This document shows positions 1 to 64,000 of a stretch of DNA of 64,000 nt, one piece after another. The DNA comes from Candidatus Egerieisoma sp. (GTDB taxonomy: Bacteria; Bacillota; Clostridia; UBA1212; UBA1255), in the NCBI GenBank assembly GCA_045580735.1, contig JAZNOJ010000053.1, positions 9,362 through 73,361 on the forward strand. Reading direction: 5' to 3'. The position numbers and the translations under genes were made by a program. A model generated the notes under the pieces. The model was not told where the DNA came from. It saw only the letters and a list, made by a program, of their open reading frames with translations, and did no database searches. How positions within the stretch are numbered: position 1 is the stretch's first letter; each line of letters opens with the position of its first letter.

Positions 1-1244
1 TTTAATTTATCAAGCTCAGGCTTAATTAAATCAGCAGGTCTGCAGGTGATAGGCTTTTCATCTTTAAGGATTTTTTCCTTAATTTCTTTGCTGATAGGAG
101 CAGGAGTAATACCGTACTCACCCTTAACAATACCCTTTGTTTCCTTGGTAACCATTTTATATCTTTCACCGGATAAAACATTTAATACTGCCTGTGAACC
201 TACTATTTGGCTAGAAGGAGTTACAAGTGGAGGATATCCCATGTCTGCACGCACTCTAGGTACCTCTTTTAATACTTCTTCGTATTTATCCATTGCATTA
301 GCCTGTTTTAATTGTGATACGAGATTTGAAAGCATACCACCGGGTACTTGATATATTAATGCATTTATATCTACTCCAAGCATTTTAGGATCAAGTTGTC
401 CTGATTTAATAAAGCTTTCTCTCAAAGGTCTAAAATAATCTGAAATTTCACTTAAAAGCTTTAAATCAAGACCTGTATCATATTCTGTTCCTTGTAATGT
501 AGCAACGATAGGCTCTGTTGCCGGCTGTGATGTACCCATTGCAAAAGGAGAAATAGCACAGTCTATAATATCGCAACCTGCTTCAATTGCTTTTAAATAA
601 GTCATAGAGCCACAACCGCTAGTATAATGAGTGTGAAGCTCAATTGGAATCTTTACATTTTCCTTTAATGCCTTTACTAAATTATATGCCTCATATGGAA
701 CCAAAAGTCCTGCCATATCCTTAATACATAAAGAATTGGCGCCCATTTCTTCAATTCGTTTAGCATCTCTTACAAATATTTCGAGATTATGATAAGGGCT
801 TATAGTGTAACAAATACAGCCTTGTGCATGTCCACCTTCTTTAATACAAGCCTTCATTGCTCTTTCTATATTTCTTGGGTCATTTAAGGCATCAAATATT
901 CTAATAATATTCATTCCGTTGGCAATTGCCTTTTGAACGAAATAGTCAACAACGTCATCAGCATAATGCTTATATCCTAAAATATTTTGACCTCTCAAAA
1001 GCATTTGCAATGGTGTTTTTTTTGCTTTATCTTTAATTTTACGAAGTCTTTCCCAAGGATCTTCATTTAAAAATCTTAAAGAAGCGTCAAATGTTGCACC
1101 GCCCCATGCTTCAAGTGCATTGTATCCAACATTATCAAGCTTTTCAACAATTGGAAGCATTTGCTCTGTAGTCATTCTGGTAGCAATAAGTGACTGATGA
1201 GCATCTCTTAAAATGGTTTCTGTAATTTTTACCATCTTTTTCAT
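1..1244 (-). CDS. Biotin-dependent carboxyltransferase 5S-like / oxaloacetate decarboxylase alpha-like subunit. The N-terminal part lies in the window; the C-terminus runs off the window edge.
   Basis: Minus-strand translation from the ATG at 1242-1244 reads MKKMVKITETILRDAHQSLIATRM... with an HTHYTSG motif, typical of the OadA / PycB / transcarboxylase 5S TIM-barrel carboxyltransferase. The frame stays open to position 1. It is missing from the ORF track only because it is truncated. Confidence 0.8.
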   Translation of the reverse strand, partial: MKKMVKITETILRDAHQSLIATRMTTEQMLPIVEKLDNVGYNALEAWGGATFDASLRFLNEDPWERLRKIKDKAKKTPLQMLLRGQNILGYKHYADDVVDYFVQKAIANGMNIIRIFDALNDPRNIERAMKACIKEGGHAQGCICYTISPYHNLEIFVRDAKRIEEMGANSLCIKDMAGLLVPYEAYNLVKALKENVKIPIELHTHYTSGCGSMTYLKAIEAGCDIIDCAISPFAMGTSQPATEPIVATLQGTEYDTGLDLKLLSEISDYFRPLRESFIKSGQLDPKMLGVDINALIYQVPGGMLSNLVSQLKQANAMDKYEEVLKEVPRVRADMGYPPLVTPSSQIVGSQAVLNVLSGERYKMVTKETKGIVKGEYGITPAPISKEIKEKILKDEKPITCRPADLIKPELDKL

Positions 1245-1252
1245 ATCCTTTC

Positions 1253-1645
1253 TCAATTATATGTTACCAAAATATCGCCTGTGGCAACCTGTCCACCTTG
1301 TTGGACATTTACTGATGAAATTGTACAATCGATAGGAGCAGTAATGTCGTTTTCCATTTTCATGGCTTCAAGAACTAATATTACATCTCCTTTTTTTACA
1401 GTATCTCCTGCTTTTGAATTTATCTTAACGATAGTTCCCGGCATTGGTGCTTTTACAGAATTTGATCCTGCACTTGAATTAGAAGCTGCTACAGCAGGGG
1501 CATTCATTGGAGCAGGAGCTGGTGTGGGAGCCTTTGGAGTTGATGCTTGTACAGTAGATGCTGTTTGTGAAGAAATATTTCCACCAACTTCTTCTACCTC
1601 TACTTCATATGCAACGCCATTTACTTTTATATTATACTTTTTCAT
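1253..1645 (-). CDS. Biotin carboxyl carrier protein (biotinyl domain, 1.3S-like subunit)
   Basis: 130 aa with an Ala/Pro-rich linker followed by the EAMKMEN biotinylation motif. It sits immediately between two carboxyltransferase genes. Confidence 0.8.
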   Translation of the reverse strand: MKKYNIKVNGVAYEVEVEEVGGNISSQTASTVQASTPKAPTPAPAPMNAPAVAASNSSAGSNSVKAPMPGTIVKINSKAGDTVKKGDVILVLEAMKMENDITAPIDCTISSVNVQQGGQVATGDILVTYN

Positions 1646-1663
1646 TGTAATCTATCCTTTCTA

Positions 1664-2992
1664 TTAATCTAACAAATATAACGCACTAATAATTCTGGCT
1701 CTGGTTTCTGACGGATTAATTATATCATCGACAAGTCCCTTTTGAGCTGCATAATAAGGTGTTGAATATTCTTTTTTATATTTTTCAATAAATTCATTTC
1801 TGGCTTCAACAGGATTTTCTGCTGCTTTAATATCATCATTATAAATTAATAATGCACCTGCTTCAGGTGTTATTACAGCAATATCTGAATTATTCCAAGC
1901 ATAAACTATATCTGCACCTGTATTTTTACCGTTCATAATTAAATATGAGCTACCATATGCTTTACCTGTAATAATATTAATTTTTGGAATTTCGCTGTTT
2001 ACAAACGAGGATATAAGTAGTGCAGCGGATGCTGAAAGACCATTTTCTTCTTGTGTTGCAGAAACAACAAATCCTGCCGTATTTGTTAATGTAATCACAG
2101 GAATGTTAAATTTGTCACAAAAAGCAAGAATTGATGATGCCTTTTCACATGAATCCTTGTCTAAAAGACCTTCATTCTCGGAGGGCTGATTAGCAATTAC
2201 TGCAACTGATCTTCCTCCAATTATTGCAAAGCCTGTGACAATATTTTTAGCATATTCAGAGAATAATTCTAACCATTTGTTATTGTCGGATATCTCGGAA
2301 ATCAAATTCTTAACGTCGTATGACTCAAAAGGCTTAAAATTATCTGCATTGATTCTTTTATTAATATCATCACTAGTATCATGCAACGTAGAAGCTACCT
2401 TACAATTATCAGGTATATAATCTAATAATTCTCTAACCTTATCAAAAGCAGCTTTTCTGTCTTCACATTTTATAGAAATGCTTTTTTTAGAGTTTGAAAG
2501 CTTTGCTCCGGTTGCTTCAATTGCATTTTGTCCTGAAAATGCTACATATGCATTATTAGTTACAATATTAAAATCTGCAGCTGATGCAATTACTGACGAT
2601 ATACCAATACACTTACCATCGTTTACAACTATAACCGGAATAATGCCTAAAGCAGATGTAACCGCTTTAACAATTAAGCTATAGCCAAGCAATGAGTCAA
2701 GTCCCTCGTCGATTCTTGCTCCGGAAGATGACATATAAAAAACAAAAGGAGCACCAACCTTAATTGCCATATCTATGCAATTTGAGATTTTTTTAGCATG
2801 TGTTAGACCAACTGCACCTTTTAAATATGATTCATCTTGAAAAGCTGCAAAAACAGCTTTTTCGTTTATTGAACCATAACCGGTAACTACACCATCTCCA
2901 TCCTTAGCTTCTGCGGCTGCTGGTGAAACGATGTATGAATTTGTTTGAACAAATGTATTAATATCATACAATTCATTTATTATTTCTATCAT
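1664..2992 (-). CDS. Acyl-CoA carboxyltransferase (methylmalonyl-CoA decarboxylase alpha / propionyl-CoA carboxylase beta family)
   Basis: 442 aa with a double crotonase-like carboxyltransferase fold, for example GKAYGSSYLIMNG and NTAGFVV. It is the first gene of the CT-BCCP-5S triad on the minus strand. Confidence 0.75.
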   Translation of the reverse strand: MIEIINELYDINTFVQTNSYIVSPAAAEAKDGDGVVTGYGSINEKAVFAAFQDESYLKGAVGLTHAKKISNCIDMAIKVGAPFVFYMSSSGARIDEGLDSLLGYSLIVKAVTSALGIIPVIVVNDGKCIGISSVIASAADFNIVTNNAYVAFSGQNAIEATGAKLSNSKKSISIKCEDRKAAFDKVRELLDYIPDNCKVASTLHDTSDDINKRINADNFKPFESYDVKNLISEISDNNKWLELFSEYAKNIVTGFAIIGGRSVAVIANQPSENEGLLDKDSCEKASSILAFCDKFNIPVITLTNTAGFVVSATQEENGLSASAALLISSFVNSEIPKINIITGKAYGSSYLIMNGKNTGADIVYAWNNSDIAVITPEAGALLIYNDDIKAAENPVEARNEFIEKYKKEYSTPYYAAQKGLVDDIINPSETRARIISALYLLD

Positions 2993-3077
2993 ACTTTACC
3001 TCCAAATAGGAAAATATATACTTTTAATAGTATACATTTCTTATGAATTTTAGTCAAACAAAAGTAATCAAAAATGT

Positions 3078-4247
3078 CTAAATATTAATAAATTCTCTAA
3101 ATACTTCATTTGCAAAATCCAAGCCTTTTTTGCTTAGCTTCACATTTTTATCAATATCTACTAATCCCTTGTTTTTTAAAGTAATAATTTTTTCTTTAAA
3201 AATCTCAAAATAGCTTTTACCAAAGCGATTAATAAATACAGCATCATCAGGACCAGAAAGCATTCTAAATCCTAACATCATAAATTCATTCATTTGCTCT
3301 TCTATATCAATAACCTCTTTTTCGTATTTGAAATTTTTATTTATATAAGAATCAAAGGTTGATATACAAGATTCTCTTATATAATCAGTTGAGAGAGCTT
3401 GGTTATAATATGATGCTGCGCCCATTCCAAAGCCTAAATATGGAAGGCATTTCCAATATTTTATATTATGTGCGCATTTATAATTTTCAAATGCAAAATT
3501 TGATATTTCATATTGTTTTAGACTGTATTTGTTAAGCTTATTTTGAATAATATAATACATTTCTCTTTCAATAGAATCGTCAATAAAAAGTATGTCACCA
3601 TTATCGTACATTTTTGAAAATGTGGTTTCATCTTCTAAAATTATACTATATGCTGAAATGTGTTTAATTCCTAATGAGATTAAATTATCTATATCCTCCT
3701 CTAGCTCGTTAATTGTTTGTGCCGGAGAGGATAATACCTTTGGTACGGCAAATATTAAATCACAATTTATATTATCAAAGCCATTTGATTGAGCTAGATT
3801 AATTGCATTCATGGCTTCATTAAAATTATGAATTCTTCCCATAGATTTTAATAAACGATCATGTGTGCTTTGAACTCCGATACTAATACGATTAATTCCG
3901 ATTTTTTTATAAGAAATAAAATGCTCCCGGGTAACAGTACCCGGGTTAACTTCAATTGAAATTTCAGCATCGTCAGAAATGCATGTTTTAGCTCTTACGC
4001 AATTAATAAGCTTTTCGATATATTCTGGAGAAACGATACTTGGAGTTCCCCCACCAATAAAAATAGAATCTACGCATTTTACAATATTAATTTTATTTTC
4101 AATCTCACTGATTAACGCATCAAAATATTTTTCGACTTGAATATTAGTAAATTTATTAATCGGAAAGGATAAAAAATCACAATATGAGCATTTTTGTACA
4201 CAAAATGGTACGTGAAAATATAATCCGTAATTCATATTACTCATCAA
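3078..4247 (-). CDS. hemW: Radical SAM family heme chaperone HemW (HemN-like, oxygen-independent coproporphyrinogen III oxidase family)
   Basis: [10 protein letters not shown] matches the CxxxCxxC radical-SAM motif. At 389 aa it also has a HemN C-terminal domain. It lies directly downstream of lepA and overlaps it by 11 nt, the conserved Firmicutes lepA-hemN/hemW synteny. Confidence 0.8.
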
Positions 4248-6051
4248 GCTTTAGAACACTTAAAAAGGCTTCTTGCGGAACATCTACACTGCCAAATTGA
4301 CGCATTTTCTTCTTACCTTCTTTTTGTTTTTCAAGAAGTTTTTTCTTACGAGAAATATCACCGCCATAGCATTTTGCTAATACGTCTTTTCTGTAGGCCT
4401 TTACTGTTTCTCTTGCTATTATTTTACCGCCAATACAAGCTTGAATTGGAACCTCGAATTGATGACGAGGAATGGTATCCTTTAATTTTGAAGCTATTTT
4501 TCTTCCTCTGGTATAAGCTTTATCTGCATGAACAATTAATGATAAAGCATCAACTATTTCACCATTCAAATATATATCTAATTTTACAAGATTAGATTTT
4601 CTATAACCAAGTATTTCATAATCAAGAGAGGCATATCCTCTAGTGCGTGATTTTAAAGCATCAAAGAAATCATAAATTACTTCATTAAGAGGTATTTCGT
4701 AAGTCATTAATACACGAGTGTCTTCAATATAATCCATATTTATAAATATACCTCTACGCTCTGTAGTAAGCTCCATAATATTTCCAACGTATTCAGTTGG
4801 CGTCATTATCGAAGCCTTTACCATTGGTTCTTCAATATAATCAATTTCAGTAGGATTTGGCATATTAGTTGGATTGTCCAAAGGAAGGACTTCTCCTGTT
4901 GTTTTATAAATATTATAAATAACACTAGGTGTAGTAGTAATTAAATCTAAATTGTACTCTCTAGATAGTCTTTCCTGAATAATTTCTAAATGCAAAAGAC
5001 CTAAAAATCCACATCTAAAACCAAAGCCTAAAGCCTTTGAGGTCTCAGGCTCAAATATTAACGATGCATCATTTAACTGGAGCTTACAAAGAGCATCACG
5101 TAAATCCTCATAATCACCGCCATCAATAGGATATACACCACAGAAAACCATTGGTTGAACTTTTTTGTATCCTGGCATAGCTTCTTTAGTGGGATTATTT
5201 GATAGTGTAACTGTATCACCAACCGTTGCATCAGTAATATTTTTAATTGCAGCAGCTATATAACCAACCTCACCTGCACTAACACATTCAGATTGCTGTA
5301 AGACTCCCGGCTTAAACCAGCCTACCTCAGTAACAACATACTCACGACCTGTAGACATAAGCTTAATAGTATCGCCTCTTTTTACAGAACCATCAAAAAC
5401 TCTTACATAAATAATAACACCTTTGTATGCATCATAATATGAATCAAATATTAAAGCTTTTAATGGTGCATTAATATCACCCTTAGGAGCAGGAATATTT
5501 TCAACGATTGATTCTAAAACCTCTTCAATACCTATACCTGCCTTAGCTGAAATTAAAGGAGCTTCATCTGCCGGAAGACCTATTACATCTTCAATTTCTT
5601 TCTTTACAACATCCGGCTGCGCAGCTGGTAAATCAATTTTATTAATTACAGGGATAACATCAAGATTATTATCTATAGCTTGATATACGTTTGCTAAAGT
5701 CTGTGCTTCAACGCCTTGTGCTGCATCAACAACTAAAACTGCACCCTCACATGCAGCAAGAGTTCTTGAAACCTCATAATTAAAGTCAACATGTCCAGGA
5801 GTATCAATGAGGTTAAAAACATAATTTTCACCATTTTTAGCTTCATAATTAAGCCTTACTGATTGTGCTTTAATTGTAATTCCTCTTTCACGCTCAAGTT
5901 CCATATTATCTAAAACCTGTGCTTCCATTTCTCTTTGTGTTAATACACCGGTTTTTTCTAATATTCTATCTGCAAGAGTAGACTTGCCATGGTCAATATG
6001 TGCTATAATACAAAAATTTCTAATTTTTTCTATATCAGTCATAAGAATCAC
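4237..6051 (-). CDS. lepA: Elongation factor 4 (LepA)
   Basis: The N-terminus [22 protein letters not shown] carries a G1 GTPase motif and the full 600-aa EF4 architecture. Confidence 0.95.
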
Positions 6052-6054
6052 CTA

Positions 6055-7200
6055 TTATCCGTAAATATCACTTAATACTAATCCTAAAAGCTCAGAGGTG
6101 GCATTTGCTTCTGATGTAAGATTACCATTAAAACCAATTTCTACCAACAAAGAATTTTCAGCATAATTTTGATTGTATGGATTTCTTCTAAATTCAACAA
6201 GACGTACAATGCCAGGTACTTTTTCTTCAAGTTTATCTATAACAAGCATACATAGTCTAAAATTATCTTCCCAATAAGGATTAACAGCCGAATTATGCTG
6301 TCCAGTTGTTTCATCAAAATCTAAGCCAATAACAAAAGATATTTGAGAATATTTTACTCCATTAGCTTCAATTACAGGCCCGTATTTTTGGCCTCCATCT
6401 ATTGCTGCATTTCTATGAACATCAACTTGTAGCTTAATATTAGAGTTGTCAGCGTAAATTTCATCCAATCTTAAAGCTGCATTGTTATAAGAAATATCTG
6501 ACTCAAGACCTTCCTGGAAAATTGTTTTATCGTGGATTACATTTATACCTGTATGTCTTTTTATTGTATTTTGAAGTACGTTGCCTGCTTCAACAACATT
6601 ATTCTTTTCACCTTTTATTGAAGAATTTTTGGTATTATATTTATCATCCTCTGTAGCACAGTAGCCTTCTGTTGCATGTACATGATAAATTAATATATCC
6701 TTTGCATCCATTGGTTCAATGATAAGAGGCTTTGATAATATTTGTGCAATATCCAAGCCTTTATGAACATAGTCATTTTGAATTTTTAAGTCACCAAGCA
6801 TAAACGTACTCTTTGCTTCAGGAATAACTGTATTTATTGCAGTATTAGAAGTAAGTCCTGTAACATTTAAGCCCTTTTCACCCTTAACAACATCTGTATC
6901 CACGCCTTGATCACTAAGAGAAAAAGTATAATACTTTTGTATTTCCTTTTTGCCTGAAATATGTGAAAGTGAATCATTAAAAATATATTTAAACGAATTA
7001 ATTCCCTCACCTTCAAATGAATCATTCAAAATATTATTGGTAACATTATTCATTGATACAATAACATTATTTAATGATTCGGTATTAGAAGAATTAACCT
7101 GAATATGAGCAATAATAAAGCATACTGTCAATATTACAATTTCTAAAACAAAGAATAAAATCAACAAGTGAAAGTCTCTTTTATTAGAAAATCTATCCAT
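6055..7200 (-). CDS. spoIIP: Stage II sporulation protein P (SpoIIP)-like
   Basis: 381 aa with an N-terminal TM anchor and a C-terminal SpoIIP-like domain. It sits immediately upstream of lepA, as in the Bacillus gpr-spoIIP-lepA arrangement. Confidence 0.6.
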
Positions 7201-10200
7201 TATTGTTTTCTCCTTCTTTATTTAAATTTTTGAAGGCTGCAGAAAGCATAAGTCTGATTCTATTAAGCTGATTAACCTCACTTGCACCAGGGTCATAATC
7301 TACTGCAACAATGTTAGATTCAGGATATTTTTCTCTTAAAACTTTTATCATACCTTTTCCTGTAACATGATTTGGTAAGCATGCAAATGGTTGCATACAA
7401 ACTATATTTGGTGCTCCTGTATGAATTAGTTCAAGCATTTCCGCTGTTAAGAACCAACCCTCACCTGTGTTGTTTCCTAAAGAAAGTATCTTGCTTGCTT
7501 CGTTTGCTAAAGAATAAATATCTGAAGGTGCTATAAAGCGTTTGCTTTCATTTAAATATTTTTTTAATGGTTTTCTAAAATATTCTATTGCACTGATAGC
7601 TGCTTTGTTAATAAGAACATTACTGTACTTATTACTTAACTTTTCGTGCTTATAAATTCCGCCATGACAACAATATAAAAAGAAATCAATCAAATCTGGC
7701 ATTACGGCCTCAGCACCCTCTGCTTCAATTAAATCCACGATATTATTATTGGCAGTTGGATGGAATTTTACAAGAATCTCACCTACTAATCCAACTCTCG
7801 GTTTAACAACATCTTTCAATGGCAGGTTATCGAAATCTCTAACGATATCTCTAATATTTCTTCTAAATTTACCCATTGATGGCTTCTTTACATCTTCTAA
7901 GCACTTTTTAAGCCACTTTTGGTGAAGTGCATTTGCAGAGCCTGGTTCTAATTCATAAGGTCTGGTTCTATAAAGGACTCTCATGAATAAATCACCATAG
8001 CACAATGCCATAATTGCTCTTTCTAAAAGCTTTGGCGTAATTTTAAAGCCTGAATTACTTTCTAAGCCTGAAGCAGTTAATGAAATTACAGGTATGTGCG
8101 ATAGTCCCATATCTTTTAACGCTTTTCTTATAAAAGCAATATAGTTAGTTGCACGACAGCCGCCACCCGTTTGAGTTATTATAAGAGCAGTCTTGTTTAA
8201 ATCATACTTTCCGGATTTTAACGCTTCAACAAATTGACCAACAACAACAACAGTCGGGAAACATGCATCATTATTTACATATTTAAGTCCATGTTCTACT
8301 GCTTTTCTGTCATTTGAAGGCAAAACCTCAAAATTGTAACCATTACTATTAAATGCTTCAGCTACCAAATCGAAATGAATTGGAGACATCTGTGGTGCAA
8401 GAATTGTATAATCCTTTCTCATTTCCTGTGTAAATTCAACCTTAGGGAAAGAGTAGCTTTCAGGCTTTCTGATTTCTATTTTATTTGCATCTCTATCGGC
8501 CATAGCTGCCTTCAATGAGCGAATTCTAATTCTTATTGCTCCTAAATTTGAGCCTTCATCTATTTTTAGACAAGTATATATTTTTCCGGCAGAGGCTAAT
8601 ATTTCTTCAACCTGATCTGTTGTAACAGCGTCAATACCACAACCGAAGGAGTTTAATTGTATTAATTCCATATTTGGCTGTGTACGAACATAATCTGCTG
8701 CTCTATAGAGTCTTGAATGGTAAACCCATTGGTTTACAACTCTGATAGGTGTATCAAGATTACCAAGATGAGAAATGGAATCTTCAGTAATTACAGCAAA
8801 GTCAAATGAAGAAATAAGCTCAGGAATACCATGATTAATTTCAGGATCTAAATGATATGGTCTTCCTGCCAGAACAATTATTTTTATATTATTTTTGTTA
8901 GAATAATTAATAATTTCTTCAGCTTTATTTCTAATATCCTCCTTAAAATTGTCATACTCTGCATAAGCAGCCTGACATGCCTTTGTTACAACAGACTTAG
9001 ATAAGCCGAATTTTTTAAATTCTTCAAATAATCTTTCTGCCATTCTTTTTTTATCATATATTGGTAAAAAAGGATGCATAAAATCAATATTATTTTCTTT
9101 TAAAATATCCATGTTATTATTAATAACTTCAGGATATGATGTAACAATAGGACAATTAAAATGATTATTCGCTTTTGCATCTTCCTTTTGTTCATATGGT
9201 ATAGAAGGATAGAAAATTTTGTTAATACCTCTATTTACCAAGTTTGCAACATGTCCATGCACAAGCTTTCCCGGATAACAAACAGATTCAGAAGGAATAG
9301 TTTCCATGCCCTCAGCAAATAATTTTTTGCTACTTTGCTCTGAAAGAACAACTTTAAAGCCAAGCTCTGTAAGGAAAGTAAACCAAAATGGATAATTTTC
9401 ATAAATATTTAGTGCTCTAGGTATACCGATTTCACCTAATGGTGCATTTTCTAATGGCTTATAATATTCAAATAACCTATTATATTTATAAGCAAACAAA
9501 TTTAAATTTTCTTTTGTTTCTGTATTATTTGAATTTTTAAGGCTTACATCACCTTTTTCACATCTGTTGCCGGAAACAAAAATTTTACCATCTGAAAATT
9601 TGTTAATTGTAAGTAAACAATTATTTGAGCACTTTCCACATCTTGCTTTTCTAACATCAGCTTTGATATTTTCAGCTTTTTCTAGAGACAAAAGAGTAGT
9701 TTCAGGTTTAATTTCTGAATTGTTATAAGCATTTTTCGCAATTAATGCACAGCCGTATGCACCCATAAGACCAGCTATATCAGGTCTTACAGCTTCTCTT
9801 TCAGAAATAATTTCAAAACATCTTAAAATTGCGTCATTATAGAATGTTCCACCTTGAACTATAAGCTTTTTGCCCATTTCTTCAGGAGTTTTAATTTTAA
9901 TAACTTTAGTTAATGCATTTTTTATTACAGAATATGATAATCCTGCAGATATGTCAGCAACACTTGCTCCCTCTTTTTGAGCCTGTTTTACTCTTGAATT
10001 CATAAATACAGTACATCTTGAGCCCAAATCGACTGGCTTTTTCGCACGAAGTGCTTCTTCTGCGAATGATGTAACGTCTATTGCTAATGAAGTTGAAAAA
10101 GCTTCTATAAATGAACCACAACCAGAAGAACATGCTTCATTTAACATTATACTTTGTATAACGCCATCTTTAATTTTAAGACATTTCATATCCTGTCCAC

Positions 10201-11485
10201 CGATATCGAGTATAAAATCAACACCAGGTAAAAACTTTTCCGCTGCTTTATAATGTGCAATTGTTTCAATTTCGCCTATATCAATTCCCAGAGCAGTTTT
10301 AATCAAGCCTTCTCCATATCCTGTAACTGCCGAGTATGCAATTTTAGCAGTTTCCGGAAGCATTGAATAAATATCCTTTAATATTTTCAAAGCTGAATTA
10401 AATGGGCTTCCAAAATTACTAGCATACCAAGTATAAAGAAGCTCATCATTTTCGCCCATTACTACCGCTTTTGTGGTAGTTGAACCAGCATCAATGCCTA
10501 AATAGCAATTACCCTTGTATGTTTTTAAGTCACCTCTCGGTGCCTTGTTTTTTGCATGTCTTTCTTTAAATGCTTTTATCTCTTCATCATTTTCAAAAAG
10601 AGGCTGTAATCTACCAATTTCATCTGATTCTACAACTAAAATATCAGAAAGCTTATTATAAATATCAGAAATTTTGTATATTTTTCTTGAATCCTTTCTT
10701 GAGCGTTCTTCAGATGTATATGCTGCACCTAAAGCCACAAAAAGATGTGAATTTCCTGGGAATATAATTCTATCATCTGTTAATTCCAATGTTTCTATAA
10801 ATCTTTGTCTTAATTCTGATAAATAATTTAAAGGTCCTCCCAAGAAAGCAACTTTACCTGTTATTCTTCTACCACATGCAAGACCACTAATGGTTTGATT
10901 TACAACTGATTGAAAAACAGAAGCTGCAATATCCTCTTTAGCTGCACCCTCATTTAAGAGTGGTTGAATATCAGTTTTTGCAAAAACACCACATCTTGCA
11001 GCAATTGGATAAATAGTAGTATGTTTTTTTGCAAGCTCATTTAGACCAGTGGCATCTGTCTTTAATAATATTGCCATCTGATCTATAAATGCACCTGTAC
11101 CACCAGCACAAGTACCATTCATTCTTTGCTCAACCGGATTTTCAAGGAATATAATTTTTGCATCCTCGCCTCCAAGCTCGATAACAACTGAGGTTTCAGG
11201 AATAAGTCTTTCGACAGATTCTGTTGAAGCTACAACCTCTTGAACGAATGGTAAGTCTAGCCAATTTGCTACAAGCATACCACCAGAGCCAGTTACATTA
11301 ATAGAAGCTTCATAATCCATATATTCTGATAAGGCTTCCTGTAACATATTATATATGGTTTTTCTTATATCTGAATAATGTCTTTGATATTTACTATAAA
11401 GTATCTCGTCATTTTCGTTTAATATTACTATTTTAACTGTCGTTGAGCCAACATCAAGACCTATTCTAAGTATATCATTCTTCAT
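7193..11485 (-). CDS. Large acyl-CoA dehydratase activase-related fusion protein. It has two BadF/BadG/BcrA/BcrD (HgdC-like) ATPase domains and a C-terminal DUF2229-like region.
   Basis: There are two tandem actin-like ATPase starts: [17 protein letters not shown] near the N-terminus and [17 protein letters not shown] at about aa 330. A Cys-rich CSSGCGSF segment follows. Total length is 1430 aa, typical of clostridial proteins annotated 'CoA-substrate-specific enzyme activase'. Confidence 0.7.
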
Positions 11486-13277
11486 CTAATTCTTCCTTTG
11501 TAATATTCGTGATTTCAATATCTAAATCCTTAAGTTGTTGCTCTTCTACGAAATCAGGTGCTTGTGACATAAGACAGGATGCATTCTGTACTTTAGGAAA
11601 AGCAATAACATCTTTAATATTATCTGTGCCACAAATCAACATAGCCAGTCTGTCAAGACCGTATGCTAGTCCACCATGTGGCGGTGCTCCATACTTAAAT
11701 GCATCGAGTAAGAATCCAAAACGCTCATAAGCTGACTCTTCTGTAAATCCAAGAGCCTTAAACATTGATTGCTGTAGCTTATTATCGTGAATTCTGATAC
11801 TACCACCACCAATTTCATATCCATTTAAAACAATATCATAAGCGTTAGCTCTACAATTTGCAGGATCACTTACAATTTTATCAATATCCTCTGGATGAGG
11901 TGATGTGAAAGGATGATGCATTGCTACATATCTTTGATCTTCCTCTGAATATTCGAATAATGGGAATTCAGTAATCCATAAAAATTCAAATTTATTCTTA
12001 TCAATTAAATCAAGCTTTTCAGCCAAATGACAACGAAGTGCACCTAAAACTGTATATACTACGTTCTTTTTTCCAGAAACAATACAAATCAAATCACCTG
12101 GCTTTGAGTTAGTGATATTGATTATTTCATTAATTTCTTCCGCACTTAATACTTTACCTACTGATGAACGATGTTCGTTTTCACCAACTGAAATCCAAGC
12201 CATACCGCTACCACCTTGAGTTTTAACGAATTCTGTAAGCTTATCAATTTCTTTTCTGGTAAAATGTCCGGCGGGAGCAGAAACTGCTTTAACCATGCCA
12301 CCATCTTTTATTGCATTGGAAAATACTGCAAATGAACAACCCTCAGCGAATTTGCTAAGATCTATCAATTCAAGTCCAAAGCGTGTATCAGGCTTGTCTG
12401 AACCAAATCTTTCCATTGCTTCTTTATATGGCATTCTAGTGAAAGGAGTTTTTAAATCAACGTTTAATGTTTCTTTAAATAAGCGTTTTAAAAATCCTTC
12501 ATTAACTGAAATAACATCATCAGCTTCAACAAAAGACATCTCAAGGTCTATTTGTGTAAATTCAGGCTGTCTGTCTGCTCTTAAATCTTCGTCTCTAAAG
12601 CATTTAACGATTTGAATATATCGATCATATCCTGACATCATTAAAAGCTGTTTGAAAATTTGAGGTGATTGTGGAAGCGCATAAAACTTTCCGTGATGTA
12701 CACGACTTGGTACTAAATAATCTCTTGCACCTTCCGGTGTACTTTTTGTTAAAAATGGTGTTTCAATTTCAAGAAAATCATTTTCAGCAAAATAGTCTCT
12801 TGCAATTTTAGCAATCTTGTGTCGCATTATAAGATTATATTGTAATGATTGTCTTCTTAAATCTAAATATCTATATTTTAGTCTTGTAACATCACTTACA
12901 TTAGCTTTATCATCTATATGAAATGGTGGTGTTTGTGCTTCATTTAATATACGAAGCTCTTTAACAAAAACCTCAATTTCACCTGTTTTCATTCTATTAT
13001 TTACAGCTTCAGGGGCTCTTTCTCTAACTATACCCTTTATGGCAAGTACAAATTCATTTCTAACTGTTGCAGCCTTTTCAAATAATTCACTATCTGTTTC
13101 TGAATCAAAAACTAATTGAACTATTCCTGTTCTGTCTCTTAAATCTATAAAAATAAGACTACCTAAATTTCTGGTTTTTGCTGTCCAACCAGTTAAAACA
13201 ACCTCTTTACCTAGTAAATCTTTAGTAGTTTCTCCATTATAATTCGTTCTTTTTAATCCATTCATATATTCTGCCAT
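11475..13277 (-). CDS. aspS: Aspartate--tRNA ligase
   Basis: 600 aa with an N-terminal OB fold ([27 protein letters not shown]) and class II motifs ([27 protein letters not shown]). Confidence 0.95.
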
Positions 13278-13405
13278 TTTATTTCACCTCATAAGCATAT
13301 AATCTTTTTAATTTTATAACACTAAAAGTCAAGTGTCAATCATTTATACCATATTTTTGTGCGAAAAAAGCATTTAAATAATACAATCAAATTACGGTAT
13401 AAATA

Positions 13406-15820
13406 TTATCGCAAGGTAACTATTGTTACGCCTGCATCGCCCTCTCCGTAAGCACCTATTCTATATGATTTTATCTGCTTACAGGTTTTTAAATAATTAT
13501 GAATACCGGCCCTTAATGCGCCAGTTCCTTTACCATGAATTACTGAAAACTGTGACTGCTTAGCAAGAAAAGCATCATGTATATGTCTATCTATGAGTAT
13601 CATTGCCTCATCAACAGTCATTCCTCGAACATCAAGTTCTGATTTAATAGTAGCCGCTTTACCTGAAATACCAGTAGATGAATATTTTTCTTTTTTATTA
13701 TCTTTATTTTCTTCTTTTAAAATTCTTAAATCAGATATATGAATGTACATTTTCATTATACCTGCTTGAACATATACATTTCCATCCTTATCAGGTGATT
13801 TTAATACAGTTGCTTTGTTATTTAAGCTTAAAATCTTGACACTTTCACCTTCTTTTAATGTGGAAGGTGGTTTTGTTGTATCAACATTTTTGCTATATCC
13901 TTTATATAATTCGGCATCAGTATCATCACAAAATTCACGAAATTCTCTTGAAGCGCGTTCAGCATTTTTTAAAGCATCTGAAGCTTTTCCGCTTTTTTCT
14001 ATTTCTGCAGCTGATTTTCTAATTTCTGACATTAATTTATCTGCAGAAATTCTAGCCTTGCTTAAAATAACTCTGGCATCTTCTTTTGTTTTACTTATAA
14101 GCTCATTTTTTTCATTTATAAATCTTTCTTTTTCTTTTGATATTTCTTCACGAATTTTTAATGCTTCTAATCTTAAATTTTCAGTTTCTTCTTTTTGTGC
14201 ATCTATTGCTTTTCTGTTATTCTCAATATCCTTTAACATATCTTCAAATCTAAGATCTTCATTTGTTAAAAATTCTGTAGCTCTCAAAATAATATTTTTA
14301 TCAAGGCCTAATTTTTCAGAAATAGCAAAAGCGTTACTCTTACCAGGAACTCCAATTAAAAGCTTGTATGTTGGCTTTAATGTATTTGTATCAAATTCGC
14401 AAGAAGCATTTATAAATCCAGGCGTAGTAGAAGCAAATACCTTAAGCTCACTATAGTGCGTAGTAGCAAATACGCTTGCACCTATAATATGTAAAAATTC
14501 TAAAATTGACATTGCAAGAGCAGCACCTTCAGTAGGGTCTGTTCCCGCACCTAATTCATCAAGTAAAATTAGACTTCTATCATCACATTCGTCTAAAATA
14601 GTAACAATATTTTTCATATGAGCAGAAAATGTACTTAAGCTTTGTGAAATGCTTTGTTCATCTCCAATATCTGCAAATATCCCATCAAATATGCTTAATT
14701 CACTTTTATCCTTTGCAGGAATTAAAAGGCCTGACTGCATCATTATTGTTAAAAGTCCTACTGTTTTTAATGCAACAGTTTTACCACCGGTATTTGGACC
14801 TGTTATTACCATACATTCTTTTTCATTTAAATAAATACTAATTGGAACAATTTTATTACTATCTATCAAAGGATGTCTAGCCTCGATTATATTAATTTTG
14901 CCTGAACAATTTACTATAGGCTTTATAGCCTTTTGTTCAAGTGCCATTCTTGCTTTTGCAAAAGTAAAATCTAAGTATGAAATAATCTTCAAATCTTGTA
15001 ATAATGCACTTTCATTTTGTCCAACTTCAAAAGAAAGTTCAGATAAAATTCTATCAATTTCTTGAGCCTCTTTTATTTTTAGCTCTCGTATTTTATTATT
15101 TGCCTCTACAACGAAGGCAGGCTCTACAAACAAGGTTTGTCCTGAAGATGAGGTATCGTGAACAATACCGCTGATTTCACCACGGTGTTCAGTCTTAACA
15201 GGAATACAATACCTACCTTCACGCATTGTAACTACAGCTTCTTGAATTGATTTTGAATATGTGCTTGATTTTAAAATATTATTTAACTTATCTTTAATAC
15301 TTATTTGAACAGAATTAATTTGCCTTCTAATATTAAATAATTCCGGACTTGCTTCGTCAGCCATTTCTTCTTCTGAAATAATGCATCTGTTAATCTTTTC
15401 TTCAAAGTATCTGTTTTGAATAATTTGATTTATATATGATGAAATAGAATCTTCGTTAACATTTTCTACCGAAGAAGCGTAGTTAGAAATTCTTCTTGCT
15501 GCTCTTAATAAGCCTGATATTTTCAATAGCTCACCAAAACCAAGAGTAGCTCCTGATGCTGCGCGTCTAACAGAAGGTCTTATATCACTGACACCGGCAA
15601 GTGGTGGTGTTCCTCTTTTTATAATATAATTAACGGCATCTTCGGATTCAGTTAGGAGACGAATAATATTATCATAGTTAGTTTCAGGCTCTAAATCACG
15701 AATCATATTTTTAGCAAGCTCACAGCTAGCTAAATTCAGTAATATATTTTTTATGGAGTCATATTCCAAAATACTTAACGTTTTATTTAGCAGCATCCTA
15801 TCAAGTCTCCTCCCATACAT
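13406..15820 (-). CDS. mutS2: Endonuclease MutS2 (MutS domain plus C-terminal Smr)
   Basis: 804 aa. The Walker A motif is GPNTGGKTV, and the middle of the protein is coiled-coil rich. The C-terminal Smr domain reads [12 protein letters not shown]...GKGTGALR. Confidence 0.9.
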
Positions 15821-16416
15821 TCACAGCAACAATCAGCACAAAGCAAGGTTGAACAGCAGTTACAAGCATTGTCTGCATTCCTATAACCACGACCATATGA
15901 ATTATTTGTATAAGTATGTGTACTTCCCATCATAGAGTTATATGCCTGTCTATATGTGTTATTAGAGGGGTCCATGTTCATAGCTGTTTGATAATACTGT
16001 CTAGCATTGTCATACCAGCCCTTCATTTTTGAAATTTCTCCCATAAGATAATACCAATATGCATTTCTTTGTGATGACGGCATGCTTTCAAGTTTCATTT
16101 GTGCTTCGTCTAATCTATTTTGTCTTATAAGCATTATAATTTCAGCAAATAATGGATTACTATTTGGACCTTGATTGCCATATGAGCTATTTGAGTAAGA
16201 ATTACTTGAATAAGAGCTACGATTTCCTTGAGCTCTTTGCTTTGTAATTGTATCATACGCAAGATTAATTTCTTTAATTTTATCGGCTGCAAGGTCAGAA
16301 AGCGGATTGTTAACATATTTGTCAGGATGATATTTCTTGACTAACTCTCTATATGCTTTTTTTACTTCTTCGTCTGACGCATTTTCGCTTACACCTAAAA
16401 CCTCATAAGGATTCAT
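15787..16416 (-). CDS. J-domain (DnaJ-like) protein with TPR-like middle region and poly-Cys C-terminal tail
   Basis: The N-terminus MNPYEVLGV...[16 protein letters not shown] is a J domain with the HPD motif. The C-terminus reads [25 protein letters not shown]. Confidence 0.7.
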
Positions 16417-17287
16417 TGTCTATACCTGCCTTCACTTCTGTTAAATGTCTCATACCTAAGTATATTAGATTGTCTATAACGCCAATTCCATTAATATAAC
16501 GAATATTTTCTATGTTATTTTCTTCTTGAAGAATCAATTTAAGCTCTTCCCAATTTTCAGATAATTTTGCTAAACACATTTCTAAAATAAATTTAATTTC
16601 TGATTTATTAAGCTTATCAGGATATTTTATATTAAAAATATTATAATTGTTTTCTTTTTTATCCCTTTCGATATCTGCAAGAGCATCAATCAAATATATC
16701 CACTTACCTAAATTATACCCCATATTTCCAAGTAATTCCAATTTTAATGGAGATGTGCATAATTCATCATTATCTTTCCATTTTAAAATATCACGCATTA
16801 ATGCTGAAAATGGCTCTGCAATTTCATCTATTGATGTGCAGCCTTGCCTTTCTAATGTATTTAGCTTTAGAAGTTGTAGGTAAATACTGTCAGAAACAAT
16901 AGGATACATATTTACTGCCTTTTTAAAAGCATTTTTTATTAAAAGCTCTCCACCTGCTGCCAAAATACTTTTATCATCTATCTTATTATCCTCTAGCTTA
17001 AAATACATTAAAATAATATTAATTCCGGCTGCATAATCTGTGGAGATACTATTAAATATTTTATCTGATTTATTAAAAGGATGTGCAATACAATTTGTTT
17101 TTTTTATTAAGGAGGTAGAAATATTTTTAGTACATAAATCCATTAATAAAGCCAAAATTGCAGATTCGTTTATTAAGCCAAATCTTGATACTTGGCCAAA
17201 ATTGCGGCCTATGCTTTTGCATACACCGCAATAATACATTTTATAACAATCATGCTCACGAAATTTAAGCTCAGGCTTATATGGCAT
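16403..17287 (-). CDS. Conserved hypothetical protein with N-terminal Cys cluster
   Basis: A 294-aa ORF overlapping the J-domain gene by 14 nt. The N-terminus contains [13 protein letters not shown]. No family could be assigned confidently from sequence alone. Confidence 0.4.
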
Positions 17288-17320
17288 AGCATATCCGAAT
17301 ATTGTAATACACCTCCAAAA

Positions 17321-18298
17321 TTAAAGAGAAAGCATTTTACTTGTTTCAATCATAGACTCATCGATTTCTTTTTTCATTTCAAGTGCTTCTTCAATATCTA
17401 GTGCTATATATTTATCATTTTTAGAAGCAATGATTCGATTTTTTTCACCTAGCTGTAATACTTCAGTAGCCTTAACAGCCATCAAGCTTGCAGCAACTCT
17501 ATCACGAACAGTAGGACTTCCACCTCTTTGTAAGTGACCTAAAATTGTCGTTGTTGTAGAAATTCCGGTAATCGATTTTATCTGGTCAGCAATTTCGAGT
17601 GTTCCACCTACACCCTCTGCTATTATAACAATATAATGATGCTTTCCGCGATTTCTACAACCAATAATAGGCTGAATAATATCTGTATCAATATTAAAAT
17701 TCTTTTCCGGTAAAATACAAGCCTCTGCACCATCTGCTATAGCACAGTGAAGTGCTATATATCCTGCTCCACGTCCCATAACCTCAACAACACTGCATCT
17801 TTCATGTGAATATGCTGTATCTTTAATTTTATCTATTGAATCCTTAACTGTATTTAATGCTGTATCAAATCCTATAGTATAATCAGTGCATCCAATATCA
17901 TTATCAATTGTTGCAGGTATACCTACTACATTTACGCCTTCTCTAGAAAGTGCTCTTGCACCTCTAAAAGAACCATCACCACCGATAACAACAATTGCAT
18001 CTAATTGGAATACCTCTGCCATTCTGGCAGCTCTTTTTACACCCTCATCTGTTGCAAATTCCTTACTTCTTGCTGTTTGCAAAATAGTTCCGCCTCTGCT
18101 CATAATATCAGAAACTGATCTGAGATTCATCTCAAAGACGTCACCTTTTAATAAGCCTTCATATCCTTTTTTTATTCCATAAACCTGAAAACCTCTATAG
18201 ATACCTGATCTTACAACTGCTCTTATAGCAGCATTCATCCCAGGTGCATCTCCTCCAGATGTTAAAACACCAATTCTTTTAATTGCCATATTTCTCAA
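17321..18298 (-). CDS. pfkA: ATP-dependent 6-phosphofructokinase
   Basis: IKRIGVLTSGGDAPGMNAAIRAVV and GGDGS motifs, 325 aa. Confidence 0.95.
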   Translation of the reverse strand: MRNMAIKRIGVLTSGGDAPGMNAAIRAVVRSGIYRGFQVYGIKKGYEGLLKGDVFEMNLRSVSDIMSRGGTILQTARSKEFATDEGVKRAARMAEVFQLDAIVVIGGDGSFRGARALSREGVNVVGIPATIDNDIGCTDYTIGFDTALNTVKDSIDKIKDTAYSHERCSVVEVMGRGAGYIALHCAIADGAEACILPEKNFNIDTDIIQPIIGCRNRGKHHYIVIIAEGVGGTLEIADQIKSITGISTTTTILGHLQRGGSPTVRDRVAASLMAVKATEVLQLGEKNRIIASKNDKYIALDIEEALEMKKEIDESMIETSKMLSL

Positions 18299-18328
18299 AC
18301 CTCCTATAAACTATTTCAATAAATTATA

Positions 18329-21300
18329 CTATAATCCTATTATGCTTTCAAGCTCTTTAAGAATATCTTTATTTATGTTAGCATGCCCTGACCATAAAAT
18401 TTTACCGTTTTCTTTTGAAATTAATTTTACAGGCGTTGAACCTGAAAAATATGAAAAAAATGATATTAATCTCTTTGCTTGTCTATCGAAAATTTCAAAG
18501 ACTTTTTCTAAAGAATTATCATTTGAAATAAATTGATCAATTGGAATAATTTCATCCGGTAAAATTTTTGGCGTATCATCCTCTCTTAAGCTTAAGCGCC
18601 CCTTTACAACGACAATATTTTCATTATAAATTAATCCTGAGCTTTTTTCATATACTTTTGGAAAAATCAATAACTCAACTGCACCATATAGATCCTCAAG
18701 TGTAACAAAAGCCATTAATGAATTATTTTTAGTTACTTTTTTCTTTACTGTTGTAATAATTCCACCAATTGTTATATTCATTCCATCTTTTAAATTTAAT
18801 AGTGCTGTAGATGAAATTTCATTTTCATTTTCGATAATTTCGGACAAATCCAAGCTTTTAATATTAGAAATTTTTGACAATTTATCTGAATATTTTTCCA
18901 GCGGATGACCTGAAATATATATTCCTAACATTTCTCTTTCCATAGAAAGCAAATCAGATTTATCAAATTCGGGAATATCAGGGAAAATGTCGTAATTATC
19001 AGCCATTTGGTTTGATATTTCTTCAAACATATCAAACATAGAAAGCTGATCAGGATTTCTATGCTTGTTAGATATAGTGACATCATCAAGAATAATTTCA
19101 TATGTTCTTATAAGCTGTGACCTTTTAACATTAAATGATGAAAAAACTCCGGCCTTTATAAAGCTTTCAATGCATCTTTTATTAACCTCTGTCGAAGCTA
19201 TGCGCTGACAAAAATCACCAAAGCTTTTATAATTACCATCTTTTTCTCTTAATTGGGTGATAACATCTGAAACATTTCCACCAACATTTTTAATAGCTGC
19301 GAAGCCAAATATAATTTTACCATCCTTGACTGTAAACTGCCGCTCGCTCATATTGATGTCAGGTGGTAAAATTTCAATATTCATTTGTTTACATTCTTCT
19401 ATATATTGAGCTATTTTATCACTTCTATCTAAAAAACTATTTAATAAAGCTGCCATAAACTCAACAGGATAATAAGTTTTTAACCATGCTGTTTCATATC
19501 CGACAACCGCATAACAGGCTGCATGAGCCTTGTTAAAGGCATAGCTTGCAAAATCTATCATTTGATCAAAAATTTTATTTGCAATTTCTTCAGATACACC
19601 CTTCTTAGCTGCGCCATTTATAAAATTAACACGTTCTTTTTCCATAACATCGTGTTTCTTTTTTGCCATAGCTCTTCTAACAAGGTCCGATTGTCCCATA
19701 GTATATCCGGCAACATCTCGTACAATTTGCATAACCTGCTCTTGGTAAACCATACAACCATATGTTACATTTAAAATCGGTTCTAAAAGAGGATGCAAAT
19801 ATTTTACTTTTTGTGGATTTTTCTTATTTTCAATATATGTTGGAATTTGATCCATAGGCCCAGGTCTATACAATGCAATTCCAGCAATAATATCTTCTAA
19901 ATTATCTGGTTGAAGCTCAGTAATAAATCTTGTCATACCAGGACTTTCTAATTGAAAAATTCCTAAAGTATGTCCATCGGAAATAGTTTTATAGACATTT
20001 TTATCATCCATAACCATTGTGTCAAAATTAATGTCAACATTATAATTCTTTTTTATTAAATTAATGGCATCTTGAATTACAGTAAGTGTCCTTAGCCCTA
20101 AAAAATCGACTTTTAATAAACCTAGCTTTTCTAATATAGCCATTGGAAATTGCGTAACTGTACTATCTCCTGTTTTATGAACAGGTACATAATCTGTTAC
20201 AGGATCTTTAGTCAAAACTACACCTGCGGCATGTGTAGAAGAATTTCTTGGCATACCCTCAAGCTGCATTGCAGTATCTAATAAATCCTTTATTGTAGCA
20301 TCATTTTCATATTTGGATTTTAATTCCGGAATAAGATTGATTGCATTGGAAATCGATGTTTGCTTTCCCGGTGCCATTGGAATTAATTTTGCAACTGTAT
20401 CTACATCTGCATATGGTATGTCTAATACTCTTCCTACATCTCTTACAGCACCTCTGGCTGCCATAGTACCAAATGTTATAATTTGAGCAACTCTGTCTTC
20501 ACCATATTTTTTTATGACATAATCAATAACTTCTTTTCTTCTTTCATCACTAAAATCAACATCAAAATCTGGCATACTGATTCTTTCAGGATTTAAGAAT
20601 CGTTCAAACGCCAAGTTATATTTTAAAGAATCTATGTTAGTAATTTTTAAGCAATAAGCGACTAAGCTTCCTGCGCCTGAGCCTCTTCCGGGGCCAACCG
20701 TAATGCCATTATCTTTTGCAAATTTAATAAAATCCCATACAATTAAATAATATTCAGCATATCCCATTGAGATGATAACAGAAAGCTCATATTCTATTCG
20801 TTCTATTACCTCTTTTGGTGGATTATCACCATATCTAAATTTAATACCCTCGTATGTTAATTTTCGTAAATATTCAGGTGGTGTGAGTCCGCCCGGAATA
20901 TTAAATTGTGGTAATACGGCGCGACCAAAGGTTAATTCAACATTACATTCCTCGGCAATTTTGACTGTATTATTTAAAGCATCAATTCTATTTGTAAAAA
21001 GTACTTTCATTTCTTCAGGCGAACGCAGATAAACTTCGTCGGTGTTAAATTTCATTCTGTTAGAATCATTATACTTTTTACCAGTTTGAATACACATTAA
21101 AATATCTTGGGCTCTTGCATCCTCTTTATTAACAAAGTGTACATCATTTGTTGCAATTAGTGGTATCCCAGTTTCATTTGAAATTTTAATTAAAGATTGG
21201 TTTACAAGAATTTGTTCTTCAAGACCATTGCTTTGTAATTCAAGATAATAATTACCTTTTCCAAATATTTCTTGATATTTTAATGCTAATTTTTTTGCAC

Positions 21301-21772
21301 CATCAATATCTCCTAAAAATATCAACTGTGGTATGTCACCACCAAGACATGCAGAAGAACATATAATTCCTTCTGAATATTCCTTTAATAAATCTAAATC
21401 AACTCTAGGCTTATAGTAATAGCCTTCAGTAAAAGCCTTCGATACAATTTTTATAAGATTATGATAGCCTATATTATTTTTGGCAATAAGAATTAAATGC
21501 CCGTAATTATTATCAATTCCGGGCGCTTTATCGAAACGTGTACGTGGAGCAGTATAAACCTCACAGCCGATAATAGGCTTAATACCTTCGCTTTTACAGG
21601 CTTCATAAAACTCAACCACACCATACATTACACCGTGATCTGTAATTGCAAGAGCGTCCATACCGCGCTCTTTGCAGGACTTTACCAAATCCTTGATTCT
21701 ACAAGCTCCATCTAATAAGCTATACTCGGTATGGACGTGAAGATGAACAAATTCTGTTTTAATTGAATTCAT
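18329..21772 (-). CDS. dnaE: DNA polymerase III alpha subunit (DnaE)
   Basis: PHP domain FVHLHVHTEYSLLDG at the N-terminus, 1147 aa, in the conserved dnaE-pfkA arrangement. Confidence 0.95.
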   Translation of the reverse strand: MNSIKTEFVHLHVHTEYSLLDGACRIKDLVKSCKERGMDALAITDHGVMYGVVEFYEACKSEGIKPIIGCEVYTAPRTRFDKAPGIDNNYGHLILIAKNNIGYHNLIKIVSKAFTEGYYYKPRVDLDLLKEYSEGIICSSACLGGDIPQLIFLGDIDGAKKLALKYQEIFGKGNYYLELQSNGLEEQILVNQSLIKISNETGIPLIATNDVHFVNKEDARAQDILMCIQTGKKYNDSNRMKFNTDEVYLRSPEEMKVLFTNRIDALNNTVKIAEECNVELTFGRAVLPQFNIPGGLTPPEYLRKLTYEGIKFRYGDNPPKEVIERIEYELSVIISMGYAEYYLIVWDFIKFAKDNGITVGPGRGSGAGSLVAYCLKITNIDSLKYNLAFERFLNPERISMPDFDVDFSDERRKEVIDYVIKKYGEDRVAQIITFGTMAARGAVRDVGRVLDIPYADVDTVAKLIPMAPGKQTSISNAINLIPELKSKYENDATIKDLLDTAMQLEGMPRNSSTHAAGVVLTKDPVTDYVPVHKTGDSTVTQFPMAILEKLGLLKVDFLGLRTLTVIQDAINLIKKNYNVDINFDTMVMDDKNVYKTISDGHTLGIFQLESPGMTRFITELQPDNLEDIIAGIALYRPGPMDQIPTYIENKKNPQKVKYLHPLLEPILNVTYGCMVYQEQVMQIVRDVAGYTMGQSDLVRRAMAKKKHDVMEKERVNFINGAAKKGVSEEIANKIFDQMIDFASYAFNKAHAACYAVVGYETAWLKTYYPVEFMAALLNSFLDRSDKIAQYIEECKQMNIEILPPDINMSERQFTVKDGKIIFGFAAIKNVGGNVSDVITQLREKDGNYKSFGDFCQRIASTEVNKRCIESFIKAGVFSSFNVKRSQLIRTYEIILDDVTISNKHRNPDQLSMFDMFEEISNQMADNYDIFPDIPEFDKSDLLSMEREMLGIYISGHPLEKYSDKLSKISNIKSLDLSEIIENENEISSTALLNLKDGMNITIGGIITTVKKKVTKNNSLMAFVTLEDLYGAVELLIFPKVYEKSSGLIYNENIVVVKGRLSLREDDTPKILPDEIIPIDQFISNDNSLEKVFEIFDRQAKRLISFFSYFSGSTPVKLISKENGKILWSGHANINKDILKELESIIGL

Positions 21773-21773
21773 T

Positions 21774-23525
21774 TTATTCTTGTGTTATAGGCATAATTTT
21801 GCCAATAATCTCCTCTTTTAGCTTTAATACTTTATTATGTGCATCGTCAAGATTATCACCCTTTGCACCAAAATAAACCTTAATTTTTGGCTCTGTACCT
21901 GATGGTCTTAAGCAGAACCATTTATCCGCATATTCAAACTTTAAAACATTTGAAGATGGAAGTGGATAATTCTTATTTACAGAAACAACATTACCCTCTT
22001 TATCAAATACGGTCTCTTCTGATTTTAAAATATCAATGTAAATATTCGGAACCTCATCTAAAAATTTACCATTAGTTCCACGAACAGTTTCCATAATCTT
22101 TTTAATCATCTTAAGTCCAGCCTCGCCTTTTAGATTGATAGAAACCTGCATTTCATTATGATAGCTATACTTACGATAAATTTCATCTAATGCTTCGAAT
22201 AAGGTTTTTCCATTTGCAACATAATAAGCAGCAGCCTCAGCCATGAAAACACAGCCTGCAACAGCATCCTTATCTCGTGCATATGTGCCTGGTAAATATC
22301 CATAGCTTTCTTCAAAACCAAACAAGAAGTTTTTATCACCATTCTCATCTAAATCCATTATCTGTTCACCAATAAATTTAAAGCCTGTAAGAACGTCAAT
22401 ATATTCAACATTATTTGCCTCACAAATTTCTTTAGTTAATCTTGTAGATACGACTGTAGAAACAATAAATGGATTAATAGGCATTGTAGCTCTGGTTTTA
22501 TGACTTTGAATGATTCTCTCGGTTAATAATACGCCAATTTGGTTACCGTTTAATAAAGAATATCCCCCATTAGGATCCTTTGCAAAAACGCCTGTTCTAT
22601 CAGCATCAGGATCTGAAGCCAAAATAATGTCAGCGTTCACCTTTTTTGCAAGCTCAAGTGCTAATGTAAAGGCAGCGGGATCTTCAGGATTTGGAACGTT
22701 TACAGTTGGGAAATTACCATCCGGCATCATTTGTTCTGAAACACAATGAACATTAGTAACACCACATTCCTTTAATAAGTCCGGAATCCATTTTGCACCA
22801 GCACCATGAAGCGGAGTGTAAACAACAGTTAGTTTACTACCATTCTTTTTAAATCCATCCTTATCTGCTATTAGCTTTTTGAGCTCCTTAAAGAAAATAT
22901 TTTTAATATTTGCATCAACATATTTGATATTATTACCTGTTTTGAAGAAATCAAAGCTAAACGAAGGAACCTTTGTATAATCTGTGATTGCATTCATTAA
23001 TTTTGAAATTTGTTCACTATCATCTAATGAAAGCTGTGCACCATCTGGTCCGTATACTTTATATCCATTATATTCTTTTGGATTATGGCTAGCTGTAATC
23101 ATAACGCCTGCAGCACATCTTAAATGTCTTATTGAAAAAGATAACACAGGTACTGGTACAATTTCAGTATGAAGATATACTTTAATTCCATTGCCTGCAA
23201 AAACAGCAGCTGCCTCTTTAGCAAATTCATATGAAAAATTTCTGCTGTCATATCCGATTACAATACCATCCTTTTTAGCTTTTGAACCTTTAGAAGAAAT
23301 ATGCGCTGCGATTGCTGTGCTTAATCTTCTGACAACATATTTATTCATTCTATTAGTTCCGGCACCTAATATACCTCTTATTCCGGCTGTACCAAAATCT
23401 AGTTCTTTATAAAATCTTTCTCTTATTTCAATTGAATTATCTGCAATAGCTTCAAGTTCTTTTCGTGAATCCTCATCAAAATATCTGTTTGTAGCCCACT
23501 GTGTATATACAGCTGATATATCCAT
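21774..23525 (-). CDS. Phosphoglucomutase/phosphomannomutase family phospho-sugar mutase (PgcA-like)
   Basis: The active-site loop is TASHNPKEYNGYK. Length is 583 aa. Confidence 0.85.
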   Translation of the reverse strand: MDISAVYTQWATNRYFDEDSRKELEAIADNSIEIRERFYKELDFGTAGIRGILGAGTNRMNKYVVRRLSTAIAAHISSKGSKAKKDGIVIGYDSRNFSYEFAKEAAAVFAGNGIKVYLHTEIVPVPVLSFSIRHLRCAAGVMITASHNPKEYNGYKVYGPDGAQLSLDDSEQISKLMNAITDYTKVPSFSFDFFKTGNNIKYVDANIKNIFFKELKKLIADKDGFKKNGSKLTVVYTPLHGAGAKWIPDLLKECGVTNVHCVSEQMMPDGNFPTVNVPNPEDPAAFTLALELAKKVNADIILASDPDADRTGVFAKDPNGGYSLLNGNQIGVLLTERIIQSHKTRATMPINPFIVSTVVSTRLTKEICEANNVEYIDVLTGFKFIGEQIMDLDENGDKNFLFGFEESYGYLPGTYARDKDAVAGCVFMAEAAAYYVANGKTLFEALDEIYRKYSYHNEMQVSINLKGEAGLKMIKKIMETVRGTNGKFLDEVPNIYIDILKSEETVFDKEGNVVSVNKNYPLPSSNVLKFEYADKWFCLRPSGTEPKIKVYFGAKGDNLDDAHNKVLKLKEEIIGKIMPITQE

Positions 23526-23588
23526 AAAACAAACGCTCCTTTATAAAATTTTTAATAATTATACACGATTTATATATAAAATACAAAT

Positions 23589-23621
23589 AAAAAATGCACC
23601 TCAAGCGTATGCTAAAGGTGC
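23589..23621 (-). terminator. Rho-independent terminator of the dockerin-protein gene
   Basis: GCACCT / AGGTGC stem (23595-23600 pairing with 23616-23621), followed on the minus strand by UUUUUU (plus-strand A-run 23588-23594). Confidence 0.65.
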
Positions 23622-23644
23622 ATTAAATAAGCAATAATTAAATA

Positions 23645-26101
23645 TTATTCAGTTACTGTTTCATCCTCAGTTGTAGAGTCATCATCAGCTACTGTTTCGT
23701 CTTGTATAAATGTTTCACCATTTATTATATAAGATTCATTTGTAAGCTCATCATAGAATCTTATTAAATCATTGATTGTTAATGCTTCATCAGTAACAGT
23801 GCAATCTGTTAATGTAATAACAACATTCTCCATTGCTTCAATTGACATTATTGGATTAAATACGCAATTAACGAGCTCTGCACTACCATAAATTCTAAGC
23901 ATATTAAATTCAGGAACAGCATGCTCTTCGAAAACACAATTTTCCATGTAAACATTAACATCGGTTGCGAATGAAGTCCATCCAGAAATTACACAGTTCT
24001 TGAAAATAACATCACCTGAGCCTTCAAAGTGAGCTCCGTATATCTCGCCTTTGAAAACACAGCCATCAAATACAACTGTGTCTGATACTTCAGAACCATA
24101 TAATCCGTTTGTACCTTCGAATGTACAATCTACAAATTCACCTGAGCCTGAAATTACAGCAGATGTATCATCCTCGCTTTTAAATATTACATTTTCAACC
24201 TTTACATCCTCTTTAATAACCGGTTTATCTGAAATAACAGTATCACCGTTACCAACGATTGTTACTCCACTTGGAATTGAATCTCCAATTTCATAAGAAC
24301 CATTTTCAAGAATTATAGTATCACCTGCTGTAGAATTATCAATTACATCCTTTAATTGTTCTTGTGTTTCAACCTTTGTTGGAGTAAAATCATAAATTCT
24401 ACCATTAATAATTGCTGTTGAGCTAAATTCTTCAAATACAGCTACATCTAAAAGATTTGAAATATCACAGCCGTCAGAAACTACACAATTATCTAATTTA
24501 ACAGTTACATCATTATTTTGAACATCAATTACATAATCACAATCGAAAGTTGAATTTGATACTGTAGCATCATTATAGAATCTAAGCTGACTATAGAATT
24601 TACCAGCTTTAAATGTTGTATTATCAATAGAAACATCTAAGCCATTAGCAAATGATGACCATCCTGAAACAAGGCAATCATTAATTGCAACCTTACCATT
24701 ACCAAGGATATTTAAAGCATAAACAGCACCGATAAATGAACAGTTATTAAATGTTACTTCATCACTAACAGTTGCAGGTTTAACAGCTGATGCACCGTCA
24801 AATATACAATTATTGAATATAGCTGAACCATTAAAAGTTAAAGCTACTAAATTATCGTTTTCAAATTTAACTGTATCAAAAACAACATCTTTAAGATTAT
24901 TTAGGCTAAGACCTGTATTTTCATCAGCATTTACAATTACAGTACCTACTGTACCCATAATTGTAATTCCTTCAGGAAGCTCATTTGGAAGAGTGAATTT
25001 TCCTGAACCAAGATTAATAACATCTCCAACATTTGTATTGCTTAAAGCAGCATCAAAAGAATCCTGTGTTGTTATATATTCAACAGTTGGTTTTTCTTCT
25101 TCTTCATAAAAACCAGCAATTGTTCTTCTGATTACAACAACATCCTTTGTGTTGATTTCATTATCAGAATTATAATCAGCATATGCTAAATTCATATCGA
25201 GATCCTGCCAATTAGCAATATGTCTACGAATTAAGGCAACATCAGATGTAGTAAGAATACCATCCTCATTAACATCGCCTGCTTTTATTTCTAAATCTGA
25301 TACAACAACATATGCAGCATTATAAACACCTTCAACAGGAACAGCTGATACATTAATTATTACATCTTCTCCACAGAAAACATCAAATTCAAGGAATTTA
25401 ATTTCTCCATTATCTATTCCATTTTCTGATAATTTATAAACATTTGCACCAACAGTAGCTGTAATTTCTACTTCAGTTCCTTCCAAAGCATTTGAAACGT
25501 AAAGTCTAGCTGTTTTATCTTCGTTAGCTGTCCAAGAGTAAGTAACACCATCCTTATCTCCTTCGTCTAAATCAGTAGCTAAACTGTCAACATTAGAAAC
25601 ATTCATTGGATTAGAATCTGTGCCTTCTGGATAAGCAAATTTTAAATTAATCTTTGCATCGAAGCCTGAAAAGTTCAAAATCCAAAAAGTAATTGTCGCT
25701 TCTGAATCTAAAGCATCTATTGGGAAGAAATCTTTAACATAAACATCTTCCTGTGATGTACCGGCAATCTCAGAAATGACAGTATGAACATCAATTTCAG
25801 CTTTATCAAAATTAGTAATATATAAATCCATACCACCAATTTTACCTTCAAAATATGTCCATGAATTTGCAGGAAGTACAGTGTCAAAATTATAGCTTTC
25901 AATCTTTATAGGATTTGATTCTGTACCTAAAGTAGCATCTGTTACATCTTCAGTAGTTGTATCTTCTACTGCTCCATCATTGGCTGTTCCTGCTGTAACA
26001 GATTCATCTGCACCAGAAATTTCTTCGGCGCTAACAGGAACAACTGCTAACATCGTTACCATAATTGCTAATGCAATTAAAAGTGAAAGAATTTTTTTCA
26101 T
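23645..26101 (-). CDS. Secreted dockerin-containing protein with two tandem right-handed beta-helix (pectate-lyase/NosD-like) modules
   Basis: The signal peptide is MKKILSLLIALAIMVTMLAVVPVSAEE. An internal type-I dockerin duplicate (GDVNEDGILTTSDVALIRRHI ... DYNSDNEINTKDVVVIRRTIAG) lies at aa ~275-340. Two homologous ~220-aa modules with repeated N[CD][VI]F..G motifs occupy aa ~348-575 and ~580-800. Confidence 0.75.
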   Translation of the reverse strand: MKKILSLLIALAIMVTMLAVVPVSAEEISGADESVTAGTANDGAVEDTTTEDVTDATLGTESNPIKIESYNFDTVLPANSWTYFEGKIGGMDLYITNFDKAEIDVHTVISEIAGTSQEDVYVKDFFPIDALDSEATITFWILNFSGFDAKINLKFAYPEGTDSNPMNVSNVDSLATDLDEGDKDGVTYSWTANEDKTARLYVSNALEGTEVEITATVGANVYKLSENGIDNGEIKFLEFDVFCGEDVIINVSAVPVEGVYNAAYVVVSDLEIKAGDVNEDGILTTSDVALIRRHIANWQDLDMNLAYADYNSDNEINTKDVVVIRRTIAGFYEEEEKPTVEYITTQDSFDAALSNTNVGDVINLGSGKFTLPNELPEGITIMGTVGTVIVNADENTGLSLNNLKDVVFDTVKFENDNLVALTFNGSAIFNNCIFDGASAVKPATVSDEVTFNNCSFIGAVYALNILGNGKVAINDCLVSGWSSFANGLDVSIDNTTFKAGKFYSQLRFYNDATVSNSTFDCDYVIDVQNNDVTVKLDNCVVSDGCDISNLLDVAVFEEFSSTAIINGRIYDFTPTKVETQEQLKDVIDNSTAGDTIILENGSYEIGDSIPSGVTIVGNGDTVISDKPVIKEDVKVENVIFKSEDDTSAVISGSGEFVDCTFEGTNGLYGSEVSDTVVFDGCVFKGEIYGAHFEGSGDVIFKNCVISGWTSFATDVNVYMENCVFEEHAVPEFNMLRIYGSAELVNCVFNPIMSIEAMENVVITLTDCTVTDEALTINDLIRFYDELTNESYIINGETFIQDETVADDDSTTEDETVTE

Positions 26102-26319
26102 TTTCTAACCTCCAAATTTTCTGTTTTTGTATAAAAACACCATGTAATTATATTATTGCATTTTTCTGTTTGCAATATATAAATACATATAATTACAATA
26201 TAAATTTATTCATTAATAAAACATTAATTATTTGTTCATATTTCAAGAGCGGAAAAAATGAAAATGAAAAAATTTTATTAGTTTTTAATAGTAAGATATC
26301 GATATTTTAGAAAAATATA

Positions 26320-27213
26320 TTAAGAAAAAACATTTCCAACCATCATAAGAGATAGTAATCCTATAGCAAAACCTATAAGCTGAGGAATTTTGAATTTTTC
26401 TTTAAATAAGACAAGTCCTACCAAGCCTGACAGGAATATTGCACCACCATTTACAATCGGGAAGAATATTGCAGCAGGTAATTGACCTGAAAGATTTAAA
26501 TTAATTACATGCATTGTTACTGTAAAGCAGCCTGTGATCGATGCAAGTCCAATCTTTTTAAATTTCCAATCTGCAAATGCAACCTTAAGCTTTGTTTTCT
26601 TATGAGTTTTTATAAATAACTCAATTAATATTAATATTGCAGATGTAATAAAAGCAATACACAAAAATGCATATTTTTCTTCGCTGCAGTAAGAACGTCT
26701 TTGGTATTTTTGCATAATACCAATAAGACCTGAAAGCACAAAAATTGCCCCACAGCATACAATCCATTTTCCTGTTACCTTTCCAGTATCATTTTTTGAA
26801 AGAACAAGATAAATTGCAATAATCATTAAGACAATTCCAATAATCTGAATAACATTTATATCTTCATCCCATAGAATTACGCTATAAATTGTAGGTATTA
26901 GCATACCACAGCTTGATACGAGAACAGTAAATGACATTGGACCTGATTGAAAGGCTGTAGTCTTTACTAAAAAGGTTGCGCTATTTATAACGCCAAAAAT
27001 AACACCTAAAAATATAGTATAGGGAGAAATTTTATCTAAAGTAAGACAAAACGGGATTAAAACAATTGCGCTGCTTAATGACAAAAAGAGATTAAAAATA
27101 TAATTATCTGCAGGACCTACTAACTGTTTTTTTGCAAATTTATTATTAAACGAGCTTGCGGCAACATTTACAAAAACCGAAATAAGCATCAATACATATT
27201 CCATAATCAACAT
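26320..27213 (-). CDS. EamA/DMT-family membrane transporter (putative)
   Basis: 297 aa with about 10 predicted TM helices in two repeated halves. Confidence 0.5.
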   Translation of the reverse strand: MLIMEYVLMLISVFVNVAASSFNNKFAKKQLVGPADNYIFNLFLSLSSAIVLIPFCLTLDKISPYTIFLGVIFGVINSATFLVKTTAFQSGPMSFTVLVSSCGMLIPTIYSVILWDEDINVIQIIGIVLMIIAIYLVLSKNDTGKVTGKWIVCCGAIFVLSGLIGIMQKYQRRSYCSEEKYAFLCIAFITSAILILIELFIKTHKKTKLKVAFADWKFKKIGLASITGCFTVTMHVINLNLSGQLPAAIFFPIVNGGAIFLSGLVGLVLFKEKFKIPQLIGFAIGLLSLMMVGNVFS

Positions 27214-27285
27214 CCAATCTCAATAAAATAATCATTTCAAACTCATGAATATTAGCATATATTATTAAAATTTACAAGATAAAAT

Positions 27286-27741
27286 TCATGAATGTTTTTG
27301 TAAATAATTTGTAATTTGTCTGATAGTTTTACTCAATGCTGTACCTATAATAATACCAACTGCAAGTGAGGCGGCGTATTGCAGGGTTGCTGTTCCCTTT
27401 TGAAAAAACATATTCATATCCTTTTCAAGTACATATTCCATTGTATAATATAAAGAGCTTCCGGGGATTAAAGGAATCAGGCTTGTTATTGTAAAAACAC
27501 TCGCAGGAGTTTTTAAAAATACAGCCATAGCTTCAGAATATAATGTTATTAATGCTGCTACAATTATATATCTTGTTGGCTCGCCTTCAATAAAAATTCC
27601 GAGTAAAAGAAAAATAAGCCATGATATAAAGCCACCTATTGCAGTAAATAATAATTTTTTCCCTCTAATATTAAATAAAATACCAAAACCAATTGCTCCT
27701 AAGCAGCCTGTAATAACCTGAGAAATTTCAAATAAAGTCAT
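27286..27741 (-). CDS. Threonine/serine exporter family protein, ThrE C-terminal-like half (YjjB/DUF3815)
   Basis: 151 aa with 4-5 TM helices. Its start overlaps the stop of the upstream DUF1212-type partner by 4 nt. Confidence 0.7.
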   Translation of the reverse strand: MTLFEISQVITGCLGAIGFGILFNIRGKKLLFTAIGGFISWLIFLLLGIFIEGEPTRYIIVAALITLYSEAMAVFLKTPASVFTITSLIPLIPGSSLYYTMEYVLEKDMNMFFQKGTATLQYAASLAVGIIIGTALSKTIRQITNYLQKHS

Positions 27742-28490
27742 GCTAAACCTCCAAAAAAGAGAGCACCTGTTAAAAAGCCTGCAGCTATAGCTAAGGCTGA
27801 GGTTACGGCTTCAATAACGCGCACAGTACCTGCAATATTATGACCTGTAAGTAAATCTCTAATTGCATTAGTTAATGCAACAGCAGGAATCAACACCATT
27901 ATATTTCCAATCATAACCATGTCAACTTTTTCAATGACTCCAATTATTACAAATAAATAAGAAAAGACTGTAGCAATTAATGAGCAGAAAAATTTTGAAA
28001 AAATTCTTATCATATTAATTTTTTCAATAAACTTTACAACAAATCTACCAATAACACCTATAAATAAAGAAACTATTGCTTCGGTAATATTGCCGCCAAA
28101 AAAAATTGTAAAACCACCAGTAATCATTGCATATGCTAGACATTCTATTGGAAAAGAATATTTTTTACATTTTTTGATATTTTCCAATTCAATTTTAATT
28201 TCTTCTTCAGATAAATTATATGAGCATATTTTTCTTGATAAATTATTTAATAAATGAAGCTTTTCAATATTCGTATCTGCTGTTAATATTCTTCTGGTTT
28301 GTGTATATGTTTCACCATTGTCGTCATATAATGTAACAACCATACTTGAGGTTGTGGTAAAAACATCAGTACGCTTTACATTTTTAGAATTACACATTCT
28401 CCAAATACTGTCTTCAACTCTGTGAATTTCAGCACCACTAATTATCATTTCTTCACCTATATCCATTACAATTTGAAGCAAATTTTTCAA
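27738..28490 (-). CDS. Threonine/serine exporter family protein, ThrE N-terminal-like half (YjjP/DUF1212)
   Basis: The N-terminus LQIVMDIGEEMIISGAEIHRVEDSI is typical of DUF1212. Length is 250 aa. Confidence 0.75.
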   Translation of the reverse strand: MKNLLQIVMDIGEEMIISGAEIHRVEDSIWRMCNSKNVKRTDVFTTTSSMVVTLYDDNGETYTQTRRILTADTNIEKLHLLNNLSRKICSYNLSEEEIKIELENIKKCKKYSFPIECLAYAMITGGFTIFFGGNITEAIVSLFIGVIGRFVVKFIEKINMIRIFSKFFCSLIATVFSYLFVIIGVIEKVDMVMIGNIMVLIPAVALTNAIRDLLTGHNIAGTVRVIEAVTSALAIAAGFLTGALFFGGLA

Positions 28491-28544
28491 AGAATAACAT
28501 CTCCAGAATATTTTTTTTGATTATAGCATATGTGGTAAAAAAGT

Positions 28545-28570
28545 AAATAGTAGTGCCCTGTGAGTTTTTC
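28545..28570 (-). terminator. GC-rich hairpin terminator between the thrE-like operon and the rpiB-like gene
   Basis: CCCTGTGA (gtttt) TCACAGGG stem, with T-runs on both sides (plus-strand tttttt at 28575-28580). Confidence 0.5.
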
Positions 28571-28596
28571 ACAGGGCAGCATTTTTTAAAAATTTT

Positions 28597-29166
28597 TTAT
28601 TCAGGTTTTCTTTCAAGCTTTAAAGGATAATCACCTAAATGTTTAACCTTGAAACCATTAGCTTTATACTCTTCATAATCAAAAGCATCTAATTCGTCAA
28701 TAGCAAGCTTATGGAATTCGTAGAAATTGTGCCACCATTCATACCCGCTACCGAGCTCTGTGCCAAGATATGCTTCAACAATATCAATTGCCATAGCAGG
28801 AGCAACATAAAAAGCACCCATAGCAAGAACGTTTACGCCATTACCTGTAATAGCACGTAGAGCAGCCGGAACACTCTCTACTACACCAGCATGAACACCC
28901 GGACATTTGCTTGCAGCAATGTGGATACCCATTCCTGTTCCGCAGAAAATAAGAGCACGCTCAAATTCCTTTTCCGCAATCATAGAGCCAACTCTTAGTC
29001 CAACGCGGTGGAACATTAAATCAGTATCTGTATCTTCAGGTGAACGAACACCTACATCTGTTACTTCCCAGCCTTTACTCTTTAAATGAGCTACGACATG
29101 CTCTTTAAGAGGGAAACCGGCAAAATCAGCACCTACAAGAATTTGTTTGTTTTTAATTGTTTTCAT
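28597..29166 (-). CDS. RpiB/LacA/LacB-family sugar-phosphate isomerase
   Basis: MKTIKNKQILVGADFAGFPLKEHVVAHLKSKGWEVTDVG with a FCGTGMG core. At 189 aa it is longer than canonical RpiB. Confidence 0.7.
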   Translation of the reverse strand: MKTIKNKQILVGADFAGFPLKEHVVAHLKSKGWEVTDVGVRSPEDTDTDLMFHRVGLRVGSMIAEKEFERALIFCGTGMGIHIAASKCPGVHAGVVESVPAALRAITGNGVNVLAMGAFYVAPAMAIDIVEAYLGTELGSGYEWWHNFYEFHKLAIDELDAFDYEEYKANGFKVKHLGDYPLKLERKPE

Positions 29167-29203
29167 AATATCTTCCTTTCAAATTGATATATTTTAACAA
29201 AAA

Positions 29204-30667
29204 TTAATCAAGAAAAAAGTTTTTTAGATTTTCAAAGCCCTTGTGATAACGTTCGAACTTTCTATTATAAAATTCTACAGCATTTGGGTTAGGCTTTAAA
29301 ACCTTGCTATAGCATACCATTTTTTCGGCAGCTTCTAAATAATCATTAAAATAACCATATCCGGTAGCAGCAAGCATACAAGCACCTATACAGCAGGTAT
29401 CTTTTTCAGCCGGAATGTGAAGCTCACAGCCTGTAACATCACATGTAATTTGGCTCCAAAGCTCACTTTTTGCAGCACCGCCAACCATTTTTAATTGATG
29501 TATATCAGTACCATTAGCTGCAAATTCGGCTAGTGATTCTCTAGTTTCAAATGCGATACCTTCCATCAAAGCTCTAGCAAGATCATATTTATCATGCATG
29601 AGCTCTAAGCCTATACAGCATGCTTTAATTTCCGGAACATGATGAGGAAATCCCGAGCCTGCAAAATATGGATAAAAGAAAATATTTTCTGCAGATTCCA
29701 TTCTATCCTCTGCTCTTGCATCAATAATGGGAAATTCTTCATTAACAACCTGCTTATACCATTTAAGTGCAGAACCAGCACTATTTAACGAAGTAATATT
29801 TCCGTAAAGGCCTTTAACAGGATGAACACCAGGTGCTATATGTGATTTAGTAAACAATGGCTTATCAGATACACCTAATATTACCCATGTTGTACCTGTT
29901 GATAAAAGCATTTCTCCAGGCTTTACAGCTCCGCAGCCTAAGGAAGCGCAATACTGATCGTGTGCACCATTATAAACCTTAACTGTTTCCGGTAAATTTA
30001 ATTCCTTTGAAGCTTCCTTTGTCAATGTACCAACGAATGCTCCTGTAGGAAGCATTTCAGGTAATCTTTCCTTTGTAAGACCGGCAGCTTCAATTAATGT
30101 ATCATCCCAATCTGCTGTTTCAACATTTATAAGCTGTCTCATTGCAGCATTAGAAGGATCAGTTACATTTTTTCCGGTTAATTTATAATTTACATATTCA
30201 ACTGTAGAAACAAAGCTATAGGCATTGTTAAAGCTGTCAGGATCATGCTTTTTCATCCATAACATTCTTGCAGGGTCAAAGCAAGCTGAGCATCTCCAAC
30301 CTGATCTTTCATATATTTCTTCGCCGTATTTAGCCTTCAAAGCAGCAGTTTCATCGACAGCTCTTTCATCCATCCATGTATAAGCAAGGCATAAGGGATT
30401 AAAGTTTTCATCTACAGGAAGGATAGTACCTCCTTGTGTAGATAAGGACATTGCAACAATATCATTTTTATTTGATATTGATTTAACAGCTTCATTAACT
30501 GAAAATACAACAGCCTTCCACCAGTCTTCAGCATTTTGCTCAACAACTCCGCCTTTGCCAGCAATGAGCTCATATTCTTGATAACCCTTACCACAAATCT
30601 TACCTTTTTCATCAACAATTATAGTTTTTGTACCTGTAGTACCAACATCTGTTCCAACGAAATACAT
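29204..30667 (-). CDS. FGGY-family carbohydrate kinase
   Basis: N-terminus MYFVGTDVGTTGTKTIIVDEKGK, 487 aa, with a GGAAKS-like C-terminal motif (MVGGAAKSELW). Confidence 0.85.
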   Translation of the reverse strand: MYFVGTDVGTTGTKTIIVDEKGKICGKGYQEYELIAGKGGVVEQNAEDWWKAVVFSVNEAVKSISNKNDIVAMSLSTQGGTILPVDENFNPLCLAYTWMDERAVDETAALKAKYGEEIYERSGWRCSACFDPARMLWMKKHDPDSFNNAYSFVSTVEYVNYKLTGKNVTDPSNAAMRQLINVETADWDDTLIEAAGLTKERLPEMLPTGAFVGTLTKEASKELNLPETVKVYNGAHDQYCASLGCGAVKPGEMLLSTGTTWVILGVSDKPLFTKSHIAPGVHPVKGLYGNITSLNSAGSALKWYKQVVNEEFPIIDARAEDRMESAENIFFYPYFAGSGFPHHVPEIKACCIGLELMHDKYDLARALMEGIAFETRESLAEFAANGTDIHQLKMVGGAAKSELWSQITCDVTGCELHIPAEKDTCCIGACMLAATGYGYFNDYLEAAEKMVCYSKVLKPNPNAVEFYNRKFERYHKGFENLKNFFLD

Positions 30668-30744
30668 TTTATCCTCCGAAAATATAAAACACTAAGCTTC
30701 CATATGAAAATTTCCATATAGAAGCTTAAAGAATAACAAATTAA

Positions 30745-32151
30745 TTAAATTTTATAAACCTTCATATTTAAGAGCTTACCGAAATACATCATTTGCTCTG
30801 GAGTAACATCATATACTAATAAGCTATGATGTGTAGCACCATATTCACTAAGCTTTTTAAGGAAATCTTTTACAGGAATAGATGGCTTCATCCAACCTCT
30901 AATAGTTCTCTTATATTGATCATAGTCATCCTCAAAATTAAGCATTTCAACATCAGTTGCTAAAAGACAGAAGCCTTCAGCATCACGGAAAATATTAATA
31001 TAAACAGCTTTTCCTGCTTTATATCTTGAATATCCCGCCATTGGAAGCACTGAATCAACATAATTAGAACCTCTTAAACGAATTTCAGGCTTATATTGTG
31101 CAACCTTGTAATTCATTTCGCCCATATGGCTCAAGAATAAAATATCATTTTTCCAATCAGGACAGAAAATTTCAACGAATGAAGCTTCACCAAAGGCTCT
31201 AATTAATGCTCCGCAGAAAACCGCATCTAATGCATCACCTTCACCAGCATAACCAATTCCTCTAGTCATAGCTTTACAAGCCTCGATAAAAGGCATTGTA
31301 TCTATTCCATATGCTGGGCAAGCTTTTAAGAAGTTCATTGAAAAAGCATTAAGATTTTCTTTTTCAATCCATTTTCTCATAGCAATACATGCTCTAATAT
31401 TTAATCTATATACTTCATCGTCAATTTCAATTGGGAAATCAAAATATTCTTCATTAGCCTTAATTTCTGCTTCAATTTCTTCATCTGTTACTGATTGGGT
31501 AATTTGACGCATTTCATCGCTCTTTGATTCAATAAACTCAACGCCAAAATTTTCCATCATTTCTTCTGGTGTAACGATAAAATCTCCCATTCCGGCAAAG
31601 GAACCACCAAATACACCAACCTTAGAGCCTTTCGCAGAATTAGCAGCCATGGCAGCTTTTACATATTTAACAGTTTCATCTACGACATTAGACTCTTTAT
31701 AATGGCCACATGTAATAGCATATTCCTTTCTGCCTCTCTTTAGTAGATTACAAAAATCCATTACACCATGAATACCGTGGTTGTAATCTAATTCATCATT
31801 TATTGTTTGTGGTGTAAATTCGTAAGTCATTGTAGTATCCATTACAACAATTGGAAGCTTTGTATTAATCAATGCTTCAGCTGATTCAAGTGATGGAGAA
31901 TATGCCATATGTAATGTTACAATACAATCTGCATTTTCATTTTCGTAATTTTCTACAGCATTTTTAAATTCGTTTGCAAGTCTGCAAAATGGTGTTCTAA
32001 TAACCTCGAGTCCTTTGCTCTCTAAAATGTCAGCCATTTCATCATAAAAGGCTTCTAATCTAGGTCTTAATTCACCACAGCTGTCATCATATAGCTTAAT
32101 GTAAAGCGGTAAAAATCCTATTTTAATTTTTTTCATAATAAATTCCTCCAA
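30745..32151 (-). CDS. L-arabinose/L-fucose isomerase-family sugar isomerase (putative)
   Basis: 468 aa. The N-terminal KIKIGFLPLYIKLYDD and the overall size resemble the AraA/FucI superfamily. Membership is inferred, not certain. Confidence 0.45.
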   Translation of the reverse strand: MEEFIMKKIKIGFLPLYIKLYDDSCGELRPRLEAFYDEMADILESKGLEVIRTPFCRLANEFKNAVENYENENADCIVTLHMAYSPSLESAEALINTKLPIVVMDTTMTYEFTPQTINDELDYNHGIHGVMDFCNLLKRGRKEYAITCGHYKESNVVDETVKYVKAAMAANSAKGSKVGVFGGSFAGMGDFIVTPEEMMENFGVEFIESKSDEMRQITQSVTDEEIEAEIKANEEYFDFPIEIDDEVYRLNIRACIAMRKWIEKENLNAFSMNFLKACPAYGIDTMPFIEACKAMTRGIGYAGEGDALDAVFCGALIRAFGEASFVEIFCPDWKNDILFLSHMGEMNYKVAQYKPEIRLRGSNYVDSVLPMAGYSRYKAGKAVYINIFRDAEGFCLLATDVEMLNFEDDYDQYKRTIRGWMKPSIPVKDFLKKLSEYGATHHSLLVYDVTPEQMMYFGKLLNMKVYKI

Positions 32152-32154
32152 TAA

Positions 32155-33177
32155 TTATATATTTATGTTAAATAATTCTGCAGCATTATTGCACAGAATA
32201 TCACTAATATTCTCTTTTGTTAATTTTAATTCATTTGCAGCTCTTTTAAAAGCAAGCAATTCTTCATACATAAAGCATGTTATTTCTTTTTTATCTGTTT
32301 CAACCATATGGATATCCCCGGAAACATCTCCATATAAGCCTCTTGGAACATTATTATAATATATTCCATTTTTAAATGTCCTAAACATTCTCATCTTTAC
32401 TATCGGAAGATCCGAACCGAACATTAATCTTTTTGGTCCTACAGCCTCAATACATTTTATCATAGCGTTATCATATGTATTAGCTGTAAAATCAAACATC
32501 ATATTTTTTGTGTTTTTAAGTATTTCAAAAGCATTTCCTAAATCCTCAGGTGTATATGCTCTTCCAATATGAGCTACTATTAGCTTAATATTAGGATATT
32601 TTTCTTCGATTTCTAATAATTGAGCTATATTAAGCGGATCATTAAGTCTTCCGGGTCTTGATATATGAAGCATTATAATCCAGCCTTTTTTATTTGCAAT
32701 TTCTAAATGCTCTTTCGTTAGAAAATCAAAAATTCGGATTTCTTTATTTGGTATATAATCCGGTGAGTTATTTAAGTAAGGCTTTAAGCCTAAAAAGCCC
32801 CCTTGTTCAACCTCTTTTTCTAAAAACTCAGCACTCATGGACCAATCAGTGCAATAAAGTGCAGGTAAATTATACTCTTTTGATGCAGCTTGTGTATATT
32901 TATTTGTTTTATCAAGATCGCATTGCGGCTCACCTAATAAAACAGGCTTTACAAGCTTACTCGGAAACATGTCCTTATATGTTTGTAATAAATCTTCAAT
33001 GGTATTATCCTTAGCAACCATTCCTGTCCAAGATACACAGCCTCTTATGCCAACCTTTTTGTCAAATTCTTCTTTCCATATGTGAGTATGACAATCTATT
33101 ATTTTAGATGGCAGAAAGTCTTCTAATTCGTCTTTATATACCATTATATCGTAATCTGATGGTTTATATCCAAACAT
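32155..33177 (-). CDS. Amidohydrolase-2 family TIM-barrel metal-dependent hydrolase
   Basis: IIDCHTHIW metal-binding start and ...HIGRAY..., 340 aa. Confidence 0.6.
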   Translation of the reverse strand: MFGYKPSDYDIMVYKDELEDFLPSKIIDCHTHIWKEEFDKKVGIRGCVSWTGMVAKDNTIEDLLQTYKDMFPSKLVKPVLLGEPQCDLDKTNKYTQAASKEYNLPALYCTDWSMSAEFLEKEVEQGGFLGLKPYLNNSPDYIPNKEIRIFDFLTKEHLEIANKKGWIIMLHISRPGRLNDPLNIAQLLEIEEKYPNIKLIVAHIGRAYTPEDLGNAFEILKNTKNMMFDFTANTYDNAMIKCIEAVGPKRLMFGSDLPIVKMRMFRTFKNGIYYNNVPRGLYGDVSGDIHMVETDKKEITCFMYEELLAFKRAANELKLTKENISDILCNNAAELFNINI

Positions 33178-33304
33178 ACATTACCTCGTTGAAATTTATA
33201 TTATAAATTTTATAGTTAAACAAAAATAAAATATTTAACTATAGTAAGCGGAAAACATTTATTACTAAAAAAAGCAACAAATATCTTCCGCATCAAATTA
33301 TAAA

Positions 33305-33799
33305 TTATTCACCTATGATCATTACCTGAACAGTACGGCTTCTTGCTCTTGTTTGGTCAAAATCAATGAAATGAATATGACCGAATTCGCCTAAATCGAG
33401 CTCTCCATCGATTAATACGATTGTTTCACTTCTGCCAATGATTGACGAACGAAGATGTGCATCTGTATTATGACAGCCTCTTGCATCCTCATCATGCTCT
33501 TCAGCAAATTTTAAAGCCTTTGGTCCCGGATGTAAATACATACCCTCATGCTTGCATACAGGAATGATATCATCCATTATGTTTACTAAATCCTGCTGTA
33601 ATGTCTCAAGTCCTGTAATTGATTCATCAAAAGCACATTCCTGAGTGATTACACAGCAAGTTGTATGATGAGAATAAACTACACAAATACCATTCTTTAA
33701 GCCAGAACGCTTTGTGATTGCCTTTACTTCATCTGTTACATCGTGGAAAGTACATATCTTATCATTAGATTGTAGCTTAATCGCTTCTCTATAAATCAT
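33305..33799 (-). CDS. YjbQ/UPF0047 family protein, paralog A
   Basis: It aligns to E. coli YjbQ, with a core SHHTTCCV and the segment HPGP...HLRSSIIGRSETIVLIDGELDLGEFGHI. Length is 164 aa. Confidence 0.75.
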   Translation of the reverse strand: MIYREAIKLQSNDKICTFHDVTDEVKAITKRSGLKNGICVVYSHHTTCCVITQECAFDESITGLETLQQDLVNIMDDIIPVCKHEGMYLHPGPKALKFAEEHDEDARGCHNTDAHLRSSIIGRSETIVLIDGELDLGEFGHIHFIDFDQTRARSRTVQVMIIGE

Positions 33800-33801
33800 A
33801 A

Positions 33802-34512
33802 TTATTCTCCCATCTTCTTTAAATCATCTGCAGCTTGTCTTACAGCAGCAATCATCTCATCTATCATAGCAATAGGATCCTCAGCATTCATAATTCCAGA
33901 TGCTGCACCTGCTGCTTCTGAGCCAGCCATAATAAAATCATATACCTGCTTGCCGTTTGTGATACCTGCAGCCTGTTCAACTAATATATTAGAGTCAATC
34001 TCTCTAATAGCTTGCATAACTTCTTTAACGTAGCTCATGTCACTTACGCCACCACCTGAGCCACCGATTAATTCTGTAGGCTCTGGATTAATGATATCCG
34101 GATGGAGCTGTGCAATAGCTTTTGCTTCTGCAACAGTATCAGCGCATGCAAATACTAAGAAATCTATTTCGTTTGCTCTATCAATAGTTGCTTTTATTTG
34201 TGGAAGAGACATAGGCTTTTCACAATGGTTTACAACTACCCCTACGGCTCCTGCAGCCTTTAATGCTTCAGGAAGAACATCTGCCATGCCTCTGCCAGGA
34301 CGAAGTGTATCCATATATGGAGCTAATACAATAAGATTTTTTGTATTTTGAACAACATTTCTAATCTCTACAGCAGGGCAAATAAAAAGTACATCAATAT
34401 CATACTTTTCAGCCGCTGCGTCTGCTGCCTTTGCATACTCTAAAACCTTGTCACCATATATATAATTTTTTGTACCTATTTCAAAATAAGGTGTTCTAAT
34501 TTTTCTTTTCAT
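33802..34512 (-). CDS. Triosephosphate-isomerase-family (TIM-like) protein, divergent
   Basis: 236 aa that aligns across TPI: NHCE matches the TPI catalytic His-x-Glu region, and IINPEPTELIGGSGGGVS matches the YEPVWAIGTGK catalytic Glu loop. The C-terminal phosphate-binding-like GITNGKQ...AGSEAAGAASG is present. Confidence 0.55.
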   Translation of the reverse strand: MKRKIRTPYFEIGTKNYIYGDKVLEYAKAADAAAEKYDIDVLFICPAVEIRNVVQNTKNLIVLAPYMDTLRPGRGMADVLPEALKAAGAVGVVVNHCEKPMSLPQIKATIDRANEIDFLVFACADTVAEAKAIAQLHPDIINPEPTELIGGSGGGVSDMSYVKEVMQAIREIDSNILVEQAAGITNGKQVYDFIMAGSEAAGAASGIMNAEDPIAMIDEMIAAVRQAADDLKKMGE

Positions 34513-34533
34513 GTCTATATTGCCTCGATGAGA

Positions 34534-35154
34534 TTATCTCTTAAGTTGAAGATCATAGTGAGGATCATATGCCTTTTCTTCATCTGTATATTTACGAAGT
34601 GTATTAACAACCTCACCGTTGTTAAACTTACGATCTTCTACATCCTCTGTAGTACCCATAATAGTAACATTTAATTGTCTACGACGAGCTCTAACATGAT
34701 CCCAGTCTACAAAGTAAATATGTGCAAATTCTCCGCCATCAAGCTCACCATCTTTAATTGTCATAACCTCGCTACGGCCAAAGAATACACTTCTTAAATG
34801 TCCGTCTGTATTCATGCTTGTGAAGTCGCCTGGCTCATCAACGTAACGACCAAATTGTGTATGAATTGGTCCTGGATGACGATATTGATGCTCTTCAGCA
34901 AAATCAGGAGCAATTTTTCTCATAATATCAAGAAGGTCATGTTGTAAATATTCGATATCAAATGAATCGATGTCATGTGAACATTCTTGAATCATTACAC
35001 AGCAAGTTGTATGATGTGATGCAAGATTACATGTACCATTTTTTACGCCTGATGCTTTAACAATTTCTATAACTTCCTTTGATACATCGTGAAATGTTGG
35101 TATCCAACCTCTAGATTGTAATTCAATTTCCTTCTGATAAACTTTAAATTCCAT
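34534..35154 (-). CDS. YjbQ/UPF0047 family protein, paralog B (with C-terminal extension)
   Basis: It has the same SHHTTCCV core as paralog A, then HPGP...HLRSVFFGRSEVMTIKDGELDGGEFAHI. The 206 aa include a charged 45-aa tail. Confidence 0.75.
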   Translation of the reverse strand: MEFKVYQKEIELQSRGWIPTFHDVSKEVIEIVKASGVKNGTCNLASHHTTCCVMIQECSHDIDSFDIEYLQHDLLDIMRKIAPDFAEEHQYRHPGPIHTQFGRYVDEPGDFTSMNTDGHLRSVFFGRSEVMTIKDGELDGGEFAHIYFVDWDHVRARRRQLNVTIMGTTEDVEDRKFNNGEVVNTLRKYTDEEKAYDPHYDLQLKR

Positions 35155-35309
35155 AAAAAATTCCTCCGTATAATAATATTTTATCTACTTTGATTCACAG
35201 GTAATGAAATTTTCCTGCATATACCAAAGAATAACACTTTTAAGTGTTTACGTCAATACAATTAAATTAATGTCAGTACACAATATACTGACATCAATTA
35301 TATAAACTA

Positions 35310-35615
35310 TCATTTATTTTGTGGTTTATATTTACCACTTGAGTATGGATTCTTATTTGGTCTTGCTTCACTTGTTTCGTTTGAGCAGGATGCTGCCCAT
35401 CCTATAAAATACATCCAACCAATCATTATAATTAACCATAAAGCAAGTGCTGCAACAAACCACCAAATAGAAATATCAAATATAAAATGACACGCTAATA
35501 AAATCCATGCAGGAATAGACCATTCAATATTCAACACAATATTAATTAATAAGCAGGCAAAAAAGCCTAAATGAGTCTTTGATGTTTTTCTCATGTTATC
35601 TCTATCACCTTTCAA
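35310..35615 (-). CDS. Small membrane protein (2-3 TM), hypothetical
   Basis: 101 aa with hydrophobic helices and a basic C-terminal tail. Confidence 0.35.
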   Translation of the reverse strand: MKGDRDNMRKTSKTHLGFFACLLINIVLNIEWSIPAWILLACHFIFDISIWWFVAALALWLIIMIGWMYFIGWAASCSNETSEARPNKNPYSSGKYKPQNK

Positions 35616-35643
35616 GCAATTATATTTTAAAATCAGCCGATTT

Positions 35644-35675
35644 ATTTTATTATATAAATCGGCTGAAAAGGGTTA
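35644..35675 (-). terminator. Hairpin terminator downstream of the SPFH gene
   Basis: CAGCCGATTTA (ttttattata) TAAATCGGCTG, an 11-bp perfect stem. A U-rich tract follows on the minus strand. Confidence 0.5.
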
Positions 35676-35683
35676 ATTAATTA

Positions 35684-37159
35684 TCAAACAATATCTCCTG
35701 AATCAAATGGGTCTCCACATTCCGGGCAGAATTTAGGAGCTTTTGTAGGATCAGCAGGCTCCCAGCCACATTTATCGCATTTATATTGTGGAACACCTTC
35801 CGGCTTTTTTGCTCCACATTGCTGGCAGAACTTTCCTTTATTTACAGATCCACATGTGCAGGTCCATCCATCAGCCTGTGCTGGCTTTGGAGCTCCACAC
35901 TCAGGACAGAATTTACCACTTGTGACTGCACCACATGCGCATTTCCAACCTCCTTCGACAATCTGAGGTTCAGGCTTTGCCTTACCACAATTAGGACAGA
36001 ACTTTCCGTTTACATTTGCACCACACGCGCATGTCCAAGTATTTGTTGCTGGTACAGAATTTTGAGCTTGTTGTTGCATTTGTTGCTGCTGTTGCATTTT
36101 CATTTGCTCTTCCTGAACTGCTTGATTATAGAAACTTTGAGCAGCATTAAAGCCACCACCCATTCCACCAGCATTCATTGCCATTCCCATGCCCATAAAG
36201 CCCGTCATTGCACCTGCGGTATTTCCGGCTGCAATTTCCATAGCATTAGCTGAGGCTGTTGTCATTCTTCCTGCCATTGCTCTTGCATTTGAACCATATG
36301 AAGCAGAACTCTCAAATTCATTAATTATCTTCATATCCTCAGGTGTTAAGCTTATAGGATTAAGTGTGATTTTTTCTATTGAAATACCACGTGTTTCTAT
36401 CCAATCTGTCTTAAGAGTTTCATTCATTGCATCCTTGAGCTCTTTTGTCTTACCTGAAAGCTGTGCTGGCTTTAATTCCATATCAGATAAAACACCAAAA
36501 GCAGGAATTAAAGCATCTATAAATTCGCCCTTTAGTTGTTCATCAATTTCCTCTCTTCTATATTCGTCTGCAACATTACCACATACTCTTGTATAAAATA
36601 GGAGAGGATCTTTTAGAATATATGAATACATACCGTTACATCTTACATTAACAGTTCTCGAAAGTCCAAGCTCTTTATTTTTGATTTCAAACATAATTGG
36701 AGTTGGTGTGCCGAATTTATTTCCCATAATTTCTTTTGTATTAAAGTAATAAACTCTTTGATCCTTGCCTGTATCTCCACCATAAGCAAAACGCTTACCG
36801 AATGTTTTAAAGGATTGAATAATACTTTCACCTAAGCTTCCTGAAAATATTGAAGGCTCTGTAGATGAATCGTATGTAAACTCACCCGGCTCTGCACAAA
36901 CCTCAACAATCTTACCCTGCTCAACAATAATCATACACTGTCCATCAGCAACAGCTATTCCTGAGCCGTTAGAGATAATATTATCATTTGCTTTTGTATT
37001 TGAAGAACGTCCACTTACACGTTTTTGACCTTTTTTCATTAATACATCCATTTCTATTGCGTCGCAATAGAAAAATTCTTTCCATTGATCTGCCAACATT
37101 CCTCCGGCAGAACCTAATGCAGCTTTAATTAAACCCATATTAAAAACCCCTTTTAACAA
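35684..37159 (-). CDS. SPFH/band-7 (stomatin/prohibitin-like) domain protein with four C-terminal zinc-ribbon repeats
   Basis: The C-terminus has four W.C.CG...GKFCP.CG..KP zinc ribbons after a poly-Gln linker (MQQQQQMQQQAQ). This architecture, an SPFH domain followed by C-terminal zinc ribbons, matches COG4260. Confidence 0.6.
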   Translation of the reverse strand: MLKGVFNMGLIKAALGSAGGMLADQWKEFFYCDAIEMDVLMKKGQKRVSGRSSNTKANDNIISNGSGIAVADGQCMIIVEQGKIVEVCAEPGEFTYDSSTEPSIFSGSLGESIIQSFKTFGKRFAYGGDTGKDQRVYYFNTKEIMGNKFGTPTPIMFEIKNKELGLSRTVNVRCNGMYSYILKDPLLFYTRVCGNVADEYRREEIDEQLKGEFIDALIPAFGVLSDMELKPAQLSGKTKELKDAMNETLKTDWIETRGISIEKITLNPISLTPEDMKIINEFESSASYGSNARAMAGRMTTASANAMEIAAGNTAGAMTGFMGMGMAMNAGGMGGGFNAAQSFYNQAVQEEQMKMQQQQQMQQQAQNSVPATNTWTCACGANVNGKFCPNCGKAKPEPQIVEGGWKCACGAVTSGKFCPECGAPKPAQADGWTCTCGSVNKGKFCQQCGAKKPEGVPQYKCDKCGWEPADPTKAPKFCPECGDPFDSGDIV

Positions 37160-37283
37160 TAATTTAATATTTTTATTTTATAAATAAATGTACTATTTTG
37201 TCAAGACAATTTTTGATTAATATCTATAAGCTTTAATGTTACAAAAACAACAATAAATACATATTAAAGCATTAATATGTTTG

Positions 37284-37315
37284 TTAACAAAACGGGCCTT
37301 GAAGTTATATATGAC
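37284..37315 (-). terminator. Rho-independent terminator of the Ca2+-ATPase gene
   Basis: Perfect 12-bp stem GGGCCTTGAAGT (tatatatg) ACTTCAAGGCCC, located immediately 3' of the stop. Confidence 0.7.
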
Positions 37316-37348
37316 TTCAAGGCCCCTGAGGAGATATTAGAAAATAAA

Positions 37349-39982
37349 TTACTTTTTAATTGATCTTTGAATAAGCTTAACAATTTCAACTATTGGAATA
37401 ATAGAAACAGCAAGCCCCATTGCAATAGCATAATGCATAAGGTCTAGTTGAGCAAATTCAAAAACTTCGGCAAGGAAAGGAACTTCAATAACAGCAGTTG
37501 TTAAAATTAAGCTTAATATTGCAGCTCCCCATAAAATCTTATTGTGAGATTTAAGCTTGAAAATACTACCTCTTTGGCTTCTCATATTAAAGCTATGGAA
37601 GATTTCTGCCATGCTCATTGTTAAGAAAGCCATTGTAATTCCACCATCATATTTAGGATGTTCTATTGGGAAAACATACTTACCAATTAAATAAGCTGTA
37701 ATTGTTAAAGCAGAAACTAACATTCCTTGATATAATACATCTATACCCAAGCCACCTGCAAAAATACCATCTTTAGGATTACGTGGTTTTCTTTCCATCA
37801 AATCAGGTTCGCCCTTTTCAACGCCTAATGCAAGAGCCGGCAAACAGTCTGTAATCAAGTTAATCCACAATAAATGCACAGGCTTTAATATTGTAAAACT
37901 GAATATACTTGAAATAAATACACTCAATACCTCACTCATATTAGAGCCCAACAGGAACTGAATTGCTTTTCTGATATTATCATAAATACGACGACCTTCG
38001 CCTACAGCACCAACTATAGTAGCAAAGTTATCATCTGCAAGAACCATGTCTGCAACGTTCTTTGTAACGTCAGTACCTGTAATACCCATTCCTATACCAA
38101 TGTCAGCACTCTTGATACTCGGAGCATCATTTACACCGTCACCTGTCATGGCGGTAATATAACCATTTTTACGCCAAGCATTTACAATACGAGTTTTATG
38201 TTCAGGCTGAACTCTTGCGTATACACCAAATTCAGTTATTCTCTTATCTAGCTCTTCATCACTAATTTCATTAAGCTCTGCGCCTGTAATTGCCTGCGTT
38301 GAATCTTCAATGATACCAAGCTCCTTTGCTATTGCAATAGCTGTATCCTTATGGTCACCTGTAATCATTACAGCTCTAATTCCTGCACTCTTACATTCTA
38401 CAATAGCATCCTTAACCTCAGGACGAATTGGGTCAATCATTCCTGTAAGACCTATAAATGTCAAATCACATTCAGCGCTTTCGGTTGTAGGTTCAGCAGG
38501 ACAAGCATCATATTCACGCATAGAAGCACAAAGAACACGAAGTGCCTTATCAGCCATTAATTTATTGGCAGCTAGAATCTTATTTCTAAAAACGTCAGTC
38601 ATCGGAAGTATTTGTCCGTTTTCGATATAATTAGTACAACGCTTTAAAATTTCATCCGGAGCACCCTTTGTATATTGAATAATTTTTCCATTATTTTCAT
38701 GGAAGGTTGACATCATTTTACGCATTGAATCAAAAGGTATTTCCTGAACTCTGGGATATTCCTTTTTCATGTCATCCTTATTCATTGATAAAGAATATGC
38801 ATAATTAACTAGCGCACACTCAGTAGGCTCACCAGTAGCTTCCTTCTTTTCTGGATCTATTTCGGCATCACTGCAAAGAGCCATTGCTCTAGCTAAAAGC
38901 TGTTCATCATCACCAAAATGATCAACAACTGTCATTTTATTTTGTGTAAGTGTACCTGTTTTATCGCTACAAATAATTTGTGCACAGCCGAGTGTTTCAA
39001 CTGCAGTTAATTTTCTTATGATTGCATTTCTTTTAGACATCTTTGTAACGCCTATTGAAAGTACAATCGTAACAACCGTAGCTAAGCCCTCAGGAATAGC
39101 AGCAACTGCCAAGCTTACAGCTACCATAAATGAATCTAAAATTGGTTTAAATTCAAACTTACCTGCTTTAATAATATTAAATCCGAAAATAAATACGCAT
39201 ATTCCCAATACTAACCAGGTTAAAATTTTACTAAGCTGTGAAAGCTTAATTTGGAGAGGTGTTTTTCCCTCTTCTGCTAAAGTCAGGGCATCAGCAATCT
39301 TACCCATTTCAGTATTCATACCAGTATCAGTAACAACAGCCTTACCACGACCATATACAACCGTACTACCCATGTACATCATATTTTTACGATCACCTAA
39401 TGGTATTTCCTTGCCAGTTGAATCTTCAGAAATAGTTTCAGCAAACTTGTTAACCGGTACACTCTCACCAGTAAGAGCAGCTTCTTCAATCTTTAGGCTG
39501 GCCGATTCTATAATTCTTCCGTCAGCAGGAACAGCATCACCTGCTTCAAGTAAAACGATATCACCAGGTACTAAATCTTCACTTTTAACTATTGTCAAGT
39601 GACCATTTCTCATGACCTTACTTGTTGCAGCAGACATTTCCTGAAGAGCCTCAATGGCAGCTTCGGCCTTACTTTCTTGAACAACGCCTAAAATTGCATT
39701 AATCAAAACAACAATCATAATAATTACTACGTCTGCATAACCTTCTCCATTTTCAATTGTAGCTGTAATTGCAGAAATAGCAGCAGCAACAATTAATATA
39801 ATAATCATTGGATCCGCAAGCTGTTGTAAAAATCTTTTAATTAAAGAAGTCTTTTTAGCTTCCTTAAGCTTATTTTTACCATATTTTTCTTCTCGCTTCG
39901 CAGCTTCTTCGTTAGAAAGTCCATCAGCAGATGTTTCAAGAGACTTCAAAATTTCTTCTGAATCCTTTAAATAGTGTTTCAT
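37349..39982 (-). CDS. Calcium-translocating P-type ATPase (PMCA/SERCA type, P2)
   Basis: DKTGTLT phosphorylation motif, MITGDH, GDGVNDAPSIK, 10 TM helices. The ORF track starts at 40051, but the likely true start is MKHYLKD at 39982-39980, which has the RBS GGAAAGGA upstream. The upstream 23 codons lie inside a structured leader. Confidence 0.9.
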   Translation of the reverse strand: MKHYLKDSEEILKSLETSADGLSNEEAAKREEKYGKNKLKEAKKTSLIKRFLQQLADPMIIILIVAAAISAITATIENGEGYADVVIIMIVVLINAILGVVQESKAEAAIEALQEMSAATSKVMRNGHLTIVKSEDLVPGDIVLLEAGDAVPADGRIIESASLKIEEAALTGESVPVNKFAETISEDSTGKEIPLGDRKNMMYMGSTVVYGRGKAVVTDTGMNTEMGKIADALTLAEEGKTPLQIKLSQLSKILTWLVLGICVFIFGFNIIKAGKFEFKPILDSFMVAVSLAVAAIPEGLATVVTIVLSIGVTKMSKRNAIIRKLTAVETLGCAQIICSDKTGTLTQNKMTVVDHFGDDEQLLARAMALCSDAEIDPEKKEATGEPTECALVNYAYSLSMNKDDMKKEYPRVQEIPFDSMRKMMSTFHENNGKIIQYTKGAPDEILKRCTNYIENGQILPMTDVFRNKILAANKLMADKALRVLCASMREYDACPAEPTTESAECDLTFIGLTGMIDPIRPEVKDAIVECKSAGIRAVMITGDHKDTAIAIAKELGIIEDSTQAITGAELNEISDEELDKRITEFGVYARVQPEHKTRIVNAWRKNGYITAMTGDGVNDAPSIKSADIGIGMGITGTDVTKNVADMVLADDNFATIVGAVGEGRRIYDNIRKAIQFLLGSNMSEVLSVFISSIFSFTILKPVHLLWINLITDCLPALALGVEKGEPDLMERKPRNPKDGIFAGGLGIDVLYQGMLVSALTITAYLIGKYVFPIEHPKYDGGITMAFLTMSMAEIFHSFNMRSQRGSIFKLKSHNKILWGAAILSLILTTAVIEVPFLAEVFEFAQLDLMHYAIAMGLAVSIIPIVEIVKLIQRSIKK

Positions 39983-40013
39983 TTTCGAGAATCCTTTCCG
40001 TTTATTATTTCTC

Positions 40014-40170
40014 ATAAAAAAACTCACGGACATATGTTGTAGTGCATACATCCATGAGTCTGGTTATTTAATCCAAGCCAAGCCAAACAGGCTGAGTGTT
40101 GAACTTGAACCGTATAATGAAAATATACCATCATACGCTAACTACTCCCTCATGTGTGAGTTCGTTTATT
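40014..40170 (-). ncRNA. Structured 5' leader of the P-type ATPase; candidate yybP-ykoY (Mn2+/Ca2+) type riboswitch with a terminator-like expression platform
   Basis: Minus sense: 5' strand AACUCAC (plus 40156-40162) pairs with GUGAGUU (plus 40021-40027), enclosing about 130 nt that contain GGGAGUAG (plus 40142-40149). Downstream lie the hairpin GGAUGUAUG-n8-CAUAUGUCC, then GUGAG and U7 (plus 40016-40022). The sigma-A promoter sits just upstream. Confidence 0.35.
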
Positions 40171-40175
40171 TTTCT

Positions 40176-40203
40176 AGTATACTCTATCAAAATTATTTGT
40201 CAA
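40176..40203 (-). promoter_or_regulatory. Sigma-A promoter for the ATPase leader
   Basis: Minus sense, TTGACA (plus 40198-40203) - 16 nt - TATACT (plus 40176-40181). The predicted TSS is near 40169, at the start of the P1 5' strand. Confidence 0.5.
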
Positions 40204-40244
40204 ACTTTTTTTATAAAAAGAAGTTTAAAAGGCCGTCATTAGGC

Positions 40245-40273
40245 TTGATTATACTTTTTCGCTATAGTAAAAT
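40245..40273 (+). promoter_or_regulatory. Sigma-A promoter for the 40319 operon
   Basis: TTGATT (40245-40250) - 17 nt - TAAAAT (40268-40273). The RBS GAAGGGA precedes the ATG at 40319. Confidence 0.5.
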
Positions 40274-40318
40274 AGCTTAAATAAATTATAAACTTTATTT
40301 GAAGGGATAAATTATAAA

Positions 40319-41326
40319 ATGAAAACAGCACTAATTGGTCTTGGACGTATTGGGTGGCATTTTCACCTACAAGAAATACTTAATCATAAAGAATATTCTT
40401 TATGCGCTGTAGTTGATACAAGCCTCGAGCGTCTAAAAGAAGCTAAAGAAAAATATGGAATCAATGGATATCAAGATTATCAAGAAATGCTTGAAAAGGA
40501 AAAACCACAGCTTACAGTAATTGCGTCACCCACAATATTCCACGAGGAGCATGCAATCAAAGCTATGGAGCAGGGCTCTGATGTAATCTTAGATAAGCCA
40601 ATGGCGCAAAATGAAGAATCAGCAAAAAGAATTTATGACGCACATATAAAATTAAATAAAAAGCTCATTATTTATCAGCCACACAGATTCACAGCAGAGG
40701 CTGTCGTTGCTAAAGAAATAATAGAAAGCGGAAAGCTTGGACCATTATTTGACATAAAAAAAGCATGCGTTGGATATTCCAGAAGAAACGATTGGCAAGC
40801 ATTTAAGGATTTAGGTGGTGGCATGATGATGAATTATGGCGCACACTATATTGACCAGCTTATATATTTGTCAAACGAAAAGGTTATAGAAACATATAGC
40901 ATAACAAATAAAGTAGCCTCATTAGGTGATGCAGAGGACGTTGTAAAGCTAGTAATGAAAACAGACAAAGGTACAATATTGGATATCGATATAAGCCAAG
41001 CCTCTGCAATAATACTCCCCTCTCTAGTTATTTATGGAGAATATGGTGCCGCATTATTGAAAGAAGATATACATGGTCTTTGTTTTAATTTAAAATATTT
41101 TGACCCTAATAAATTACCACAAAAGACTGTATCAAGAAAAATGGAGGCTGAAGGTAGAGCATATCCATCAGAATCAATCAATTGGATTGAAGAGACAATC
41201 CCTGTATCAAATGATAAAGCAAAAAGCTTCTATAAAGAATGTTACGGTTACTTTTCAGGTACAGACGCTTCTCCTATCCCAGTTAACGAAACGATGGAAG
41301 TGATGAGAATACTTGCGCTTCAGTAA
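40319..41326 (+). CDS. Gfo/Idh/MocA-family NAD(P)-dependent oxidoreductase
   Basis: The N-terminus MKTALIGLGRIGWHFHLQEI is a Rossmann GxGxxG motif. Length is 335 aa. Confidence 0.85.
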   Translation: MKTALIGLGRIGWHFHLQEILNHKEYSLCAVVDTSLERLKEAKEKYGINGYQDYQEMLEKEKPQLTVIASPTIFHEEHAIKAMEQGSDVILDKPMAQNEESAKRIYDAHIKLNKKLIIYQPHRFTAEAVVAKEIIESGKLGPLFDIKKACVGYSRRNDWQAFKDLGGGMMMNYGAHYIDQLIYLSNEKVIETYSITNKVASLGDAEDVVKLVMKTDKGTILDIDISQASAIILPSLVIYGEYGAALLKEDIHGLCFNLKYFDPNKLPQKTVSRKMEAEGRAYPSESINWIEETIPVSNDKAKSFYKECYGYFSGTDASPIPVNETMEVMRILALQ

Positions 41327-41340
41327 AGGAAGTTGATTTT

Positions 41341-42429
41341 ATGAAAAAAGCAATAGACCATTACAAATATTTACATCAGCATCCTGAGCTTTCAGAAAAT
41401 GAATTTAATACAGCAAAATACGTATATGATGCTCTTATCGAATACGGCTATAAGAGCGTAATGTTGACTGAAAATGGTGTTTATGCAGATTTGATAGTTA
41501 ATACAAATAATCCTTACGTCATTTTCCGAGCAGATATGGATGCTCTTCCACTCAAGGAAGAAAGCCCTGTTTCATATAAATCTAAAATTGATGGAGTTAT
41601 GCATGCTTGTGGACACGATAGTCACACTGCCATGTTATTAGAGGCTGCTTATCATCTTCATAATTCAAAGCTTCCATTTAACATAAGATTTATATTTCAA
41701 CCTGCAGAAGAAGGAACTAAAGGTGCTAGAGCGTTGATTTCAAAGGGTGTACTTCCCCAAAATTTAAAAGCTGCCTTTTCTATTCACGTATGGCCAGATA
41801 TACCCAAAGCAAAAATTGCAACAAAAACCGGACCGATTATGGCCTCAGGCGATTTATTACGTATTAATTGCTATGGAAAAAGTGCACATTGCTCTAAAAG
41901 AGAAAAAGGCTCTGATGCATTAATGACAGCAATTGAAATTGCCTCTAAATTCGATGAGATTGAAAAATCCGTCAATGATGAGTTAATATTATTTTGCGGA
42001 AGCCTTCACGGAGGTTCAAGTCACAACATAGTTGTAAATGAAGCATATATAAGAGGAGCACTAAGAACCTTTTCAGAAGAAACAAGAAGTAATATATTAA
42101 ATAAAATAAAACATGAAATAAAGAAAATCGGTGAAAAATTTAATGTACAAACAGAGTTAATATTAGAAAGCCAATCTCCTGTTGTAATAAATGATGAAAC
42201 AATTGTAAAACAAATATTTGATATTTTTCCCGATGCTTACTGCCTGGATGCTCCAACGTATGCAGCAGAAGACTTTTCATATTATTTACAGCATTGCAAA
42301 GGAGCAGAGCTTTGGTTAGGTCTCGGTGAATCTGTACCGCTTCACGATAATCGCTTTTATGTCCCTGAAGAAATTCTCCCCTACGGTGTAAATGCATGGA
42401 TAAAAATCGCCAATAATATCAAAATATAA
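41341..42429 (+). CDS. M20D-family amidohydrolase (N-acyl-amino-acid amidohydrolase / hippuricase-like)
   Basis: MHACGHDSHTAMLL metal-binding motif, 362 aa. Confidence 0.85.
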   Translation: MKKAIDHYKYLHQHPELSENEFNTAKYVYDALIEYGYKSVMLTENGVYADLIVNTNNPYVIFRADMDALPLKEESPVSYKSKIDGVMHACGHDSHTAMLLEAAYHLHNSKLPFNIRFIFQPAEEGTKGARALISKGVLPQNLKAAFSIHVWPDIPKAKIATKTGPIMASGDLLRINCYGKSAHCSKREKGSDALMTAIEIASKFDEIEKSVNDELILFCGSLHGGSSHNIVVNEAYIRGALRTFSEETRSNILNKIKHEIKKIGEKFNVQTELILESQSPVVINDETIVKQIFDIFPDAYCLDAPTYAAEDFSYYLQHCKGAELWLGLGESVPLHDNRFYVPEEILPYGVNAWIKIANNIKI

Positions 42430-42462
42430 TGTCAAATTAAAAAATATAAAGGAGTTAATATC

Positions 42463-43506
42463 ATGATTGAAAATTCTAAAAACATTGTTCTCAACGAAGA
42501 AGCACTCAACGAGCTACTTACTACACCTTCTGATGGTCTTATCGAGGATATCGCAAAAATTAAAGGTGATATAATGGTTCTTGGTGCAGGTGGAAAGATG
42601 GGTCCTGACATTTGTATTCTAGCAAAAAAAGCAATTGACAAAGCTGGAATAAATAAAAATGTATATGCTGTATCAAGATTTTCAGAAAAAGCAGCCGCAC
42701 AAAGATTAGAAGCCTTTGGTATAAAAGTTATTTCTGCTGATTTATCTGAGGATGGTGCTTTAGAAAAATTACCGGATTGTGAAAATATCATTTTTATGGC
42801 TGGTAAAAAGTTTGGCACAAATGGAAGTGAATATCTTACATGGGGAATGAATTCTTGGCTTCCATGTATGACCGCCAGAAGATTTTCGAAATCAAATTTC
42901 GTTGTTTTCTCAAGCGGAAATATTTATCCAAAAGTACCAACTTGTAGTGGAGGTGCTACTGAAGAAACTCCAACATACCCTATAGGAGAATACTGTATGT
43001 CCTGCTTGGCTAGAGAAAGAGCCTTTGAATATGCTGCAAAAACGCGTGGTGCTAAAGTATGTATAATGCGTTTAAATTATGCAATAGATTTACGTTATGG
43101 TGTTCTTCATGATATTTCTCAAACAATATTGTCCGGAAAGCCTGTTGATTTAGCTGCAATGCCAAGCTTTAATTGCATATGGCAAAAGGATGCGAATGAA
43201 GCAGCTATAAGATTATTGCTACATACAAGTGAAGAAATGAATATAGTTAATGTAACAGGACCTGAAACTGCCGGTGTTAAACAAACAGCAATATTACTCG
43301 CAAAAGCACTGGGAAAGGAAGTTACATTTATTGGAGAGGAAGCCTCAACAGCATATCTAAACAATGCCGGAAAAATGTTTAAAATGTTTGGGTATCCAAC
43401 ATATTCACTCGATAAATTAATTGAAATGCAAGCTGCATGGCTTTTAAACGGTGGAAGAAGCCTCGGTAAGCCTACACATTTTGAAGAAAGGAATGGAAAT
43501 TATTAA
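42463..43506 (+). CDS. NAD-dependent epimerase/dehydratase-like (extended SDR / NmrA-like) protein
   Basis: MVLGAGGKMGPDI Rossmann motif near the N-terminus, 347 aa. The exact family is uncertain. Confidence 0.55.
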   Translation: MIENSKNIVLNEEALNELLTTPSDGLIEDIAKIKGDIMVLGAGGKMGPDICILAKKAIDKAGINKNVYAVSRFSEKAAAQRLEAFGIKVISADLSEDGALEKLPDCENIIFMAGKKFGTNGSEYLTWGMNSWLPCMTARRFSKSNFVVFSSGNIYPKVPTCSGGATEETPTYPIGEYCMSCLARERAFEYAAKTRGAKVCIMRLNYAIDLRYGVLHDISQTILSGKPVDLAAMPSFNCIWQKDANEAAIRLLLHTSEEMNIVNVTGPETAGVKQTAILLAKALGKEVTFIGEEASTAYLNNAGKMFKMFGYPTYSLDKLIEMQAAWLLNGGRSLGKPTHFEERNGNY

Positions 43507-44561
43507 TGGACAGACATATAGAAGCTTTAAAAATATTACACAAAGGAACAGTCATTCCTGCTATTCCACTAGCGCTAACCAACGAACGAAAATTCGATGA
43601 AGAAAGCCAACGTAGAATGGTGCGATATTATTTAGCCGCAGGCTCAGGTGGTATAGCAGCTGCAGTTCATAGCACACAATTTGAAATTAGAGAGCCTCAA
43701 CATAACTTATTTGAGCCTGTATTAAGGGCTGTAGCAGAGGAAGTAGACAAATTTGAGGCTAAAAACGGAAAAACAATAATTCGTATCTCCGGTGTATGTG
43801 GCCTTAAAGAGCAAGCTACAAAGGAAGCAGAGCTAGCAAAAAAATATGGCTACGATGCTGTTCTTTTAAGTCCAGGTGGCTTAAATCATTTATCTGAAGA
43901 AGAATTATTAGAAAGAACAGAAGCTGTTTCAAAGGTTCTGCCGGTAATTGGTTTTTATCTTCAAGAAGCTGTAGGAGGCAGAAAGCTGAGTAAAAATTAC
44001 TGGAAAGAGCTTGCAAATATTGAAAATGTTGTTGCAATAAAATGTGCATGCTTCGATAGATATTGTACACAAGACCTTGTTAAAGGCGTGATGGAGTCAA
44101 ATCGTTGTGAAGCTGTTGCACTTTACACAGGAAACGACGATCATATTGTTACTGATTTATTAACCCCTTTCACATTAGAATCAAATACAGGTGTAAAGCA
44201 AAAACACTTTGTAGGCGGTCTTTTAGGACAATGGTCAGTATGGACAAAAAAAGCTGTTGAAATATTTGAAAAATGTGTGAAAGCAAGAGAATCAGGTTGT
44301 ATTCCAACTGAGCTTTTAAATATTGGTGAGCATTTAACAGAGTGTAATGGTGCTGTATTTGATGTAGCAAATAAGTTTGCAGGCTGTATTCCCGGTCTTC
44401 ATTATGTACTCATGAAGCAAGGCTTGATGAAAGGAACATGGTGTCTGAATCCTAATGAAATCCTCTCCCCTTGTCAAGCTGAGGAAATTGACAGAGTAGC
44501 CAAGGCTTATCCAGAAATAATTGATGATGATTTTGTAAAAGATTTTCTTAAAAATGACTAA
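43506..44561 (+). CDS. DapA-like class I aldolase / dihydrodipicolinate-synthase-family protein (putative)
   Basis: 351 aa. The N-terminal GTVIPAIPLALT...GSGGIAAAVHSTQFE resembles the DapA family GxTGE region. Its ATG overlaps the previous stop (TAATG), indicating translational coupling. Confidence 0.4.
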   Translation: MDRHIEALKILHKGTVIPAIPLALTNERKFDEESQRRMVRYYLAAGSGGIAAAVHSTQFEIREPQHNLFEPVLRAVAEEVDKFEAKNGKTIIRISGVCGLKEQATKEAELAKKYGYDAVLLSPGGLNHLSEEELLERTEAVSKVLPVIGFYLQEAVGGRKLSKNYWKELANIENVVAIKCACFDRYCTQDLVKGVMESNRCEAVALYTGNDDHIVTDLLTPFTLESNTGVKQKHFVGGLLGQWSVWTKKAVEIFEKCVKARESGCIPTELLNIGEHLTECNGAVFDVANKFAGCIPGLHYVLMKQGLMKGTWCLNPNEILSPCQAEEIDRVAKAYPEIIDDDFVKDFLKND

Positions 44562-44580
44562 TTAATATAGTTCTAATCAA

Positions 44581-44626
44581 TAAAAAAGCTGCCTAATACA
44601 TGTAATGTGTTAGACAGCTTTTTAAT
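44581..44626. terminator. Bidirectional terminator between convergent operons
   Basis: aaaaaAGCTGcCTAA ... TTAGaCAGCTtttt, an imperfect palindrome with an A-tract 5' and a T-tract 3'. It lies between the DapA-like stop at 44561 and the NRPS stop at 44638. Confidence 0.55.
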
Positions 44627-44637
44627 ATTCTTTTTTA

Positions 44638-47600
44638 TCAATCAAAAAAACCAAGTGTTATCAATGCCTTCATCGCTCTATCAATATACCCTTCATCGAT
44701 AAGCGGCCAGTTAAAGCCCAGACGATACAAAGCCTTAATGGTAAACTCATTTTCTTTTCCAATCATTCTGTATGACTTATCATGAGTATTATAAGAAATT
44801 AAAGCAGATATTGACATATTACGTTCTTCATCAGATAAGCCTTCTGTAAAGAATTTATTAAATTCCTCTTCATCGACGATTTTAATATTTATTGAGTTTT
44901 TCCTTAACACCTCTAATACATTAAACATATGAACAGTATGACAGCTATAGGTATGAAATACTGTGTATTTATCAGGAGCTCCGGCAAGAGTAATAATTGC
45001 CTTTGCAGTATAATCCACAGGTGAAAACTCTGCCCTCATATCCAGACTACCAATCGGAAATGCCCCAATTGCGTAATATGCCTTTATTCTATTCATAAAT
45101 CCATTTGTATTAAAGTTTGCCTGGAACTCACCATCCGCCTCTCTGCTCATAAGGTTTCCGACTCTCATAATCTTGCCACGTAAGCCTTTTTCTTTTATTG
45201 CACTTAGAACAGCCTTTTCTGCTTTCCATTTTGTATAAGCATATTTATTATCAATCATTTGCCCAAAGTCCAGCATATTCTCTCTTAGCTCAATTGTATT
45301 TGGTAAGCTATCATTTACATTTGCACCAGCTATACTCGTTGTTGATACCTGTACAAGCTTTTTATTAAGAACAGCACATATTTCTATAAGATTTTCAACT
45401 CCATTAAAATTAATTTTTTCCAGAATATCATCCGATGTAAAATGCTTAACACATGCTGCACAATTAATAATTGTATCAAATTCAATTTGCTTTAAAGAAT
45501 CAAGAAGCTTTTTATCTGTAATATCTCCATTAACAACAATTATTTTATCTCCGAAAAGCTCTTCCATTGGATCATCGAAATAATACATAAGAAGTGTCTT
45601 TAATCGTGCCTCTGCTGATGTTTTCTTTCCTGGTCTTACCAGACAATAAATTTTTGGTGTACCCGCCTCTATTAATTGTTTAACAACGTGTATTCCTAAA
45701 AATCCGGTTGAACCAGCAACCAAAACGTTTCCTATATCAGAATATGTGATATTTACCGCTTCAGTAGGAATATTATATTTCAATACATCATAAAGATTCT
45801 CTTCGTTTAATGAAAAAGCTTCAAGCATGTTATCAGCTTTTTTAGAAGCATTGTTGCTTTGAGTATCTATTTTTATCTCTCTTGAAGTACCACGCTGCTT
45901 CATAACAAACTCTGATAGCTTTTGAGGTGTTGAATAATCAAATACATCCTTATAAACAACAGGAATATTTTCAACCATACATTTCATTGCAATCTTTGAT
46001 GCTAATAGTGAAGTGCCACCTAATAAAAAGAAATCATCATCTGCAAATACCTCATCTATACCTAGCACCTGTGCGAACATATCACAAAATCTCTTTTCAG
46101 TATCATTTGTCGGCTTTACTCCCGCATTGCTTCGTGTTGAAATAACAGGCTCCGGAAGAGCTTTTTTATTAACTTTTCCATTTTGAGTCATTGGCATCTT
46201 ATCTAGCTTCATGAATACTGACGGAACCATATATTCTGTCAATGATTTTTTCAAATATGAAACAAGTTCATTTTCGTCAACATTTTCCTTGGCTGTATAA
46301 TATCCACATAAGAATTGACCCTGCGCCTCACTTCCTTTTAACAAAACAACACTTTGATTAATAGCTTCAAAAGAATTCATCGCACCTTCAATCTCATCAA
46401 GCTCAACTCTTAAACCTCTTAGCTTAACCTGATTATCCATTCTTCCCATAAATAATATTTTACCTTCAAAATTATAACGTGCCATATCTCCGCTTTTGTA
46501 GGCAGGCATATCATTATATTTGAAAAACTTTTCATTTGTAAGCTCGTCATTTCCAACGTATCCACGTCCTACACCAGCCCCGGTAATTGTTAGCTCACCG
46601 GGTGCATAAGGTGGTAAGCAATTGCCGTTTTTATCTAGAATATAAACACCGGCATTTGCAAGAGGTCCGCCAATAGTAATATAATCACTCGTTATATGGT
46701 CAATTGTAGCTGATACTGTAATTTCAGTTGGTCCGTAGCTATTGCTTATATCAGCCATAACACCTGCAGCTCGAAGCTTTTTATATAAAGAGGCTGGAAA
46801 TGCTTCAGCACCAATTACCATATATTTTATCTTACATAAAGCTTCATGTGTTTGTGGTATATCAAGCATATTGTTCATATATGATGGTGTGCATTTGATA
46901 ACATCAACATTATTTCTAATAAGCATATTTGCAAGTAAAATAGGATTGTGAATTTCTTCCTCAGTCGCCATAGCTACTGTAGCTCCATTATATAAAGGAG
47001 CCATTTCCTCAACAATTGAAACATCAAAGGTTAACGCTGCTAATGCAAGAACAACTCTTTCACTATTTGCAAATTCCTTATAGCCGTAAGCTTTTGGATT
47101 ATTTTTATTATTCATTACAAAGTTTGTAAGATTTCTATGCTCAATCATTACTCCCTTAGGCTTACCGGTAGAACCTGATGTAAAAATACAATAAGCAAGA
47201 TTATTAGGATTAATTAGTACGTTTGGATTACTAATTTCATCTGACTTAAGTATATCTTCTATACATAAAGCTCTATACTGCGAAAACAACTCAGTTCTGT
47301 TTTTTAATACATCATTTGTAGTAATAATGATTTTAGCATTTGCCCCGGAAAGAATATAACCTATTCTTTCGTCAGGATATTCAGGAGAAATAGGAACAAA
47401 TGCACCGCCGGATTTTAATACTCCTTGCCGTGCAGCATATGCATTAATACATCTTGGCATAATAACTGCTATCTTATTTTCAGGTTGAACGCCCTCGGAA
47501 ATCAATGTATTTGCAACTCTGTTTGCATTTTCATTTAATTCTCTATAAGTAATACTTTGATTTTCACATATAACTGCAAGCTTTTCAGGATTATTCTCAA

Positions 47601-50600
47601 CTGAACGCTCAAAAAGCTTATTTGCAGTAATAGGTTCATTTGTAGTTTCTGTATCATTAAAGCTCTTAATCATTGATGCTGCATTATCTGAAAGTATAGA
47701 TACTTCCTTAAGCTTCTTTTTGTTTACAAATTCTGTCATTGCCTTTTCAAGAGCTTCCATAAAGCCTTCAATATATTTTCTACTAAATTTACCAGCGTTA
47801 TATTCACAAACCCAACAAATTTTTCCATTTTTCAAAAATACATTTACGTTTAATGGTGCTTTTGCACTGTCTAAGCTTAGCTCTATCATTTTAGCAGGTT
47901 CACTGCACAAGGAATCAAAAACGAACTCACTTCCTTGATAAGCAAACATTACATCAGCCCTTGCACCAAGCTCCCTGCTTATTTCTGCAAATGAATATAT
48001 ATCATATGTCATGCTATCTAAGAGCTGTTTTCCAACTTGTGCAACATATTCATTTACCAGCTTTTGAGAATCTTCTATATTAATTACTACAGGTAATGTT
48101 TTTACAAGCATTGAGATAGTATTTGTTAATCTTGAATCACTTCTGCCATTATAAATACTTGCAAAAGATAATATTTCATTACCATTATATTTTGATAGTA
48201 CAAAGCCAAATACGGCAGTAAAAAACGCATTCATACCAAGCTTATTTACATCACAATAATATTTAACATCCTCTGCAGTAAGAGCACTACTAATATATTC
48301 AAATGATTCTGCCTTCTGTAATTCATTCTTTTTTACATCACCAAGCGGCAAGCTTTCTTTTTCTGCATCAGCTAAAAGCGACTTATAATAATTTTTAGCC
48401 TTTTCAAAGAAACTACTCTTACGAAGTGTACTTTCATTTAATACAACCTCATAACCACTATATTTTTCTATTTCCAAAGTTTCTTCCTTATATGCTTTTG
48501 ATATATCATTTAAGAAAATAAGCATAGATGAACCATCACTAATAATATGATGCATTTCTATTAAAATATATAATTTATCGGCATCTATAATTTTAACTCT
48601 AAATAAGCTGCCGCCAATTAGCTTAAATGGTTTTACAAGATTATCTTTTATCTCCTCTAACGATGAAGCCTTTATAATTTCAATAGAAGCTTCATCAAAT
48701 GAATAATCTCCGTCCATTCTTCTCTGTCTTAAATCACCCTCCTCGTTCAAAAACATACGAGTTTTTATATATGGATGTGCATTAACTGCTGCGACAACTG
48801 CTGACTTAAGCTTATCTATATCCAAATTTCTGCTTATTTCAAGTAAAACCGGAATATTATAAACTGTAGCATCAGGCTTAGAAACTGACTCGACATAAAT
48901 ACCTTCCTGTGTTTTAGAAATTGCGTAGTCATTTAATATTTCAAACTTTTCTTCCTCAACACTATTAGCAAAAAATTCTTCCAGCTTAAGAATTGTATCA
49001 TTTTCCTTCAAATCAGAAGTTTTAACATTAAAATTAAATTCCTCGGATAATGCTACATTAAGTCTAACTGCTCCAATAGAAGTAAGGCCAGCTTCATAGA
49101 TATTTGTTTTTATTCCAAACTCCTTATGACCAACAACCTCTGAAATACAATCAAAAAGTCTCTGCTGAATATCATTTTGCGGAGGTATTGCATCTACAGC
49201 TTTTCTTTTCGGAACTGGCAACGCTCTTTTATTAACCTTTTGATTTTGATTATATGGAATAGCAGAAATTTGCATAGTTACAGCAGGTACCATATAAGGT
49301 GGCTTCTCTTCTAAAATAAAGCTGTTTAGAGCATCAATATCAATTTCCTCATCAGAAACAATATATGCAGCAATATATTTTCCACCTGAAGGTTCTTCAA
49401 AGGCAGCTACTGTCGCATCCCTTATACCTTCAAAACGTCGTATAACCTCTTCTACCTCAGTAAGCTCAATTCTAAAGCCTCTTATTTTAACCTGTGCATC
49501 TCTACGACCAATAAATTGAATTTTTCCATCACCCATATATCTTACTATATCGCCTGTATGGTAAACTCTGCTATAATCTTCATCATCAGAAAAAGGATTA
49601 TTAGTAAATGCTGCTGCTGTTTGTTCAGGTCTATTTAAGTACCCTCTTGAAACCTGAGGTCCGGAAATCCATAGCTCACCAACAGCACCTACCGGAAGTA
49701 GCTTGCCATTAGAATCGGTCACGTAAAGCTTAATATTATCTGTTGCTTTTCCGATAGGAACATCAATATATTTTTTATCAACATGAAATGCTGTCATAAA
49801 TACAGTACACTCTGTAGGACCATACGCGTTATACAAAGCATATTTTTCAGGAGGATTTACTGGTACAAGCTTTTCACCACCCACAAGCAAATACTTTAAT
49901 TTTTCAGGTGCCTGCATTAATGCAAATTGCCTTCCAACCTGAGTTGTAATAAATGCGTTCGTTACATTCTCTTTTGTATATAATTCTTGTAAAGCTTTTA
50001 AATCTAATCTTAATGCTTCAGAAACTATTAATACAGTTGCACCTGCAGTTAAAGTTGGATATAAATCCATCATGCAAGCATCAAAGCCATAGCTGGCATA
50101 TGCAGCAGCAACGGAATTTTGTGTAAGCTCAAATTTTGTTCTAAAATAATCACAAAAAGCAATTAAATTTCTATGCTCAAGCATTACGCCCTTAGGAAGC
50201 CCTGTAGAACCTGATGTATAAAGCATAATAAATAAATCTTCAGGTTTTGGTAATCTAAGCTCTACATCTAAGTCCTTCATATTTTCAATTTCAGAAAGCA
50301 TTATTCTTCTGCCTTTAAATTCATCGTTAATGATAGAATCATATTCAGGTACTGTTATTAATATTTTTGCATTTGAATCTTGTACCATTAAATTCAGTCT
50401 TTCCGGAGGATAAGTCGGATCTAATGGTAAATATGCACAGCATGCCTTTAAAATACCCATCGAGCATAGAACTATATATTCACTTCTAGGTATAAGAACT
50501 GCAATTACATCCTCTTTACCTACTCCCATAATATTCAAATTCTTTGCTAATTTATCAGATATTAAATCTACATCTTTATATGTTAATCTCTTTTCTTCAT

Positions 50601-53600
50601 ATATTACTGCAATGCTTTCAGGTGATTTTTTAACATTATTTTTAAACAATTCAACTATTGTTGCATTTTTATCATATGCTTTATGTGTAATATTAAACTT
50701 ATCTATTTCCTTTCTGAGCGCAGCATCAATTAATTCAATATCATTTAATTTTTCTAATGCCAACATTCCCTTTACGATTGATATAAACATACTAGCAAGA
50801 CTGTTCATTATTTCTTTACTGTAAAGCTCAGAGCGATAATTTATAATAACCTCATACGAATCCTTACCCTTTAAAACCATTACATTTATATCAAATTGCA
50901 CATCCCCTGTTTCGGGATTAACAATAGGGCAATATTCATTTTCTATCATAGCACCATTAAGTAAATCAGCTTGATAAACAAAAGCAATATCTGCTCTTAT
51001 AGAATATTGTGATGCAAGCTCTCCAAAGGATATGCAGTCATGCTTCATTGTTTCAAAGAAATAATTCTGCGTGTTTTTTAAATATTCCTTTACACTCATG
51101 CTTTCATCAAATTCAAAAAACAAAGGCAATGTTTTTACAAACATACCTACTGAATTTTCCAATCTAGAATCATGTCTTCCATTATTTACTGTACAGAATA
51201 TAGAATCCCTTGCACCATTAAATTTAGCAAGAGCATAAGCAAAAGCACCAAGAAACAGTGTATTTTCTGTAATACCATTATTTCTGACAAAATGTATAAC
51301 CTCTCGAATTTTAACATCCTCATTTAAAGAAACACTTAGCTTTCCAGCACCCTTATCAGTCTTTAATACAATATCGGGAACAGGTCTGGAATCAGCATCT
51401 ACTGCGCTAAGCTTATTTTCAAAATACTTCTGTGCTTCCTTATACTCCTTAGTATCCTTTAACACTTCCTCATACCTTGATATATCAAAAATTGTCAATT
51501 CTTCTGTCTTGATTTCTTTTCCATTATACACATCTGCAATTTGATTCATTAATACTTTTACTGAGCTTCCATCAAAAACAATGTGATGTATATCAAAAAT
51601 AAAATATATTTTTTTATCACATTTTAAAATTTCCGCACGCCAAAGAGGACCATCTTTTAAATTAAATGGTTTTATAAATTCGTTTAGATATTCTTCAAAA
51701 TTACTAATTTCTTTAATTTCGATGTTCGCATTAACATTTGATAAAACCATCTGTGGTGTGTTATCAACAGTAATTCCTAAAACCTTATGGTTATTAAAAA
51801 CATAATTTATAGCATTTGCAAGCTTATTAACATCTACATTATTTGGCAAAATGCAATACATAGGAATATTATACATTTTCGATTCAGGCTCATTTATACA
51901 TTCTAAATATACACCCAACTGTGATTCGGTAAGAGGATATACATCTAAAAGCTCATCCTCATGCTCTATTAAAGCTTTAGAGCTATCTGCTTCAATTAAT
52001 TCTGATATTTTTTCGATAGTTCTTCCCATCAAAATGTGACTTGGTAAAAGTCCTTCAATATTAGCTTCTGATATAAGTGCAAGCACCTTTATTGAATCAC
52101 CGCCAAGACTTATAAAATCATCTTTTATGCCAATTTTTCCGCATCCTAATACTTTCTCAACACTTTTACAAAGCTTAATTTGAATATCATTTTCAGGAGC
52201 AACATATGCCTCCTTGTAATCATCTATTTTAGGTGCTTTTAATGCATTTCTATCAAGCTTTCCGTTTACATTTTTAGGCATTTCATCAAGCTTTTTAAAA
52301 AATCTAGGTATCATATAATCCGGTATAGAATCTTTAAGTTTTGCATGAATAACACTTTGAGATACATTATTATTCGATGTATAAAAAGCTGCAAGATATG
52401 TCTGTCCCATATTGTCATTAAATGCCTTAACAACTGAATTTGTGATTCCCTCTATACTATTTAGCAGATTTTCAATTTCAAGTGTTTCTACTCTTTGCCC
52501 ATTTATTTTTACCATCCAATCCTTACGATTAGAATAAACAAGATTTCCGTTATCATCAAAATAACCCATATCTCCTGTATGAACAAGTACACTTCCATCC
52601 TCTTGCTTTATAACCTTCCTTGCTGTCTCCTCTGAAAGCTTATAATAACACTTAAGGAAATTACCTTGAATACATATTTCTCCAATTTCTCCATTTTTAA
52701 CAGCATTGTTTTCATCATCTAATATATGAATTTTTACGTTATTTACTGCTTTTCCAATAGGTGTATTATCATATTTCTTATCGACCTTAAAATATGTTAC
52801 CGTTGCAATTGTTTCACTACTACCATAAAGGTTATATAAATCAAAATCCTCAAAATAAACACCGCTTAATCTTTCACTTCCCGTAAATACTCTTACAAGC
52901 TTAGCTGCTCCATTAAACATTCTAAGAAGCTGAGGACTAATAAACGAGGCAGTTATACCATTTTCATTAAAATATTTTTCCATTTCTCGTACATTTTTTC
53001 GTACATAATCACTTAAAATATGAATAGTACCTCCGCAATAGAGTGTAACTAAATATTCTAATACGAATGCTATGAAGGACATTGGCGCTGTAGCACCATA
53101 GATTATATTTTCTACATTATCAAATAAAAACTTTTGCCTTTGAACAGAAAAAGCCAAAGCAGCTATAGAATGTAATATTCCCTTTGGTTTACCTGTTGAG
53201 CCAGATGTATAAATAAGAAACGCATTATCCTCATCATCTAATATAATTGGCTCTATAGATTCATATGAATCTATATCATAAAAAAAATCCTCTCTTATGA
53301 TATATTTAGCATTACATTCTCCAACAATGTAATCTATTCTATCCTTTGGATATTCTTTAATAAGAGAAACAACACAGCAGCCTGCCTTTAATATGCCTAG
53401 ATAAGCCGCAATATATTCTGCTTTTCTATCTAGTAGTATTGCAACAACATCTCCGGGTATACATCCAAGCGAGATTAGCTTTGACGAAATTTTCGAGCTT
53501 AAGCTGTCAAGCTCCTCATATGTTGTATGCCTTTTAGCTTCATTATCTACAATAGCTGTTTTAGATGCATTATTTATAAAAATATCCCTCATTATTTCAA

Positions 53601-53610
53601 TATAATTCAT
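44638..53610 (-). CDS. Trimodular non-ribosomal peptide synthetase, A-T-C-A-T-C-A-T-R, with a terminal thioester reductase
   Basis: 2990 aa. A3/A10 motifs: A1 YTSGSTGKPKG / NGKLDR; A2 YTSGSTGLPKG / NQKVNKRAL; A3 FTSGSTGKPKG / NGKVNKKAL. T serines sit in LGGDSI (aa 506), GLTSIG (aa 1511) and GGTSLL (aa 2534). C domains carry HHIVFDGSS (aa ~675) and HHIISDGSS (aa ~1687). The C-terminal R domain has VLVAGSTGFLGIHVV (aa 2631-2645) and YAYTKWK (aa ~2790). There is no TE or E domain. The RBS GAGGGG lies upstream of the start. Confidence 0.9.
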   Translation of the reverse strand: MNYIEIMRDIFINNASKTAIVDNEAKRHTTYEELDSLSSKISSKLISLGCIPGDVVAILLDRKAEYIAAYLGILKAGCCVVSLIKEYPKDRIDYIVGECNAKYIIREDFFYDIDSYESIEPIILDDEDNAFLIYTSGSTGKPKGILHSIAALAFSVQRQKFLFDNVENIIYGATAPMSFIAFVLEYLVTLYCGGTIHILSDYVRKNVREMEKYFNENGITASFISPQLLRMFNGAAKLVRVFTGSERLSGVYFEDFDLYNLYGSSETIATVTYFKVDKKYDNTPIGKAVNNVKIHILDDENNAVKNGEIGEICIQGNFLKCYYKLSEETARKVIKQEDGSVLVHTGDMGYFDDNGNLVYSNRKDWMVKINGQRVETLEIENLLNSIEGITNSVVKAFNDNMGQTYLAAFYTSNNNVSQSVIHAKLKDSIPDYMIPRFFKKLDEMPKNVNGKLDRNALKAPKIDDYKEAYVAPENDIQIKLCKSVEKVLGCGKIGIKDDFISLGGDSIKVLALISEANIEGLLPSHILMGRTIEKISELIEADSSKALIEHEDELLDVYPLTESQLGVYLECINEPESKMYNIPMYCILPNNVDVNKLANAINYVFNNHKVLGITVDNTPQMVLSNVNANIEIKEISNFEEYLNEFIKPFNLKDGPLWRAEILKCDKKIYFIFDIHHIVFDGSSVKVLMNQIADVYNGKEIKTEELTIFDISRYEEVLKDTKEYKEAQKYFENKLSAVDADSRPVPDIVLKTDKGAGKLSVSLNEDVKIREVIHFVRNNGITENTLFLGAFAYALAKFNGARDSIFCTVNNGRHDSRLENSVGMFVKTLPLFFEFDESMSVKEYLKNTQNYFFETMKHDCISFGELASQYSIRADIAFVYQADLLNGAMIENEYCPIVNPETGDVQFDINVMVLKGKDSYEVIINYRSELYSKEIMNSLASMFISIVKGMLALEKLNDIELIDAALRKEIDKFNITHKAYDKNATIVELFKNNVKKSPESIAVIYEEKRLTYKDVDLISDKLAKNLNIMGVGKEDVIAVLIPRSEYIVLCSMGILKACCAYLPLDPTYPPERLNLMVQDSNAKILITVPEYDSIINDEFKGRRIMLSEIENMKDLDVELRLPKPEDLFIMLYTSGSTGLPKGVMLEHRNLIAFCDYFRTKFELTQNSVAAAYASYGFDACMMDLYPTLTAGATVLIVSEALRLDLKALQELYTKENVTNAFITTQVGRQFALMQAPEKLKYLLVGGEKLVPVNPPEKYALYNAYGPTECTVFMTAFHVDKKYIDVPIGKATDNIKLYVTDSNGKLLPVGAVGELWISGPQVSRGYLNRPEQTAAAFTNNPFSDDEDYSRVYHTGDIVRYMGDGKIQFIGRRDAQVKIRGFRIELTEVEEVIRRFEGIRDATVAAFEEPSGGKYIAAYIVSDEEIDIDALNSFILEEKPPYMVPAVTMQISAIPYNQNQKVNKRALPVPKRKAVDAIPPQNDIQQRLFDCISEVVGHKEFGIKTNIYEAGLTSIGAVRLNVALSEEFNFNVKTSDLKENDTILKLEEFFANSVEEEKFEILNDYAISKTQEGIYVESVSKPDATVYNIPVLLEISRNLDIDKLKSAVVAAVNAHPYIKTRMFLNEEGDLRQRRMDGDYSFDEASIEIIKASSLEEIKDNLVKPFKLIGGSLFRVKIIDADKLYILIEMHHIISDGSSMLIFLNDISKAYKEETLEIEKYSGYEVVLNESTLRKSSFFEKAKNYYKSLLADAEKESLPLGDVKKNELQKAESFEYISSALTAEDVKYYCDVNKLGMNAFFTAVFGFVLSKYNGNEILSFASIYNGRSDSRLTNTISMLVKTLPVVINIEDSQKLVNEYVAQVGKQLLDSMTYDIYSFAEISRELGARADVMFAYQGSEFVFDSLCSEPAKMIELSLDSAKAPLNVNVFLKNGKICWVCEYNAGKFSRKYIEGFMEALEKAMTEFVNKKKLKEVSILSDNAASMIKSFNDTETTNEPITANKLFERSVENNPEKLAVICENQSITYRELNENANRVANTLISEGVQPENKIAVIMPRCINAYAARQGVLKSGGAFVPISPEYPDERIGYILSGANAKIIITTNDVLKNRTELFSQYRALCIEDILKSDEISNPNVLINPNNLAYCIFTSGSTGKPKGVMIEHRNLTNFVMNNKNNPKAYGYKEFANSERVVLALAALTFDVSIVEEMAPLYNGATVAMATEEEIHNPILLANMLIRNNVDVIKCTPSYMNNMLDIPQTHEALCKIKYMVIGAEAFPASLYKKLRAAGVMADISNSYGPTEITVSATIDHITSDYITIGGPLANAGVYILDKNGNCLPPYAPGELTITGAGVGRGYVGNDELTNEKFFKYNDMPAYKSGDMARYNFEGKILFMGRMDNQVKLRGLRVELDEIEGAMNSFEAINQSVVLLKGSEAQGQFLCGYYTAKENVDENELVSYLKKSLTEYMVPSVFMKLDKMPMTQNGKVNKKALPEPVISTRSNAGVKPTNDTEKRFCDMFAQVLGIDEVFADDDFFLLGGTSLLASKIAMKCMVENIPVVYKDVFDYSTPQKLSEFVMKQRGTSREIKIDTQSNNASKKADNMLEAFSLNEENLYDVLKYNIPTEAVNITYSDIGNVLVAGSTGFLGIHVVKQLIEAGTPKIYCLVRPGKKTSAEARLKTLLMYYFDDPMEELFGDKIIVVNGDITDKKLLDSLKQIEFDTIINCAACVKHFTSDDILEKINFNGVENLIEICAVLNKKLVQVSTTSIAGANVNDSLPNTIELRENMLDFGQMIDNKYAYTKWKAEKAVLSAIKEKGLRGKIMRVGNLMSREADGEFQANFNTNGFMNRIKAYYAIGAFPIGSLDMRAEFSPVDYTAKAIITLAGAPDKYTVFHTYSCHTVHMFNVLEVLRKNSINIKIVDEEEFNKFFTEGLSDEERNMSISALISYNTHDKSYRMIGKENEFTIKALYRLGFNWPLIDEGYIDRAMKALITLGFFD

Positions 53611-53820
53611 ATTTACCCCTCGATTCTTTAATATGATTAATCCATATATTAAAATTATACAATACGTACGCCTAAAAATAATATTCTCATAATACAGTAA
53701 AAAAAATTTTTTTTCAACAAAAATAATAAAGCTTCAAATAGCGTATTCTCGATGGTAAATTACATTTCAAATATGTTAAAATTTTCATAGAAAATAAAGC
53801 TTAAAATACTAAAATTTAAA

Positions 53821-53849
53821 TTGACAAAATACCCTAAAACTCGTATAAT
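53821..53849 (+). promoter_or_regulatory. Consensus sigma-A promoter of the pyr operon
   Basis: TTGACA (53821-53826) - 17 nt - TATAAT (53844-53849), followed by the RBS AAGGAGGA and the ATG at 53885. Confidence 0.7.
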
Positions 53850-53884
53850 GAAAAATCGAAAATAAAACAAGGAGGAACCCGAAA

Positions 53885-55075
53885 ATGGAAACTAATCGAA
53901 GACAATTTAAGGTCTACGAAGATGGTAATTTTATTACCAAAGAGCTTTTCATAACAGACAATAAACAATTAAGCAACAGCGAATTGTTTCCATCTTATAT
54001 TTCGGGAGCTTTATTCCCTTTTTCCTCAGATGAATTAGTTATTCTACCCGGTTTTGTTGATGTACATGTACATCTAAGAGAGCCGGGTTTTTCATATAAG
54101 GAAACTATCGAAAGTGGCACCTTAGCAGCAGCAGCCGGAGGCTTTACTGCAGTTTGCAGTATGCCTAATTTAAAACCGGCACCCGATAGTCTTGAGAATC
54201 TAATGGTTCAAATGGATATAATTAAAAGTGACGCTAAAATACATGTATATCCATATGGCTGTATAACAAAAGGTTCTAAGGGAGAGGCTTTATCTGATAT
54301 GGAAGAGCTTGCAGAACATGTAATAGCATTTACAGACGATGGTAAAGGCGTTCAATCAGACGAAATGATGGAAAAAGCAATGCTCAAAGCCAAAAGCTTA
54401 AATAAAATGATTGTTGCACATTGTGAAGTAGAAAGCTGTGCCCCTTCTCCGGAAAGCGAATATCTTCAAGTCGAAAGAGATCTTAAGCTTGTTGCAAAAA
54501 CAGGCTGTAAATACCATCTTTGTCATGCCTCAACAAAAGAAAGCATAGACCTGATTCGACAAGCAAAAAAGGCAGGCTTAAATGTATCAGTTGAAACTGC
54601 CCCACATTATTTATTATTTACAGAAGATGAAATCTTAGATAGTGGAGATTTTAAAATGAATCCACCAATAAGAGGTCAAAAAGATAAAGAAGCTTTAATC
54701 GAGGGAATTTGTGATGGGACTATAGACATGATTGCAACAGATCATGCCCCACATTCAGCAGAAGAAAAGAACAAGGGCTTTAAAGGAAGTCTAAATGGAA
54801 TAGTAGGAATAGAAACATCATTTCCACTCATGTATACAAATTTTGTAAAAAAAGGACTTATATCTTTAGAAAAGCTTATTAAATTAATGAGTGATAATCC
54901 AAGAAAAATATTTAATATTCCGACAAATCAAGGAGATGGAATTTTAGTGGATTTAAATACTCAAATTATTGTAGATAGAAACAAATTTAAATCTATGGGC
55001 AGAAGTATGCCTTATGACGGAATGAAGCTATACGGAAAATGTTTGGGAACATTTATAAACGGGAGGATGATATAA
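53885..55075 (+). CDS. pyrC: Dihydroorotase
   Basis: VDVHVHLREPG metal-binding motif and DHAPH, 396 aa. Confidence 0.9.
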   Translation: METNRRQFKVYEDGNFITKELFITDNKQLSNSELFPSYISGALFPFSSDELVILPGFVDVHVHLREPGFSYKETIESGTLAAAAGGFTAVCSMPNLKPAPDSLENLMVQMDIIKSDAKIHVYPYGCITKGSKGEALSDMEELAEHVIAFTDDGKGVQSDEMMEKAMLKAKSLNKMIVAHCEVESCAPSPESEYLQVERDLKLVAKTGCKYHLCHASTKESIDLIRQAKKAGLNVSVETAPHYLLFTEDEILDSGDFKMNPPIRGQKDKEALIEGICDGTIDMIATDHAPHSAEEKNKGFKGSLNGIVGIETSFPLMYTNFVKKGLISLEKLIKLMSDNPRKIFNIPTNQGDGILVDLNTQIIVDRNKFKSMGRSMPYDGMKLYGKCLGTFINGRMI

Positions 55076-56166
55076 TGAATTACGACAAAAAATTAGTGTT
55101 GAAGGACGGTAGAGAATTTTACGGAAAAGGCTTTGGAGCTGACCGTGATTCTGTATGTGAAATTGTATTTAACACATCAATGGTAGGATATCAAGAAATA
55201 ATTTCAGATCCATCATATGTTGACCAAATGGTAGTAATGACCTATCCAATTATTGGTAATTATGGTGTAACCGACGAAGATTTTGAATCGAAATTAAATG
55301 TACTTGGCGGACTTATAGTTAGAGATTACAATGATATTCCAAGTAACTTCCGATATACTGAAACATTATCACAAATATTAAGCGAAAATAATATACCGGC
55401 AATTAGTGGCTTAGATACAAGAATGCTTACAAGAATTATAAGAGATGAGGGTACACAGCCTGCCCTATTGACATCAGCTGACACTCCGGTTGAAAAAGCG
55501 ATAGAAATTATAAAAAATTTCAAATTAAGCACTGATGCAATACAAAAAGTAAGCTGCAATAAAATTTGGTATTCAAGAACAGCAAATCCTAAATACAATG
55601 TAGTTGCAATAGATTGTGGAATAAAACTAAGTATTATTCGTACATTAAAGGATTACGGCTGTAATGTTACTGTTGTTCCATATAATACTAAAGCAGATGA
55701 AATAATGGCACTTTGCCCAGATGGTATTTTAGTATCAAATGGACCTGGAAATCCCGCTGATGTGCTCTGCGTAATAGAAACAGTAAAAGCCTTAAAAGGT
55801 AAGCTTCCAATATTAGGAATTGGTCTCGGACATCAAATAATAGCACTTTCACAGGGAGCAAAATTATATAGAATGTTATGTCATAAGAGTGGAAGTCACC
55901 CAATTAGAGATATTAATACCGGAAAAATTATATCAGCTTGTCACAATCACAGCTACGCTGTAATTGAAACCTCTCTAGAGGGAACCGGTCTTAAAGTTAC
56001 ACATACAAATGTACTTGACGGTGTAGTAGAAGGAATTGAAGATACATCAAATAAAATGATTGGATGGCAATTCCATCCTGAATGTGCACCAGGACCACAA
56101 GATTCAATAACAATATTTGAAAAATATATTAAAATGCTTGAAATGGAGGTAAAAGCTCATGCCTAA
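55075..56166 (+). CDS. carA: Carbamoyl-phosphate synthase small (glutaminase) subunit
   Basis: The start [22 protein letters not shown] at 55075 overlaps the pyrC stop (TAATG), with the RBS GGGAGG at 55061-55066. The ORF-track start at 55039 is probably an upstream in-frame extension. Glutamine-amidotransferase triad region GICLGHQ. Confidence 0.9.
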
Positions 56167-59100
56167 AAGAACCGATATAAAGAAAATAATGGTAATAGGC
56201 TCAGGTCCAATTATAATCGGACAAGCCGCAGAATTTGACTATGCTGGAACACAAGCATGTCTTGCATTAAAGGAAGAAGGATATGAGGTTATTTTAGCAA
56301 ACTCAAACCCTGCAACAATTATGACAGATACAACGATTGCAGATAAGGTTTATATGGAGCCTCTTACACTTGAATATGTAGCGAAAATTTTAAGATATGA
56401 AAGACCTGATGCAATTATTCCGGGAATAGGCGGTCAAACTGGCTTAAACCTTGCAATGCAGCTTTCTAAAAAAGGCATACTTGACGAATGTCAGGTTGAG
56501 CTTTTAGGAACTAAATTTGACAGTATCGATATGGCTGAAGATAGAGAAAAATTCAAACAGCTCTGTTTGGATTTGGGTGAACCAGTTCTTCCATCAGAAA
56601 TTGCTGAAAGCATGGATGAAGCAATTAAAGCTGCAAATGATATAGGATATCCTGTAGTTCTTCGTCCAGCCTTCACTCTTGGTGGTACAGGCGGCGGTTT
56701 TGCAGATAATGAAGAGGAATTAAGAGAAATTGTAAAAAATGCTCTTTCATTATCCCCTGTTCATCAGGTTCTTGTTGAAAAGAGTATTAAGGGCTACAAG
56801 GAAATTGAATATGAGGTAATACGTGACTCAAATGATACTGCTATAGGTGTATGCAGCATGGAAAACATAGATCCTGTTGGTATTCATACAGGTGACTCAA
56901 TTGTTGTTGCTCCATGTCAAACCTTGACAAACAAAGAGCTTCAAATGCTTCGTGACAGTGCCTTAAAAATCATTCGTGCACTTAAAATTGAAGGTGGCTG
57001 TAATGTTCAATTTGCTTTGGATCCATTCTCATTTAAGTATTACTTAATTGAAGTAAATCCTAGAGTATCTCGTTCGTCTGCATTAGCATCAAAGGCTAGT
57101 GGTTATCCTATTGCAAGGGTAACTGCAAAAATTGCAGTTGGTATGCATCTTGACGAAATTAAGCTTGCTGCAGCACCTGCATGTATTGAGCCTGCACTTG
57201 ATTATATAGTTGCAAAGGTTGCTCGTTTCCCATTTGACAAATTTGCAAATGCTTCAAATAAGCTTTCAACACAAATGAAGGCTACCGGTGAGGTAATGAG
57301 TATCGGCCGTACAATAGAAGAAAGTCTTTTAAAGGCTATTCGTTCATTAGAAATTGGTGCCTTCCATTTATATCTTCCAAAATTTGATGGATTTTCAACT
57401 GACGAGCTTATAAGCTATATCAGCGATGGACATGATGACAGAATGTTTGCTATTGCACAGCTTATAAGAAAAAATGTCGATTTAGGTGTTATTTACAACC
57501 ATACTAAAATCGATATGTTATTCTTATGCAAATTTAAAAATATAATTGACTTTGAGAAAAAGTTAGCTGAAAACGTAAATAGTGCTGAGGTCCTCAAAGA
57601 AGCAAAAAGATTGGGTATTAGTGATAAGTATATTGCAATGCTCTGGAATGTATCTGAGCTTGATATATTTAATTTTAGAAAAGAAAATAACATTTTCCCT
57701 GTATATAAGATGATTGATACTTGTGCAGGCTCTATCGCAAGCGATGTTCCTTATCTTTATTCAACCTATGAGGAAGAAAACGAATCCTTCGCAAGTGATA
57801 ATAAGAAAATTATAGTTTTAGGCTCTGGTCCTATTCGTATTGGCCAAGGCGTTGAATTTGACTACTCTACTGTTCATGCAATTCAAACAATAAAAAAGAG
57901 TGGTTATGAAGCAATTATCATTAATAACAACCCTGAAACTGTATCAACTGACTATACTACAAGTGATAAGCTTTACTTTGAACCACTCACAGTAGAAGAT
58001 GTAATGAATGTTATTACTCTTGAAAAGCCTGATGGAGTTATCGCTTCATTAGGTGGTCAAACAGCTATTAATCTTGCTGATAAATTAGATGCACTCGGTG
58101 TTGAGCTCATTGGTACAGGTGTCGAGGCTATCGAGAGAGCCGAAAATCGCGACAGCTTTGAGAAAATCATGGAGGAGCTCCAAATCCCACAACCTAAAGG
58201 ACGTGCTGTTACAAATATTGATGCTGGTATAGAAGCCGCATCAGAAATCGGCTATCCTGTACTTGTTCGTCCAAGCTATGTACTTGGTGGAAGAGCGATG
58301 CAAATCGTTCAAAACGAAAAGGCTCTTAGAGTATACCTTCGTTCAGCAGTAGAGGTTGATGAAAAACAGCCTGTACTTGTTGATAAATATATCTCTGGTA
58401 AAGAGCTTGAGGTTGATGCAATTTGTGATGGTACTGATGTATTTATTCCTGGTATTATGGAGCATGTTGAAAGAACAGGTATCCACTCCGGTGATAGTAT
58501 CAGTATATATCCTACATTTAGTGTTAGCGAAAAGGTTAAAGATACTATTGTTGATTATACTAAGAGATTGGGACTCGGAATTGGAATTATAGGTCTTTAT
58601 AATATTCAATTTATTGTTGATGAAAAAGAAGATGTTTATGTTATTGAAGTAAACCCTCGTTCATCAAGAACTGTTCCTTTCCTTTCAAAAGCAACAGGCT
58701 ACTCAATGGCAGATATAGCTACAAAATGTATACTCGGTGAAAGCTTAAAAGCCCAGGGAATTGATATTATCAGACCTGCAGAAAAAAATCGTTGGTATGT
58801 TAAGGTTCCTGCCTTTTCTTTCTCTAAATTAAATGATTTAGATGCTTATCTTTCACCTGAAATGAAGTCTACAGGTGAAGCAATAGGCTATGATAAGAAA
58901 ATGACAAGAGCAATTTACAAGGCTTTAATTGCATCTGGTATGAATGTTGTAAATTATGGAACAATTTTGGTAAGCATCGCTGATAAAGATAAAGAAGAAG
59001 CACTTCCTTTGATACGAAGATTCTATCAATTAGGATTTAACATCGAAGCGACTGAAGGTACTGCCAAATTCTTAAGAAGCCATAATATTAAAACAAGAAT

Positions 59101-59341
59101 TAAGAAAAAGCTTAGTGCAGGAAGCAATGAAATTCTAACTTCTATTAGACAAGGACATGTAAACTATGTTATAAGCACAAGAGATGTTGATATTGCTTCT
59201 CAGCAAACTGATGGCTACAAAATCCGTCGTTGCGCTGTTGAAAACAATGTAACAATGTTTACTGCGTTAGATACTGTTAAAGTTCTTTTAGATGTACTTG
59301 AAGAAATAACAATGGGTGTATCTACAATAGATGCAGACTAA
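56159..59341 (+). CDS. carB: Carbamoyl-phosphate synthase large subunit
   Basis: 1060 aa with duplicated ATP-grasp halves ([19 protein letters not shown]... and [19 protein letters not shown]...) and a C-terminal MGS-like domain. Confidence 0.95.
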
Positions 59342-59361
59342 TTTTCTCGAAAGGATAAATA

Positions 59362-60078
59362 ATGTATCAAGAAATTTTTACTGTTAAAGAAAATATATGT
59401 GTAAATCCAAACGTTTTTCGTATGGTAGTTGAAGGTGAAAAGGCTAAAAATCATAAGCCCGGTCAGTTTATCAATATTAAAATCAATGGATTTTATCTCA
59501 GAAGACCTATTTCTGTTTGTGATTCTGACAACGAAACTATAACAATCATGTATAAAATTGTTGGAGACGGCACAGATGCTTTATGCCAAATGCTTCCGGG
59601 TGATGAAATTGATATCCTCACTCACCTAGGAAATGGTTTTGATGTCACAGCAAATACCACTTCACCCCTCTTGATTGGTGGTGGTATTGGTTGTCCTCCC
59701 CTTTATAAGCTTGCTAAAGAGCTTATAAAGGCTGGAAAAAAGCCATCAATTTTACTTGGCTTTAATGATCCCTCTGAGGTAATTCTAGAAAACGATTTTA
59801 AAAAGCTGGGAATTGATGTAACGGTAGTTACAAAAGGCTTTGTTACTGATGCTGACATATTTAAAAATGGAAATTACGACTATATATACACTTGTGGTCC
59901 TATTCCGATGCTTAAAGCTATATATAACGCAAGCAACGTATCTGGCCAATACTCTTTTGAAGAAAGAATGGGTTGCGGTTTTGGTGCTTGCATGGGATGC
60001 TCATGTAAAACAAAATATGGTAACAAAAGAATTTGCAAGGATGGTCCTGTATTAGTAAAGGAGGAAATTATATGGTAA
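59362..60078 (+). CDS. pyrK: Dihydroorotate dehydrogenase electron-transfer subunit
   Basis: 238 aa with an FAD/NAD-binding fold and a C-terminal CGFGACMGCSC 2Fe-2S cluster motif. Confidence 0.85.
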   Translation: MYQEIFTVKENICVNPNVFRMVVEGEKAKNHKPGQFINIKINGFYLRRPISVCDSDNETITIMYKIVGDGTDALCQMLPGDEIDILTHLGNGFDVTANTTSPLLIGGGIGCPPLYKLAKELIKAGKKPSILLGFNDPSEVILENDFKKLGIDVTVVTKGFVTDADIFKNGNYDYIYTCGPIPMLKAIYNASNVSGQYSFEERMGCGFGACMGCSCKTKYGNKRICKDGPVLVKEEIIW

Positions 60079-60989
60079 ACGAAAGACTTAAAGTAGATTT
60101 TTGTGGTCTTACTTTAGATAATCCTATAATTCCTGCCAGTGGCTGTTTTGGCTACGGAAAAGAATTTGCTGATTTGTATGACATTAATATACTTGGCTCA
60201 TTTTCCTTTAAGGGAACTACATCAGAGCCACGTTTCGGAAATCCTACTCCAAGAATTGCTGAAACTCCTTCAGGTATGTTAAATGCTGTCGGACTTCAAA
60301 ATCCCGGAATAGAACATGTAATAGAGCATGAGCTTCCAGAAATGAAAAAATATTTCAGCAAAAAAGTTGTTGCCAATATTAGCGGCTTTGCAGTTGAGGA
60401 ATATGTAAAATGCGCTCAAATGCTTGATAAGGAAGACTGTGTCGGCATATTAGAGGTTAATATCAGCTGTCCAAATGTACACGGTGGCGGAATGAGCTTT
60501 GGCACTAATCCAAAATCTGCCATGGAGGTTACAAGGGCTGTTAAGGCAGTTACATCTAAACCGGTTGTAATAAAGCTAACACCCAACGTAACCGACATTA
60601 AAGAGATGGCTCTTGCATGCGAAGAAGCCGGTGCTGATGGTGTAAGCTTAATTAATACATTATTAGGTATGCGAATTGATTTAGGAAAAAAACGTCCAAT
60701 ATTAGCTAACACATTTGGAGGTATGTCAGGTAGTGCTGTATTCCCTATCGCTTTAAGAATGGTTTATCAGGTAGCTAGTGTAGTTAAAATCCCTGTTATG
60801 GGTATGGGCGGAGTTACTACAGCCGAGGACGTTATAGAAATGATGTTGGCAGGTGCTACAGCAGTTCAAATAGGTGCTGCAAACTTAATTAATCCTTATG
60901 TATGTAAGGAAATAATTGAAAACCTACCTGAGGTTATGGATAAATATAAAATTAATAATTTAAAAGATATTATTGGAGGTGCTCTATAA
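60072..60989 (+). CDS. pyrD: Dihydroorotate dehydrogenase (class 1B) catalytic subunit
   Basis: The likely start MVNERLKVDFCGL... at 60072 overlaps the pyrK stop. NPIIPASGCFGYG and GGV motifs are present. The ORF-track start at 60033 is an upstream extension. Confidence 0.9.
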   Translation: MVNERLKVDFCGLTLDNPIIPASGCFGYGKEFADLYDINILGSFSFKGTTSEPRFGNPTPRIAETPSGMLNAVGLQNPGIEHVIEHELPEMKKYFSKKVVANISGFAVEEYVKCAQMLDKEDCVGILEVNISCPNVHGGGMSFGTNPKSAMEVTRAVKAVTSKPVVIKLTPNVTDIKEMALACEEAGADGVSLINTLLGMRIDLGKKRPILANTFGGMSGSAVFPIALRMVYQVASVVKIPVMGMGGVTTAEDVIEMMLAGATAVQIGAANLINPYVCKEIIENLPEVMDKYKINNLKDIIGGAL

Positions 60990-61723
60990 TGGCAAAAGAT
61001 GTAATTATTGCTTGTGATTTTTCTTCAAGCGAAGAAACTTTATCATTTCTTGATAAAATGGGAGATCGTAAACCATTTGTAAAAATTGGGATGGAGCTTT
61101 TCTATGCCGCAGGACCTGATATGCTTCGTGAAATTGTTGCAAGAGGACACAAGGTTTTTCTTGATTTAAAGCTTCATGATATTCCAAATACAGTAAAAAA
61201 AGCCATGGTTAATCTTGGTGGCCTTGGAGTATATATGTGTAATGTTCACGCTGCTGGTGGTGTTAAAATGATGGCTGCGGCAAAAGAAGGTCTTTTAGCT
61301 GGTGCTGAAAAAGCAGGAAGTGAGCCTCCCCTTTTAATCGCAGTTACACAGCTTACTTCAACTGATGACAACATGCTTCATGATGAGCTATTGATTGGTT
61401 CTTCTATGAATGACACAATTTTAAAATATGCTGAAAATGCTGAAGCAGCAGGACTTGCAGGTGTAGTTTGTTCTCCGCTTGAAAGTGGAATGATTGGAGA
61501 GCATTTTAAAAAGCTTGGTAAAGAATTTATGACTGTTACTCCCGGAATTCGCTTTGCAGGTGGTTCAGTAGATGACCAAAAAAGAATTACAACTCCTCGT
61601 CAAGCCAGAGAAAGAGGCTCAGATTATATTGTTGTTGGAAGACCTATTACAGCGGCTGAGGATCCTGTTGCTGCATATGATAAATGCGTAAATGATTTTT
61701 TAACAGATAATCCTGAAGCTTAA
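60989..61723 (+). CDS. pyrF: Orotidine 5'-phosphate decarboxylase
   Basis: DLKLHDIPNTV motif, 244 aa. The ATG overlaps the pyrD stop. Confidence 0.9.
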   Translation: MAKDVIIACDFSSSEETLSFLDKMGDRKPFVKIGMELFYAAGPDMLREIVARGHKVFLDLKLHDIPNTVKKAMVNLGGLGVYMCNVHAAGGVKMMAAAKEGLLAGAEKAGSEPPLLIAVTQLTSTDDNMLHDELLIGSSMNDTILKYAENAEAAGLAGVVCSPLESGMIGEHFKKLGKEFMTVTPGIRFAGGSVDDQKRITTPRQARERGSDYIVVGRPITAAEDPVAAYDKCVNDFLTDNPEA

Positions 61724-61773
61724 AAGCTATTTTTGTATTAGTTACATTATTAATTTAAAGGAGATACACTATT

Positions 61774-62421
61774 ATGAATAAAAGAGAAAAATTAATCGCT
61801 TCAGATTTACTTTCAATTAAGGCTGTTTTCCTTCGCCCTGATGAACCCTTTACTTGGGCAAGCGGTATAAAAAGTCCAATATATTGTGACAATCGTCTTA
61901 CATTAACTGCTCCAAAGGTTCGTAATGATGTCGAAAATGGATTATGTGAGCTTATTAAAGAATATTATCCGGAAGCAGAGGTTCTTATGGGAACAAGCAC
62001 TGCCGGTATTGCACATGCCGCAATTTGTGGACACATCCTTAATATGCCTATGGGATATGTTCGTTCAGGAAATAAAGACCATGGACGTAATAATAGAATC
62101 GAAGGAAAATTAGAGGCAGGTCAAAAGGTCGTTATTGTTGAGGATTTAATTTCAACAGGCGGTAGCTGCATTGAAGTTGCTGAAGCTTTAAGAGAAGCAG
62201 GCGCAGATGTTCTTGGTGTTGTAAGTATATATACTTATGGTATGCAAAAAGGATTGGACAGACTTGCTGCTGCAAACTTGAAAAATGTAAGCCTTACAAA
62301 CTTTGACGTAATTGTTGAAGTAGCAGCAGAAACAGGTTACATTCAACCAGAAGATAAATCAAGACTTATTTCCTTCCGTAATAATCCTTCAGATGAAAGC
62401 TGGATTAAAGGAGGCATTTAA
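61774..62421 (+). CDS. pyrE: Orotate phosphoribosyltransferase
   Basis: PRPP-binding [13 protein letters not shown] motif, 215 aa. Confidence 0.9.
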
Positions 62422-62422
62422 T

Positions 62423-63346
62423 ATGAAGCACGTTCTTGATATTACTGATTTAACAGTTAGTGAAATTGATGAGCTTATTTCTGTAGCTAAGGATATTATA
62501 GAAAATAAAGAAAAATATCAAGATGTTTGTAAACATAAAAAGCTTGCAACTCTTTTTTTCGAGCCTAGTACACGAACCAGACTTAGCTTTGAAGCTGCAA
62601 TGATGGAGCTTGGAGGAAATGTTATCGGTTTTTCATCGGCTTCAAGCAGTTCTTCATCAAAAGGAGAATCTGTTTCAGATACAATTAAGGTCGTAGGATA
62701 TTATGCTGATATTATTGCTATGCGTCATCCAAAGGAAGGTGCTCCTATGGCGGCAACAGCAGTTTCAGATGTTCCAATTATTAACGCTGGCGATGGTGGT
62801 CACCATCATCCAACACAAACATTAGCAGATCTTCTTACAATTAGTCGTGAAAAAGGACATTTTGATAATTTGACAGTTGGTTTTTGCGGTGATTTAAAAT
62901 TTGGTCGTACAGTACATTCGCTAGTTAATGCCCTTGCAAGATATACTGGAATCAAGCTTGTCTTCATATCCCCTGACGAGCTTAAAATACCTAAATATAT
63001 CAAGACAGATATTATTGAAAAAAATAATATGCCTTATGTAGAAACACAAACTATGGAAAGCGTAATGCCAGAGCTTGACATTCTCTACATGACACGTGTT
63101 CAAGGCGAAAGATTTTTCAATGAGGCAGACTATATTAGACTTCGTGACTATTATATTTTAACACCTGATAAGCTTTCTAATGCAAAAAGGGATCTTTGTA
63201 TTATGCATCCACTTCCAAGAGTAAATGAAATATCAAGAAGCATAGATAATGATCCTCGCGCTTGCTATTTCAAACAGGTTGAAAATGGAAAATATATGAG
63301 AATGGCTTTAATTATGAAGCTTTTAGAATTATATCCTAAGGATTAA
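62423..63346 (+). CDS. pyrB: Aspartate carbamoyltransferase catalytic subunit
   Basis: STRTRLSFE and HPTQ motifs. The likely start [10 protein letters not shown] at 62423 has the RBS AAGGAGG at 62408-62414. The ORF-track start at 62393 is an extension. Confidence 0.9.
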
Positions 63347-63359
63347 GGAGGATATTAAT

Positions 63360-63785
63360 ATGATAATTGACCAAATTGAAAATGGTATAGTTCTTGACCA
63401 TATAAAGGCTGGTAATGCCATGGCAATTTACCGCTATTTACAATTAGATGAGCTAGATTATACAGTTGCTATAATTAAAAATGTCAAAAGTCAAAAAATG
63501 GGCAAAAAGGATATTATAAAAATCGATGCTCCAATTGATATAAATCTTGATGTTTTAGGTTATTTTGATGAAAATATTACTGTAAATATAATTAAAAACG
63601 GTGAGAATATTGCAAAAAAGCATCTCTGTCTGCCAGAAAAGATTGTAAATATTGTTAAGTGCAAAAATCCACGCTGTATTACATCTACAGAGCAAGAGCT
63701 TGATCAGATTTTCCGTCTTACGGATGCTGAAAATCGTATTTACAGATGTATGTATTGTGATTCAAGCAACAATTATTTACCATAA
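63360..63785 (+). CDS. pyrI: Aspartate carbamoyltransferase regulatory subunit
   Basis: 141 aa. The C-terminal zinc domain is CKNPRCIT...YRCMYCD. Confidence 0.85.
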   Translation: MIIDQIENGIVLDHIKAGNAMAIYRYLQLDELDYTVAIIKNVKSQKMGKKDIIKIDAPIDINLDVLGYFDENITVNIIKNGENIAKKHLCLPEKIVNIVKCKNPRCITSTEQELDQIFRLTDAENRIYRCMYCDSSNNYLP

Positions 63786-63811
63786 AAATTTATATTATTA
63801 TAAAGGAGAAT

Positions 63812-63863
63812 GGGCGTTTCTTCCATCTATAATATTTAGCTGAAAGAATTCGCCCTTATTTTA
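63812..63863 (+). terminator. Possible terminator after pyrI (long-loop hairpin plus T-tract)
   Basis: GGGCGtTTCTT ... AAGAAtTCGCCC stem with a ~21-nt loop, followed by TTATTTTA. Confidence 0.35.
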
Positions 63864-63866
63864 TAT

Positions 63867-64000
63867 ATGACTAAAGAAAGATTAAATAAAAAAAATAAAT
63901 TTGTTATTGCTACTATATTGTTATTATTAGTAGTGTTATCTTCATGTTCAAAAAAAGAAGATACTTCAAAAAAAACTCCAACTAATGCTCCCAGTCCAAC
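63867..64000 (+). CDS. Putative lipoprotein. Only the N-terminus is in the window; the rest runs off the 3' end.
   Basis: MTKERLNKKNKFVIATILLLLVVLSSCSKKEDTS... has a signal peptide with an LSSC lipobox. The RBS is weak. Confidence 0.4.
   Translation, partial: MTKERLNKKNKFVIATILLLLVVLSSCSKKEDTSKKTPTNAPSP

Follow-up and report, generated by a model that had tools for sequence, protein, structure and literature searches.

Two YjbQ paralogues and a triosephosphate isomerase-like protein encoded at the head of a putative sugar-catabolic operon in Clostridia

The 64,000-nucleotide stretch of Candidatus Egerieisoma sp. DNA analyzed here (designated the window) contains three tightly packed genes on the minus strand. 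The first gene, YjbQ-L (35154–34534; 206 amino acids), and the third gene, its paralogue YjbQ-S (33799–33305; 164 amino acids), encode members of the UPF0047 family (Pfam PF01894; E values of 2.4e-24 and 1.2e-26, respectively). Between them lies a gene (34512–33802; 236 amino acids) that encodes an archaeal-type homologue of triosephosphate isomerase (TIM; PF00121, E value of 3.5e-11). YjbQ-L is separated from the TIM-like gene by 21 nt, and 2 nt lie between the stop codon of the TIM-like gene and the start of YjbQ-S. Translations of the trio contain the motifs NHCE, INPEPTELIGG, and HHTTCCV. The length of the open reading frames, together with strong profile matches and hundreds of conserved orthologues, rules out a chance origin. 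A first-pass annotation of the sequence had reported the same reading frames, lengths, gaps, and family assignments; the coordinates match ours exactly and the profile searches agree with the assignments. It described the trio as an operon, but the transcription unit is larger. The trio is the 5′ end of a catabolic operon of seven genes on the minus strand that extends from 35154 to 28597.

The trio is followed, in order, by genes for an Amidohydro_2 protein, an AraA-like isomerase, an FGGY kinase, and an RpiB-like isomerase, all on the minus strand. The Amidohydro_2 gene (32155–33177), which begins 127 nt downstream of YjbQ-S on the same strand, encodes a protein of 340 amino acids with a metal hydrolase fold and the pattern HxH...H...D (PF04909, E value of 1.9e-19); a sequence search of the PDB revealed no relative. 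The AraA/FucI-superfamily sugar isomerase (30745–32151; 468 amino acids) contains three weakly detected AraA domains and scores far below the equivalog cut-off for L-arabinose isomerase (NF002795; 103.7 bits vs 622). The FGGY carbohydrate kinase (29204–30667; 487 amino acids) is nearest to xylulokinase, yet it too falls below the cut-off (TIGR01312; 324.8 bits vs 380). Scores for the RpiB/LacAB-family sugar-phosphate isomerase (28597–29166; 189 amino acids) are 87 bits vs 240 for NF051858 and 104 vs 135 for the RpiB subfamily; in close relatives, its position is occupied by a SIS (KpsF/GutQ-like) isomerase. In the interval that separates the isomerase gene from the kinase gene, an AT-rich hairpin with a T-run (30692–30729, minus strand) weakly resembles a terminator or attenuator, and a GC-rich, bidirectional terminator-like hairpin (28554–28578) closes the operon. 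No canonical tpiA is present in the 64-kb window, which was the only part of the genome considered.

Upstream of YjbQ-L, a match to the promoter consensus (TTGACG-17 nt-TATTCT; 35228–35256, minus strand) precedes a GGAGG ribosome-binding site. Promoter-like sites in the region do not exceed the number found upon shuffling (74 vs 69.5 expected). The spacer of this site harbors a perfect 16-bp palindrome, AACACTTAAAAGTGTT (35233–35248), that occurs in exact form only once in the window and is a candidate regulatory operator.

YjbQ homologues are found in bacteria and archaea and are mentioned in the literature for plants and fungi as well. Many crystal structures are available, nine of them from structural genomics, and YjbQ structures are trimers. 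Promiscuous activities alone have been reported for this conserved hypothetical family of long standing, no physiological catalytic activity has been established, and the literature of 2026 still assigns it “no clear function.” Both YjbQ proteins of the trio exceed the PF01894 cut-off of 27 bits (86.2 and 93.5 bits) and share about 50% identity with each other. YjbQ-S also scores over the cut-off of TIGR00149 (81 bits vs 67.75), whereas YjbQ-L falls under it (63.3 bits). The AF2 model of YjbQ-L (pLDDT 84.7) matches only YjbQ structures (2p6c, 1vmj, 1vph, 1xbf, and 1ve0; Foldseek E values of 1e-14 to 1e-9, best TM scores of 0.82–0.91 on the target), and no other fold is matched below an E value of 0.03.

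YjbQ-L represents a divergent subfamily; only 473 of 1.84 billion representatives reach an E value of 1e-3 or lower. The subfamily shares the H-T-T and N-x-x-A-H-L-K/R motifs and the acidic F-D-x-D/EFDG segment with canonical members such as E. coli YjbQ, T. maritima TM0723, and S. tokodaii ST2072. It differs from them in an insertion of approximately 30 residues with the pattern Y-x-H/Y-P-G-P-x-H (Y-x-H-P-G-P-x-H in YjbQ-L, which also has a 40-residue C-terminal tail modeled with low confidence), in a triad of arginines (Arg155/157/159) on the C-terminal strand, and in the presence of one to three TIM-linked paralogues. The C-terminal GTWQ motif is replaced by GEF(G/A); the YjbQ pair contains GEFAH and GEFGH, whereas solved canonical members contain LGTWQ. 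Residues H48, T49, C51, D73, Y91, P94, G95, N115, H119, D150, D152, and R157 are invariant. The HHTTCCV core, singled out in the first-pass annotation as unusual for its two adjacent cysteines, is indeed present in both copies, but the pair is not a feature of the family. The first Cys after HTT is invariant in the subfamily and is also found in canonical S. tokodaii ST2072 (HTTCA). The second is mostly Ser: HHTTCS occurs in 115/120 YjbQ-L orthologues and HHTTCC in 4/120, while copies of YjbQ-S are divided between CC (12) and CS (7). We therefore rejected the CC pair as a functional hallmark.

The TIM-like protein scores above the cut-offs of PF00121 (43.5 bits vs 20.1) and the archaeal-type model NF003302 (150.1 vs 132), but below that of the bacterial/eukaryotic equivalog TIGR00419 (54.8 vs 130.6). 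Its nearest relative in the PDB is TIM of P. woesei (1HG3; 31% identity, E value of 8e-31, TM scores of 0.82–0.86). The AF2 model (pLDDT 81) forms a (β/α)8 barrel that is best matched by 1hg3, 1w0m, and 2h6r with TM scores of 0.74–0.86. Its small size, remarked upon in the first-pass annotation, follows from membership in the archaeal-type TIM lineage, in which barrels comprise about 225 amino acids, and does not reflect decay. Lys15, His96 and Glu98 of the NHCE motif, and Glu144 of EPTELIGG align with their counterparts in P. woesei and M. jannaschii TIM, as do phosphate-binding loops 6–8, including AAGIT and AASG. Loop 6 carries a two-residue insertion (GG) that is modeled with low confidence. 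In contrast to the archaeal TIM gene, it resides in a bacterial host and, instead of a glycolytic setting, occupies a sugar operon in which YjbQ genes adjoin it.

In comparing the TIM-like protein with TIMs, we noticed a difference at the position equivalent to Asn10, the catalytic/substrate-binding Asn. Gly13 occupies this position (IGTK vs INFK in archaeal TIM) and is invariant among 27 homologues. Among the 55 window-type relatives with a resolved N terminus, Asn is replaced by Gly in 18/18 of type A and 37/37 of type B. The first-pass annotation, which stated that the catalytic His-x-Glu and Glu-loop positions are kept, overlooked this replacement. The same Asn is lost from TpiB/EryH of the R. 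leguminosarum erythritol locus (FWIGTSWKMN), which contains G-T-S-W-K instead of G-N-W-K. Together, the Asn-to-Gly change and the parallel in TpiB/EryH support the earlier suggestion that the middle gene encodes a TIM-family protein other than a TPI. Some TPI activity, residual or real, may nevertheless exist, considering that NF003302 is matched above its cut-off and three of four catalytic residues are kept. Many genes of gut bacteria that are automatically annotated as triose-phosphate isomerase lack a catalytic residue and probably do not encode TPIs.

No fewer than 564 genome stretches contain a relative of YjbQ-L. The 80 best loci, whose YjbQ-L orthologues are 86–99% identical, have genes for SIS (77 loci), TIM-like (65), and FGGY (62) proteins within 10 kb; isomerase genes occur in 35 of them and TAL/FSA genes in 21. 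The TIM-like gene lies no more than 1 kb from YjbQ-L in 55 of those 65 loci; in 14 of the 80, some of them truncated by contig ends, no TIM gene occurs within 10 kb, and YjbQ-L stands alone in L007. In relatives, YjbQ-L is accompanied most consistently by the SIS isomerase and FGGY kinase, and the set of YjbQ-L, a SIS or RpiB isomerase, FGGY kinase, and TIM-like protein recurs in hundreds of Clostridia from the gut and rumen. Operons with approximately 82% DNA identity differ in having SIS in place of RpiB or the reverse. Amidohydro_2 and YjbQ-S are present in 20/80 and 22/80 loci, respectively. YjbQ-S accompanies TIM-like proteins of the ~75–99%-identical type in 21/24 loci and those of the ~47% type in 0/41; one YjbQ-S locus has no TIM match. 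Co-occurrence of the trio in other genomes, a check named in the first-pass annotation, is borne out: the block of YjbQ-L, TIM-like, YjbQ-S, Amidohydro_2, AraA-like, and FGGY genes recurs in other species, and the trio is also present in a Treponema. The phospho-sugar pathway that the annotation put forward as a possibility agrees with the isomerase, kinase, and RpiB/SIS genes nearby, and the literature we searched contains no description of a YjbQ plus TIM module, as it had stated.

Recurrent neighbors of the module encode sugar isomerases, kinases, transporters, and regulators of the DeoR, PRD, or SorC type. Genes at the front end differ from locus to locus (Amidohydro_2, NagA/NagB-like, ceramidase-like, GH4, DUF4838, BNR_2/DHDPS, or a polyol PTS); consequently, a single sugar substrate cannot be deduced from them. 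Enzymes for a third catabolic step are rare in the 80 loci: class II FBA occurs in three, a FucA/AraD-type protein in one, and an EryC-like protein in none.

The association of YjbQ with TIM extends beyond close relatives. Distant members of the YjbQ subfamily (34–45% identity) adjoin TIM genes in four further loci (L094, L096, L097, and L101). The TIM gene of L094 is followed by three tandem YjbQ genes, TIM and YjbQ genes overlap in L096, and overlaps in L096 and L094 measure 4–8 nt. A second distant clade was identified by a pattern-based locus search with a narrow subfamily alignment; among its 55 metagenomic loci no shorter than 6 kb, 53 contain a TIM gene. The core of these loci consists of class II aldolase, YjbQ, and TIM genes, and TIMs beside the class II aldolase retain N-P-K in 48/48 cases. 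The PTS operon of this clade reads regulator-EIIABC-u185-FBAII-YjbQ-TIM and, with just three soluble enzymes, offers the simplest setting for YjbQ. Hence, YjbQ and TIM are repeatedly associated in two deep clades (65/80 and 53/55 loci) inside operons for sugar and polyol catabolism. The trio-headed operon, shared by hundreds of bacterial species of the gut, provides the orphan YjbQ family with its first solid functional context.

Two groups of known systems resemble the operon. The L-arabinose, L-fucose, and L-rhamnose operons (araBAD, fucPIKUR, and rhaBAD) likewise combine an AraA/FucI-superfamily isomerase with an FGGY kinase, a dedicated transporter, and, as in relatives of the present operon, a DeoR-type regulator. 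However, the class II aldolase or epimerase of their third step is replaced by TIM-like, YjbQ, and SIS/RpiB proteins, and the present isomerase and kinase lie far under the named equivalog cut-offs. In the erythritol/threitol pathway, the epimerase EryC, LerI (a TpiA homologue), and DerI (an RpiB homologue) generate erythrose-4-phosphate (PMC10733421; PMC5468441). This module (EryC, EryH/TpiA2 = LerI, EryI = DerI) shares with the present operon a kinase, which belongs to the FGGY family in the R. leguminosarum ery locus, followed by an isomerase cascade. A TIM-family protein that lacks the catalytic Asn is paired in both with an isomerase of the RpiB family, although the one encoded here scores below the cut-offs of NF051858 and the RpiB subfamily; the likeness is one of analogy, inasmuch as the TIM-like protein is of the archaeal type and not the bacterial TpiA type. 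DeoR regulation in relatives and a product that is predicted to flow into the pentose phosphate pathway (TAL/FSA in 21/80 loci) are further similarities. Unlike the erythritol module, the operon lacks the EryB dehydrogenase and the xylose isomerase-like epimerase EryC (tblastn with R. leguminosarum EryC found no match in the 80 loci or the window). It contains instead YjbQ proteins, an AraA/FucI-type isomerase, and Amidohydro_2, and SIS replaces RpiB in most relatives.

These comparisons suggest a model, plausible although we hold it just short of probable, in which the trio forms the conserved core of an operon for the catabolism of a sugar and constitutes a phospho-sugar isomerization module like EryC/LerI/DerI, with YjbQ as stereochemical partner. 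A free sugar would be isomerized to a ketose and then phosphorylated. Like EryH/LerI on erythrulose/tetrulose phosphate, the TIM-like enzyme would shift the carbonyl of a longer ketose phosphate next to its CH2-O-P carbon. Retention of the phosphate gripper and Lys/His/Glu, with Gly in place of Asn making room beyond C1, suggests that it would not interconvert trioses. The RpiB-like (or SIS) enzyme would catalyze the last ketose-to-aldose (or 3-keto-to-2-keto) isomerization to yield an intermediate of the pentose phosphate pathway. Points against this scheme are the variable front-end genes, the NF003302 score of the TIM-like protein, the loci in which YjbQ-L has no TIM gene within 10 kb, and the resemblance of both FGGY kinases to xylulokinase. 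That enzyme places phosphate at the far end of the sugar from the carbonyl and would not form the ketose-1-phosphate that TIM-type chemistry needs. The operon indicates an undescribed route of sugar utilization widespread in uncultured Clostridia of the human gut and rumen.

An alternative that we consider unlikely is that the middle gene encodes a true, pathway-dedicated TPI. One or both YjbQ proteins would then yield DHAP or GAP in a cleavage or rearrangement, a new aldolase- or lyase-like activity, or convert a nonstandard triose phosphate, such as L-glyceraldehyde-3-phosphate, to DHAP for processing by TIM. This would account for the NF003302 score, the retained Lys, His, Glu, and phosphate loops, the match to the archaeal TIM fold, and the second-clade core, in which YjbQ accompanies a class II aldolase and Asn-containing TIMs. 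Moreover, window-type loci contain no recognizable aldolase, which would leave cleavage of the sugar to another protein. On the other hand, Gly replaces the catalytic Asn in 55/55 window-type relatives, the same loss marks a validated non-TPI homologue of TIM, and the RpiB- or SIS-type isomerase in the operon would be superfluous for a pure triose route. We down-weighted the idea that YjbQ is the missing aldolase because loci of the second clade, like L094 and L097, encode a bona fide class II aldolase in addition to YjbQ. The pairing in that clade also indicates that the role of YjbQ may lie at the level of trioses rather than longer sugars.

The most speculative step of the isomerization module is that of the YjbQ pair, which would set stereochemistry on the same α-hydroxy-carbonyl phosphate moiety as an epimerase or enantio-complementary isomerase, comparable to EryC in the erythritol pathway. 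We infer from conservation that the invariant His/Cys/Asp/Glu cluster could support enediolate chemistry and the Arg155/157/159 triad could bind phosphate. In this view, YjbQ-L and YjbQ-S would probably act as a hetero-oligomer produced in step with the TIM-like protein. Multicopy yjbQ of E. coli bypasses pdxB, and this route must form 2-oxo-3-hydroxy-4-phosphobutanoate, an α-keto-β-hydroxy phosphate (PMC3010111). It is tempting to speculate that the YjbQ/UPF0047 fold represents an unrecognized class of phospho-sugar or triose-phosphate epimerase/isomerase, a stereochemical complement of TIM-family enzymes that would act on the α-hydroxy-carbonyl-CH2OP moiety in the configuration TIM cannot use. 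Together with TIM-like and SIS/RpiB enzymes, it would create an aldolase-independent “carbonyl-walking” route. We regard this broader proposal as possible but doubtful; if true, it would give the orphan family a physiological function and allow gut anaerobes to channel unusual sugars, such as rare ones or those of L configuration, into the pentose phosphate pathway. The genomic association with TIM narrows the search for YjbQ substrates to α-hydroxy-carbonyl phosphates.

The YjbQ proteins might instead be accessory subunits of the TIM-like and SIS isomerases, with roles in assembly, metal delivery, allostery, or regulation rather than as enzymes of the pathway. The very tight or overlapping genes (2 nt here; 4–8-nt overlaps in L096 and L094) would be consistent with such a role, as would the lack of an established physiological activity for any YjbQ, and the number of paralogues, one to three per locus, would suit a scaffold with three subunits. 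YjbQ-L is also better conserved (86–99%) than its neighbors (47% for TIM and 28% for FGGY). However, the invariant constellation of polar residues (His, Cys, Asp, Asn, and three Arg) is characteristic of active sites, YjbQ-L is also encoded at loci where no TIM gene adjoins it, and the loci otherwise offer no candidate for the epimerase or aldolase step. An accessory role is thus rather improbable. A role in thiamin phosphate synthesis or salvage, raised in the first-pass annotation and in keeping with the name “secondary thiamine-phosphate synthase” used in databases, is highly improbable: the weak multicopy complementation of ThiE by canonical YjbQ (cited in PMC3010111) and a marginal Pfam match of the TIM-like barrel to ThiG (E value of 0.003, below the cut-off) are outweighed by the absence of the canonical GTWQ motif from the subfamily, of any Rfam family, including the TPP riboswitch, from a scan of the window, and of thiamin genes from the recurrent neighbor clusters annotated around the module, which consist of sugar isomerases, kinases, transporters, and regulators.

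Finally, an EamA-family transporter (26320–27213, minus strand) encoded in the window is syntenic with the operon in relatives. Positions 26326–27237 of the window align to 19013–19939 of L010, and an EamA gene lies near the operon in L001–L003, making this transporter a candidate uptake system.

The trio, on the minus strand, encodes YjbQ-L (206 amino acids; 35154..34534), a TIM-like protein (236 amino acids; 34512..33802), and YjbQ-S (164 amino acids; 33799..33305). The sequence places 21 nt between the YjbQ-L and TIM-like genes and 2 nt between the TIM-like and YjbQ-S genes. Pfam assigns YjbQ-L and YjbQ-S, which are ~50% identical, to UPF0047 (PF01894; E 2.4e-24 and 1.2e-26, respectively) and the middle protein to TIM (PF00121; E 3.5e-11, above the gathering score). 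YjbQ-S lies above the NCBIfam cut-off for TIGR00149 and YjbQ-L slightly under it. The ORF listing and Pfam thus bear out the ORFs, gaps, and families given in the first-pass annotation. The trio that it described as a unit is real, but the same-strand operon is longer. It continues on the minus strand through genes for an Amidohydro_2 protein downstream of YjbQ-S (33177..32155), an AraA/FucI-superfamily isomerase (32151..30745), an FGGY kinase (30667..29204), and an RpiB/LacAB-family isomerase with a C-terminal extension of ~45 amino acids (29166..28597). A weak hairpin separates the AraA/FucI-superfamily isomerase and kinase genes, and a GC-rich terminator (28578-28554) lies 3' of the RpiB/LacAB-family gene. 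Farther downstream, an EamA transporter is syntenic with the operon in relatives. Between it and the RpiB-like gene lies a split ThrE-family exporter pair (250 and 151 amino acids; 27286-28490), which is missing from the syntenic region of L010, a close relative's locus.

Upstream of YjbQ-L, the closing hairpin of the preceding gene is followed by a promoter-like TTGACG-17-TATTCT and a GGAGG ribosome-binding site; GC content across the window is low (~33%). The spacer between the -35/-10-like hexamers contains a perfect 16-bp palindrome, AACACTTAAAAGTGTT (35233-35248), a candidate operator that occurs in the window as a single exact copy. Unlike in relatives, no DeoR gene adjoins the operon in the window. 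An SPFH/Band-7 protein with a Gln-rich linker and, at its C-terminus, four to five zinc-ribbon repeats (CxxC...CxxC) is encoded at 35684-37159, followed by a 101-amino-acid membrane protein without a family match (35310-35615).

YjbQ-L matched only 473 sequences at E<=1e-3 (27 at E<=1e-30) among 1.84 billion representatives and is therefore a member of a small, divergent YjbQ subfamily. The subfamily is marked by an insertion of ~30 residues (Y-x-H/Y-P-G-P-x-H) and by GEF(G/A) where canonical members have GTWQ. H48, T49, C51, D73, P83, Y91, P94, G95, N115, H119, D150, D152, and R157 are invariant, and E57, D61, R155, and R159 are kept in at least 90% of members. The AF2 model of YjbQ-L (pLDDT 84.7, with low confidence over the C-terminal 40 residues) matches only structural-genomics entries for YjbQ (2p6c, 1vmj, 1vph, 1vmf, 1xbf, 1ve0, 2p6h, and 2cu5); no other fold had E < 0.03. 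The HHTTCC motif initially proposed as a hallmark does not hold: YjbQ-L has HHTTCS in 115 of 120 database homologues and 63 of 72 locus copies, and 12 of the 19 copies of YjbQ-S have CC. Canonical ST2072 shares the first Cys after HTT.

The TIM-like protein exceeds the NCBIfam cut-off for archaeal-type triose-phosphate isomerase (NF003302; 150 bits versus 132) and, judged by this sequence match, might retain TPI activity. It aligns over its full length with the TIMs of P. woesei (E 8e-31) and M. jannaschii (E 3e-28) at 31% identity, and its AF2 model (pLDDT 81) superimposes on archaeal TIMs with TM scores of 0.74-0.86. Its shortness, noted in the first-pass annotation, is a trait of the archaeal-type lineage rather than decay. 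The alignment confirms that the catalytic His/Glu pair (NHCE) and the catalytic Glu in EPTELIGG are kept, as are the catalytic Lys (K15) and loops 7 and 8; loop 6 carries a two-residue insertion. No canonical tpiA and no gap-pgk-tpi cluster is present in the window. On the same strand, upstream housekeeping genes (17321-23525) encode 6-phosphofructokinase, a DnaE-type polymerase III alpha, and a phosphoglucomutase-like protein.

The substrate-binding Asn of archaeal TIMs (INFK) is replaced by Gly in the TIM-like protein, and this residue (G13) is invariant across 27 database homologues. TIM Asn10 contacts O1/O2 of the triose, and loss of its side chain would plausibly make room for carbons beyond C1. 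The same Asn is lost in TpiB/EryH of R. leguminosarum pRL12, a biochemically established non-TPI branch, which reads FWIGTSWKMN where TpiA has GNWK; the erythritol locus is ordered eryA-eryB-eryC-eryD-deoR-tpiB-rpiB. A Brucella eryH primer encodes the same MTKFWIG start (PMC5468441). EryH/LerI moves the carbonyl of erythrulose-1-P (3-tetrulose-4-P) beside the phosphate-bearing carbon, EryC epimerizes, and the RpiB homologue EryI/DerI ends the route to erythrose-4-P (PMC10733421, PMC5468441).

At E<=1e-10 there are 3,531 relatives of the TIM-like protein, and at E<=1e-5 there are 1,040 of YjbQ-L. In both sets the 120 best matches, from uncultured gut and rumen Clostridia, show 78-100% identity; public names are "triose-phosphate isomerase" and "YjbQ family/secondary thiamine-phosphate synthase". 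The trio genes do co-occur elsewhere. A species with an 87%-identical TIM-like protein has the same six-gene block (YjbQL-TIM-YjbQS-Amido2-AraA-like-FGGY) plus divergent SIS and DeoR genes. Treponema sp. GCA_054684395.1 (locus L005) has YjbQL-[TIM-like]-YjbQS-SIS adjoining FGGY, AraA-like, and ABC sugar transporter genes. Its TIM-like gene is split into 93- and 151-amino-acid ORFs (L005 10651-11381), which reflects a frameshift (pseudogene) or else an error of assembly. The 82% identity of the Treponema YjbQ-L to the Clostridial one suggests lateral transfer.

Scanning one genome for each GTDB species confirmed at least 564 stretches. In the best 80 of these loci, many of which are cut off by contig boundaries, genes located no more than 10 kb from YjbQ-L included SIS (77/80), TIM-like (65/80, 55 of them within 1 kb), FGGY (62/80), AraA/FucI-like isomerase (35/80), DeoR (28/80), YjbQ-S (22/80), TAL/FSA (21/80), Amidohydro_2 (20/80), and NagA-like (13/80) genes; 14 loci lacked a TIM within this distance. 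Two architectures recur. Type A, that of the window, is YjbQL-TIM(75-99% identity)-YjbQS; type B is TIM(~47%)-SIS-YjbQL-FGGY-FucI-like(-TAL/FSA), without YjbQ-S. Among these 80, 21 of the 24 loci with a type-A TIM also have YjbQ-S, compared with 0 of the 41 with a type-B TIM. Gly replaces Asn in 18/18 type-A TIMs (as IGTK in 16/18), and type-B TIMs read GPK in 37/37. Several type-B modules (L063, L068, and L069) are preceded, at ~2.4-6.4 kb, by genes for a complex like 2-oxoacid/acetoin dehydrogenase, with E2, E3, and a fused E1 alpha-beta (821 amino acids). Other recurrent type-B neighbors are a 502-amino-acid protein with no or marginal family match (9 loci; e.g. L042 13404-14912) and a weakly glucosamine-6-P deaminase-like protein of 324 amino acids (11 loci; e.g. 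L030 6327-7301), frequently alongside NagA-like and ceramidase-like genes.

No SIS or DeoR homologue was found in the window. L010, whose trio is ~82% identical to that of the window in DNA and whose YjbQ-L protein is 99% identical, lacks the RpiB-like gene that follows the kinase in the window (28597-29166) and has SIS instead (8105-8701). In L010 and most relatives, this KpsF/GutQ-like gene is divergent and upstream of the operon; its product most resembles the SIS domain of KpsF/GutQ/KdsD arabinose-5-phosphate isomerases (E 3e-35), without CBS domains. From these sequences, the exchange looks like non-orthologous displacement, with one kind of phospho-sugar aldose-ketose isomerase standing in for another.

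The YjbQ-TIM link is deeper than the window's clade. Subfamily members just 34-45% identical to YjbQ-L likewise adjoin TIM genes, as in L094 (EIIC-GAT, class II aldolase, TIM, three tandem YjbQ, Fe-ADH), L096 (FucI-like, then overlapping TIM and YjbQ), L097 (EIIA, aldolase, TIM, EIIB, EIIC, unknown, YjbQ, GFO oxidoreductase), and L101 (TIM, YjbQ, EIIB, EIIC); L099 combines FGGY, YjbQ, a 2-oxoacid_dh domain protein, and RpiB. The tandem paralogues of L094 (3372-4915), also present in L095, comprise 166, 171, and 174 amino acids with 1-nt gaps, and there is an 8-nt overlap between the first of them and the TIM gene before it; a set of three would match the trimeric YjbQ architecture. A metagenome scan for this second clade confirmed 507 stretches. 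Its 55 loci of at least 6 kb contain TIM (53/55), class II aldolase (47/55), and galactitol-type PTS (~32/55) genes, usually as PRD regulator-EIIA-EIIB-EIIC-167-185-aa protein-aldolase-YjbQ-TIM; a variant has glucitol-type PTS and DRL-type or Fe-ADH dehydrogenases. The conserved 167-185-amino-acid protein, encoded between EIIC and aldolase or YjbQ in 31/55 loci (e.g. L097 7444-8001; L107 7464-7967), is predicted to have two membrane helices at its N-terminus and lacks a Pfam match. TIMs beside the class II aldolase keep N-P-K and NHAE in 48/48 cases, whereas those of the window's type have Gly; loss of Asn therefore tracks the aldolase-free, kinase/isomerase context.

Every protein of the operon has a known fold, and the operon type, an isomerase and kinase with further isomerases, has a known counterpart in tetritol catabolism. 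The usual enzymes after an isomerase-kinase pair are nearly absent from the best 80 loci (class II FBA, 3; FucA/AraD type, 1; EryC-like, 0). We propose that the AraA-like protein would isomerize a sugar, which FGGY would then phosphorylate. The Gly-type TIM homologue would move the carbonyl of a ketose phosphate of at least four carbons next to the CH2OP carbon. The RpiB-like protein or SIS would carry out a final aldose-ketose (or 3-keto/2-keto) isomerization to a pentose-phosphate-pathway intermediate, which fits TAL/FSA as a frequent neighbor. Most speculatively, YjbQ-L and YjbQ-S would take the part of EryC, working as an epimerase or enantio-complementary isomerase on the same alpha-hydroxy-carbonyl phosphate and drawing on the invariant His/Cys/Asp/Glu cluster and Arg triad. 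That one, two, or three paralogues adjoin TIM, together with the 2-nt spacing, suggests hetero-oligomers made in fixed proportion. Amidohydro_2 could be a lactonase, hydrolase, or isomerase. Because front-end genes vary widely between loci (NagA/NagB-like, ceramidase-like, GH4, DUF4838, BNR_2 and DHDPS, polyol PTS), the YjbQ/TIM/SIS set appears to be a shared lower module. Counting against the proposal, the FGGY kinases resemble xylulokinase, whose phosphate goes on the end distal to the carbonyl, and 14 of the best 80 loci have YjbQ-L with no TIM close by.

The main rival arises from the second clade: since YjbQ there travels with aldolase and Asn-containing, probably genuine TPIs, its chemistry may concern trioses instead, a non-standard triose phosphate being one example. 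Less probably, YjbQ plays a purely accessory part. Thiamin involvement, raised in the first-pass annotation as salvage, is effectively excluded by context, given that no Rfam family reached gathering score across the entire window and given the neighbor genes of the best 80 loci. Canonical YjbQ complements ThiE weakly in multicopy (as cited in PMC3010111), and multicopy suppression of E. coli pdxB uses a route that must form 2-oxo-3-hydroxy-4-phosphobutanoate (PMC3010111). A 2021 review labelled YjbQ "unknown function", a 2026 preprint labelled it "no clear function", and the literature searched gives no physiological function for it. That literature appears not to describe the consistent association between a divergent YjbQ subfamily and TIM-family genes (hundreds of species in two deep clades), the archaeal-type TIM homologues without Asn in gut Clostridia (currently auto-annotated as TPI), or the SIS/RpiB-TIM-YjbQ lower module. 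The function of YjbQ, an old orphan family, is now directly testable.

Elsewhere in the window, a secreted protein of 818 amino acids (23645-26101) carries a type I dockerin at residues 274-328, between its N-terminal region and two internally repeated halves. These halves look like beta-helix modules, and the protein may be cellulosome-associated.

Follow-up and report, generated by a model that had tools for sequence, protein, structure and literature searches.

A P-type ATPase reading frame on the minus strand of a 64,000-nt stretch of Candidatus Egerieisoma sp. DNA (GCA_045580735.1; hereafter, the window) continues upstream through a segment with the look of a structured RNA, raising the question of whether this segment belongs to the protein or forms a regulatory leader and, if the latter, what kind of leader it is and which signal it would read. 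On rereading the minus strand, we found every element that the initial annotation had placed here at the position assigned to it (Table 1). The proposed TTGACA-16 nt-TATACT promoter is present at 40203-40176 and matched 11 of 12 consensus positions in a promoter scan of the minus strand; from its spacing, transcription most likely starts at approximately 40170-40168, near 40169. The ribosome-binding site (GGAAAGGA, 39999-39992) and the ATG of MKHYLKD (39982-39980) were likewise recovered. About 187 nt of leader separate the promoter's start site from this ATG, and the minimum free energy of the leader is low relative to shuffled sequence (z = -3.4).

Table 1. Positions of the promoter, aptamer, expression platform, and ATPase gene in the window; RNA elements are listed in the 5' to 3' direction of the transcript.
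Feature	Position	Strand	Basis or remark
Promoter -35 hexamer, TTGACA	40198..40203	-	Sequence and promoter scan
Promoter -10 hexamer, TATACT	40176..40181	-	Promoter scan
Outer-helix 5' strand, AACUCAC	40156..40162	-	Partner GUGAGUU, 40021-40027
P1.1 5' strand, CAUGA	40150..40154	-	Pairs with 40053-40057; covariance-model alignment
L1 5' side, GGGAGUA (conserved metal-binding loop)	40143..40149	-	Matches GGGGAGUAG of E. coli mntP and the RF00080 consensus
P1.2 5' strand, GUUA	40139..40142	-	Partner UAAC, 40063-40066
P2 hairpin, CGUAUGAUGG, 7-nt loop, UCAUUAUACG	40111..40137	-	Minimum-free-energy fold
P3.1 5' strand, UUCAAG	40104..40109	-	Partner CUUGGA, 40072-40077
L3 5' side, U-UCAACA-CUC	40094..40103	-	Matches GUCAACAUAC of mntP and the RF00080 consensus
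P3.2 hairpin, AGCC, UGUUU, GGCU	40081..40093	-	4/4 pairs covary, 96% of cells paired
L3 3' side, UGG	40078..40080	-	Matches UGGC in mntP and RF00080
P3.1 3' strand, CUUGGA	40072..40077	-	Covariation, model alignment
Junction UUAAA where P4 would be	40067..40071	-	Three-way-junction subtype, UNAAA
P1.2 3' strand, UAAC	40063..40066	-	Covariation, model alignment
L1 3' side, C-AGAC	40058..40062	-	AGAC conserved; base before AGAC variable
P1.1 3' strand, UCAUG	40053..40057	-	Also within terminator 5' arm
Intrinsic terminator stem-loop, AGACUCAUGGAUGUAUG / CAUAUGUCCGUGAGUUU	40020..40061	-	Terminator scan, unconstrained fold
U7 tract	40016..40022	-	Sequence and terminator scan
Ribosome-binding site, GGAAAGGA	39992..39999	-	9 nt 5' of ATG; sequence
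Start ATG	39982-39980	-	Sequence
Type IIA P-type ATPase CDS, 877 aa	37349..39982	-	Pfam, NCBIfam, homologue N-termini
Terminator 3' of ATPase gene	37294..37325	-	12-pair stem and T-rich tail

The gene that follows the leader encodes a type IIA P-type ATPase, in agreement with the proposal that a P-type ATPase is the regulated gene. Pfam identified Cation_ATPase_N, E1-E2_ATPase, hydrolase, and Cation_ATPase_C domains in the ORF; the best NCBIfam models were the PMR1-type, a Ca2+/Mn2+ pump family, at 665 bits and the SERCA-type at 650 bits, with the Mg2+ type IIIB model at 449 bits; and the nearest solved structure was that of LMCA1, a Ca2+-ATPase of Listeria (E = 3e-217), with human SPCA1 and SERCA next. 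Homology alone cannot settle the ion specificity of the pump. Orthologues of the gene were collected from 80 other Clostridia genomes. A reading of the region as coding, with the ATPase beginning at an ATG at 40051, 40033, or 40015 and the leader as an N-terminal extension, can point to a six-frame ORF of 900 aa that is open from 40051, but it is scarcely credible: alignments to most of the 80 homologues begin at residue 1 or 2 of the protein that opens with MKHYLKD, and these homologues have their own GGAGG-like ribosome-binding site at the same distance before the start; Cation_ATPase_N covers residues 4-70 of the 877-aa form; and the three upstream in-frame ATGs, all without a ribosome-binding site, fall within the terminator stem or immediately follow its U-tract. 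The true start of the ATPase is therefore the ATG at 39982, not 40051, as the initial annotation had suspected. The terminator 3' of the gene (37325-37294), together with a separate promoter for the next gene (37204-37175, 11/12 consensus matches), makes the ATPase unit monocistronic.

Within the leader, the aptamer spans 40154-40053 on the minus strand and runs in the order P1.1, L1, P1.2, P2, P3.1, L3, P3.2, UUAAA, P1.2', L1', P1.1', and it contains all of the loop nucleotides conserved in the yybP-ykoY class (GGGAGUA, UCAACA, UGG, and AGAC). The resemblance of the core to the conserved L1 of this class, noted from the sequence at the outset, was upheld: GGGAGUAG was located at 40149-40142 (aGGGAGUAG spanning 40150-40142), and its GGGAGUA is the same in E. 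coli mntP and in the RF00080 consensus. The 5' side of L3 (UUCAACAC, 40103-40096) carries the conserved class motif (G)UCAACAUAC, and the extra U at 40103 is common to 5 of the homologues (L001, L004, L006, L010, and L065). We take the first A of UCAA to be A41 in the L. lactis numbering. The N7 of A41 contacts Mn2+ in yybP-ykoY (PMC6649816). P2 has 10 pairs in the window, and the base of this helix covaries among the homologues. Two other readings of the same nucleotides were dropped. A three-codon leader peptide over L1 (AUG AGG GAG UAG) was dismissed, being composed of invariant riboswitch L1 nucleotides and lacking a ribosome-binding site, and a GAGU/ACUC pairing that RNAalifold placed in the MAFFT alignment instead of P1.1 was rejected, since its columns are invariant and the pairing thus gains no support from covariation, whereas the P1.1 of the class covaries.

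Conservation of the element was traced through the homologous loci. Approximately 40 of the 49 homologous loci carrying the motif have GGGAGTAG at 140-240 nt 5' of the start, and the leaders share one design, NNUGA - GGGAGUAG - NN - hairpin - CAAG-UCAACA - hairpin - CUGG-CUUG - UNAAA - NN - NAGAC - UCANN, followed by a terminator. We scored the structure formed by P1.1, P1.2, P2, P3.1, and P3.2 in a MAFFT alignment of 35 leaders (A1), in which 90% of cells were paired, compared with 31-44% after the 3' partners were slid by 1-3 columns; both partners change in 18 of 23 pairs, 153 cells are compensatory, and the observed covariation score was reached by none of 500 shuffles. A covariance model built from A1 (R1) was searched against the 80 ATPase loci and identified the element directly 5' of the ATPase in 67 of them, on the strand of the gene every time. 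These 67 leaders were then aligned to the model with the window left out (A2), and here 93% of cells were paired (30-40% when slid), all 23 pairs covary, and 454 cells are compensatory, again with 0 of 500 shuffles at the observed score. Because A2 was fitted to the model structure, its pair counts are somewhat inflated and A1 is the cleaner test; A1, which carries no model-fitting bias, agrees with A2 on the structure.

The same picture was obtained helix by helix. All 5 pairs of P1.1 covary among the homologues (for example, UGA/UCA is replaced by AAA/UUU or UAA/UUA), as do, in the 67-leader alignment, all 4 pairs of P1.2 (95.5% of cells paired) and all 6 of P3.1. In GGGAGUA and AGAC, every position is the same in 66-67 of the 67 leaders; UCAACA is near-invariant at its C, C, and A, with the pattern C-A...C-A conserved, and UGG keeps its GG in 60-61 of 67 homologues, with gaps in the remainder. 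The leader is more than a chance arrangement, and the most decisive ground for this is conservation, with invariant loops and strong covariation.

To place the element within a known family, we built a second covariance model (R2) from the 67 homologous leaders alone, leaving the window out, and searched it against 71.5 kb on both strands. The window was matched at 40156-40051(-) with 70.7 bits (E = 8e-15). The E. coli mntP riboswitch was matched over its full length (36.4 bits, E = 1.5e-6), with the P4 hairpin of mntP accommodated as an insertion at precisely the site of the UNAAA junction, and the E. coli alx riboswitch was matched at 19 bits (E = 0.025); no further matches were found in the 71.5 kb on both strands beyond the window, mntP, and alx.

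The Rfam model of the family gave a different result. RF00080 had been suggested as a check by cmscan, and it returned no match to the whole window at the gathering score (45 bits) and none to the leader at E <= 10, whether 371 nt or 118 nt were supplied; in Rfam E-value mode, the leader gave only chance-level matches (TEG147, snoRNAs, and a lncRNA). For the mntP riboswitch of E. coli, a validated member, the same model gave 44.9 bits (E = 3.9e-11), which is 0.1 bit under the cut-off of 45. It gave no matches at the gathering cut-off in the 27 homologous loci and 40 homologous leaders scanned and, in E-value mode, missed 11 of 12 homologous leaders. A homologous three-way-junction leader (L044) was matched at 24.8 bits (E = 2.1e-5), and its alignment is sensible only over RF00080 positions 13-88, corresponding to L1, P2, P3.1, L3, and P3.2. 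Positions from approximately 89 to 177 of RF00080 are long and weakly conserved, and the 3' side of P1.2, L1, and P1.1 is not modelled; three-way-junction leaders cannot fill this stretch, and only the 5' half of the model matches them. The negative RF00080 result on the window thus reflects the sensitivity of the model and not the nature of the RNA, and we infer that the 10-pair P2 and the extra U in L3 help push the window below the reporting limit. The window fails the 45-bit gathering cut-off, which is an operational threshold and not a biological feature. The initial annotation would have been abandoned for a leader with neither an Rfam match nor covariation; that combination was not found, covariation being strong.

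Several features that define the class were found together in the leader. The conserved nucleotides are GGGGAGUAG on the 5' side of L1, AGA(C) on its 3' side, and (G)UCAACAUAC with UGG(C) in L3; P1.1, P1.2, P2, P3.1, and P3.2 occur in order and covary; similarity to validated members is significant, as seen from the matches of R2 to the window, mntP, and alx; an expression platform competes with P1.1 in 59 of the 67 leaders analyzed, the window included; and the gene 3' of the element belongs to those associated with Mn2+ efflux or tolerance (MntP, TerC/Alx, UPF0016, and P-type II ATPase). The P4 helix, which gives members from L. lactis and E. coli a four-way junction, is absent, and UUAAA is found in the window instead. 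This absence is compatible with membership because a three-way-junction subtype is documented for the class (PMC6649816). A junction of 5-6 nt in the place of P4 was identified in 52 of 67 homologues (UUAAA 13 times and UGAAA 9 times), and a few homologous Clostridia leaders have a P4-like hairpin (e.g., L007, L050, and L051). The yybP-ykoY assignment made from the sequence at first sight was thus borne out by covariation, by R2, the covariance model from which the window was left out, and by the conserved loops, and we regard it as very probable that the leader belongs to the three-way-junction subtype of yybP-ykoY (Mn2+) riboswitches and acts as a transcriptional ON switch for the monocistronic type IIA P-type ATPase gene.

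The expression platform had been described as an intrinsic terminator consisting of a 9-bp hairpin, GUGAG, and U7. A terminator platform is supported by the terminator scan, by the fold, and by overlap with P1.1 in 59 of the 67 leaders analyzed, the window included. The hairpin and the U7 tract were confirmed, but not the extent of 9 pairs: the hairpin GGAUGUAUG/CAUAUGUCC is the inner part of one longer stem of 14-17 pairs formed by AGACUCAUGGAUGUAUG and CAUAUGUCCGUGAGUUU. The terminator scan gave 17 pairs over 40061-40020 followed by the T-run (chance expectation for the region, 0.3 such sites), and RNAfold gave 14 pairs on a slightly shorter stretch. The 5' arm of the terminator (AGACUCAUGGAUGUAUG) starts with AGAC of the 3' side of L1 and UCAUG, the 3' strand of P1.1. 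Because the 3' strand of P1.1 is part of the terminator 5' arm, the closed aptamer and the terminator are mutually exclusive, and this exclusion points to an ON switch. Folded without constraint, the leader adopted an OFF conformation with the terminator and intact P2 and P3 (-49.1 kcal/mol), and an ON fold at -45.4 kcal/mol was obtained when P1.1 and P1.2 were enforced.

By analogy with mgtA and yoaB, the leader most likely turns on a metal-exporting P-type ATPase by preventing early termination. At high Mn2+, the metal would bridge L1 and L3 and stabilize P1.1; the terminator 5' arm would then be sequestered, and RNA polymerase would read into the ATPase gene, whose product would export surplus Mn2+, and possibly Ca2+ as well. 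With little Mn2+ present, the terminator would be expected to win, and transcripts would end at approximately 40016-40022.

Among known systems, the S. pneumoniae mgtA leader (SN44) is similar to the window by its published description. It is a yybP-ykoY three-way junction that has an invariant UNAAA (N = U or G) in the place of P4, with an invariant AGA after a variable base on the 3' side of L1, a terminator hairpin directly after the aptamer, and a PII-type ATPase gene 3', and Mn2+ activates read-through (Martin et al. 2019, PMC6649816). The window shares the UNAAA junction (as UUAAA), the conserved 5' side of L1, AGA(C) after a variable base, the terminator immediately after the aptamer, the PII-type ATPase, and, as predicted, the logic of Mn2+-induced read-through. 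It differs in its host, a low-GC Clostridia genome rather than Streptococcus, and in the extra U of L3, the 10-pair P2, and the window-specific outer helix AACUCAC/GUGAGUU. The L. lactis yoaB (yaoB) riboswitch, for which a Mn2+-bound crystal structure is available (Price et al. 2015, cited in PMC6649816 and PMC11477304), is alike in the metal-site sequences of L1 (GGGAGUAG...AGAC) and L3 (UCAA...), in the competition between P1.1 and a terminator, and in a P-type II ATPase implicated in Mn2+ efflux; it forms a four-way junction with a P4 hairpin, whereas the window has no P4.

The E. coli mntP leader is laid out as GGGGAGUAG-CC-[P2]-GUACGUG-UCAACAUAC-[P3.2]-UGG-CACGUAC-[P4]-GGC-GAGAC-CAUAUG. 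Both mntP and alx share L1, L3, P2, P3.1, and P3.2 with the window, but they are four-way junctions, and the genes they precede encode MntP and TerC-family exporters rather than a P-type ATPase. Neither is known to use a simple terminator directly after the aptamer as its expression platform. A Mn2+ riboswitch has been predicted in the CD2503 leader of C. difficile, where the gene that follows encodes a cation-translocating P-type ATPase, an orthologue of the L. lactis protein (PMC11477304); by description, this predicted element resembles the window in its Clostridia-class host and in the P-type ATPase that lies 3'.

The riboswitch class, the three-way-junction subtype, the terminator platform, and the link to P-type II ATPases are all already published, and biologically the locus is routine, adding a further case of a Mn2+ riboswitch in front of a metal-efflux P-type ATPase. 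Its new value is modest and lies in a corrected start codon and in the finding that a subtype described in Streptococcus extends to many gut and rumen Clostridia, where it is widespread and largely invisible to the current Rfam model. Because Rfam misses this leader and most of its homologues, the subtype is probably under-counted in Clostridia genomes; a model from the present alignment would recover leaders missed by Rfam.

Other readings of the leader differ in what it would sense, if anything. Were it a ligand-independent attenuator, a constitutive or protein-controlled site of pausing or termination whose upstream hairpins have no sensing role, one would expect the terminator to be the thermodynamically preferred fold and the leader to be without an Rfam match, as is the case; such an attenuator nevertheless fails to explain why GGGAGUA, UCAACA, UGG, and AGAC are unpaired and invariant in 67 species beside covarying helices, or why the leaders cross-match 2 validated Mn2+ riboswitches, and we consider it very unlikely. 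Elements of the M-box (Mg2+) class regulate some Mg2+-transporting P-type ATPases, and RF00380 had accordingly been named as the alternative to yybP-ykoY. Searches with RF00380 at the gathering score and at E <= 10 gave no match, the leader has the architecture and the conserved nucleotides of yybP-ykoY, and the ATPase fits type IIA Ca2+/Mn2+ models better than the Mg2+ type IIIB model (665 versus 449 bits), so an M-box can be discarded.

The only serious alternative is Ca2+ as the physiological ligand. The fold would be the same, but the subtype located before Ca2+-ATPase-like pumps would sense Ca2+, or Ca2+ and Mn2+, and the pump would be chiefly a Ca2+ exporter. The ATPase is indeed closest to LMCA1 and to SERCA/SPCA pumps, and since the S. 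pneumoniae mgtA aptamer binds Ca2+ with higher affinity than Mn2+ in vitro (PMC6649816), Mn2+ is named here only as the presumed physiological ligand. In the same system, Mn2+ was far better than Ca2+ at activating mgtA read-through in vitro, and the in vivo reporter was induced by Mn2+ alone among the metals tested (PMC6649816); the metal-site nucleotides of L1 and L3 in the window are, moreover, identical to those of Mn2+-responsive members. With this evidence, a Ca2+-sensing leader appears quite unlikely, and Mn2+ remains the preferred ligand. We also see a small chance that the UNAAA three-way-junction form, which predominates before this ATPase family in Clostridia, is a functionally distinct subclass, tuned to Ca2+ or to Mn2+/Ca2+ to suit a Ca2+-ATPase-like pump, in which the outer helix could set the switching threshold at this locus.

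This outer helix, AACUCAC paired with GUGAGUU, had been put forward as a P1-like helix closing the aptamer. The pairing itself holds (-10.7 kcal/mol; z = -4.3 relative to shuffled versions of the 5' flank), but the closing role does not. The equivalent flanks of 62 homologous leaders showed no such complementarity, with a mean z of approximately 0 and 6 of 62 below -2, and the conserved closing helix, P1.1, is CAUGA/UCAUG; we thus rejected AACUCAC/GUGAGUU as the P1 of the aptamer. The outer helix is nested with P1.1 and arises spontaneously in the ON-state fold, to which it contributes approximately 9 kcal/mol (-45.4 kcal/mol, compared with -36.2 kcal/mol when the 5' flank was held single-stranded). 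It can form in the ON conformation only and brings the ON fold to within approximately 4 kcal/mol of the OFF fold by nearest-neighbour energies, and it may be either a lineage-specific stabilizer of the antiterminated state or a product of chance.

The outer helix AACUCAC/GUGAGUU of the window's yybP-ykoY leader encloses the aptamer together with the inner hairpin of the terminator, and stabilises the ON fold, in which the aptamer is closed and the full terminator stem cannot form, by about 9 kcal/mol. This pairing was specific to the window, with no conservation among the homologues; the flanks of one orthologous ATPase locus, L076, formed a pairing of similar strength (-13.3 kcal/mol).

In 4 of the homologous leaders (L017, L025, L026, and L033), no U-tract follows the hairpin that overlaps the 3' strand of the aptamer closing helix P1.1. 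These leaders have another strong terminator 50-60 nt downstream, and the arrangement suggests an expression platform of 2 hairpins, unlike the simple overlap in other leaders. Searching the 80 orthologous ATPase loci with R1, the covariance model built from 35 aligned leaders, gave no riboswitch match at E <= 1 in 13 loci (L015, L018, L024, L034, L040, L057, L059, L063, L066, L068, L070, L077, and L079). Leaders of other types were identified 3' of the ATPase gene in 2 loci: L037 has a ribosomal protein leader of the S10-Clostridia family that scored above threshold, and L078 has a sub-threshold T-box leader (70.3 bits vs a gathering score of 93). Both are unrelated to the riboswitch finding.

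The validated Escherichia coli mntP riboswitch scored 44.9 bits with the Rfam yybP-ykoY model RF00080, below the gathering score of 45, and was therefore missed by the scan at gathering level. The 3' half of RF00080 (approximately positions 89-177) aligned poorly, as seen with the homologous three-way-junction leader of L044, and did not cover the 3' side of P1.2/L1/P1.1.

Coordinates of the features described, numbered within the window or within each locus
Feature	Sequence	Position	Strand
Outer helix AACUCAC/GUGAGUU	window	40156-40162 with 40021-40027	-
P1.1-overlapping hairpin without U-tract, with second terminator	L017, L025, L026, L033	~1350-1470 in each	
mntP riboswitch	L081	1968-2058	
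Three-way-junction leader	L044	1313-1452	
Sub-threshold T-box leader	L078	4217-4408	
S10-Clostridia leader	L037	4296-4387	
Dockerin protein gene	window	23645-26101	-
SPFH/Band-7 protein gene	window	35684-37159	-
SPFH/Band-7 gene promoter	window	37204-37175	-
Small gene cluster	window	40319-44561	+
Non-ribosomal peptide synthetase gene	window	44638-53610	-

Elsewhere in the window, the gene next after that of the ATPase encodes an SPFH/Band-7 protein in which a glutamine-rich linker is combined with CxxC zinc-ribbon repeats arrayed at the C terminus; this gene has its own promoter (11/12 matches). An 818-aa protein carries a type I dockerin domain along with pentapeptide repeats, which suggests that the source organism is a low-GC (~33%), cellulosome-bearing member of the Clostridia. 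The 2,990-aa non-ribosomal peptide synthetase contains 3 AMP-binding, 2 condensation, and 2 carrier (PP-binding) stretches and a C-terminal NAD-dependent reductase domain; adjoining its gene is the small cluster, whose products are an oxidoreductase, an M20 peptidase, an epimerase, and a DHDPS-like enzyme.

Follow-up and report, generated by a model that had tools for sequence, protein, structure and literature searches.

A solitary three-module peptide synthetase gene with a terminal reductase domain, a probable source of an N-capped dipeptidyl aldehyde

The DNA analyzed (the window) spans 64 kb; its features are collected in Table 1. A single open reading frame of 8,973 nt, starting with ATG and uninterrupted, encodes on the minus strand a non-ribosomal peptide synthetase (NRPS) of 2990 residues, confirming the one 8.97-kb gene of the original prediction. 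A plus-strand pyrC-carA-carB-pyrK-pyrD-pyrF-pyrE-pyrB-pyrI operon flanks the NRPS on one side, a four-gene unit on the other, and the arrangement of a minus-strand NRPS gene between two plus-strand metabolic operons is as described earlier. The hairpin between the NRPS and the convergent unit has a minimum free energy of -19.5 and -19.4 kcal/mol on the two strands and is likely a bidirectional terminator; it was not flagged by a simple terminator scan.

Table 1. Features of the NRPS locus (window positions)
Feature	Position	Strand	Details	Basis
Gfo/Idh/MocA oxidoreductase, M20 amidohydrolase, NAD-dependent epimerase-like and DHDPS-like aldolase genes	40319-44561	+	Flanking unit	
Hairpin	44583..44623		Lies in the 76 nt that separate the NRPS from the convergent DHDPS-like gene; A-tract and T-tract on its sides	Folding and sequence
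NRPS gene	44638..53610	-	A-T-C-A-T-C-A-T-R	ORF list; Pfam and NCBIfam; domain HMMs
R	44641..45735	-	aa 2626-2990, thioester reductase	Pfam NAD_binding_4, PDB matches
T3	45895..46110	-	aa 2501-2572, LGGTS, Ser2534 at 46009-46011	HMM, motifs
A3	46138..47625	-	aa 1996-2491, code DVVKVGSVSK, Lys at position 278	HMM, pocket alignment
C2	47650..48936	-	aa 1559-1987, HHIISDG aa 1687-1693	HMM, motifs
T2	48961..49179	-	aa 1478-1550, AGLTS, Ser1511 at 49078-49080	Pfam, HMM, motifs
A2	49201..50667	-	aa 982-1470, code DAMFLGAVFK	HMM, pocket alignment
C1	50686..51948	-	aa 555-975, condensation, HHIVFDG aa 675-681	HMM, motifs
T1	51976..52194	-	aa 473-545, carrier, LGGDS, Ser506 at 52093-52095	HMM, motifs
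A1	52222..53604	-	aa 3-463, loading adenylation domain, code IALFFGLATK, Asp235-less subclass	HMM, GrsA-PheA alignment
Codon of Ile180	53071..53073	-	Stachelhaus position 235	Alignment to GrsA-PheA, family alignment
Shine-Dalgarno GAGGGG	53616..53621	-	5 nt upstream of the NRPS ATG	Sequence inspection
Candidate extended -10 TGTATAAT	53654-53661	-	Consensus match only	Consensus match
Promoter-like site TTGAAA-17-TATTAT	53689..53717	-	10/12, consensus match only	Consensus match

Three AMP-binding, two Condensation, PP-binding and one NAD_binding_4 domain (residues 2631-2872) were recognized by Pfam in the NRPS protein, and domain limits were taken from HMMs built on it. The TSGSTGxPKG motif occurs three times, HHxxxDG twice, and the core motifs of all nine domains are intact by motif inspection. 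Pfam, domain HMMs and motifs agree on the A-T-C-A-T-C-A-T-R order proposed originally; the boundaries given then all lie within about 80 nt of the HMM limits, mostly within 30 nt, and the carrier positions coincide with S506, S1511 and S2534 (52095, 49080 and 46011). C2 is best scored by the HMM of internal C domains. The Stachelhaus codes of the A domains, whose extraction had been suggested, were obtained by alignment to GrsA-PheA, the numbering control returning DAWTIAAICK.

The first adenylation domain is distinctive at position 235, occupied by Ile180 (SFIAF vs. SFDAS; the motif is GFDAC in A2 and TFDVS in A3). Asp235 contacts the substrate alpha-amino group in A domains (PMC11355689), and keto-acid-activating A domains feature an aliphatic or hydrophobic residue in its place (PMC10949194, PMC13643306). 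The rule is not absolute either way, because some keto-acid A domains retain Asp235 (PMC10949194). No Asp was found at A1 position 236 in the alignment to GrsA-PheA, and the beta-amino acid pattern is therefore not seen. Among the A domains of 80 related loci and the window, the Asp235-less ones open A-first proteins of at least three modules in 24 cases out of 24, and all internal and terminal A domains carry Asp235. In a phmmer ranking with A1, the 23 other Asp235-less starters fill ranks 2-24, above every Asp-type domain. The A1 score against TIGR01733, the NCBIfam model of amino-acid adenylation, is 237.5 bits, below the curated cut-off of 317.4. C1 scores 463 bits with the HMM of C domains found after an Asp235-less starter A, 425 with that of internal and 342 with that of starter-C domains, a comparison confounded by phylogeny. 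Residues of the adenylation motifs A3, A5, A7, A8 and A10, A10 lysine included, are kept in A1, and for this reason it looks catalytically competent.

A1 likely loads a carboxylic acid other than an alpha-amino acid. Keto-acid modules normally include a KR domain; as this is absent from the NRPS protein, the exact starter class is less certain. The free tripeptide aldehyde expected originally would require amino-acid loading by each of the three A domains, with release of a free-amine tripeptide aldehyde or alcohol. A1 is of NRPS type, its top PDB matches being the amino-acid-activating LgrA, TycA and GrsA, and two relatives of equal architecture (L050 and L061) have an Asp-type first A domain, so that true tripeptide versions do occur in the NRPS-R family. 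Yet Ile180 at position 235, the lack of Asp at 236, the placement of A1 in a conserved, distinct Asp-less subclass and the sub-cut-off TIGR01733 score make this product unlikely, and an N-capped dipeptide aldehyde the better candidate.

The A2 code corresponds to a hydrophobic pocket typical of the related family. Reference codes are DLTKVGHIGK for Asp and DATKVGEVGK for Asn; compared with these, Lys278 suggests that the A3 substrate may be polar or acidic, Stachelhaus-type inference being weak in the diverged NRPS-R family.

The terminal domain features GSTGFLG at residues 2633-2639, VSTTS at 2755-2759, and YAYTK at 2790-2794, with Tyr2790 and Lys2794. The closest solved homologue is 6VTJ (Mru_0351 PCP-R, E=1.9e-71), followed by AusA-R (4F6C, 5.9e-37) and MxaA (4U7W, 1.5e-18); comparison with characterized reductase-releasing NRPSs had been advised. 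The Rossmann motif and the Thr/Tyr/Lys residues align with those of the aldehyde-releasing AusA-R. Sequence comparison thus confirms the domain as a redox-competent NAD(P)H thioester reductase, as first proposed from GSTGFLG and YxxxK, and not a TE, an epimerase or a redox-dead R*. Reductive release, as aldehyde or alcohol, is supported by this identity, and the aldehyde would be the expected form. Aldehyde- and alcohol-releasing R domains are not separable by sequence, and what sets the extent of reduction is unknown (PMC8024701). A four-electron reduction would instead yield an N-capped dipeptidyl alcohol, which is no electrophilic inhibitor. It has precedents among NRPS R domains that share this fold and free alcohols (MxaA, Mtb-R, myxochelin MxcG), and MxcG is a strong NCBIfam match across C2-A3-T3-R. 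Such an outcome is nonetheless doubtful, the R domain being far nearer to Mru_0351-R and AusA-R than to alcohol-forming MxaA, and the characterised gut-family members freeing aldehydes (PMC8518294, PMC12327764).

No PPTase, MbtH, TE-II or MatE genes were found in the 64-kb window, in line with the lack of accessory genes beside the NRPS noted earlier; the genes for EamA and ThrE-type transporters (26.3-28.5 kb) lie 16 kb or more from it. In the 80 related loci MatE, SpoIIE-type phosphatase/anti-sigma kinase, STAS and PPTase are recurrent partners. The set of MatE, partner-switching regulators and PPTase is absent from the window, and the NRPS gene is therefore unusually solitary. The notion of a one-ORF cluster has to be amended, as relatives usually carry the partner set (PMC2812497), and at least one PPTase must be encoded elsewhere in the genome. 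It is improbable that the NRPS is a silent or decaying remnant which lost exporter, regulators and PPTase and makes no product in the host. Five partner families, present in 27-50 of the 80 related loci, are all missing in the window, and no orthologues above 47% identity were found in 185,579 species-representative genomes. By contrast, the 8,973-nt frame is unbroken with its nine domains intact, codon usage is fully host-like, and a good Shine-Dalgarno sequence, promoter-like sites and a terminator are present. In M. ruminantium PPTase and regulator genes reside at a separate locus, hence partners can act in trans (PMC2812497).

The host is an uncultured, Oscillospiraceae-like Clostridia bacterium of gut/rumen type. 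GC, GC3 and codon usage of the NRPS gene are host-like, and no flanking repeats or mobility genes were found around it in the window. The inserted accessory locus suggested originally agrees with the nearest relatives, whose neighbourhoods had been recommended for comparison and which lack the NRPS upstream of pyrC, but not with the host-like composition and the lack of repeats and mobility genes; an insertion may at best be surmised. The convergent unit might belong to the cluster and provide the unusual starter acid, or else modify the product or render it harmless: it adjoins the NRPS, and 2-oxo acids, 2-hydroxy acids and N-acyl amino acids are plausible products or cleavage substrates of its enzymes. 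Homologues of its four genes, however, occur in 0/80 related NRPS loci, and it is encoded on the other strand behind a strong hairpin, so its participation is very improbable.

NRPS relatives are 41-47% identical and come mainly from the rumen and gut. They reside in Clostridia, Bacteroidales and methanogenic archaea (Methanomassiliicoccales/Methanobrevibacter); the family is gut-associated, as had been surmised, but not restricted to Clostridia. The NRPS adds a new and diverged member to a known enzyme family of gut and rumen, and does not constitute a new type of system. Guo et al. (2017, Cell) reportedly described gut Clostridia NRPS-R enzymes making (N-acyl) dipeptide aldehydes or pyrazinones, BGC0001686 being assigned N-octanoyl-Met-Phe-H, and Schneider and Balskus (2018) are said to have described ruminopeptin of Ruminococcus bromii. 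The products of characterised gut members, N-octanoyl-Met-Phe-H and ruminopeptin (N-acyl-Leu-Glu-H), are protease-inhibiting N-acylated dipeptide aldehydes (PMC8518294, PMC12327764). These enzymes are likewise multimodular, belong to anaerobic gut Firmicutes and end in T-R; relatives of the C-A-T-C-A-T-R type share with the window NRPS the hydrophobic 'DAMF.G'-type internal A domain, and an N-capped dipeptide aldehyde is predicted here too, with a polar C-terminal residue as is Glu in ruminopeptin (PMC8518294). By the available descriptions, the window NRPS differs in the cap, predicted to enter via an A-T loading module and an ordinary-type C rather than an acyl-donor starter C, in the lack of exporter, regulator and PPTase neighbours, and in full-length identity, at most 47% to any relative.

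Mru_0351 of Methanobrevibacter ruminantium M1, source of the closest solved R structure (about 370 residues aligned; PMC8024701), is, like Mru_0068, a member of this rumen/gut-associated family, which has spread horizontally (Leahy 2010, PMC2812497). It has four modules instead of three, and MatE, phosphatase and anti-sigma-antagonist genes border the M. ruminantium NRPS genes but not the window NRPS (PMC2812497). AusA of Staphylococcus aureus (aureusimine/phevalin) is the best NCBIfam match, at 1439.5 bits, below the cut-off of 2500, and its R domain is aldehyde-releasing. AusA has two modules (A-T-C-A-T-R), both with an A domain for amino acids, in contrast to the three modules and Asp-less starter found here, and the free amine of its product cyclises to a pyrazinone. 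Cyanobacterial spumigin-type synthetases have an A-KR-T starter module and a last module ending in R. They share the logic of a non-amino-acid starter and reductive release, a resemblance of work-alikes rather than an assignment to one family. Unlike the window NRPS, they load through a module with KR, divide the assembly line between SpuA and SpuB, and incorporate Arg last. Their products (spumigin, pseudospumigin, aeruginosin, nostosin) are protease-inhibiting peptide aldehydes with a 2-hydroxy-acid cap, e.g. Hpla-Hty-Ile-argininal, or 2-hydroxy-acid-Ile-argininal in nostosin A (PMC5640712).

On balance, this intact, solitary, chromosomal three-module NRPS probably joins a non-amino-acid starter to two amino acids and releases an N-capped dipeptidyl aldehyde. 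The PPTase encoded elsewhere would first phosphopantetheinylate the carriers. A1-T1 would then activate and load a non-alpha-amino carboxylic acid, most likely one with a hydrophobic side chain and a 2-oxo or 2-hydroxy group, possibly another aliphatic or aryl carboxylate. C1 would form the amide bond between the starter and a hydrophobic amino acid from A2, C2 would add an amino acid from A3 whose side chain is polar and probably acidic or amide, and NAD(P)H-driven cleavage of the T3 thioester by R would free the aldehyde. Capping of the N-terminus would prevent cyclisation to a pyrazinone, so the product should remain an electrophilic peptide aldehyde, the chemotype of protease inhibitors, and may itself act as one.

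The NRPS gene is an uninterrupted reading frame of 2990 codons. By Pfam, the protein has three AMP-binding and two Condensation domains, PP-binding, and a single NAD_binding_4 ('male sterility') domain (residues 2631-2872); domain limits were set by domain HMMs built from the protein. The A-domain core motif TSGSTGxPKG (three copies) and the C-domain core motif HHxxxDG (two copies) are intact. Pfam, HMMs and core motifs bear out the A-T-C-A-T-C-A-T-R order of the original prediction, whose boundaries all lie within ~80 nt of the HMM limits, most within 30 nt, and whose three T positions are those of the carrier serines. Direct DNA repeats of 34-62 nt, 74-86% identical, recur inside the gene at a spacing of 2991-3039 nt (~3.03 kb), indicating module duplication.

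Features of the NRPS protein and of the surrounding window
Feature	Residues	Window position (strand)	Motif, pocket code or content
NRPS gene	2990 aa	44638-53610 (-)	ATG start (ORF list)
A1	3-463		pocket code IALFFGLATK
T1	473-545	52095 (carrier serine)	Ser506, LGGDS
C1	555-975		
A2	982-1470		pocket code DAMFLGAVFK
T2	1478-1550	49080 (carrier serine)	Ser1511, AGLTS
C2	1559-1987		
A3	1996-2491		pocket code DVVKVGSVSK
T3	2501-2572	46011 (carrier serine)	Ser2534, LGGTS
R	2626-2990		
R, Rossmann motif	2633-2639		GSTGFLG
R, catalytic residues	2755-2759; 2790; 2794		VSTTS; Tyr2790 and Lys2794 (YAYTK)
Intragenic repeat pair (example)		47131-47186 with 50167-50222	
CoA enzyme activase-like fusion		7193-11485 (-)	1430 aa, two BcrAD_BadFG ATPase modules + DUF2229
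Dockerin protein		23645-26101 (-)	818 aa, type-I dockerin, weak pentapeptide-repeat matches
UPF0047 region		33305-35154 (-)	TIM-barrel-like gene between two UPF0047 (YjbQ-like) genes
Four-gene unit		40319-44561 (+)	Gfo/Idh/MocA oxidoreductase, M20 amidohydrolase, NAD-dependent epimerase-like, DHDPS-like aldolase
pyrC promoter		53821-53883 (+)	TTGACA-17-TATAAT
Conserved part of pyrC promoter		53844-53883	~40 nt

The R domain directly follows T3 and its phosphopantetheine serine. The Rossmann motif aligns to the equivalent motif in 6VTJ, the PCP-R structure of Mru_0351 from Methanobrevibacter ruminantium, and in AusA-R; in the alignment with AusA-R, VSTTS corresponds to VSTIS, and Tyr2790 and Lys2794 to Y..SK. 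Redox-inactive R* domains are marked by loss of the catalytic Tyr (YxxxK). Given the aligned Rossmann motif and the Thr, Tyr and Lys residues, the domain is neither an epimerase, nor another SDR, nor a redox-dead R*. The protein matches PF07993 at E=2.5e-37. The closest solved relatives of the R domain are 6VTJ/6VTZ (E=1.9e-71, ~370 residues aligned), followed by the aldehyde-releasing AusA reductase domain 4F6C (E=5.9e-37) and the alcohol-forming MxaA 4U7W (E=1.5e-18). The terminal NAD(P)H thioester reductase proposed from the first reading is confirmed by GSTGFLG, the catalytic residues and these alignments. Aldehyde (two-electron) and alcohol (four-electron) release are not distinguishable from R-domain sequence, the determinants being not known according to the authors of 6VTJ (PMC8024701). 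The score against NF047350 (AusA-type pyrazinone synthetase) is 1439.5 bits, below the equivalog cut-off of 2500. AusA-type synthetases are bimodular (A-T-C-A-T-R), and have a free N-terminal amine for cyclisation; the NRPS described here, in contrast, has three modules, and its starter A domain lacks the amine-binding Asp.

Pocket codes were read from an alignment to GrsA-PheA; the published code of this reference, DAWTIAAICK, is recovered at positions 235-517, hence its numbering is right. In A1, position 235 is occupied by Ile180 in place of Asp, and the A4 motif is SFIAF, the corresponding motifs being GFDAC in A2 and TFDVS in A3. Asp235 binds the substrate alpha-amino group in amino-acid-activating A domains (PMC11355689). 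Its loss is no one-off mutation. Among the 80 related loci kept for comparison, 23 further A domains lack Asp235, and feature I, V or A instead. All 23 are the first domain of A-first proteins with three or four modules, and Asp235 is kept by all internal and terminal A domains. In a phmmer search from A1 these 23 domains take ranks 2-24, ahead of any Asp-type domain. A1 alone scores 237.5 bits against TIGR01733 (amino-acid adenylation), under the curated cut-off of 317.4; the three A domains combined score 965.8 bits, implying an average of ~364 bits for A2 and A3. C1 scores 463 bits against an HMM of C domains following Asp235-less starters, 425 against internal and 342 against starter C domains, and C2 has its highest score against the internal C domains, both comparisons being confounded by phylogeny. 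On the evidence of its sequence, the loading module A1-T1 differs from ordinary amino-acid modules.

An aliphatic or hydrophobic residue replacing Asp235 is a recognised mark of 2-oxo-acid-activating A domains (PMC10949194, PMC13643306), and A1 carries this mark of the Ak/KAL type in Ile180. In modules of this type a KR domain reduces the oxo-acyl to a hydroxyacyl thioester. Pfam and the domain HMMs detected no KR domain in the loading module, A1 running straight into T1, and the sole KR-like match of the protein falls within the R domain. For want of a KR, the starter may be a retained 2-oxo acid, a directly loaded 2-hydroxy acid, or some other carboxylic acid. The nearest solved relatives of A1 are the amino-acid-type NRPS A domains LgrA, TycA and GrsA, and not DhbE-type or FAAL enzymes; this fits descent from an amino-acid A domain, and makes aryl-acid (DhbE-type) or FAAL-type starters less likely. 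A beta-amino acid was rejected as starter because position 236 is Ala, not Asp. No experimental characterisation of the Asp235-less branch was found in the literature covered, which for the human-gut branch consisted of secondary descriptions; no pocket codes are given in the cereulide paper.

The enzyme is predicted to release cap-CO-NH-(hydrophobic residue)-(polar residue)-H. Aldehyde (or alcohol) release, as originally proposed, stands in outline, but 'tripeptide' is better replaced by 'N-capped dipeptide', since A1 lacks Asp235. A2 carries the DAMF.G code, dominant at the first amino-acid position across the family; this position is Leu or Met in characterised members (PMC8518294). The A3 pocket combines Lys278 with small residues at its other positions. 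In the reference codes for Asp (DLTKVGHIGK), Asn (DATKVGEVGK) and 3-methyl-Glu (DLGKTGVINK), the presence of Lys278 coincides with an acidic or amide side chain. From Lys278 and these codes, a substrate with an acidic or amide side chain is tentatively suggested for A3. The chemotype predicted matches that of two protease inhibitors of gut Clostridia, ruminopeptin (N-acyl-Leu-Glu-H) and N-octanoyl-Met-Phe-H (PMC8518294, PMC12327764), and that of nostosin A and the pseudospumigins, cyanobacterial aldehydes capped by 2-hydroxy acids (PMC5640712). The capped N-terminus closes the pyrazinone route taken by free dipeptide aldehydes, and the predicted aldehyde should therefore persist.

Related stretches numbered 433, and the 80 loci kept are 33-47% identical to the query. 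A search of 185,579 species, each represented by one genome, found no close orthologue of the protein, full-length identity reaching 41-47% at best; the best match to an A3-T3-R query among 5.8 billion proteins is 52-55% identical. Relatives are overwhelmingly rumen and gut MAGs of Clostridiales, Ruminococcus, Lachnospiraceae and Acutalibacteraceae; two relatives are cultured isolates (Anaerovorax odorimutans, Hominibacterium faecale). Others belong to Prevotella/Bacteroidales, or to archaea (Methanomethylophilaceae, Methanomassiliicoccaceae, Thermoplasmata). The label 'gut-Clostridia-associated' thus describes the prevailing habitat, but is too narrow for a family that reaches Bacteroidales and archaea and that horizontal transfer has plainly carried from one phylum and domain to another. 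Most relatives are C-A-T-C-A-T-R proteins, the remainder A-T-C-A-T-C-A-T-R or four-module versions. The window protein is a mosaic, the closest relatives differing by part: Anaerovorax and Hominibacterium proteins for A1-T1-C1 (39-45% identity), rumen MAG proteins for A2-T2 (55-58%), other rumen MAG proteins for A3-T3 (55-56%), and an archaeal protein for R (51%). Its sequence places it as a diverged member of the known gut/rumen NRPS-R family, in the branch with an Asp235-less loading module.

This branch crosses the boundary between bacteria and archaea. Five loci from MAGs of Methanomethylophilaceae, Methanomassiliicoccaceae and Thermoplasmata (L012, L030, L036, L041 and L060; NRPS at ~10001-18950) encode three-module NRPS-R proteins with an Asp235-less starter A domain; starter codes are VAVFMGVGMK, IVTFIGGSMK and similar, the last-module code is identical (DAMFMGIVNK). 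Over the 80 loci (L001-L080) a few types of last-module code recur: DAQSRGCVAK in most Bacteroidales, DAHSRGTVSK, DMKNMGTVSK/DFKGIGTVSK, DVLKDGGITK, D[FV]MSDGGISK, DAEGTGVDDK, and the hydrophobic DAMFSGAIFK. This range of codes suggests that the residue at the C-terminus (P1) has become diverse, in many cases acquiring a charged side chain.

When the ORFs flanking the 80 related genes were clustered, five families stood out as recurrent partners. A MatE exporter is encoded at 50 loci, at a median distance of 14 nt from the NRPS gene; the others are a Cache-SpoIIE phosphatase with a fused HATPase_c_2 kinase (46 loci), a STAS protein, the antagonist (42 loci), an Alginate_exp-like outer-membrane protein in Bacteroidales (30 loci), and an Sfp-type PPTase (27 loci). 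The regulator present at 46 loci (e.g. L035, 6093-8285) is one 731-aa protein, made up of a Cache/PDC sensor, a SpoIIE-type PP2C phosphatase and an HATPase_c_2 anti-sigma-kinase, and is paired with a STAS protein of 100 aa. An equivalent set surrounds the NRPS genes of M. ruminantium, in which the PPTase and some regulators reside at a separate locus (PMC2812497). None of the five families has a tblastn match at E<=1e-4 in the 64-kb window, where the exporter, phosphatase/kinase, STAS and PPTase families lack a motif or Pfam match as well, and neither MbtH nor Sfp motifs were found in its six-frame scan; the 38 other gene-like ORFs of at least 100 aa are housekeeping and sugar-metabolism genes only (Pfam, NCBIfam). 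The absence of accessory genes, as first read, holds for the window, but to equate the whole BGC with this one ORF goes too far, as at minimum a PPTase has to be supplied in trans. Neighbourhoods are not conserved: the recurrent partners are missing here, and the genes adjoining the NRPS gene, found beside none of the 80 relatives, were rejected as cluster partners.

The window is ordinary chromosome, with genes for LepA, SpoIIP, AspRS, MutS2, DnaE, PFK, phosphoglucomutase, a dockerin-bearing protein, a P-type ATPase and a complete pyrimidine operon. DnaE is 77% identical to that of 'Ruminococcaceae/Oscillospiraceae bacterium' MAGs and ~59% to Acetivibrio-type DnaE; one pyr-operon relative comes from a human gut metagenome. 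The dockerin protein suggests that the host builds cellulosome-type complexes. The CoA enzyme activase-like fusion lies between spoIIP and aspS. The UPF0047 region, with the adjoining Amidohydro_2, arabinose-isomerase-like, FGGY kinase and RpiB genes, is possibly a sugar-acid catabolic island. The four-gene unit, whose epimerase-like member has no NCBIfam match, is convergent with the NRPS gene and absent beside all related NRPS genes.

PyrC was used to find the nearest relatives; in these the pyr operon is syntenic (CarB 94.6% identical in L082, 86% in L084), and both the NRPS gene and the four-gene unit are absent upstream of pyrC. The promoter ahead of pyrC is a perfect 12/12 sigma-70 match. 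Its ~40-nt promoter/RBS region is 91-93% conserved in relatives L082-L084; all sequence farther upstream differs, with different genes in each genome, which puts the break in synteny at the pyrC promoter. Rfam has no match anywhere in the window, so no riboswitch, T-box or PyrR element accounts for regulation. The NRPS gene has a GC content of 0.324, a GC3 of 0.207 and host-like codon usage, hence no compositional sign of horizontal transfer. Direct or inverted repeats flanking the gene as insertion scars were not found, the only repeats being the intragenic ones and chance matches, and no mobility genes reside in the window. An inserted accessory locus was at first suggested; the gene is indeed variable at this position, but its host-like composition and the lack of flanking repeats and mobility genes give no sign of a recent insertion.

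Candidate expression signals of the NRPS gene, by consensus match only, are a Shine-Dalgarno GAGGGG 5 nt ahead of the ATG, a promoter-like site TTGAAA-17-TATTAT and an extended -10, TGTATAAT. The 76-nt gap between the NRPS gene and the convergent gene holds an A-tract/hairpin/T-tract, plausibly a bidirectional terminator; the hairpin (-19.5 kcal/mol on either strand) is clear on folding, though not flagged by a simple terminator scan.

It is conceivable, though we think it improbable, that the Asp235-less A-T loading module defines an NRPS-R branch of its own in Clostridia and Methanomassiliicoccales-type archaea, and that it uses 2-oxo or 2-hydroxy acids from fermentation to cap dipeptide aldehydes. 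In this reading a 2-oxoacyl group, there being no KR domain, could be retained, and the product would then have two electrophilic warheads, an N-terminal alpha-ketoamide and the C-terminal aldehyde; the host synthetase would have become uncoupled from the dedicated exporter and partner-switching regulators of the family. All mechanistic elements of the enzyme are already known from other systems, and it alters no concept of how NRPSs work. NRPSs are the most numerous BGC class predicted in rumen genomes (5,346 of 14,814 BGCs; PMC8241843), and no product is known from the rumen branch, that of the structurally studied Mru_0351 included (PMC8024701). The gene is mainly a compact, single-gene entry to rumen NRPS chemistry: since a single ORF encodes the complete assembly line and needs no neighbouring genes, it lends itself to study, and one gene plus Sfp should give the product. 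That product would reveal what the conserved Asp235-less starters load, and would tell whether capped peptide aldehydes, known as protease inhibitors from the human-gut branch, are also made by this one.

Follow-up and report, generated by a model that had tools for sequence, protein, structure and literature searches.

An adenylation domain without Asp235 at the start of a clostridial NRPS points to an N-capped dipeptide aldehyde

Organization of the NRPS gene

The window analysed here, a 64-kb stretch of Candidatus Egerieisoma sp. DNA, contains an NRPS ORF of 2990 aa (44638..53610, minus strand) in the ORF list, and its translation and Pfam matches (three AMP-binding, two Condensation, PP-binding and NAD_binding_4) give the domain order A1-T1-C1-A2-T2-C2-A3-T3-R. 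In the direction of translation, and with all domains on the minus strand, the gene encodes a loading adenylation domain, A1 (aa 1–470; 52201..53610), with an NRPS-type fold; a carrier domain, T1 (51976..52188), with the phosphopantetheine site GGDS(506)I seen in the sequence and a Pfam match; and a condensation domain, C1 (50656..51948), with the motif HHIVFDG, assigned from Pfam and from comparison with the C domains of relatives. These are followed by A2 (49171..50655), T2 (48973..49161; Pfam match, GLTS site), C2 (47677..48933; Pfam match, HHIISDG), A3 (46174..47613), T3 (45871..46083; GGTS site seen in the sequence) and a terminal thioester reductase, R (44641..45726; Pfam NAD_binding_4, 2.5e-37), whose sequence motifs, the nucleotide motif GSTGFLG and YAYTK (YxxxK), are intact. 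T1 directly follows A1 with no KR between them, and Pfam gave no KR match anywhere in the NRPS protein.

The A domain forms the very start of the ORF, in agreement with the first-pass annotation, which had reported no C domain upstream in module 1. Beyond the NRPS start is an intergenic region of 274 bp (53611..53884; ORF list and Pfam) and then a divergent pyr operon with a pyrC-like gene; the region is too short to hold an upstream gene for a C domain, a FAAL or an ACP.

Position 235 of the loading domain

The A4 region of A1 reads MSFIAFVLE (aa 177–185; 53056..53082, minus strand), the counterpart of SFDASVWE in GrsA-PheA, and a MAFFT alignment places Ile180, encoded by an ATA codon (53071..53073, minus strand), at PheA position 235. 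The ten Stachelhaus positions of the PheA sequence used were verified and agreed (D235, A236, W239, T278, I299, A301, A322, I330, C331 and K517). In a second, independent alignment, with HMMER to LgrA (PDB 6mfz/9be3), 'sfiaf' of A1 stands opposite 'sfdgs', and no Asp was found within 17 residues either side of Ile180. The segment had previously been read, with Ile in place of Asp, within 53040–53100; its residues and location are confirmed, but its numbering as aa 178–186 was off by one. The downstream modules keep the Asp, as had also been reported, with YGFDACMMD from aa 1174 in module 2 and LTFDVSIVE from aa 2193 in module 3.

The substitution is shared by the relatives of A1. Asp235 is absent in all 120 of the best database homologues (Val in 64, Ile in 35–36, Ala in 13), and the residue at this position is Val, Ile, Ala or Ser in every one of them and in 69/69 related loading A domains. 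Within the related NRPSs, none of the 69 loading A domains has Asp235, whereas each of the 122 A domains further downstream in these enzymes does, and a midpoint-rooted NJ tree splits the domains exactly, with 69 non-Asp domains on one side and 125 Asp domains on the other. The non-Asp loading domains are monophyletic in this tree, and judged from these sequences the lack of Asp at position 235 is a trait of the clade and not a chance substitution.

The A5 proline and the binding pocket

The A5 motif of A1 reads NLYGSSE where NxYGPTE is expected of canonical amino-acid A domains; in the alignment, Ser264 of YGSSE (aa 262–266; 52813..52827, minus strand) replaces the Pro of YGPTE, a residue invariant among amino-acid A domains. 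This Pro (position 325) is present in 125/125 Asp domains but in 0/69 non-Asp domains and 0/120 best database homologues, its replacements in the clade being Ser, Gln, Met, Leu or another non-Pro residue. Loss of the A5 Pro is a second signature, which the first-pass annotation had not described, and co-varies perfectly with loss of Asp235.

The pocket code of A1, IALFFGLATK, is entirely uncharged, with no acidic side chain available to an amine located elsewhere on the substrate. Codes vary widely across the loading clade (e.g. IALFFGLATK, VAQFFGMSAK, AIHVNGASIK and IAKFLGTAAK), and some members have a polar residue (Gln, Lys, His or Asn) at position 239 or 299. With the NCBIfam model TIGR01733 ('amino acid adenylation domain') A1 scores 237.7 bits and falls under the curated cut-off of 317.4 bits, whereas A2 and A3 score 372.5 and 371.4 bits, respectively.

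In other respects A1 has the features of an ANL/NRPS adenylation domain: it has a Pfam AMP-binding match and retains the core motifs A3 (TSGSTGxPKG), A7 (TGD), A8 and A10, the last reading NGKLDR (aa 449–454; 52249..52266, minus strand) and keeping the catalytic Lys451, aligned with Lys517. The T1 Ser is likewise kept, and the ORF is uninterrupted. The AlphaFold2 model of A1 has a pLDDT of 91.5, and its best structural matches are PheA (1AMU; Foldseek E 2e-46) and LgrA (TM up to 0.92). A1 thus shares its fold and its A3, A7 and A10 motifs with GrsA-PheA and the LgrA A1 domain but has replaced both Asp235 and Pro325. From its sequence and model, A1 is a divergent but intact adenylation domain of NRPS type and is predicted to be functional.

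Comparison with other adenylation domains

Keto-acid A domains of depsipeptide synthetases, such as StsA and CesA, resemble A1 in that position 235 is aliphatic and the Pro after Gly324 is replaced (Ile180 and Ser264 in A1). Two papers give an aliphatic side chain at 235 as the mark of a keto-acid A domain (PMC10949194; PMC13643306). StsA has Ile at 235 and Met in place of the A5 Pro; the substitution M415P abolishes its activity, and the A5 Pro position has been tied to recognition of the alpha-substituent in a keto-acid A domain (PMC11253843). The StsA/CesA-type modules so far described, however, contain an embedded KR (A-KR-T), occupy elongation positions and make esters, whereas A1 has a loading position with T immediately after it. 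StsA was not among the best 60 PDB sequence matches, either with the A1 sequence alone or with a clade profile.

The DhbE/EntE aryl-acid domains and the FAAL loading enzymes activate a non-amino carboxylic acid as starter, as is predicted for A1, and comparison with DhbE- and FadD-type domains, suggested previously, finds that A1 matches neither. DhbE and EntE have Asn235/Tyr236 and an A5 motif reading QQVxFMAEGL (PMC11253843), where A1 has Ile180/Ala181 and NLYGSSE. A FAAL/FadD-like assignment was rejected: fatty-acid ligase models score far under their cut-offs, the best of them (NF004837) giving 202 bits for A1 against a cut-off of 476 and no better than for A2 and A3, and A1 matches NRPS amino-acid-type domains. 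The PDB match of A1 to PvdL is to an amino-acid A domain of that protein and not to its acyl-ligase module.

AusA (aureusimine/phevalin; A-T-C-A-T-R) is the best-scoring named NRPS model for A2, A3, C1 and C2, and, as predicted here, it releases a peptide aldehyde reductively. AusA, however, loads two amino acids and yields a free-amine dipeptide aldehyde that proceeds to a pyrazinone, whereas here the additional, putatively acid-loading module would cap the N-terminus.

Relatives in gut and rumen Clostridia

The same or a related architecture was found at 80 loci, and by sequence the enzyme belongs to the peptide-aldehyde NRPSs of gut and rumen Clostridia (rup / Guo 2017 type), which have two or three modules closed by a thioester reductase and are homologous to the R. 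bromii enzyme; a peptide aldehyde is the predicted product here. Identities to family members over A3-T-R are 39–55%. The highest values are 55% for that region, 52% among species genomes and 49% among metagenomes. The closest sequences share only 49–55% identity with the enzyme, and no identical protein is on record in the databases searched.

Guo et al. 2017 described a gut-commensal family, also of small Clostridia NRPSs with reductive release, making dipeptide aldehydes and pyrazinones, and in the accounts given in PMC8518294 and PMC8210680 some of the products are N-acylated and for that reason stable as aldehydes. A Clostridium cluster of this family (MIBiG BGC0001686, Guo et al. 2017) is credited in PMC8518294 with N-octanoyl-Met-Phe-H, and ruminopeptin, from the rup-type NRPS of Ruminococcus bromii, is cited as an N-acylated Leu-Glu aldehyde (Schneider & Balskus 2018, as summarized in PMC8518294 and PMC12327764).

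The R. bromii-type enzyme, by which we mean cluster P0164, holding members named R. bromii, has the architecture C-A-T-C-A-T-R, which is the same core without the loading A-T; its A3-T3-R counterpart is 39% identical to the one described here. The architecture A-T-C-A-T-C-A-T-R was considered for the rup enzyme and is contradicted by the R. bromii-type contig. The A codes of the R. bromii-type enzyme are DASFLGGVYK and DMKNLGTVSK, as compared with DAMFLGAVFK (A2) and DVVKVGSVSK (A3) here. Its starter C is nearest to the C1 domains of two A-T-C-A-T-C-A-T-R enzymes (L050 and L049), and C1 of the present enzyme clusters with the C domains that come first in relatives and also with this N-terminal starter C. 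In a PDB sequence search both C1 and C2 match elongation C domains (bacitracin, TycC and LgrA), and no starter-C structure stood out.

STAS, MatE and LytTR genes adjoin the R. bromii-type locus and are missing from the present one. More generally, a MatE exporter, STAS/SpoIIE-like regulators and a PPTase lie near 19–37 related loci, and no PPTase, transporter or regulator of the relatives' type was found within the 64-kb window. Transporters, regulators and the PPTase are the only genes conserved near relatives, where no conserved precursor-supply genes were found. A generic acyl-CoA-ligase-like gene lies near four of the loci and an F390-synthetase-like gene near seven.

Stand-alone A domains load fatty acids in the clostridial OaaA and Chang 2021 fatty-acid-amide pathways, and no link to these was found among the short homologues checked (P0045, P0064 and P0025): P0045 is an unrelated stand-alone A domain beside an acyltransferase, and P0064 and P0025 are N-terminal parts of split NRPSs from the present family.

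Predicted assembly and product

The two elements that in canonical A domains hold the alpha-amino group of the substrate are, on sequence evidence, replaced across a monophyletic clade of loading domains from gut and rumen Clostridia. We propose, with a probability of roughly 0.8, that A1 loads a hydrophobic non-amino carboxylic acid and that the product is an N-capped dipeptide aldehyde. The first part of this reading rests on the change at 235, which is fixed throughout the clade and absent from the elongation domains of the same enzymes, together with loss of the A5 Pro; the second on the intact R domain and the homology with the R. bromii-type synthetase of N-acyl dipeptide aldehydes. A non-amino starter and an N-capped aldehyde had both been put forward in the first-pass annotation, and the clade-wide pattern, the TIGR01733 score, the uncharged pocket and the reductase now lend them support.

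Assembly would begin with adenylation by A1 of a hydrophobic, uncharged acid lacking an alpha-amino group, and its loading onto T1. C1 would then couple the acid to a hydrophobic amino acid supplied by A2, which has the conserved Asp and a Leu/Met-like pocket, and C2 would add the amino acid of A3, in which the Asp is also present and Lys278 of the code points to a substrate with an acidic side chain (Asp or Glu). These A2 and A3 assignments are suggested by code resemblance. Reductive release by R would finally yield an N-capped dipeptide aldehyde, a protease-inhibitor scaffold. Pyrazinones arise from dipeptide aldehydes with a free N-terminus, and a product without a free N-terminal amine would not cyclize in this way. 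The earlier expectation that no pyrazinone would form stands, but the cap offered as its reason is not needed, since a chain of three units precludes a pyrazinone with or without it.

Identity of the starter acid

For the acid itself the foremost candidate, at a little under even odds, is a plain short, medium or branched alkanoic or fatty acid drawn from the fermentation pool, which would give an N-acyl dipeptide aldehyde of the ruminopeptin or N-octanoyl-Met-Phe-H type. In its favour, the family's known products are dipeptide aldehydes bearing an N-acyl group (PMC8518294), C1 has a homologue in the R. bromii-type starter C, the A1 pocket is fully hydrophobic, and relatives show no conserved precursor-supply genes nearby. 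This candidate is weakened by the fact that A1 is neither FAAL- nor FACL-like, by the bulky Phe278, Phe299 and Leu322, which as inferred from the pocket code leave no obvious long-chain tunnel, and by the polar residues at 239 or 299 in some clade members, which point to specific, functionalized acids.

A 2-oxo analogue of a hydrophobic amino acid, such as 2-oxoisocaproate or phenylpyruvate, is a credible but less probable choice; it would undergo no on-line reduction and would yield an N-(2-oxoacyl) dipeptide aldehyde, with loading of a 2-hydroxy acid as a variant. A-T-TE proteins occur among the A1 homologues, and aryl-pyruvate-activating enzymes of this architecture have V-A-x-F-x-G codes, like those of the loading clade. 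Both StsA hallmarks are found in A1, which has Ile at 235 and no Pro after Gly324 (PMC11253843; PMC10949194; PMC13643306). The remainder of its code (ALFFGLAT) is similar to the Leu-like one of A2 (AMFLGAVF), in line with the rule that a keto-acid domain has a code like that for the matching amino acid (PMC10949194). Weighing against a 2-oxo acid are the absence of a KR from the module and from the whole NRPS, the rarity with which N-terminal 2-oxoacyl caps are retained, the distance in sequence between the loading clade and StsA, and the R. bromii-type relative, which has a starter C instead of A-T and would thus use acyl-CoA or acyl-ACP donors, normally of plain acyl groups. A broader version, that the clade is an NRPS-type A lineage that independently gained a keto-acid-type site (aliphatic 235, no Pro325) and works without a KR, we regard as rather unlikely, and an aryl or arylalkanoic acid as the substrate of A1 as doubtful.

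That A1 activates a hydrophobic alpha-amino acid in spite of the missing Asp235, giving a free-amine tripeptide aldehyde, is improbable. The Asp is not strictly required, as McyG, with Val at 235, adenylates L-Phe in vitro (PMC11253843). The fold of A1 and its nearest structural neighbours are also those of amino-acid A domains. Asp235 and Pro325 are, however, lost jointly across the clade and both kept in all elongation domains of the same proteins, A1 lies under the TIGR01733 cut-off, and the native substrates of McyG are phenylpropanoid acids and not Phe. Least probable is that A1-T1 is a decayed remnant and that assembly begins only at module 2, C1 then serving as a starter C supplied in trans, for although the R. 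bromii-type enzyme works without A-T and the usual accessory genes are absent from the window, the catalytic motifs, Lys451 and T1 serine are intact in an unbroken ORF, the AlphaFold2 model is confident, and the strong conservation of motifs peculiar to the clade (NRKDWMVKINGQRVE and YGxSE) indicates purifying selection.

Implications

N-capped dipeptide aldehydes are an already known type of microbial protease inhibitor, and the principle applied here is textbook NRPS logic, so that the annotation is refined and nothing is overturned. Peptide aldehydes of gut commensals inhibit host and bacterial proteases, and it is the N-terminal cap that determines whether the aldehyde persists or turns into an inactive pyrazinone. 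If A1 is correctly read as a dedicated acid-loading A domain, the predicted product consists of a cap, a hydrophobic residue and probably an acidic aldehyde. Were the clade indeed an independent keto-acid-type lineage, the products may be dipeptide aldehydes that carry an N-(2-oxoacyl) or other unusual cap and have two electrophilic warheads, and the variable pocket codes of the clade would represent a repertoire of caps made from fermentation acids. Dozens of gut and rumen Clostridia have a loading domain of the same type, and position 235 and the A5 proline together provide a two-residue rule by which such domains may be spotted in genome mining.

The NRPS gene and its loading domain

The nonribosomal peptide synthetase (NRPS) is encoded by a 2990-aa open reading frame (ORF listing and translation; 44638–53610, minus strand) in which Pfam recognises AMP-binding domains (three copies), Condensation domains (two copies), carrier domains, and, at the C terminus, a thioester reductase (NAD_binding_4), in the order A1-T1-C1-A2-T2-C2-A3-T3-R. 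The ORF opens directly with an adenylation (A) domain, and is preceded by a 274-bp intergenic region and a divergent pyrimidine operon; no C, FAAL or ACP gene thus lies concealed upstream, in agreement with the first-pass annotation that module 1 has no C domain before it. That annotation also reported that A1 lacks Asp235 (GrsA-PheA numbering), which salt-bridges the substrate alpha-amino group, and concluded that the starter is probably not an alpha-amino acid. The A4-region segment MSFIAFVLE lies at aa 177–185 by translation (53056–53082, minus strand), within the nucleotide range 53040–53100 given for it, although the residue numbers, 178–186, were one too high. All three A domains were aligned with MAFFT to a GrsA-PheA sequence in which the ten Stachelhaus positions were verified; SFIAFVLE pairs with PheA SFDASVWE, and Ile180 (codon ATA, 53071–53073, minus strand) is therefore the Asp235 equivalent. 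A HMMER alignment of A1 with LgrA likewise sets 'sfiaf' against 'sfdgs'; no Asp lies within 17 residues on either side of Ile180, and neither alignment places another Asp at 235. Asp is present in modules 2 and 3 as described, in YGFDACMMD (from aa 1174) and LTFDVSIVE (from aa 2193), and the ten-residue codes are IALFFGLATK (A1), DAMFLGAVFK (A2), and DVVKVGSVSK (A3).

Core motifs A3, A7, A8, and A10, the last with Lys451, are intact, as is the T1 serine. An AlphaFold2 model of A1, built on 50 clade members (mean pLDDT 91.5), best matches PheA (1AMU, E 2e-46), LgrA (TM 0.92), EntF, and ApnA, all classical NRPS A domains and not FadD or FAAL enzymes; fatty-acid ligase models score far below their cut-offs for A1, A2, and A3, and PvdL is matched through its amino-acid A domain and not through the acyl-ligase module. 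Against the NCBIfam model TIGR01733 ('amino acid adenylation domain'; cut-off 317.4 bits), A1 scores 237.7 bits, below the cut-off, and A2 and A3 score 372.5 and 371.4, above it.

A clade of loading domains lacking Asp235

A search of 5.8 billion proteins with A1 gave homologues of at most 49% identity, and none of the best 120 has Asp at column 235 (V 64, I 35–36, A 13). A scan of species-representative genomes yielded 80 loci in Lachnospiraceae, Ruminococcaceae, Anaerovoracaceae, and other gut or rumen Clostridia, mostly encoding A-T-C-A-T-C-A-T-R enzymes, with some A-T-C-A-T-R or four-module forms. Position 235 is V, I, A or S in 69/69 loading domains of these related NRPSs and Asp in 122/122 downstream domains, and a midpoint-rooted neighbor-joining tree of 194 A domains divides exactly into the 69 non-Asp domains, A1 included, and 125 Asp domains, among them PheA, A2, and A3.

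A second signature, absent from the first-pass annotation, is the proline of motif A5. The clade has its own variants of A5 (YGxSE instead of YGPTE) and A8 (NRKDWMVKINGQRVE); every Asp-bearing domain (125/125) keeps the A5 proline, which occurs in no non-Asp domain (0/69) and in none of the 120 database homologues, where M, Q, S, L, C, A or T replaces it. By alignment, A1 reads YGSSE (aa 262–266; 52813–52827, minus strand), with Ser264 at the Pro. Keto-acid A domains have an aliphatic or hydrophobic residue in place of Asp235 (PMC10949194; PMC13643306). In StsA, the only one crystallised as of a 2024 review, Ile substitutes for the Asp and the backbone carbonyl between Gly414 and Met415 reads the keto group; M415P abolishes activity, and LgrA P483M/A gains keto-acid activity (PMC11253843). 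Counting along the A1-LgrA alignment, P483 is the Pro of YGPTE. A1 resembles StsA-type domains in its aliphatic residue at 235 (Ile) and non-Pro A5 residue, and with Ile180 and Ser264 it thus shows the two hallmarks published for A domains that have ceased to read the alpha-amino group. The proposal of a non-alpha-amino starter is accordingly supported by more than a single residue: by the fixation of non-Asp residues at 235 across the clade, by the perfect co-variation of 235 with the A5 proline, by the sub-threshold TIGR01733 score, and by kinship with an N-acyl dipeptide aldehyde synthetase.

Codes vary widely within the clade, and some have a polar residue at position 239 or 299; this variation suggests diverse caps. 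The two-module relatives from rumen and gut (A-T-C-A-T-R; L051, L052, L055, L058, L059, L061, L062, L064, L067, L069, and L076) have a first A domain of non-Asp type (e.g. VAQFFGMSAK) and a second with code DMKNMGTVSK; their predicted products are N-capped single amino aldehydes, not pyrazinone-forming dipeptides. The same clade includes a large Bacteroidales/Alistipes set of A-T-thioesterase proteins (P0070–P0108, ~818 aa; code VTGHIGMGAK, with Met for the A5 proline), as well as A-T-GNAT and A-T-hexapeptide-transferase fusions.

Kinship with R. bromii-type aldehyde synthetases

With A3-T3-R as query, relatives are found at 36–55% identity; no sequence closer to the window NRPS than ~55% was found in any database searched. 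One relative (P0164, 39% identity) stands for 1396 sequences, some named Ruminococcus bromii, and its contig (L084, 40.7% GC) encodes STAS and MatE proteins and a C-A-T-C-A-T-R NRPS (7914–15265) that starts with a C domain and lacks a loading A-T. The codes of its A domains are DASFLGGVYK and DMKNLGTVSK. Its starter C falls within the C1 set, where its nearest neighbors are the C1 domains of A-T-C-A-T-C-A-T-R enzymes from Ruminococcus sp. (L049 and L050), and its second C falls within the C2 set. As these closest relatives have the extra A-T, the loading didomain has been gained or lost among closely related enzymes. This places the window NRPS in the same family, with a cap that would be supplied in cis by A1-T1, not in trans to a starter C. 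Ruminopeptin is described as an N-acylated Leu-Glu aldehyde, and a Clostridium NRPS cluster (BGC0001686) makes N-octanoyl-Met-Phe-H (PMC8518294); an N-acyl tail is noted to keep such aldehydes from forming pyrazinones (PMC8210680). The earlier expectation of an N-capped aldehyde is supported by the homology of the window NRPS to an N-acyl dipeptide aldehyde synthetase.

The A2 code resembles hydrophobic Leu/Met types. A2 (49171–50655) has NQKVNK (aa 1456–1461) for the usual NGK of motif A10, with the catalytic Lys kept. The A3 (46174–47613) code has Lys at 278, like Asp/Asn codes, suggesting an acidic P1 residue; near-identical DVIKIGSVSK occurs in three relatives (L031, L063, L070). In most relatives the terminal code is DVLTNGGIGK or DMKN[LM]GTVSK, the latter common to relatives and the R. 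bromii-type enzyme, whose product reportedly ends in Glu-aldehyde. The R domain retains GSTGFLG and YAYTK.

The NRPS is a solitary gene, with the pyr operon (53885–63785) on one side and, on the other, convergent genes of sugar and amino-acid metabolism (GFO/IDH, M20 peptidase, epimerase, and DHDPS-like; 40319–44561). The genes conserved beside the relatives encode a MatE exporter, regulators of STAS and SpoIIE-like type, a PPTase, and a LytTR/kinase pair, with no precursor-supply gene among them; the PPTase, exporter or STAS/SpoIIE-type regulators flank 19–37 related loci, and none is in the 64-kb window. The genome is of low-GC (33.5%) Clostridia type, and the window encodes SpoIIP (6055–7200) and an 818-aa protein with type I dockerin and pentapeptide-repeat matches (23645–26101, minus strand), which point to a spore-forming Clostridia member making cellulosome- or amylosome-type complexes.

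The acid probably selected by A1

No residue of the A1 pocket (I, A, L, F, F, G, L, A, T) is charged, which would exclude substrates with charged groups or an amine elsewhere. A plain alkanoic acid is one candidate; it is favored by the known products of the R. bromii-type and gut clostridial aldehyde family, and by the ability of the R. bromii-type enzyme to manage without an A-T. Another candidate is a 2-oxo or 2-hydroxy acid, favored by the StsA-like pair of substitutions and by a similarity between the codes of A1 and the Leu-like A2. Two points speak against a 2-oxo acid: the NRPS has no KR domain by Pfam, and A1 is not particularly close to StsA in sequence. The loading domains of this clade may yet accept 2-oxo acids with no reductase.

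Elsewhere in the window, a 1430-aa protein (7193–11485, minus strand) has two BcrAD/BadFG ATPase domains and DUF2229 ('CoA enzyme activase'). Proteins of this type activate 2-hydroxyacyl-CoA dehydratase-like enzymes; a tie to 2-hydroxy or 2-oxo starter supply is pure speculation. In four Lachnospiraceae loci (L004:4317–5900, L016:5154–6710, L006, and L042) the NRPS is preceded, at a distance of 4–5 kb, by a generic acyl-CoA-ligase-like gene, and in seven loci an F390-synthetase/PaaK-like gene adjoins it (e.g. L070:8555–9916). These could be alternative acid activators; neither was found in the window.

The NRPS logic behind a non-amino starter is already established, and the window NRPS belongs to a known family of enzymes.
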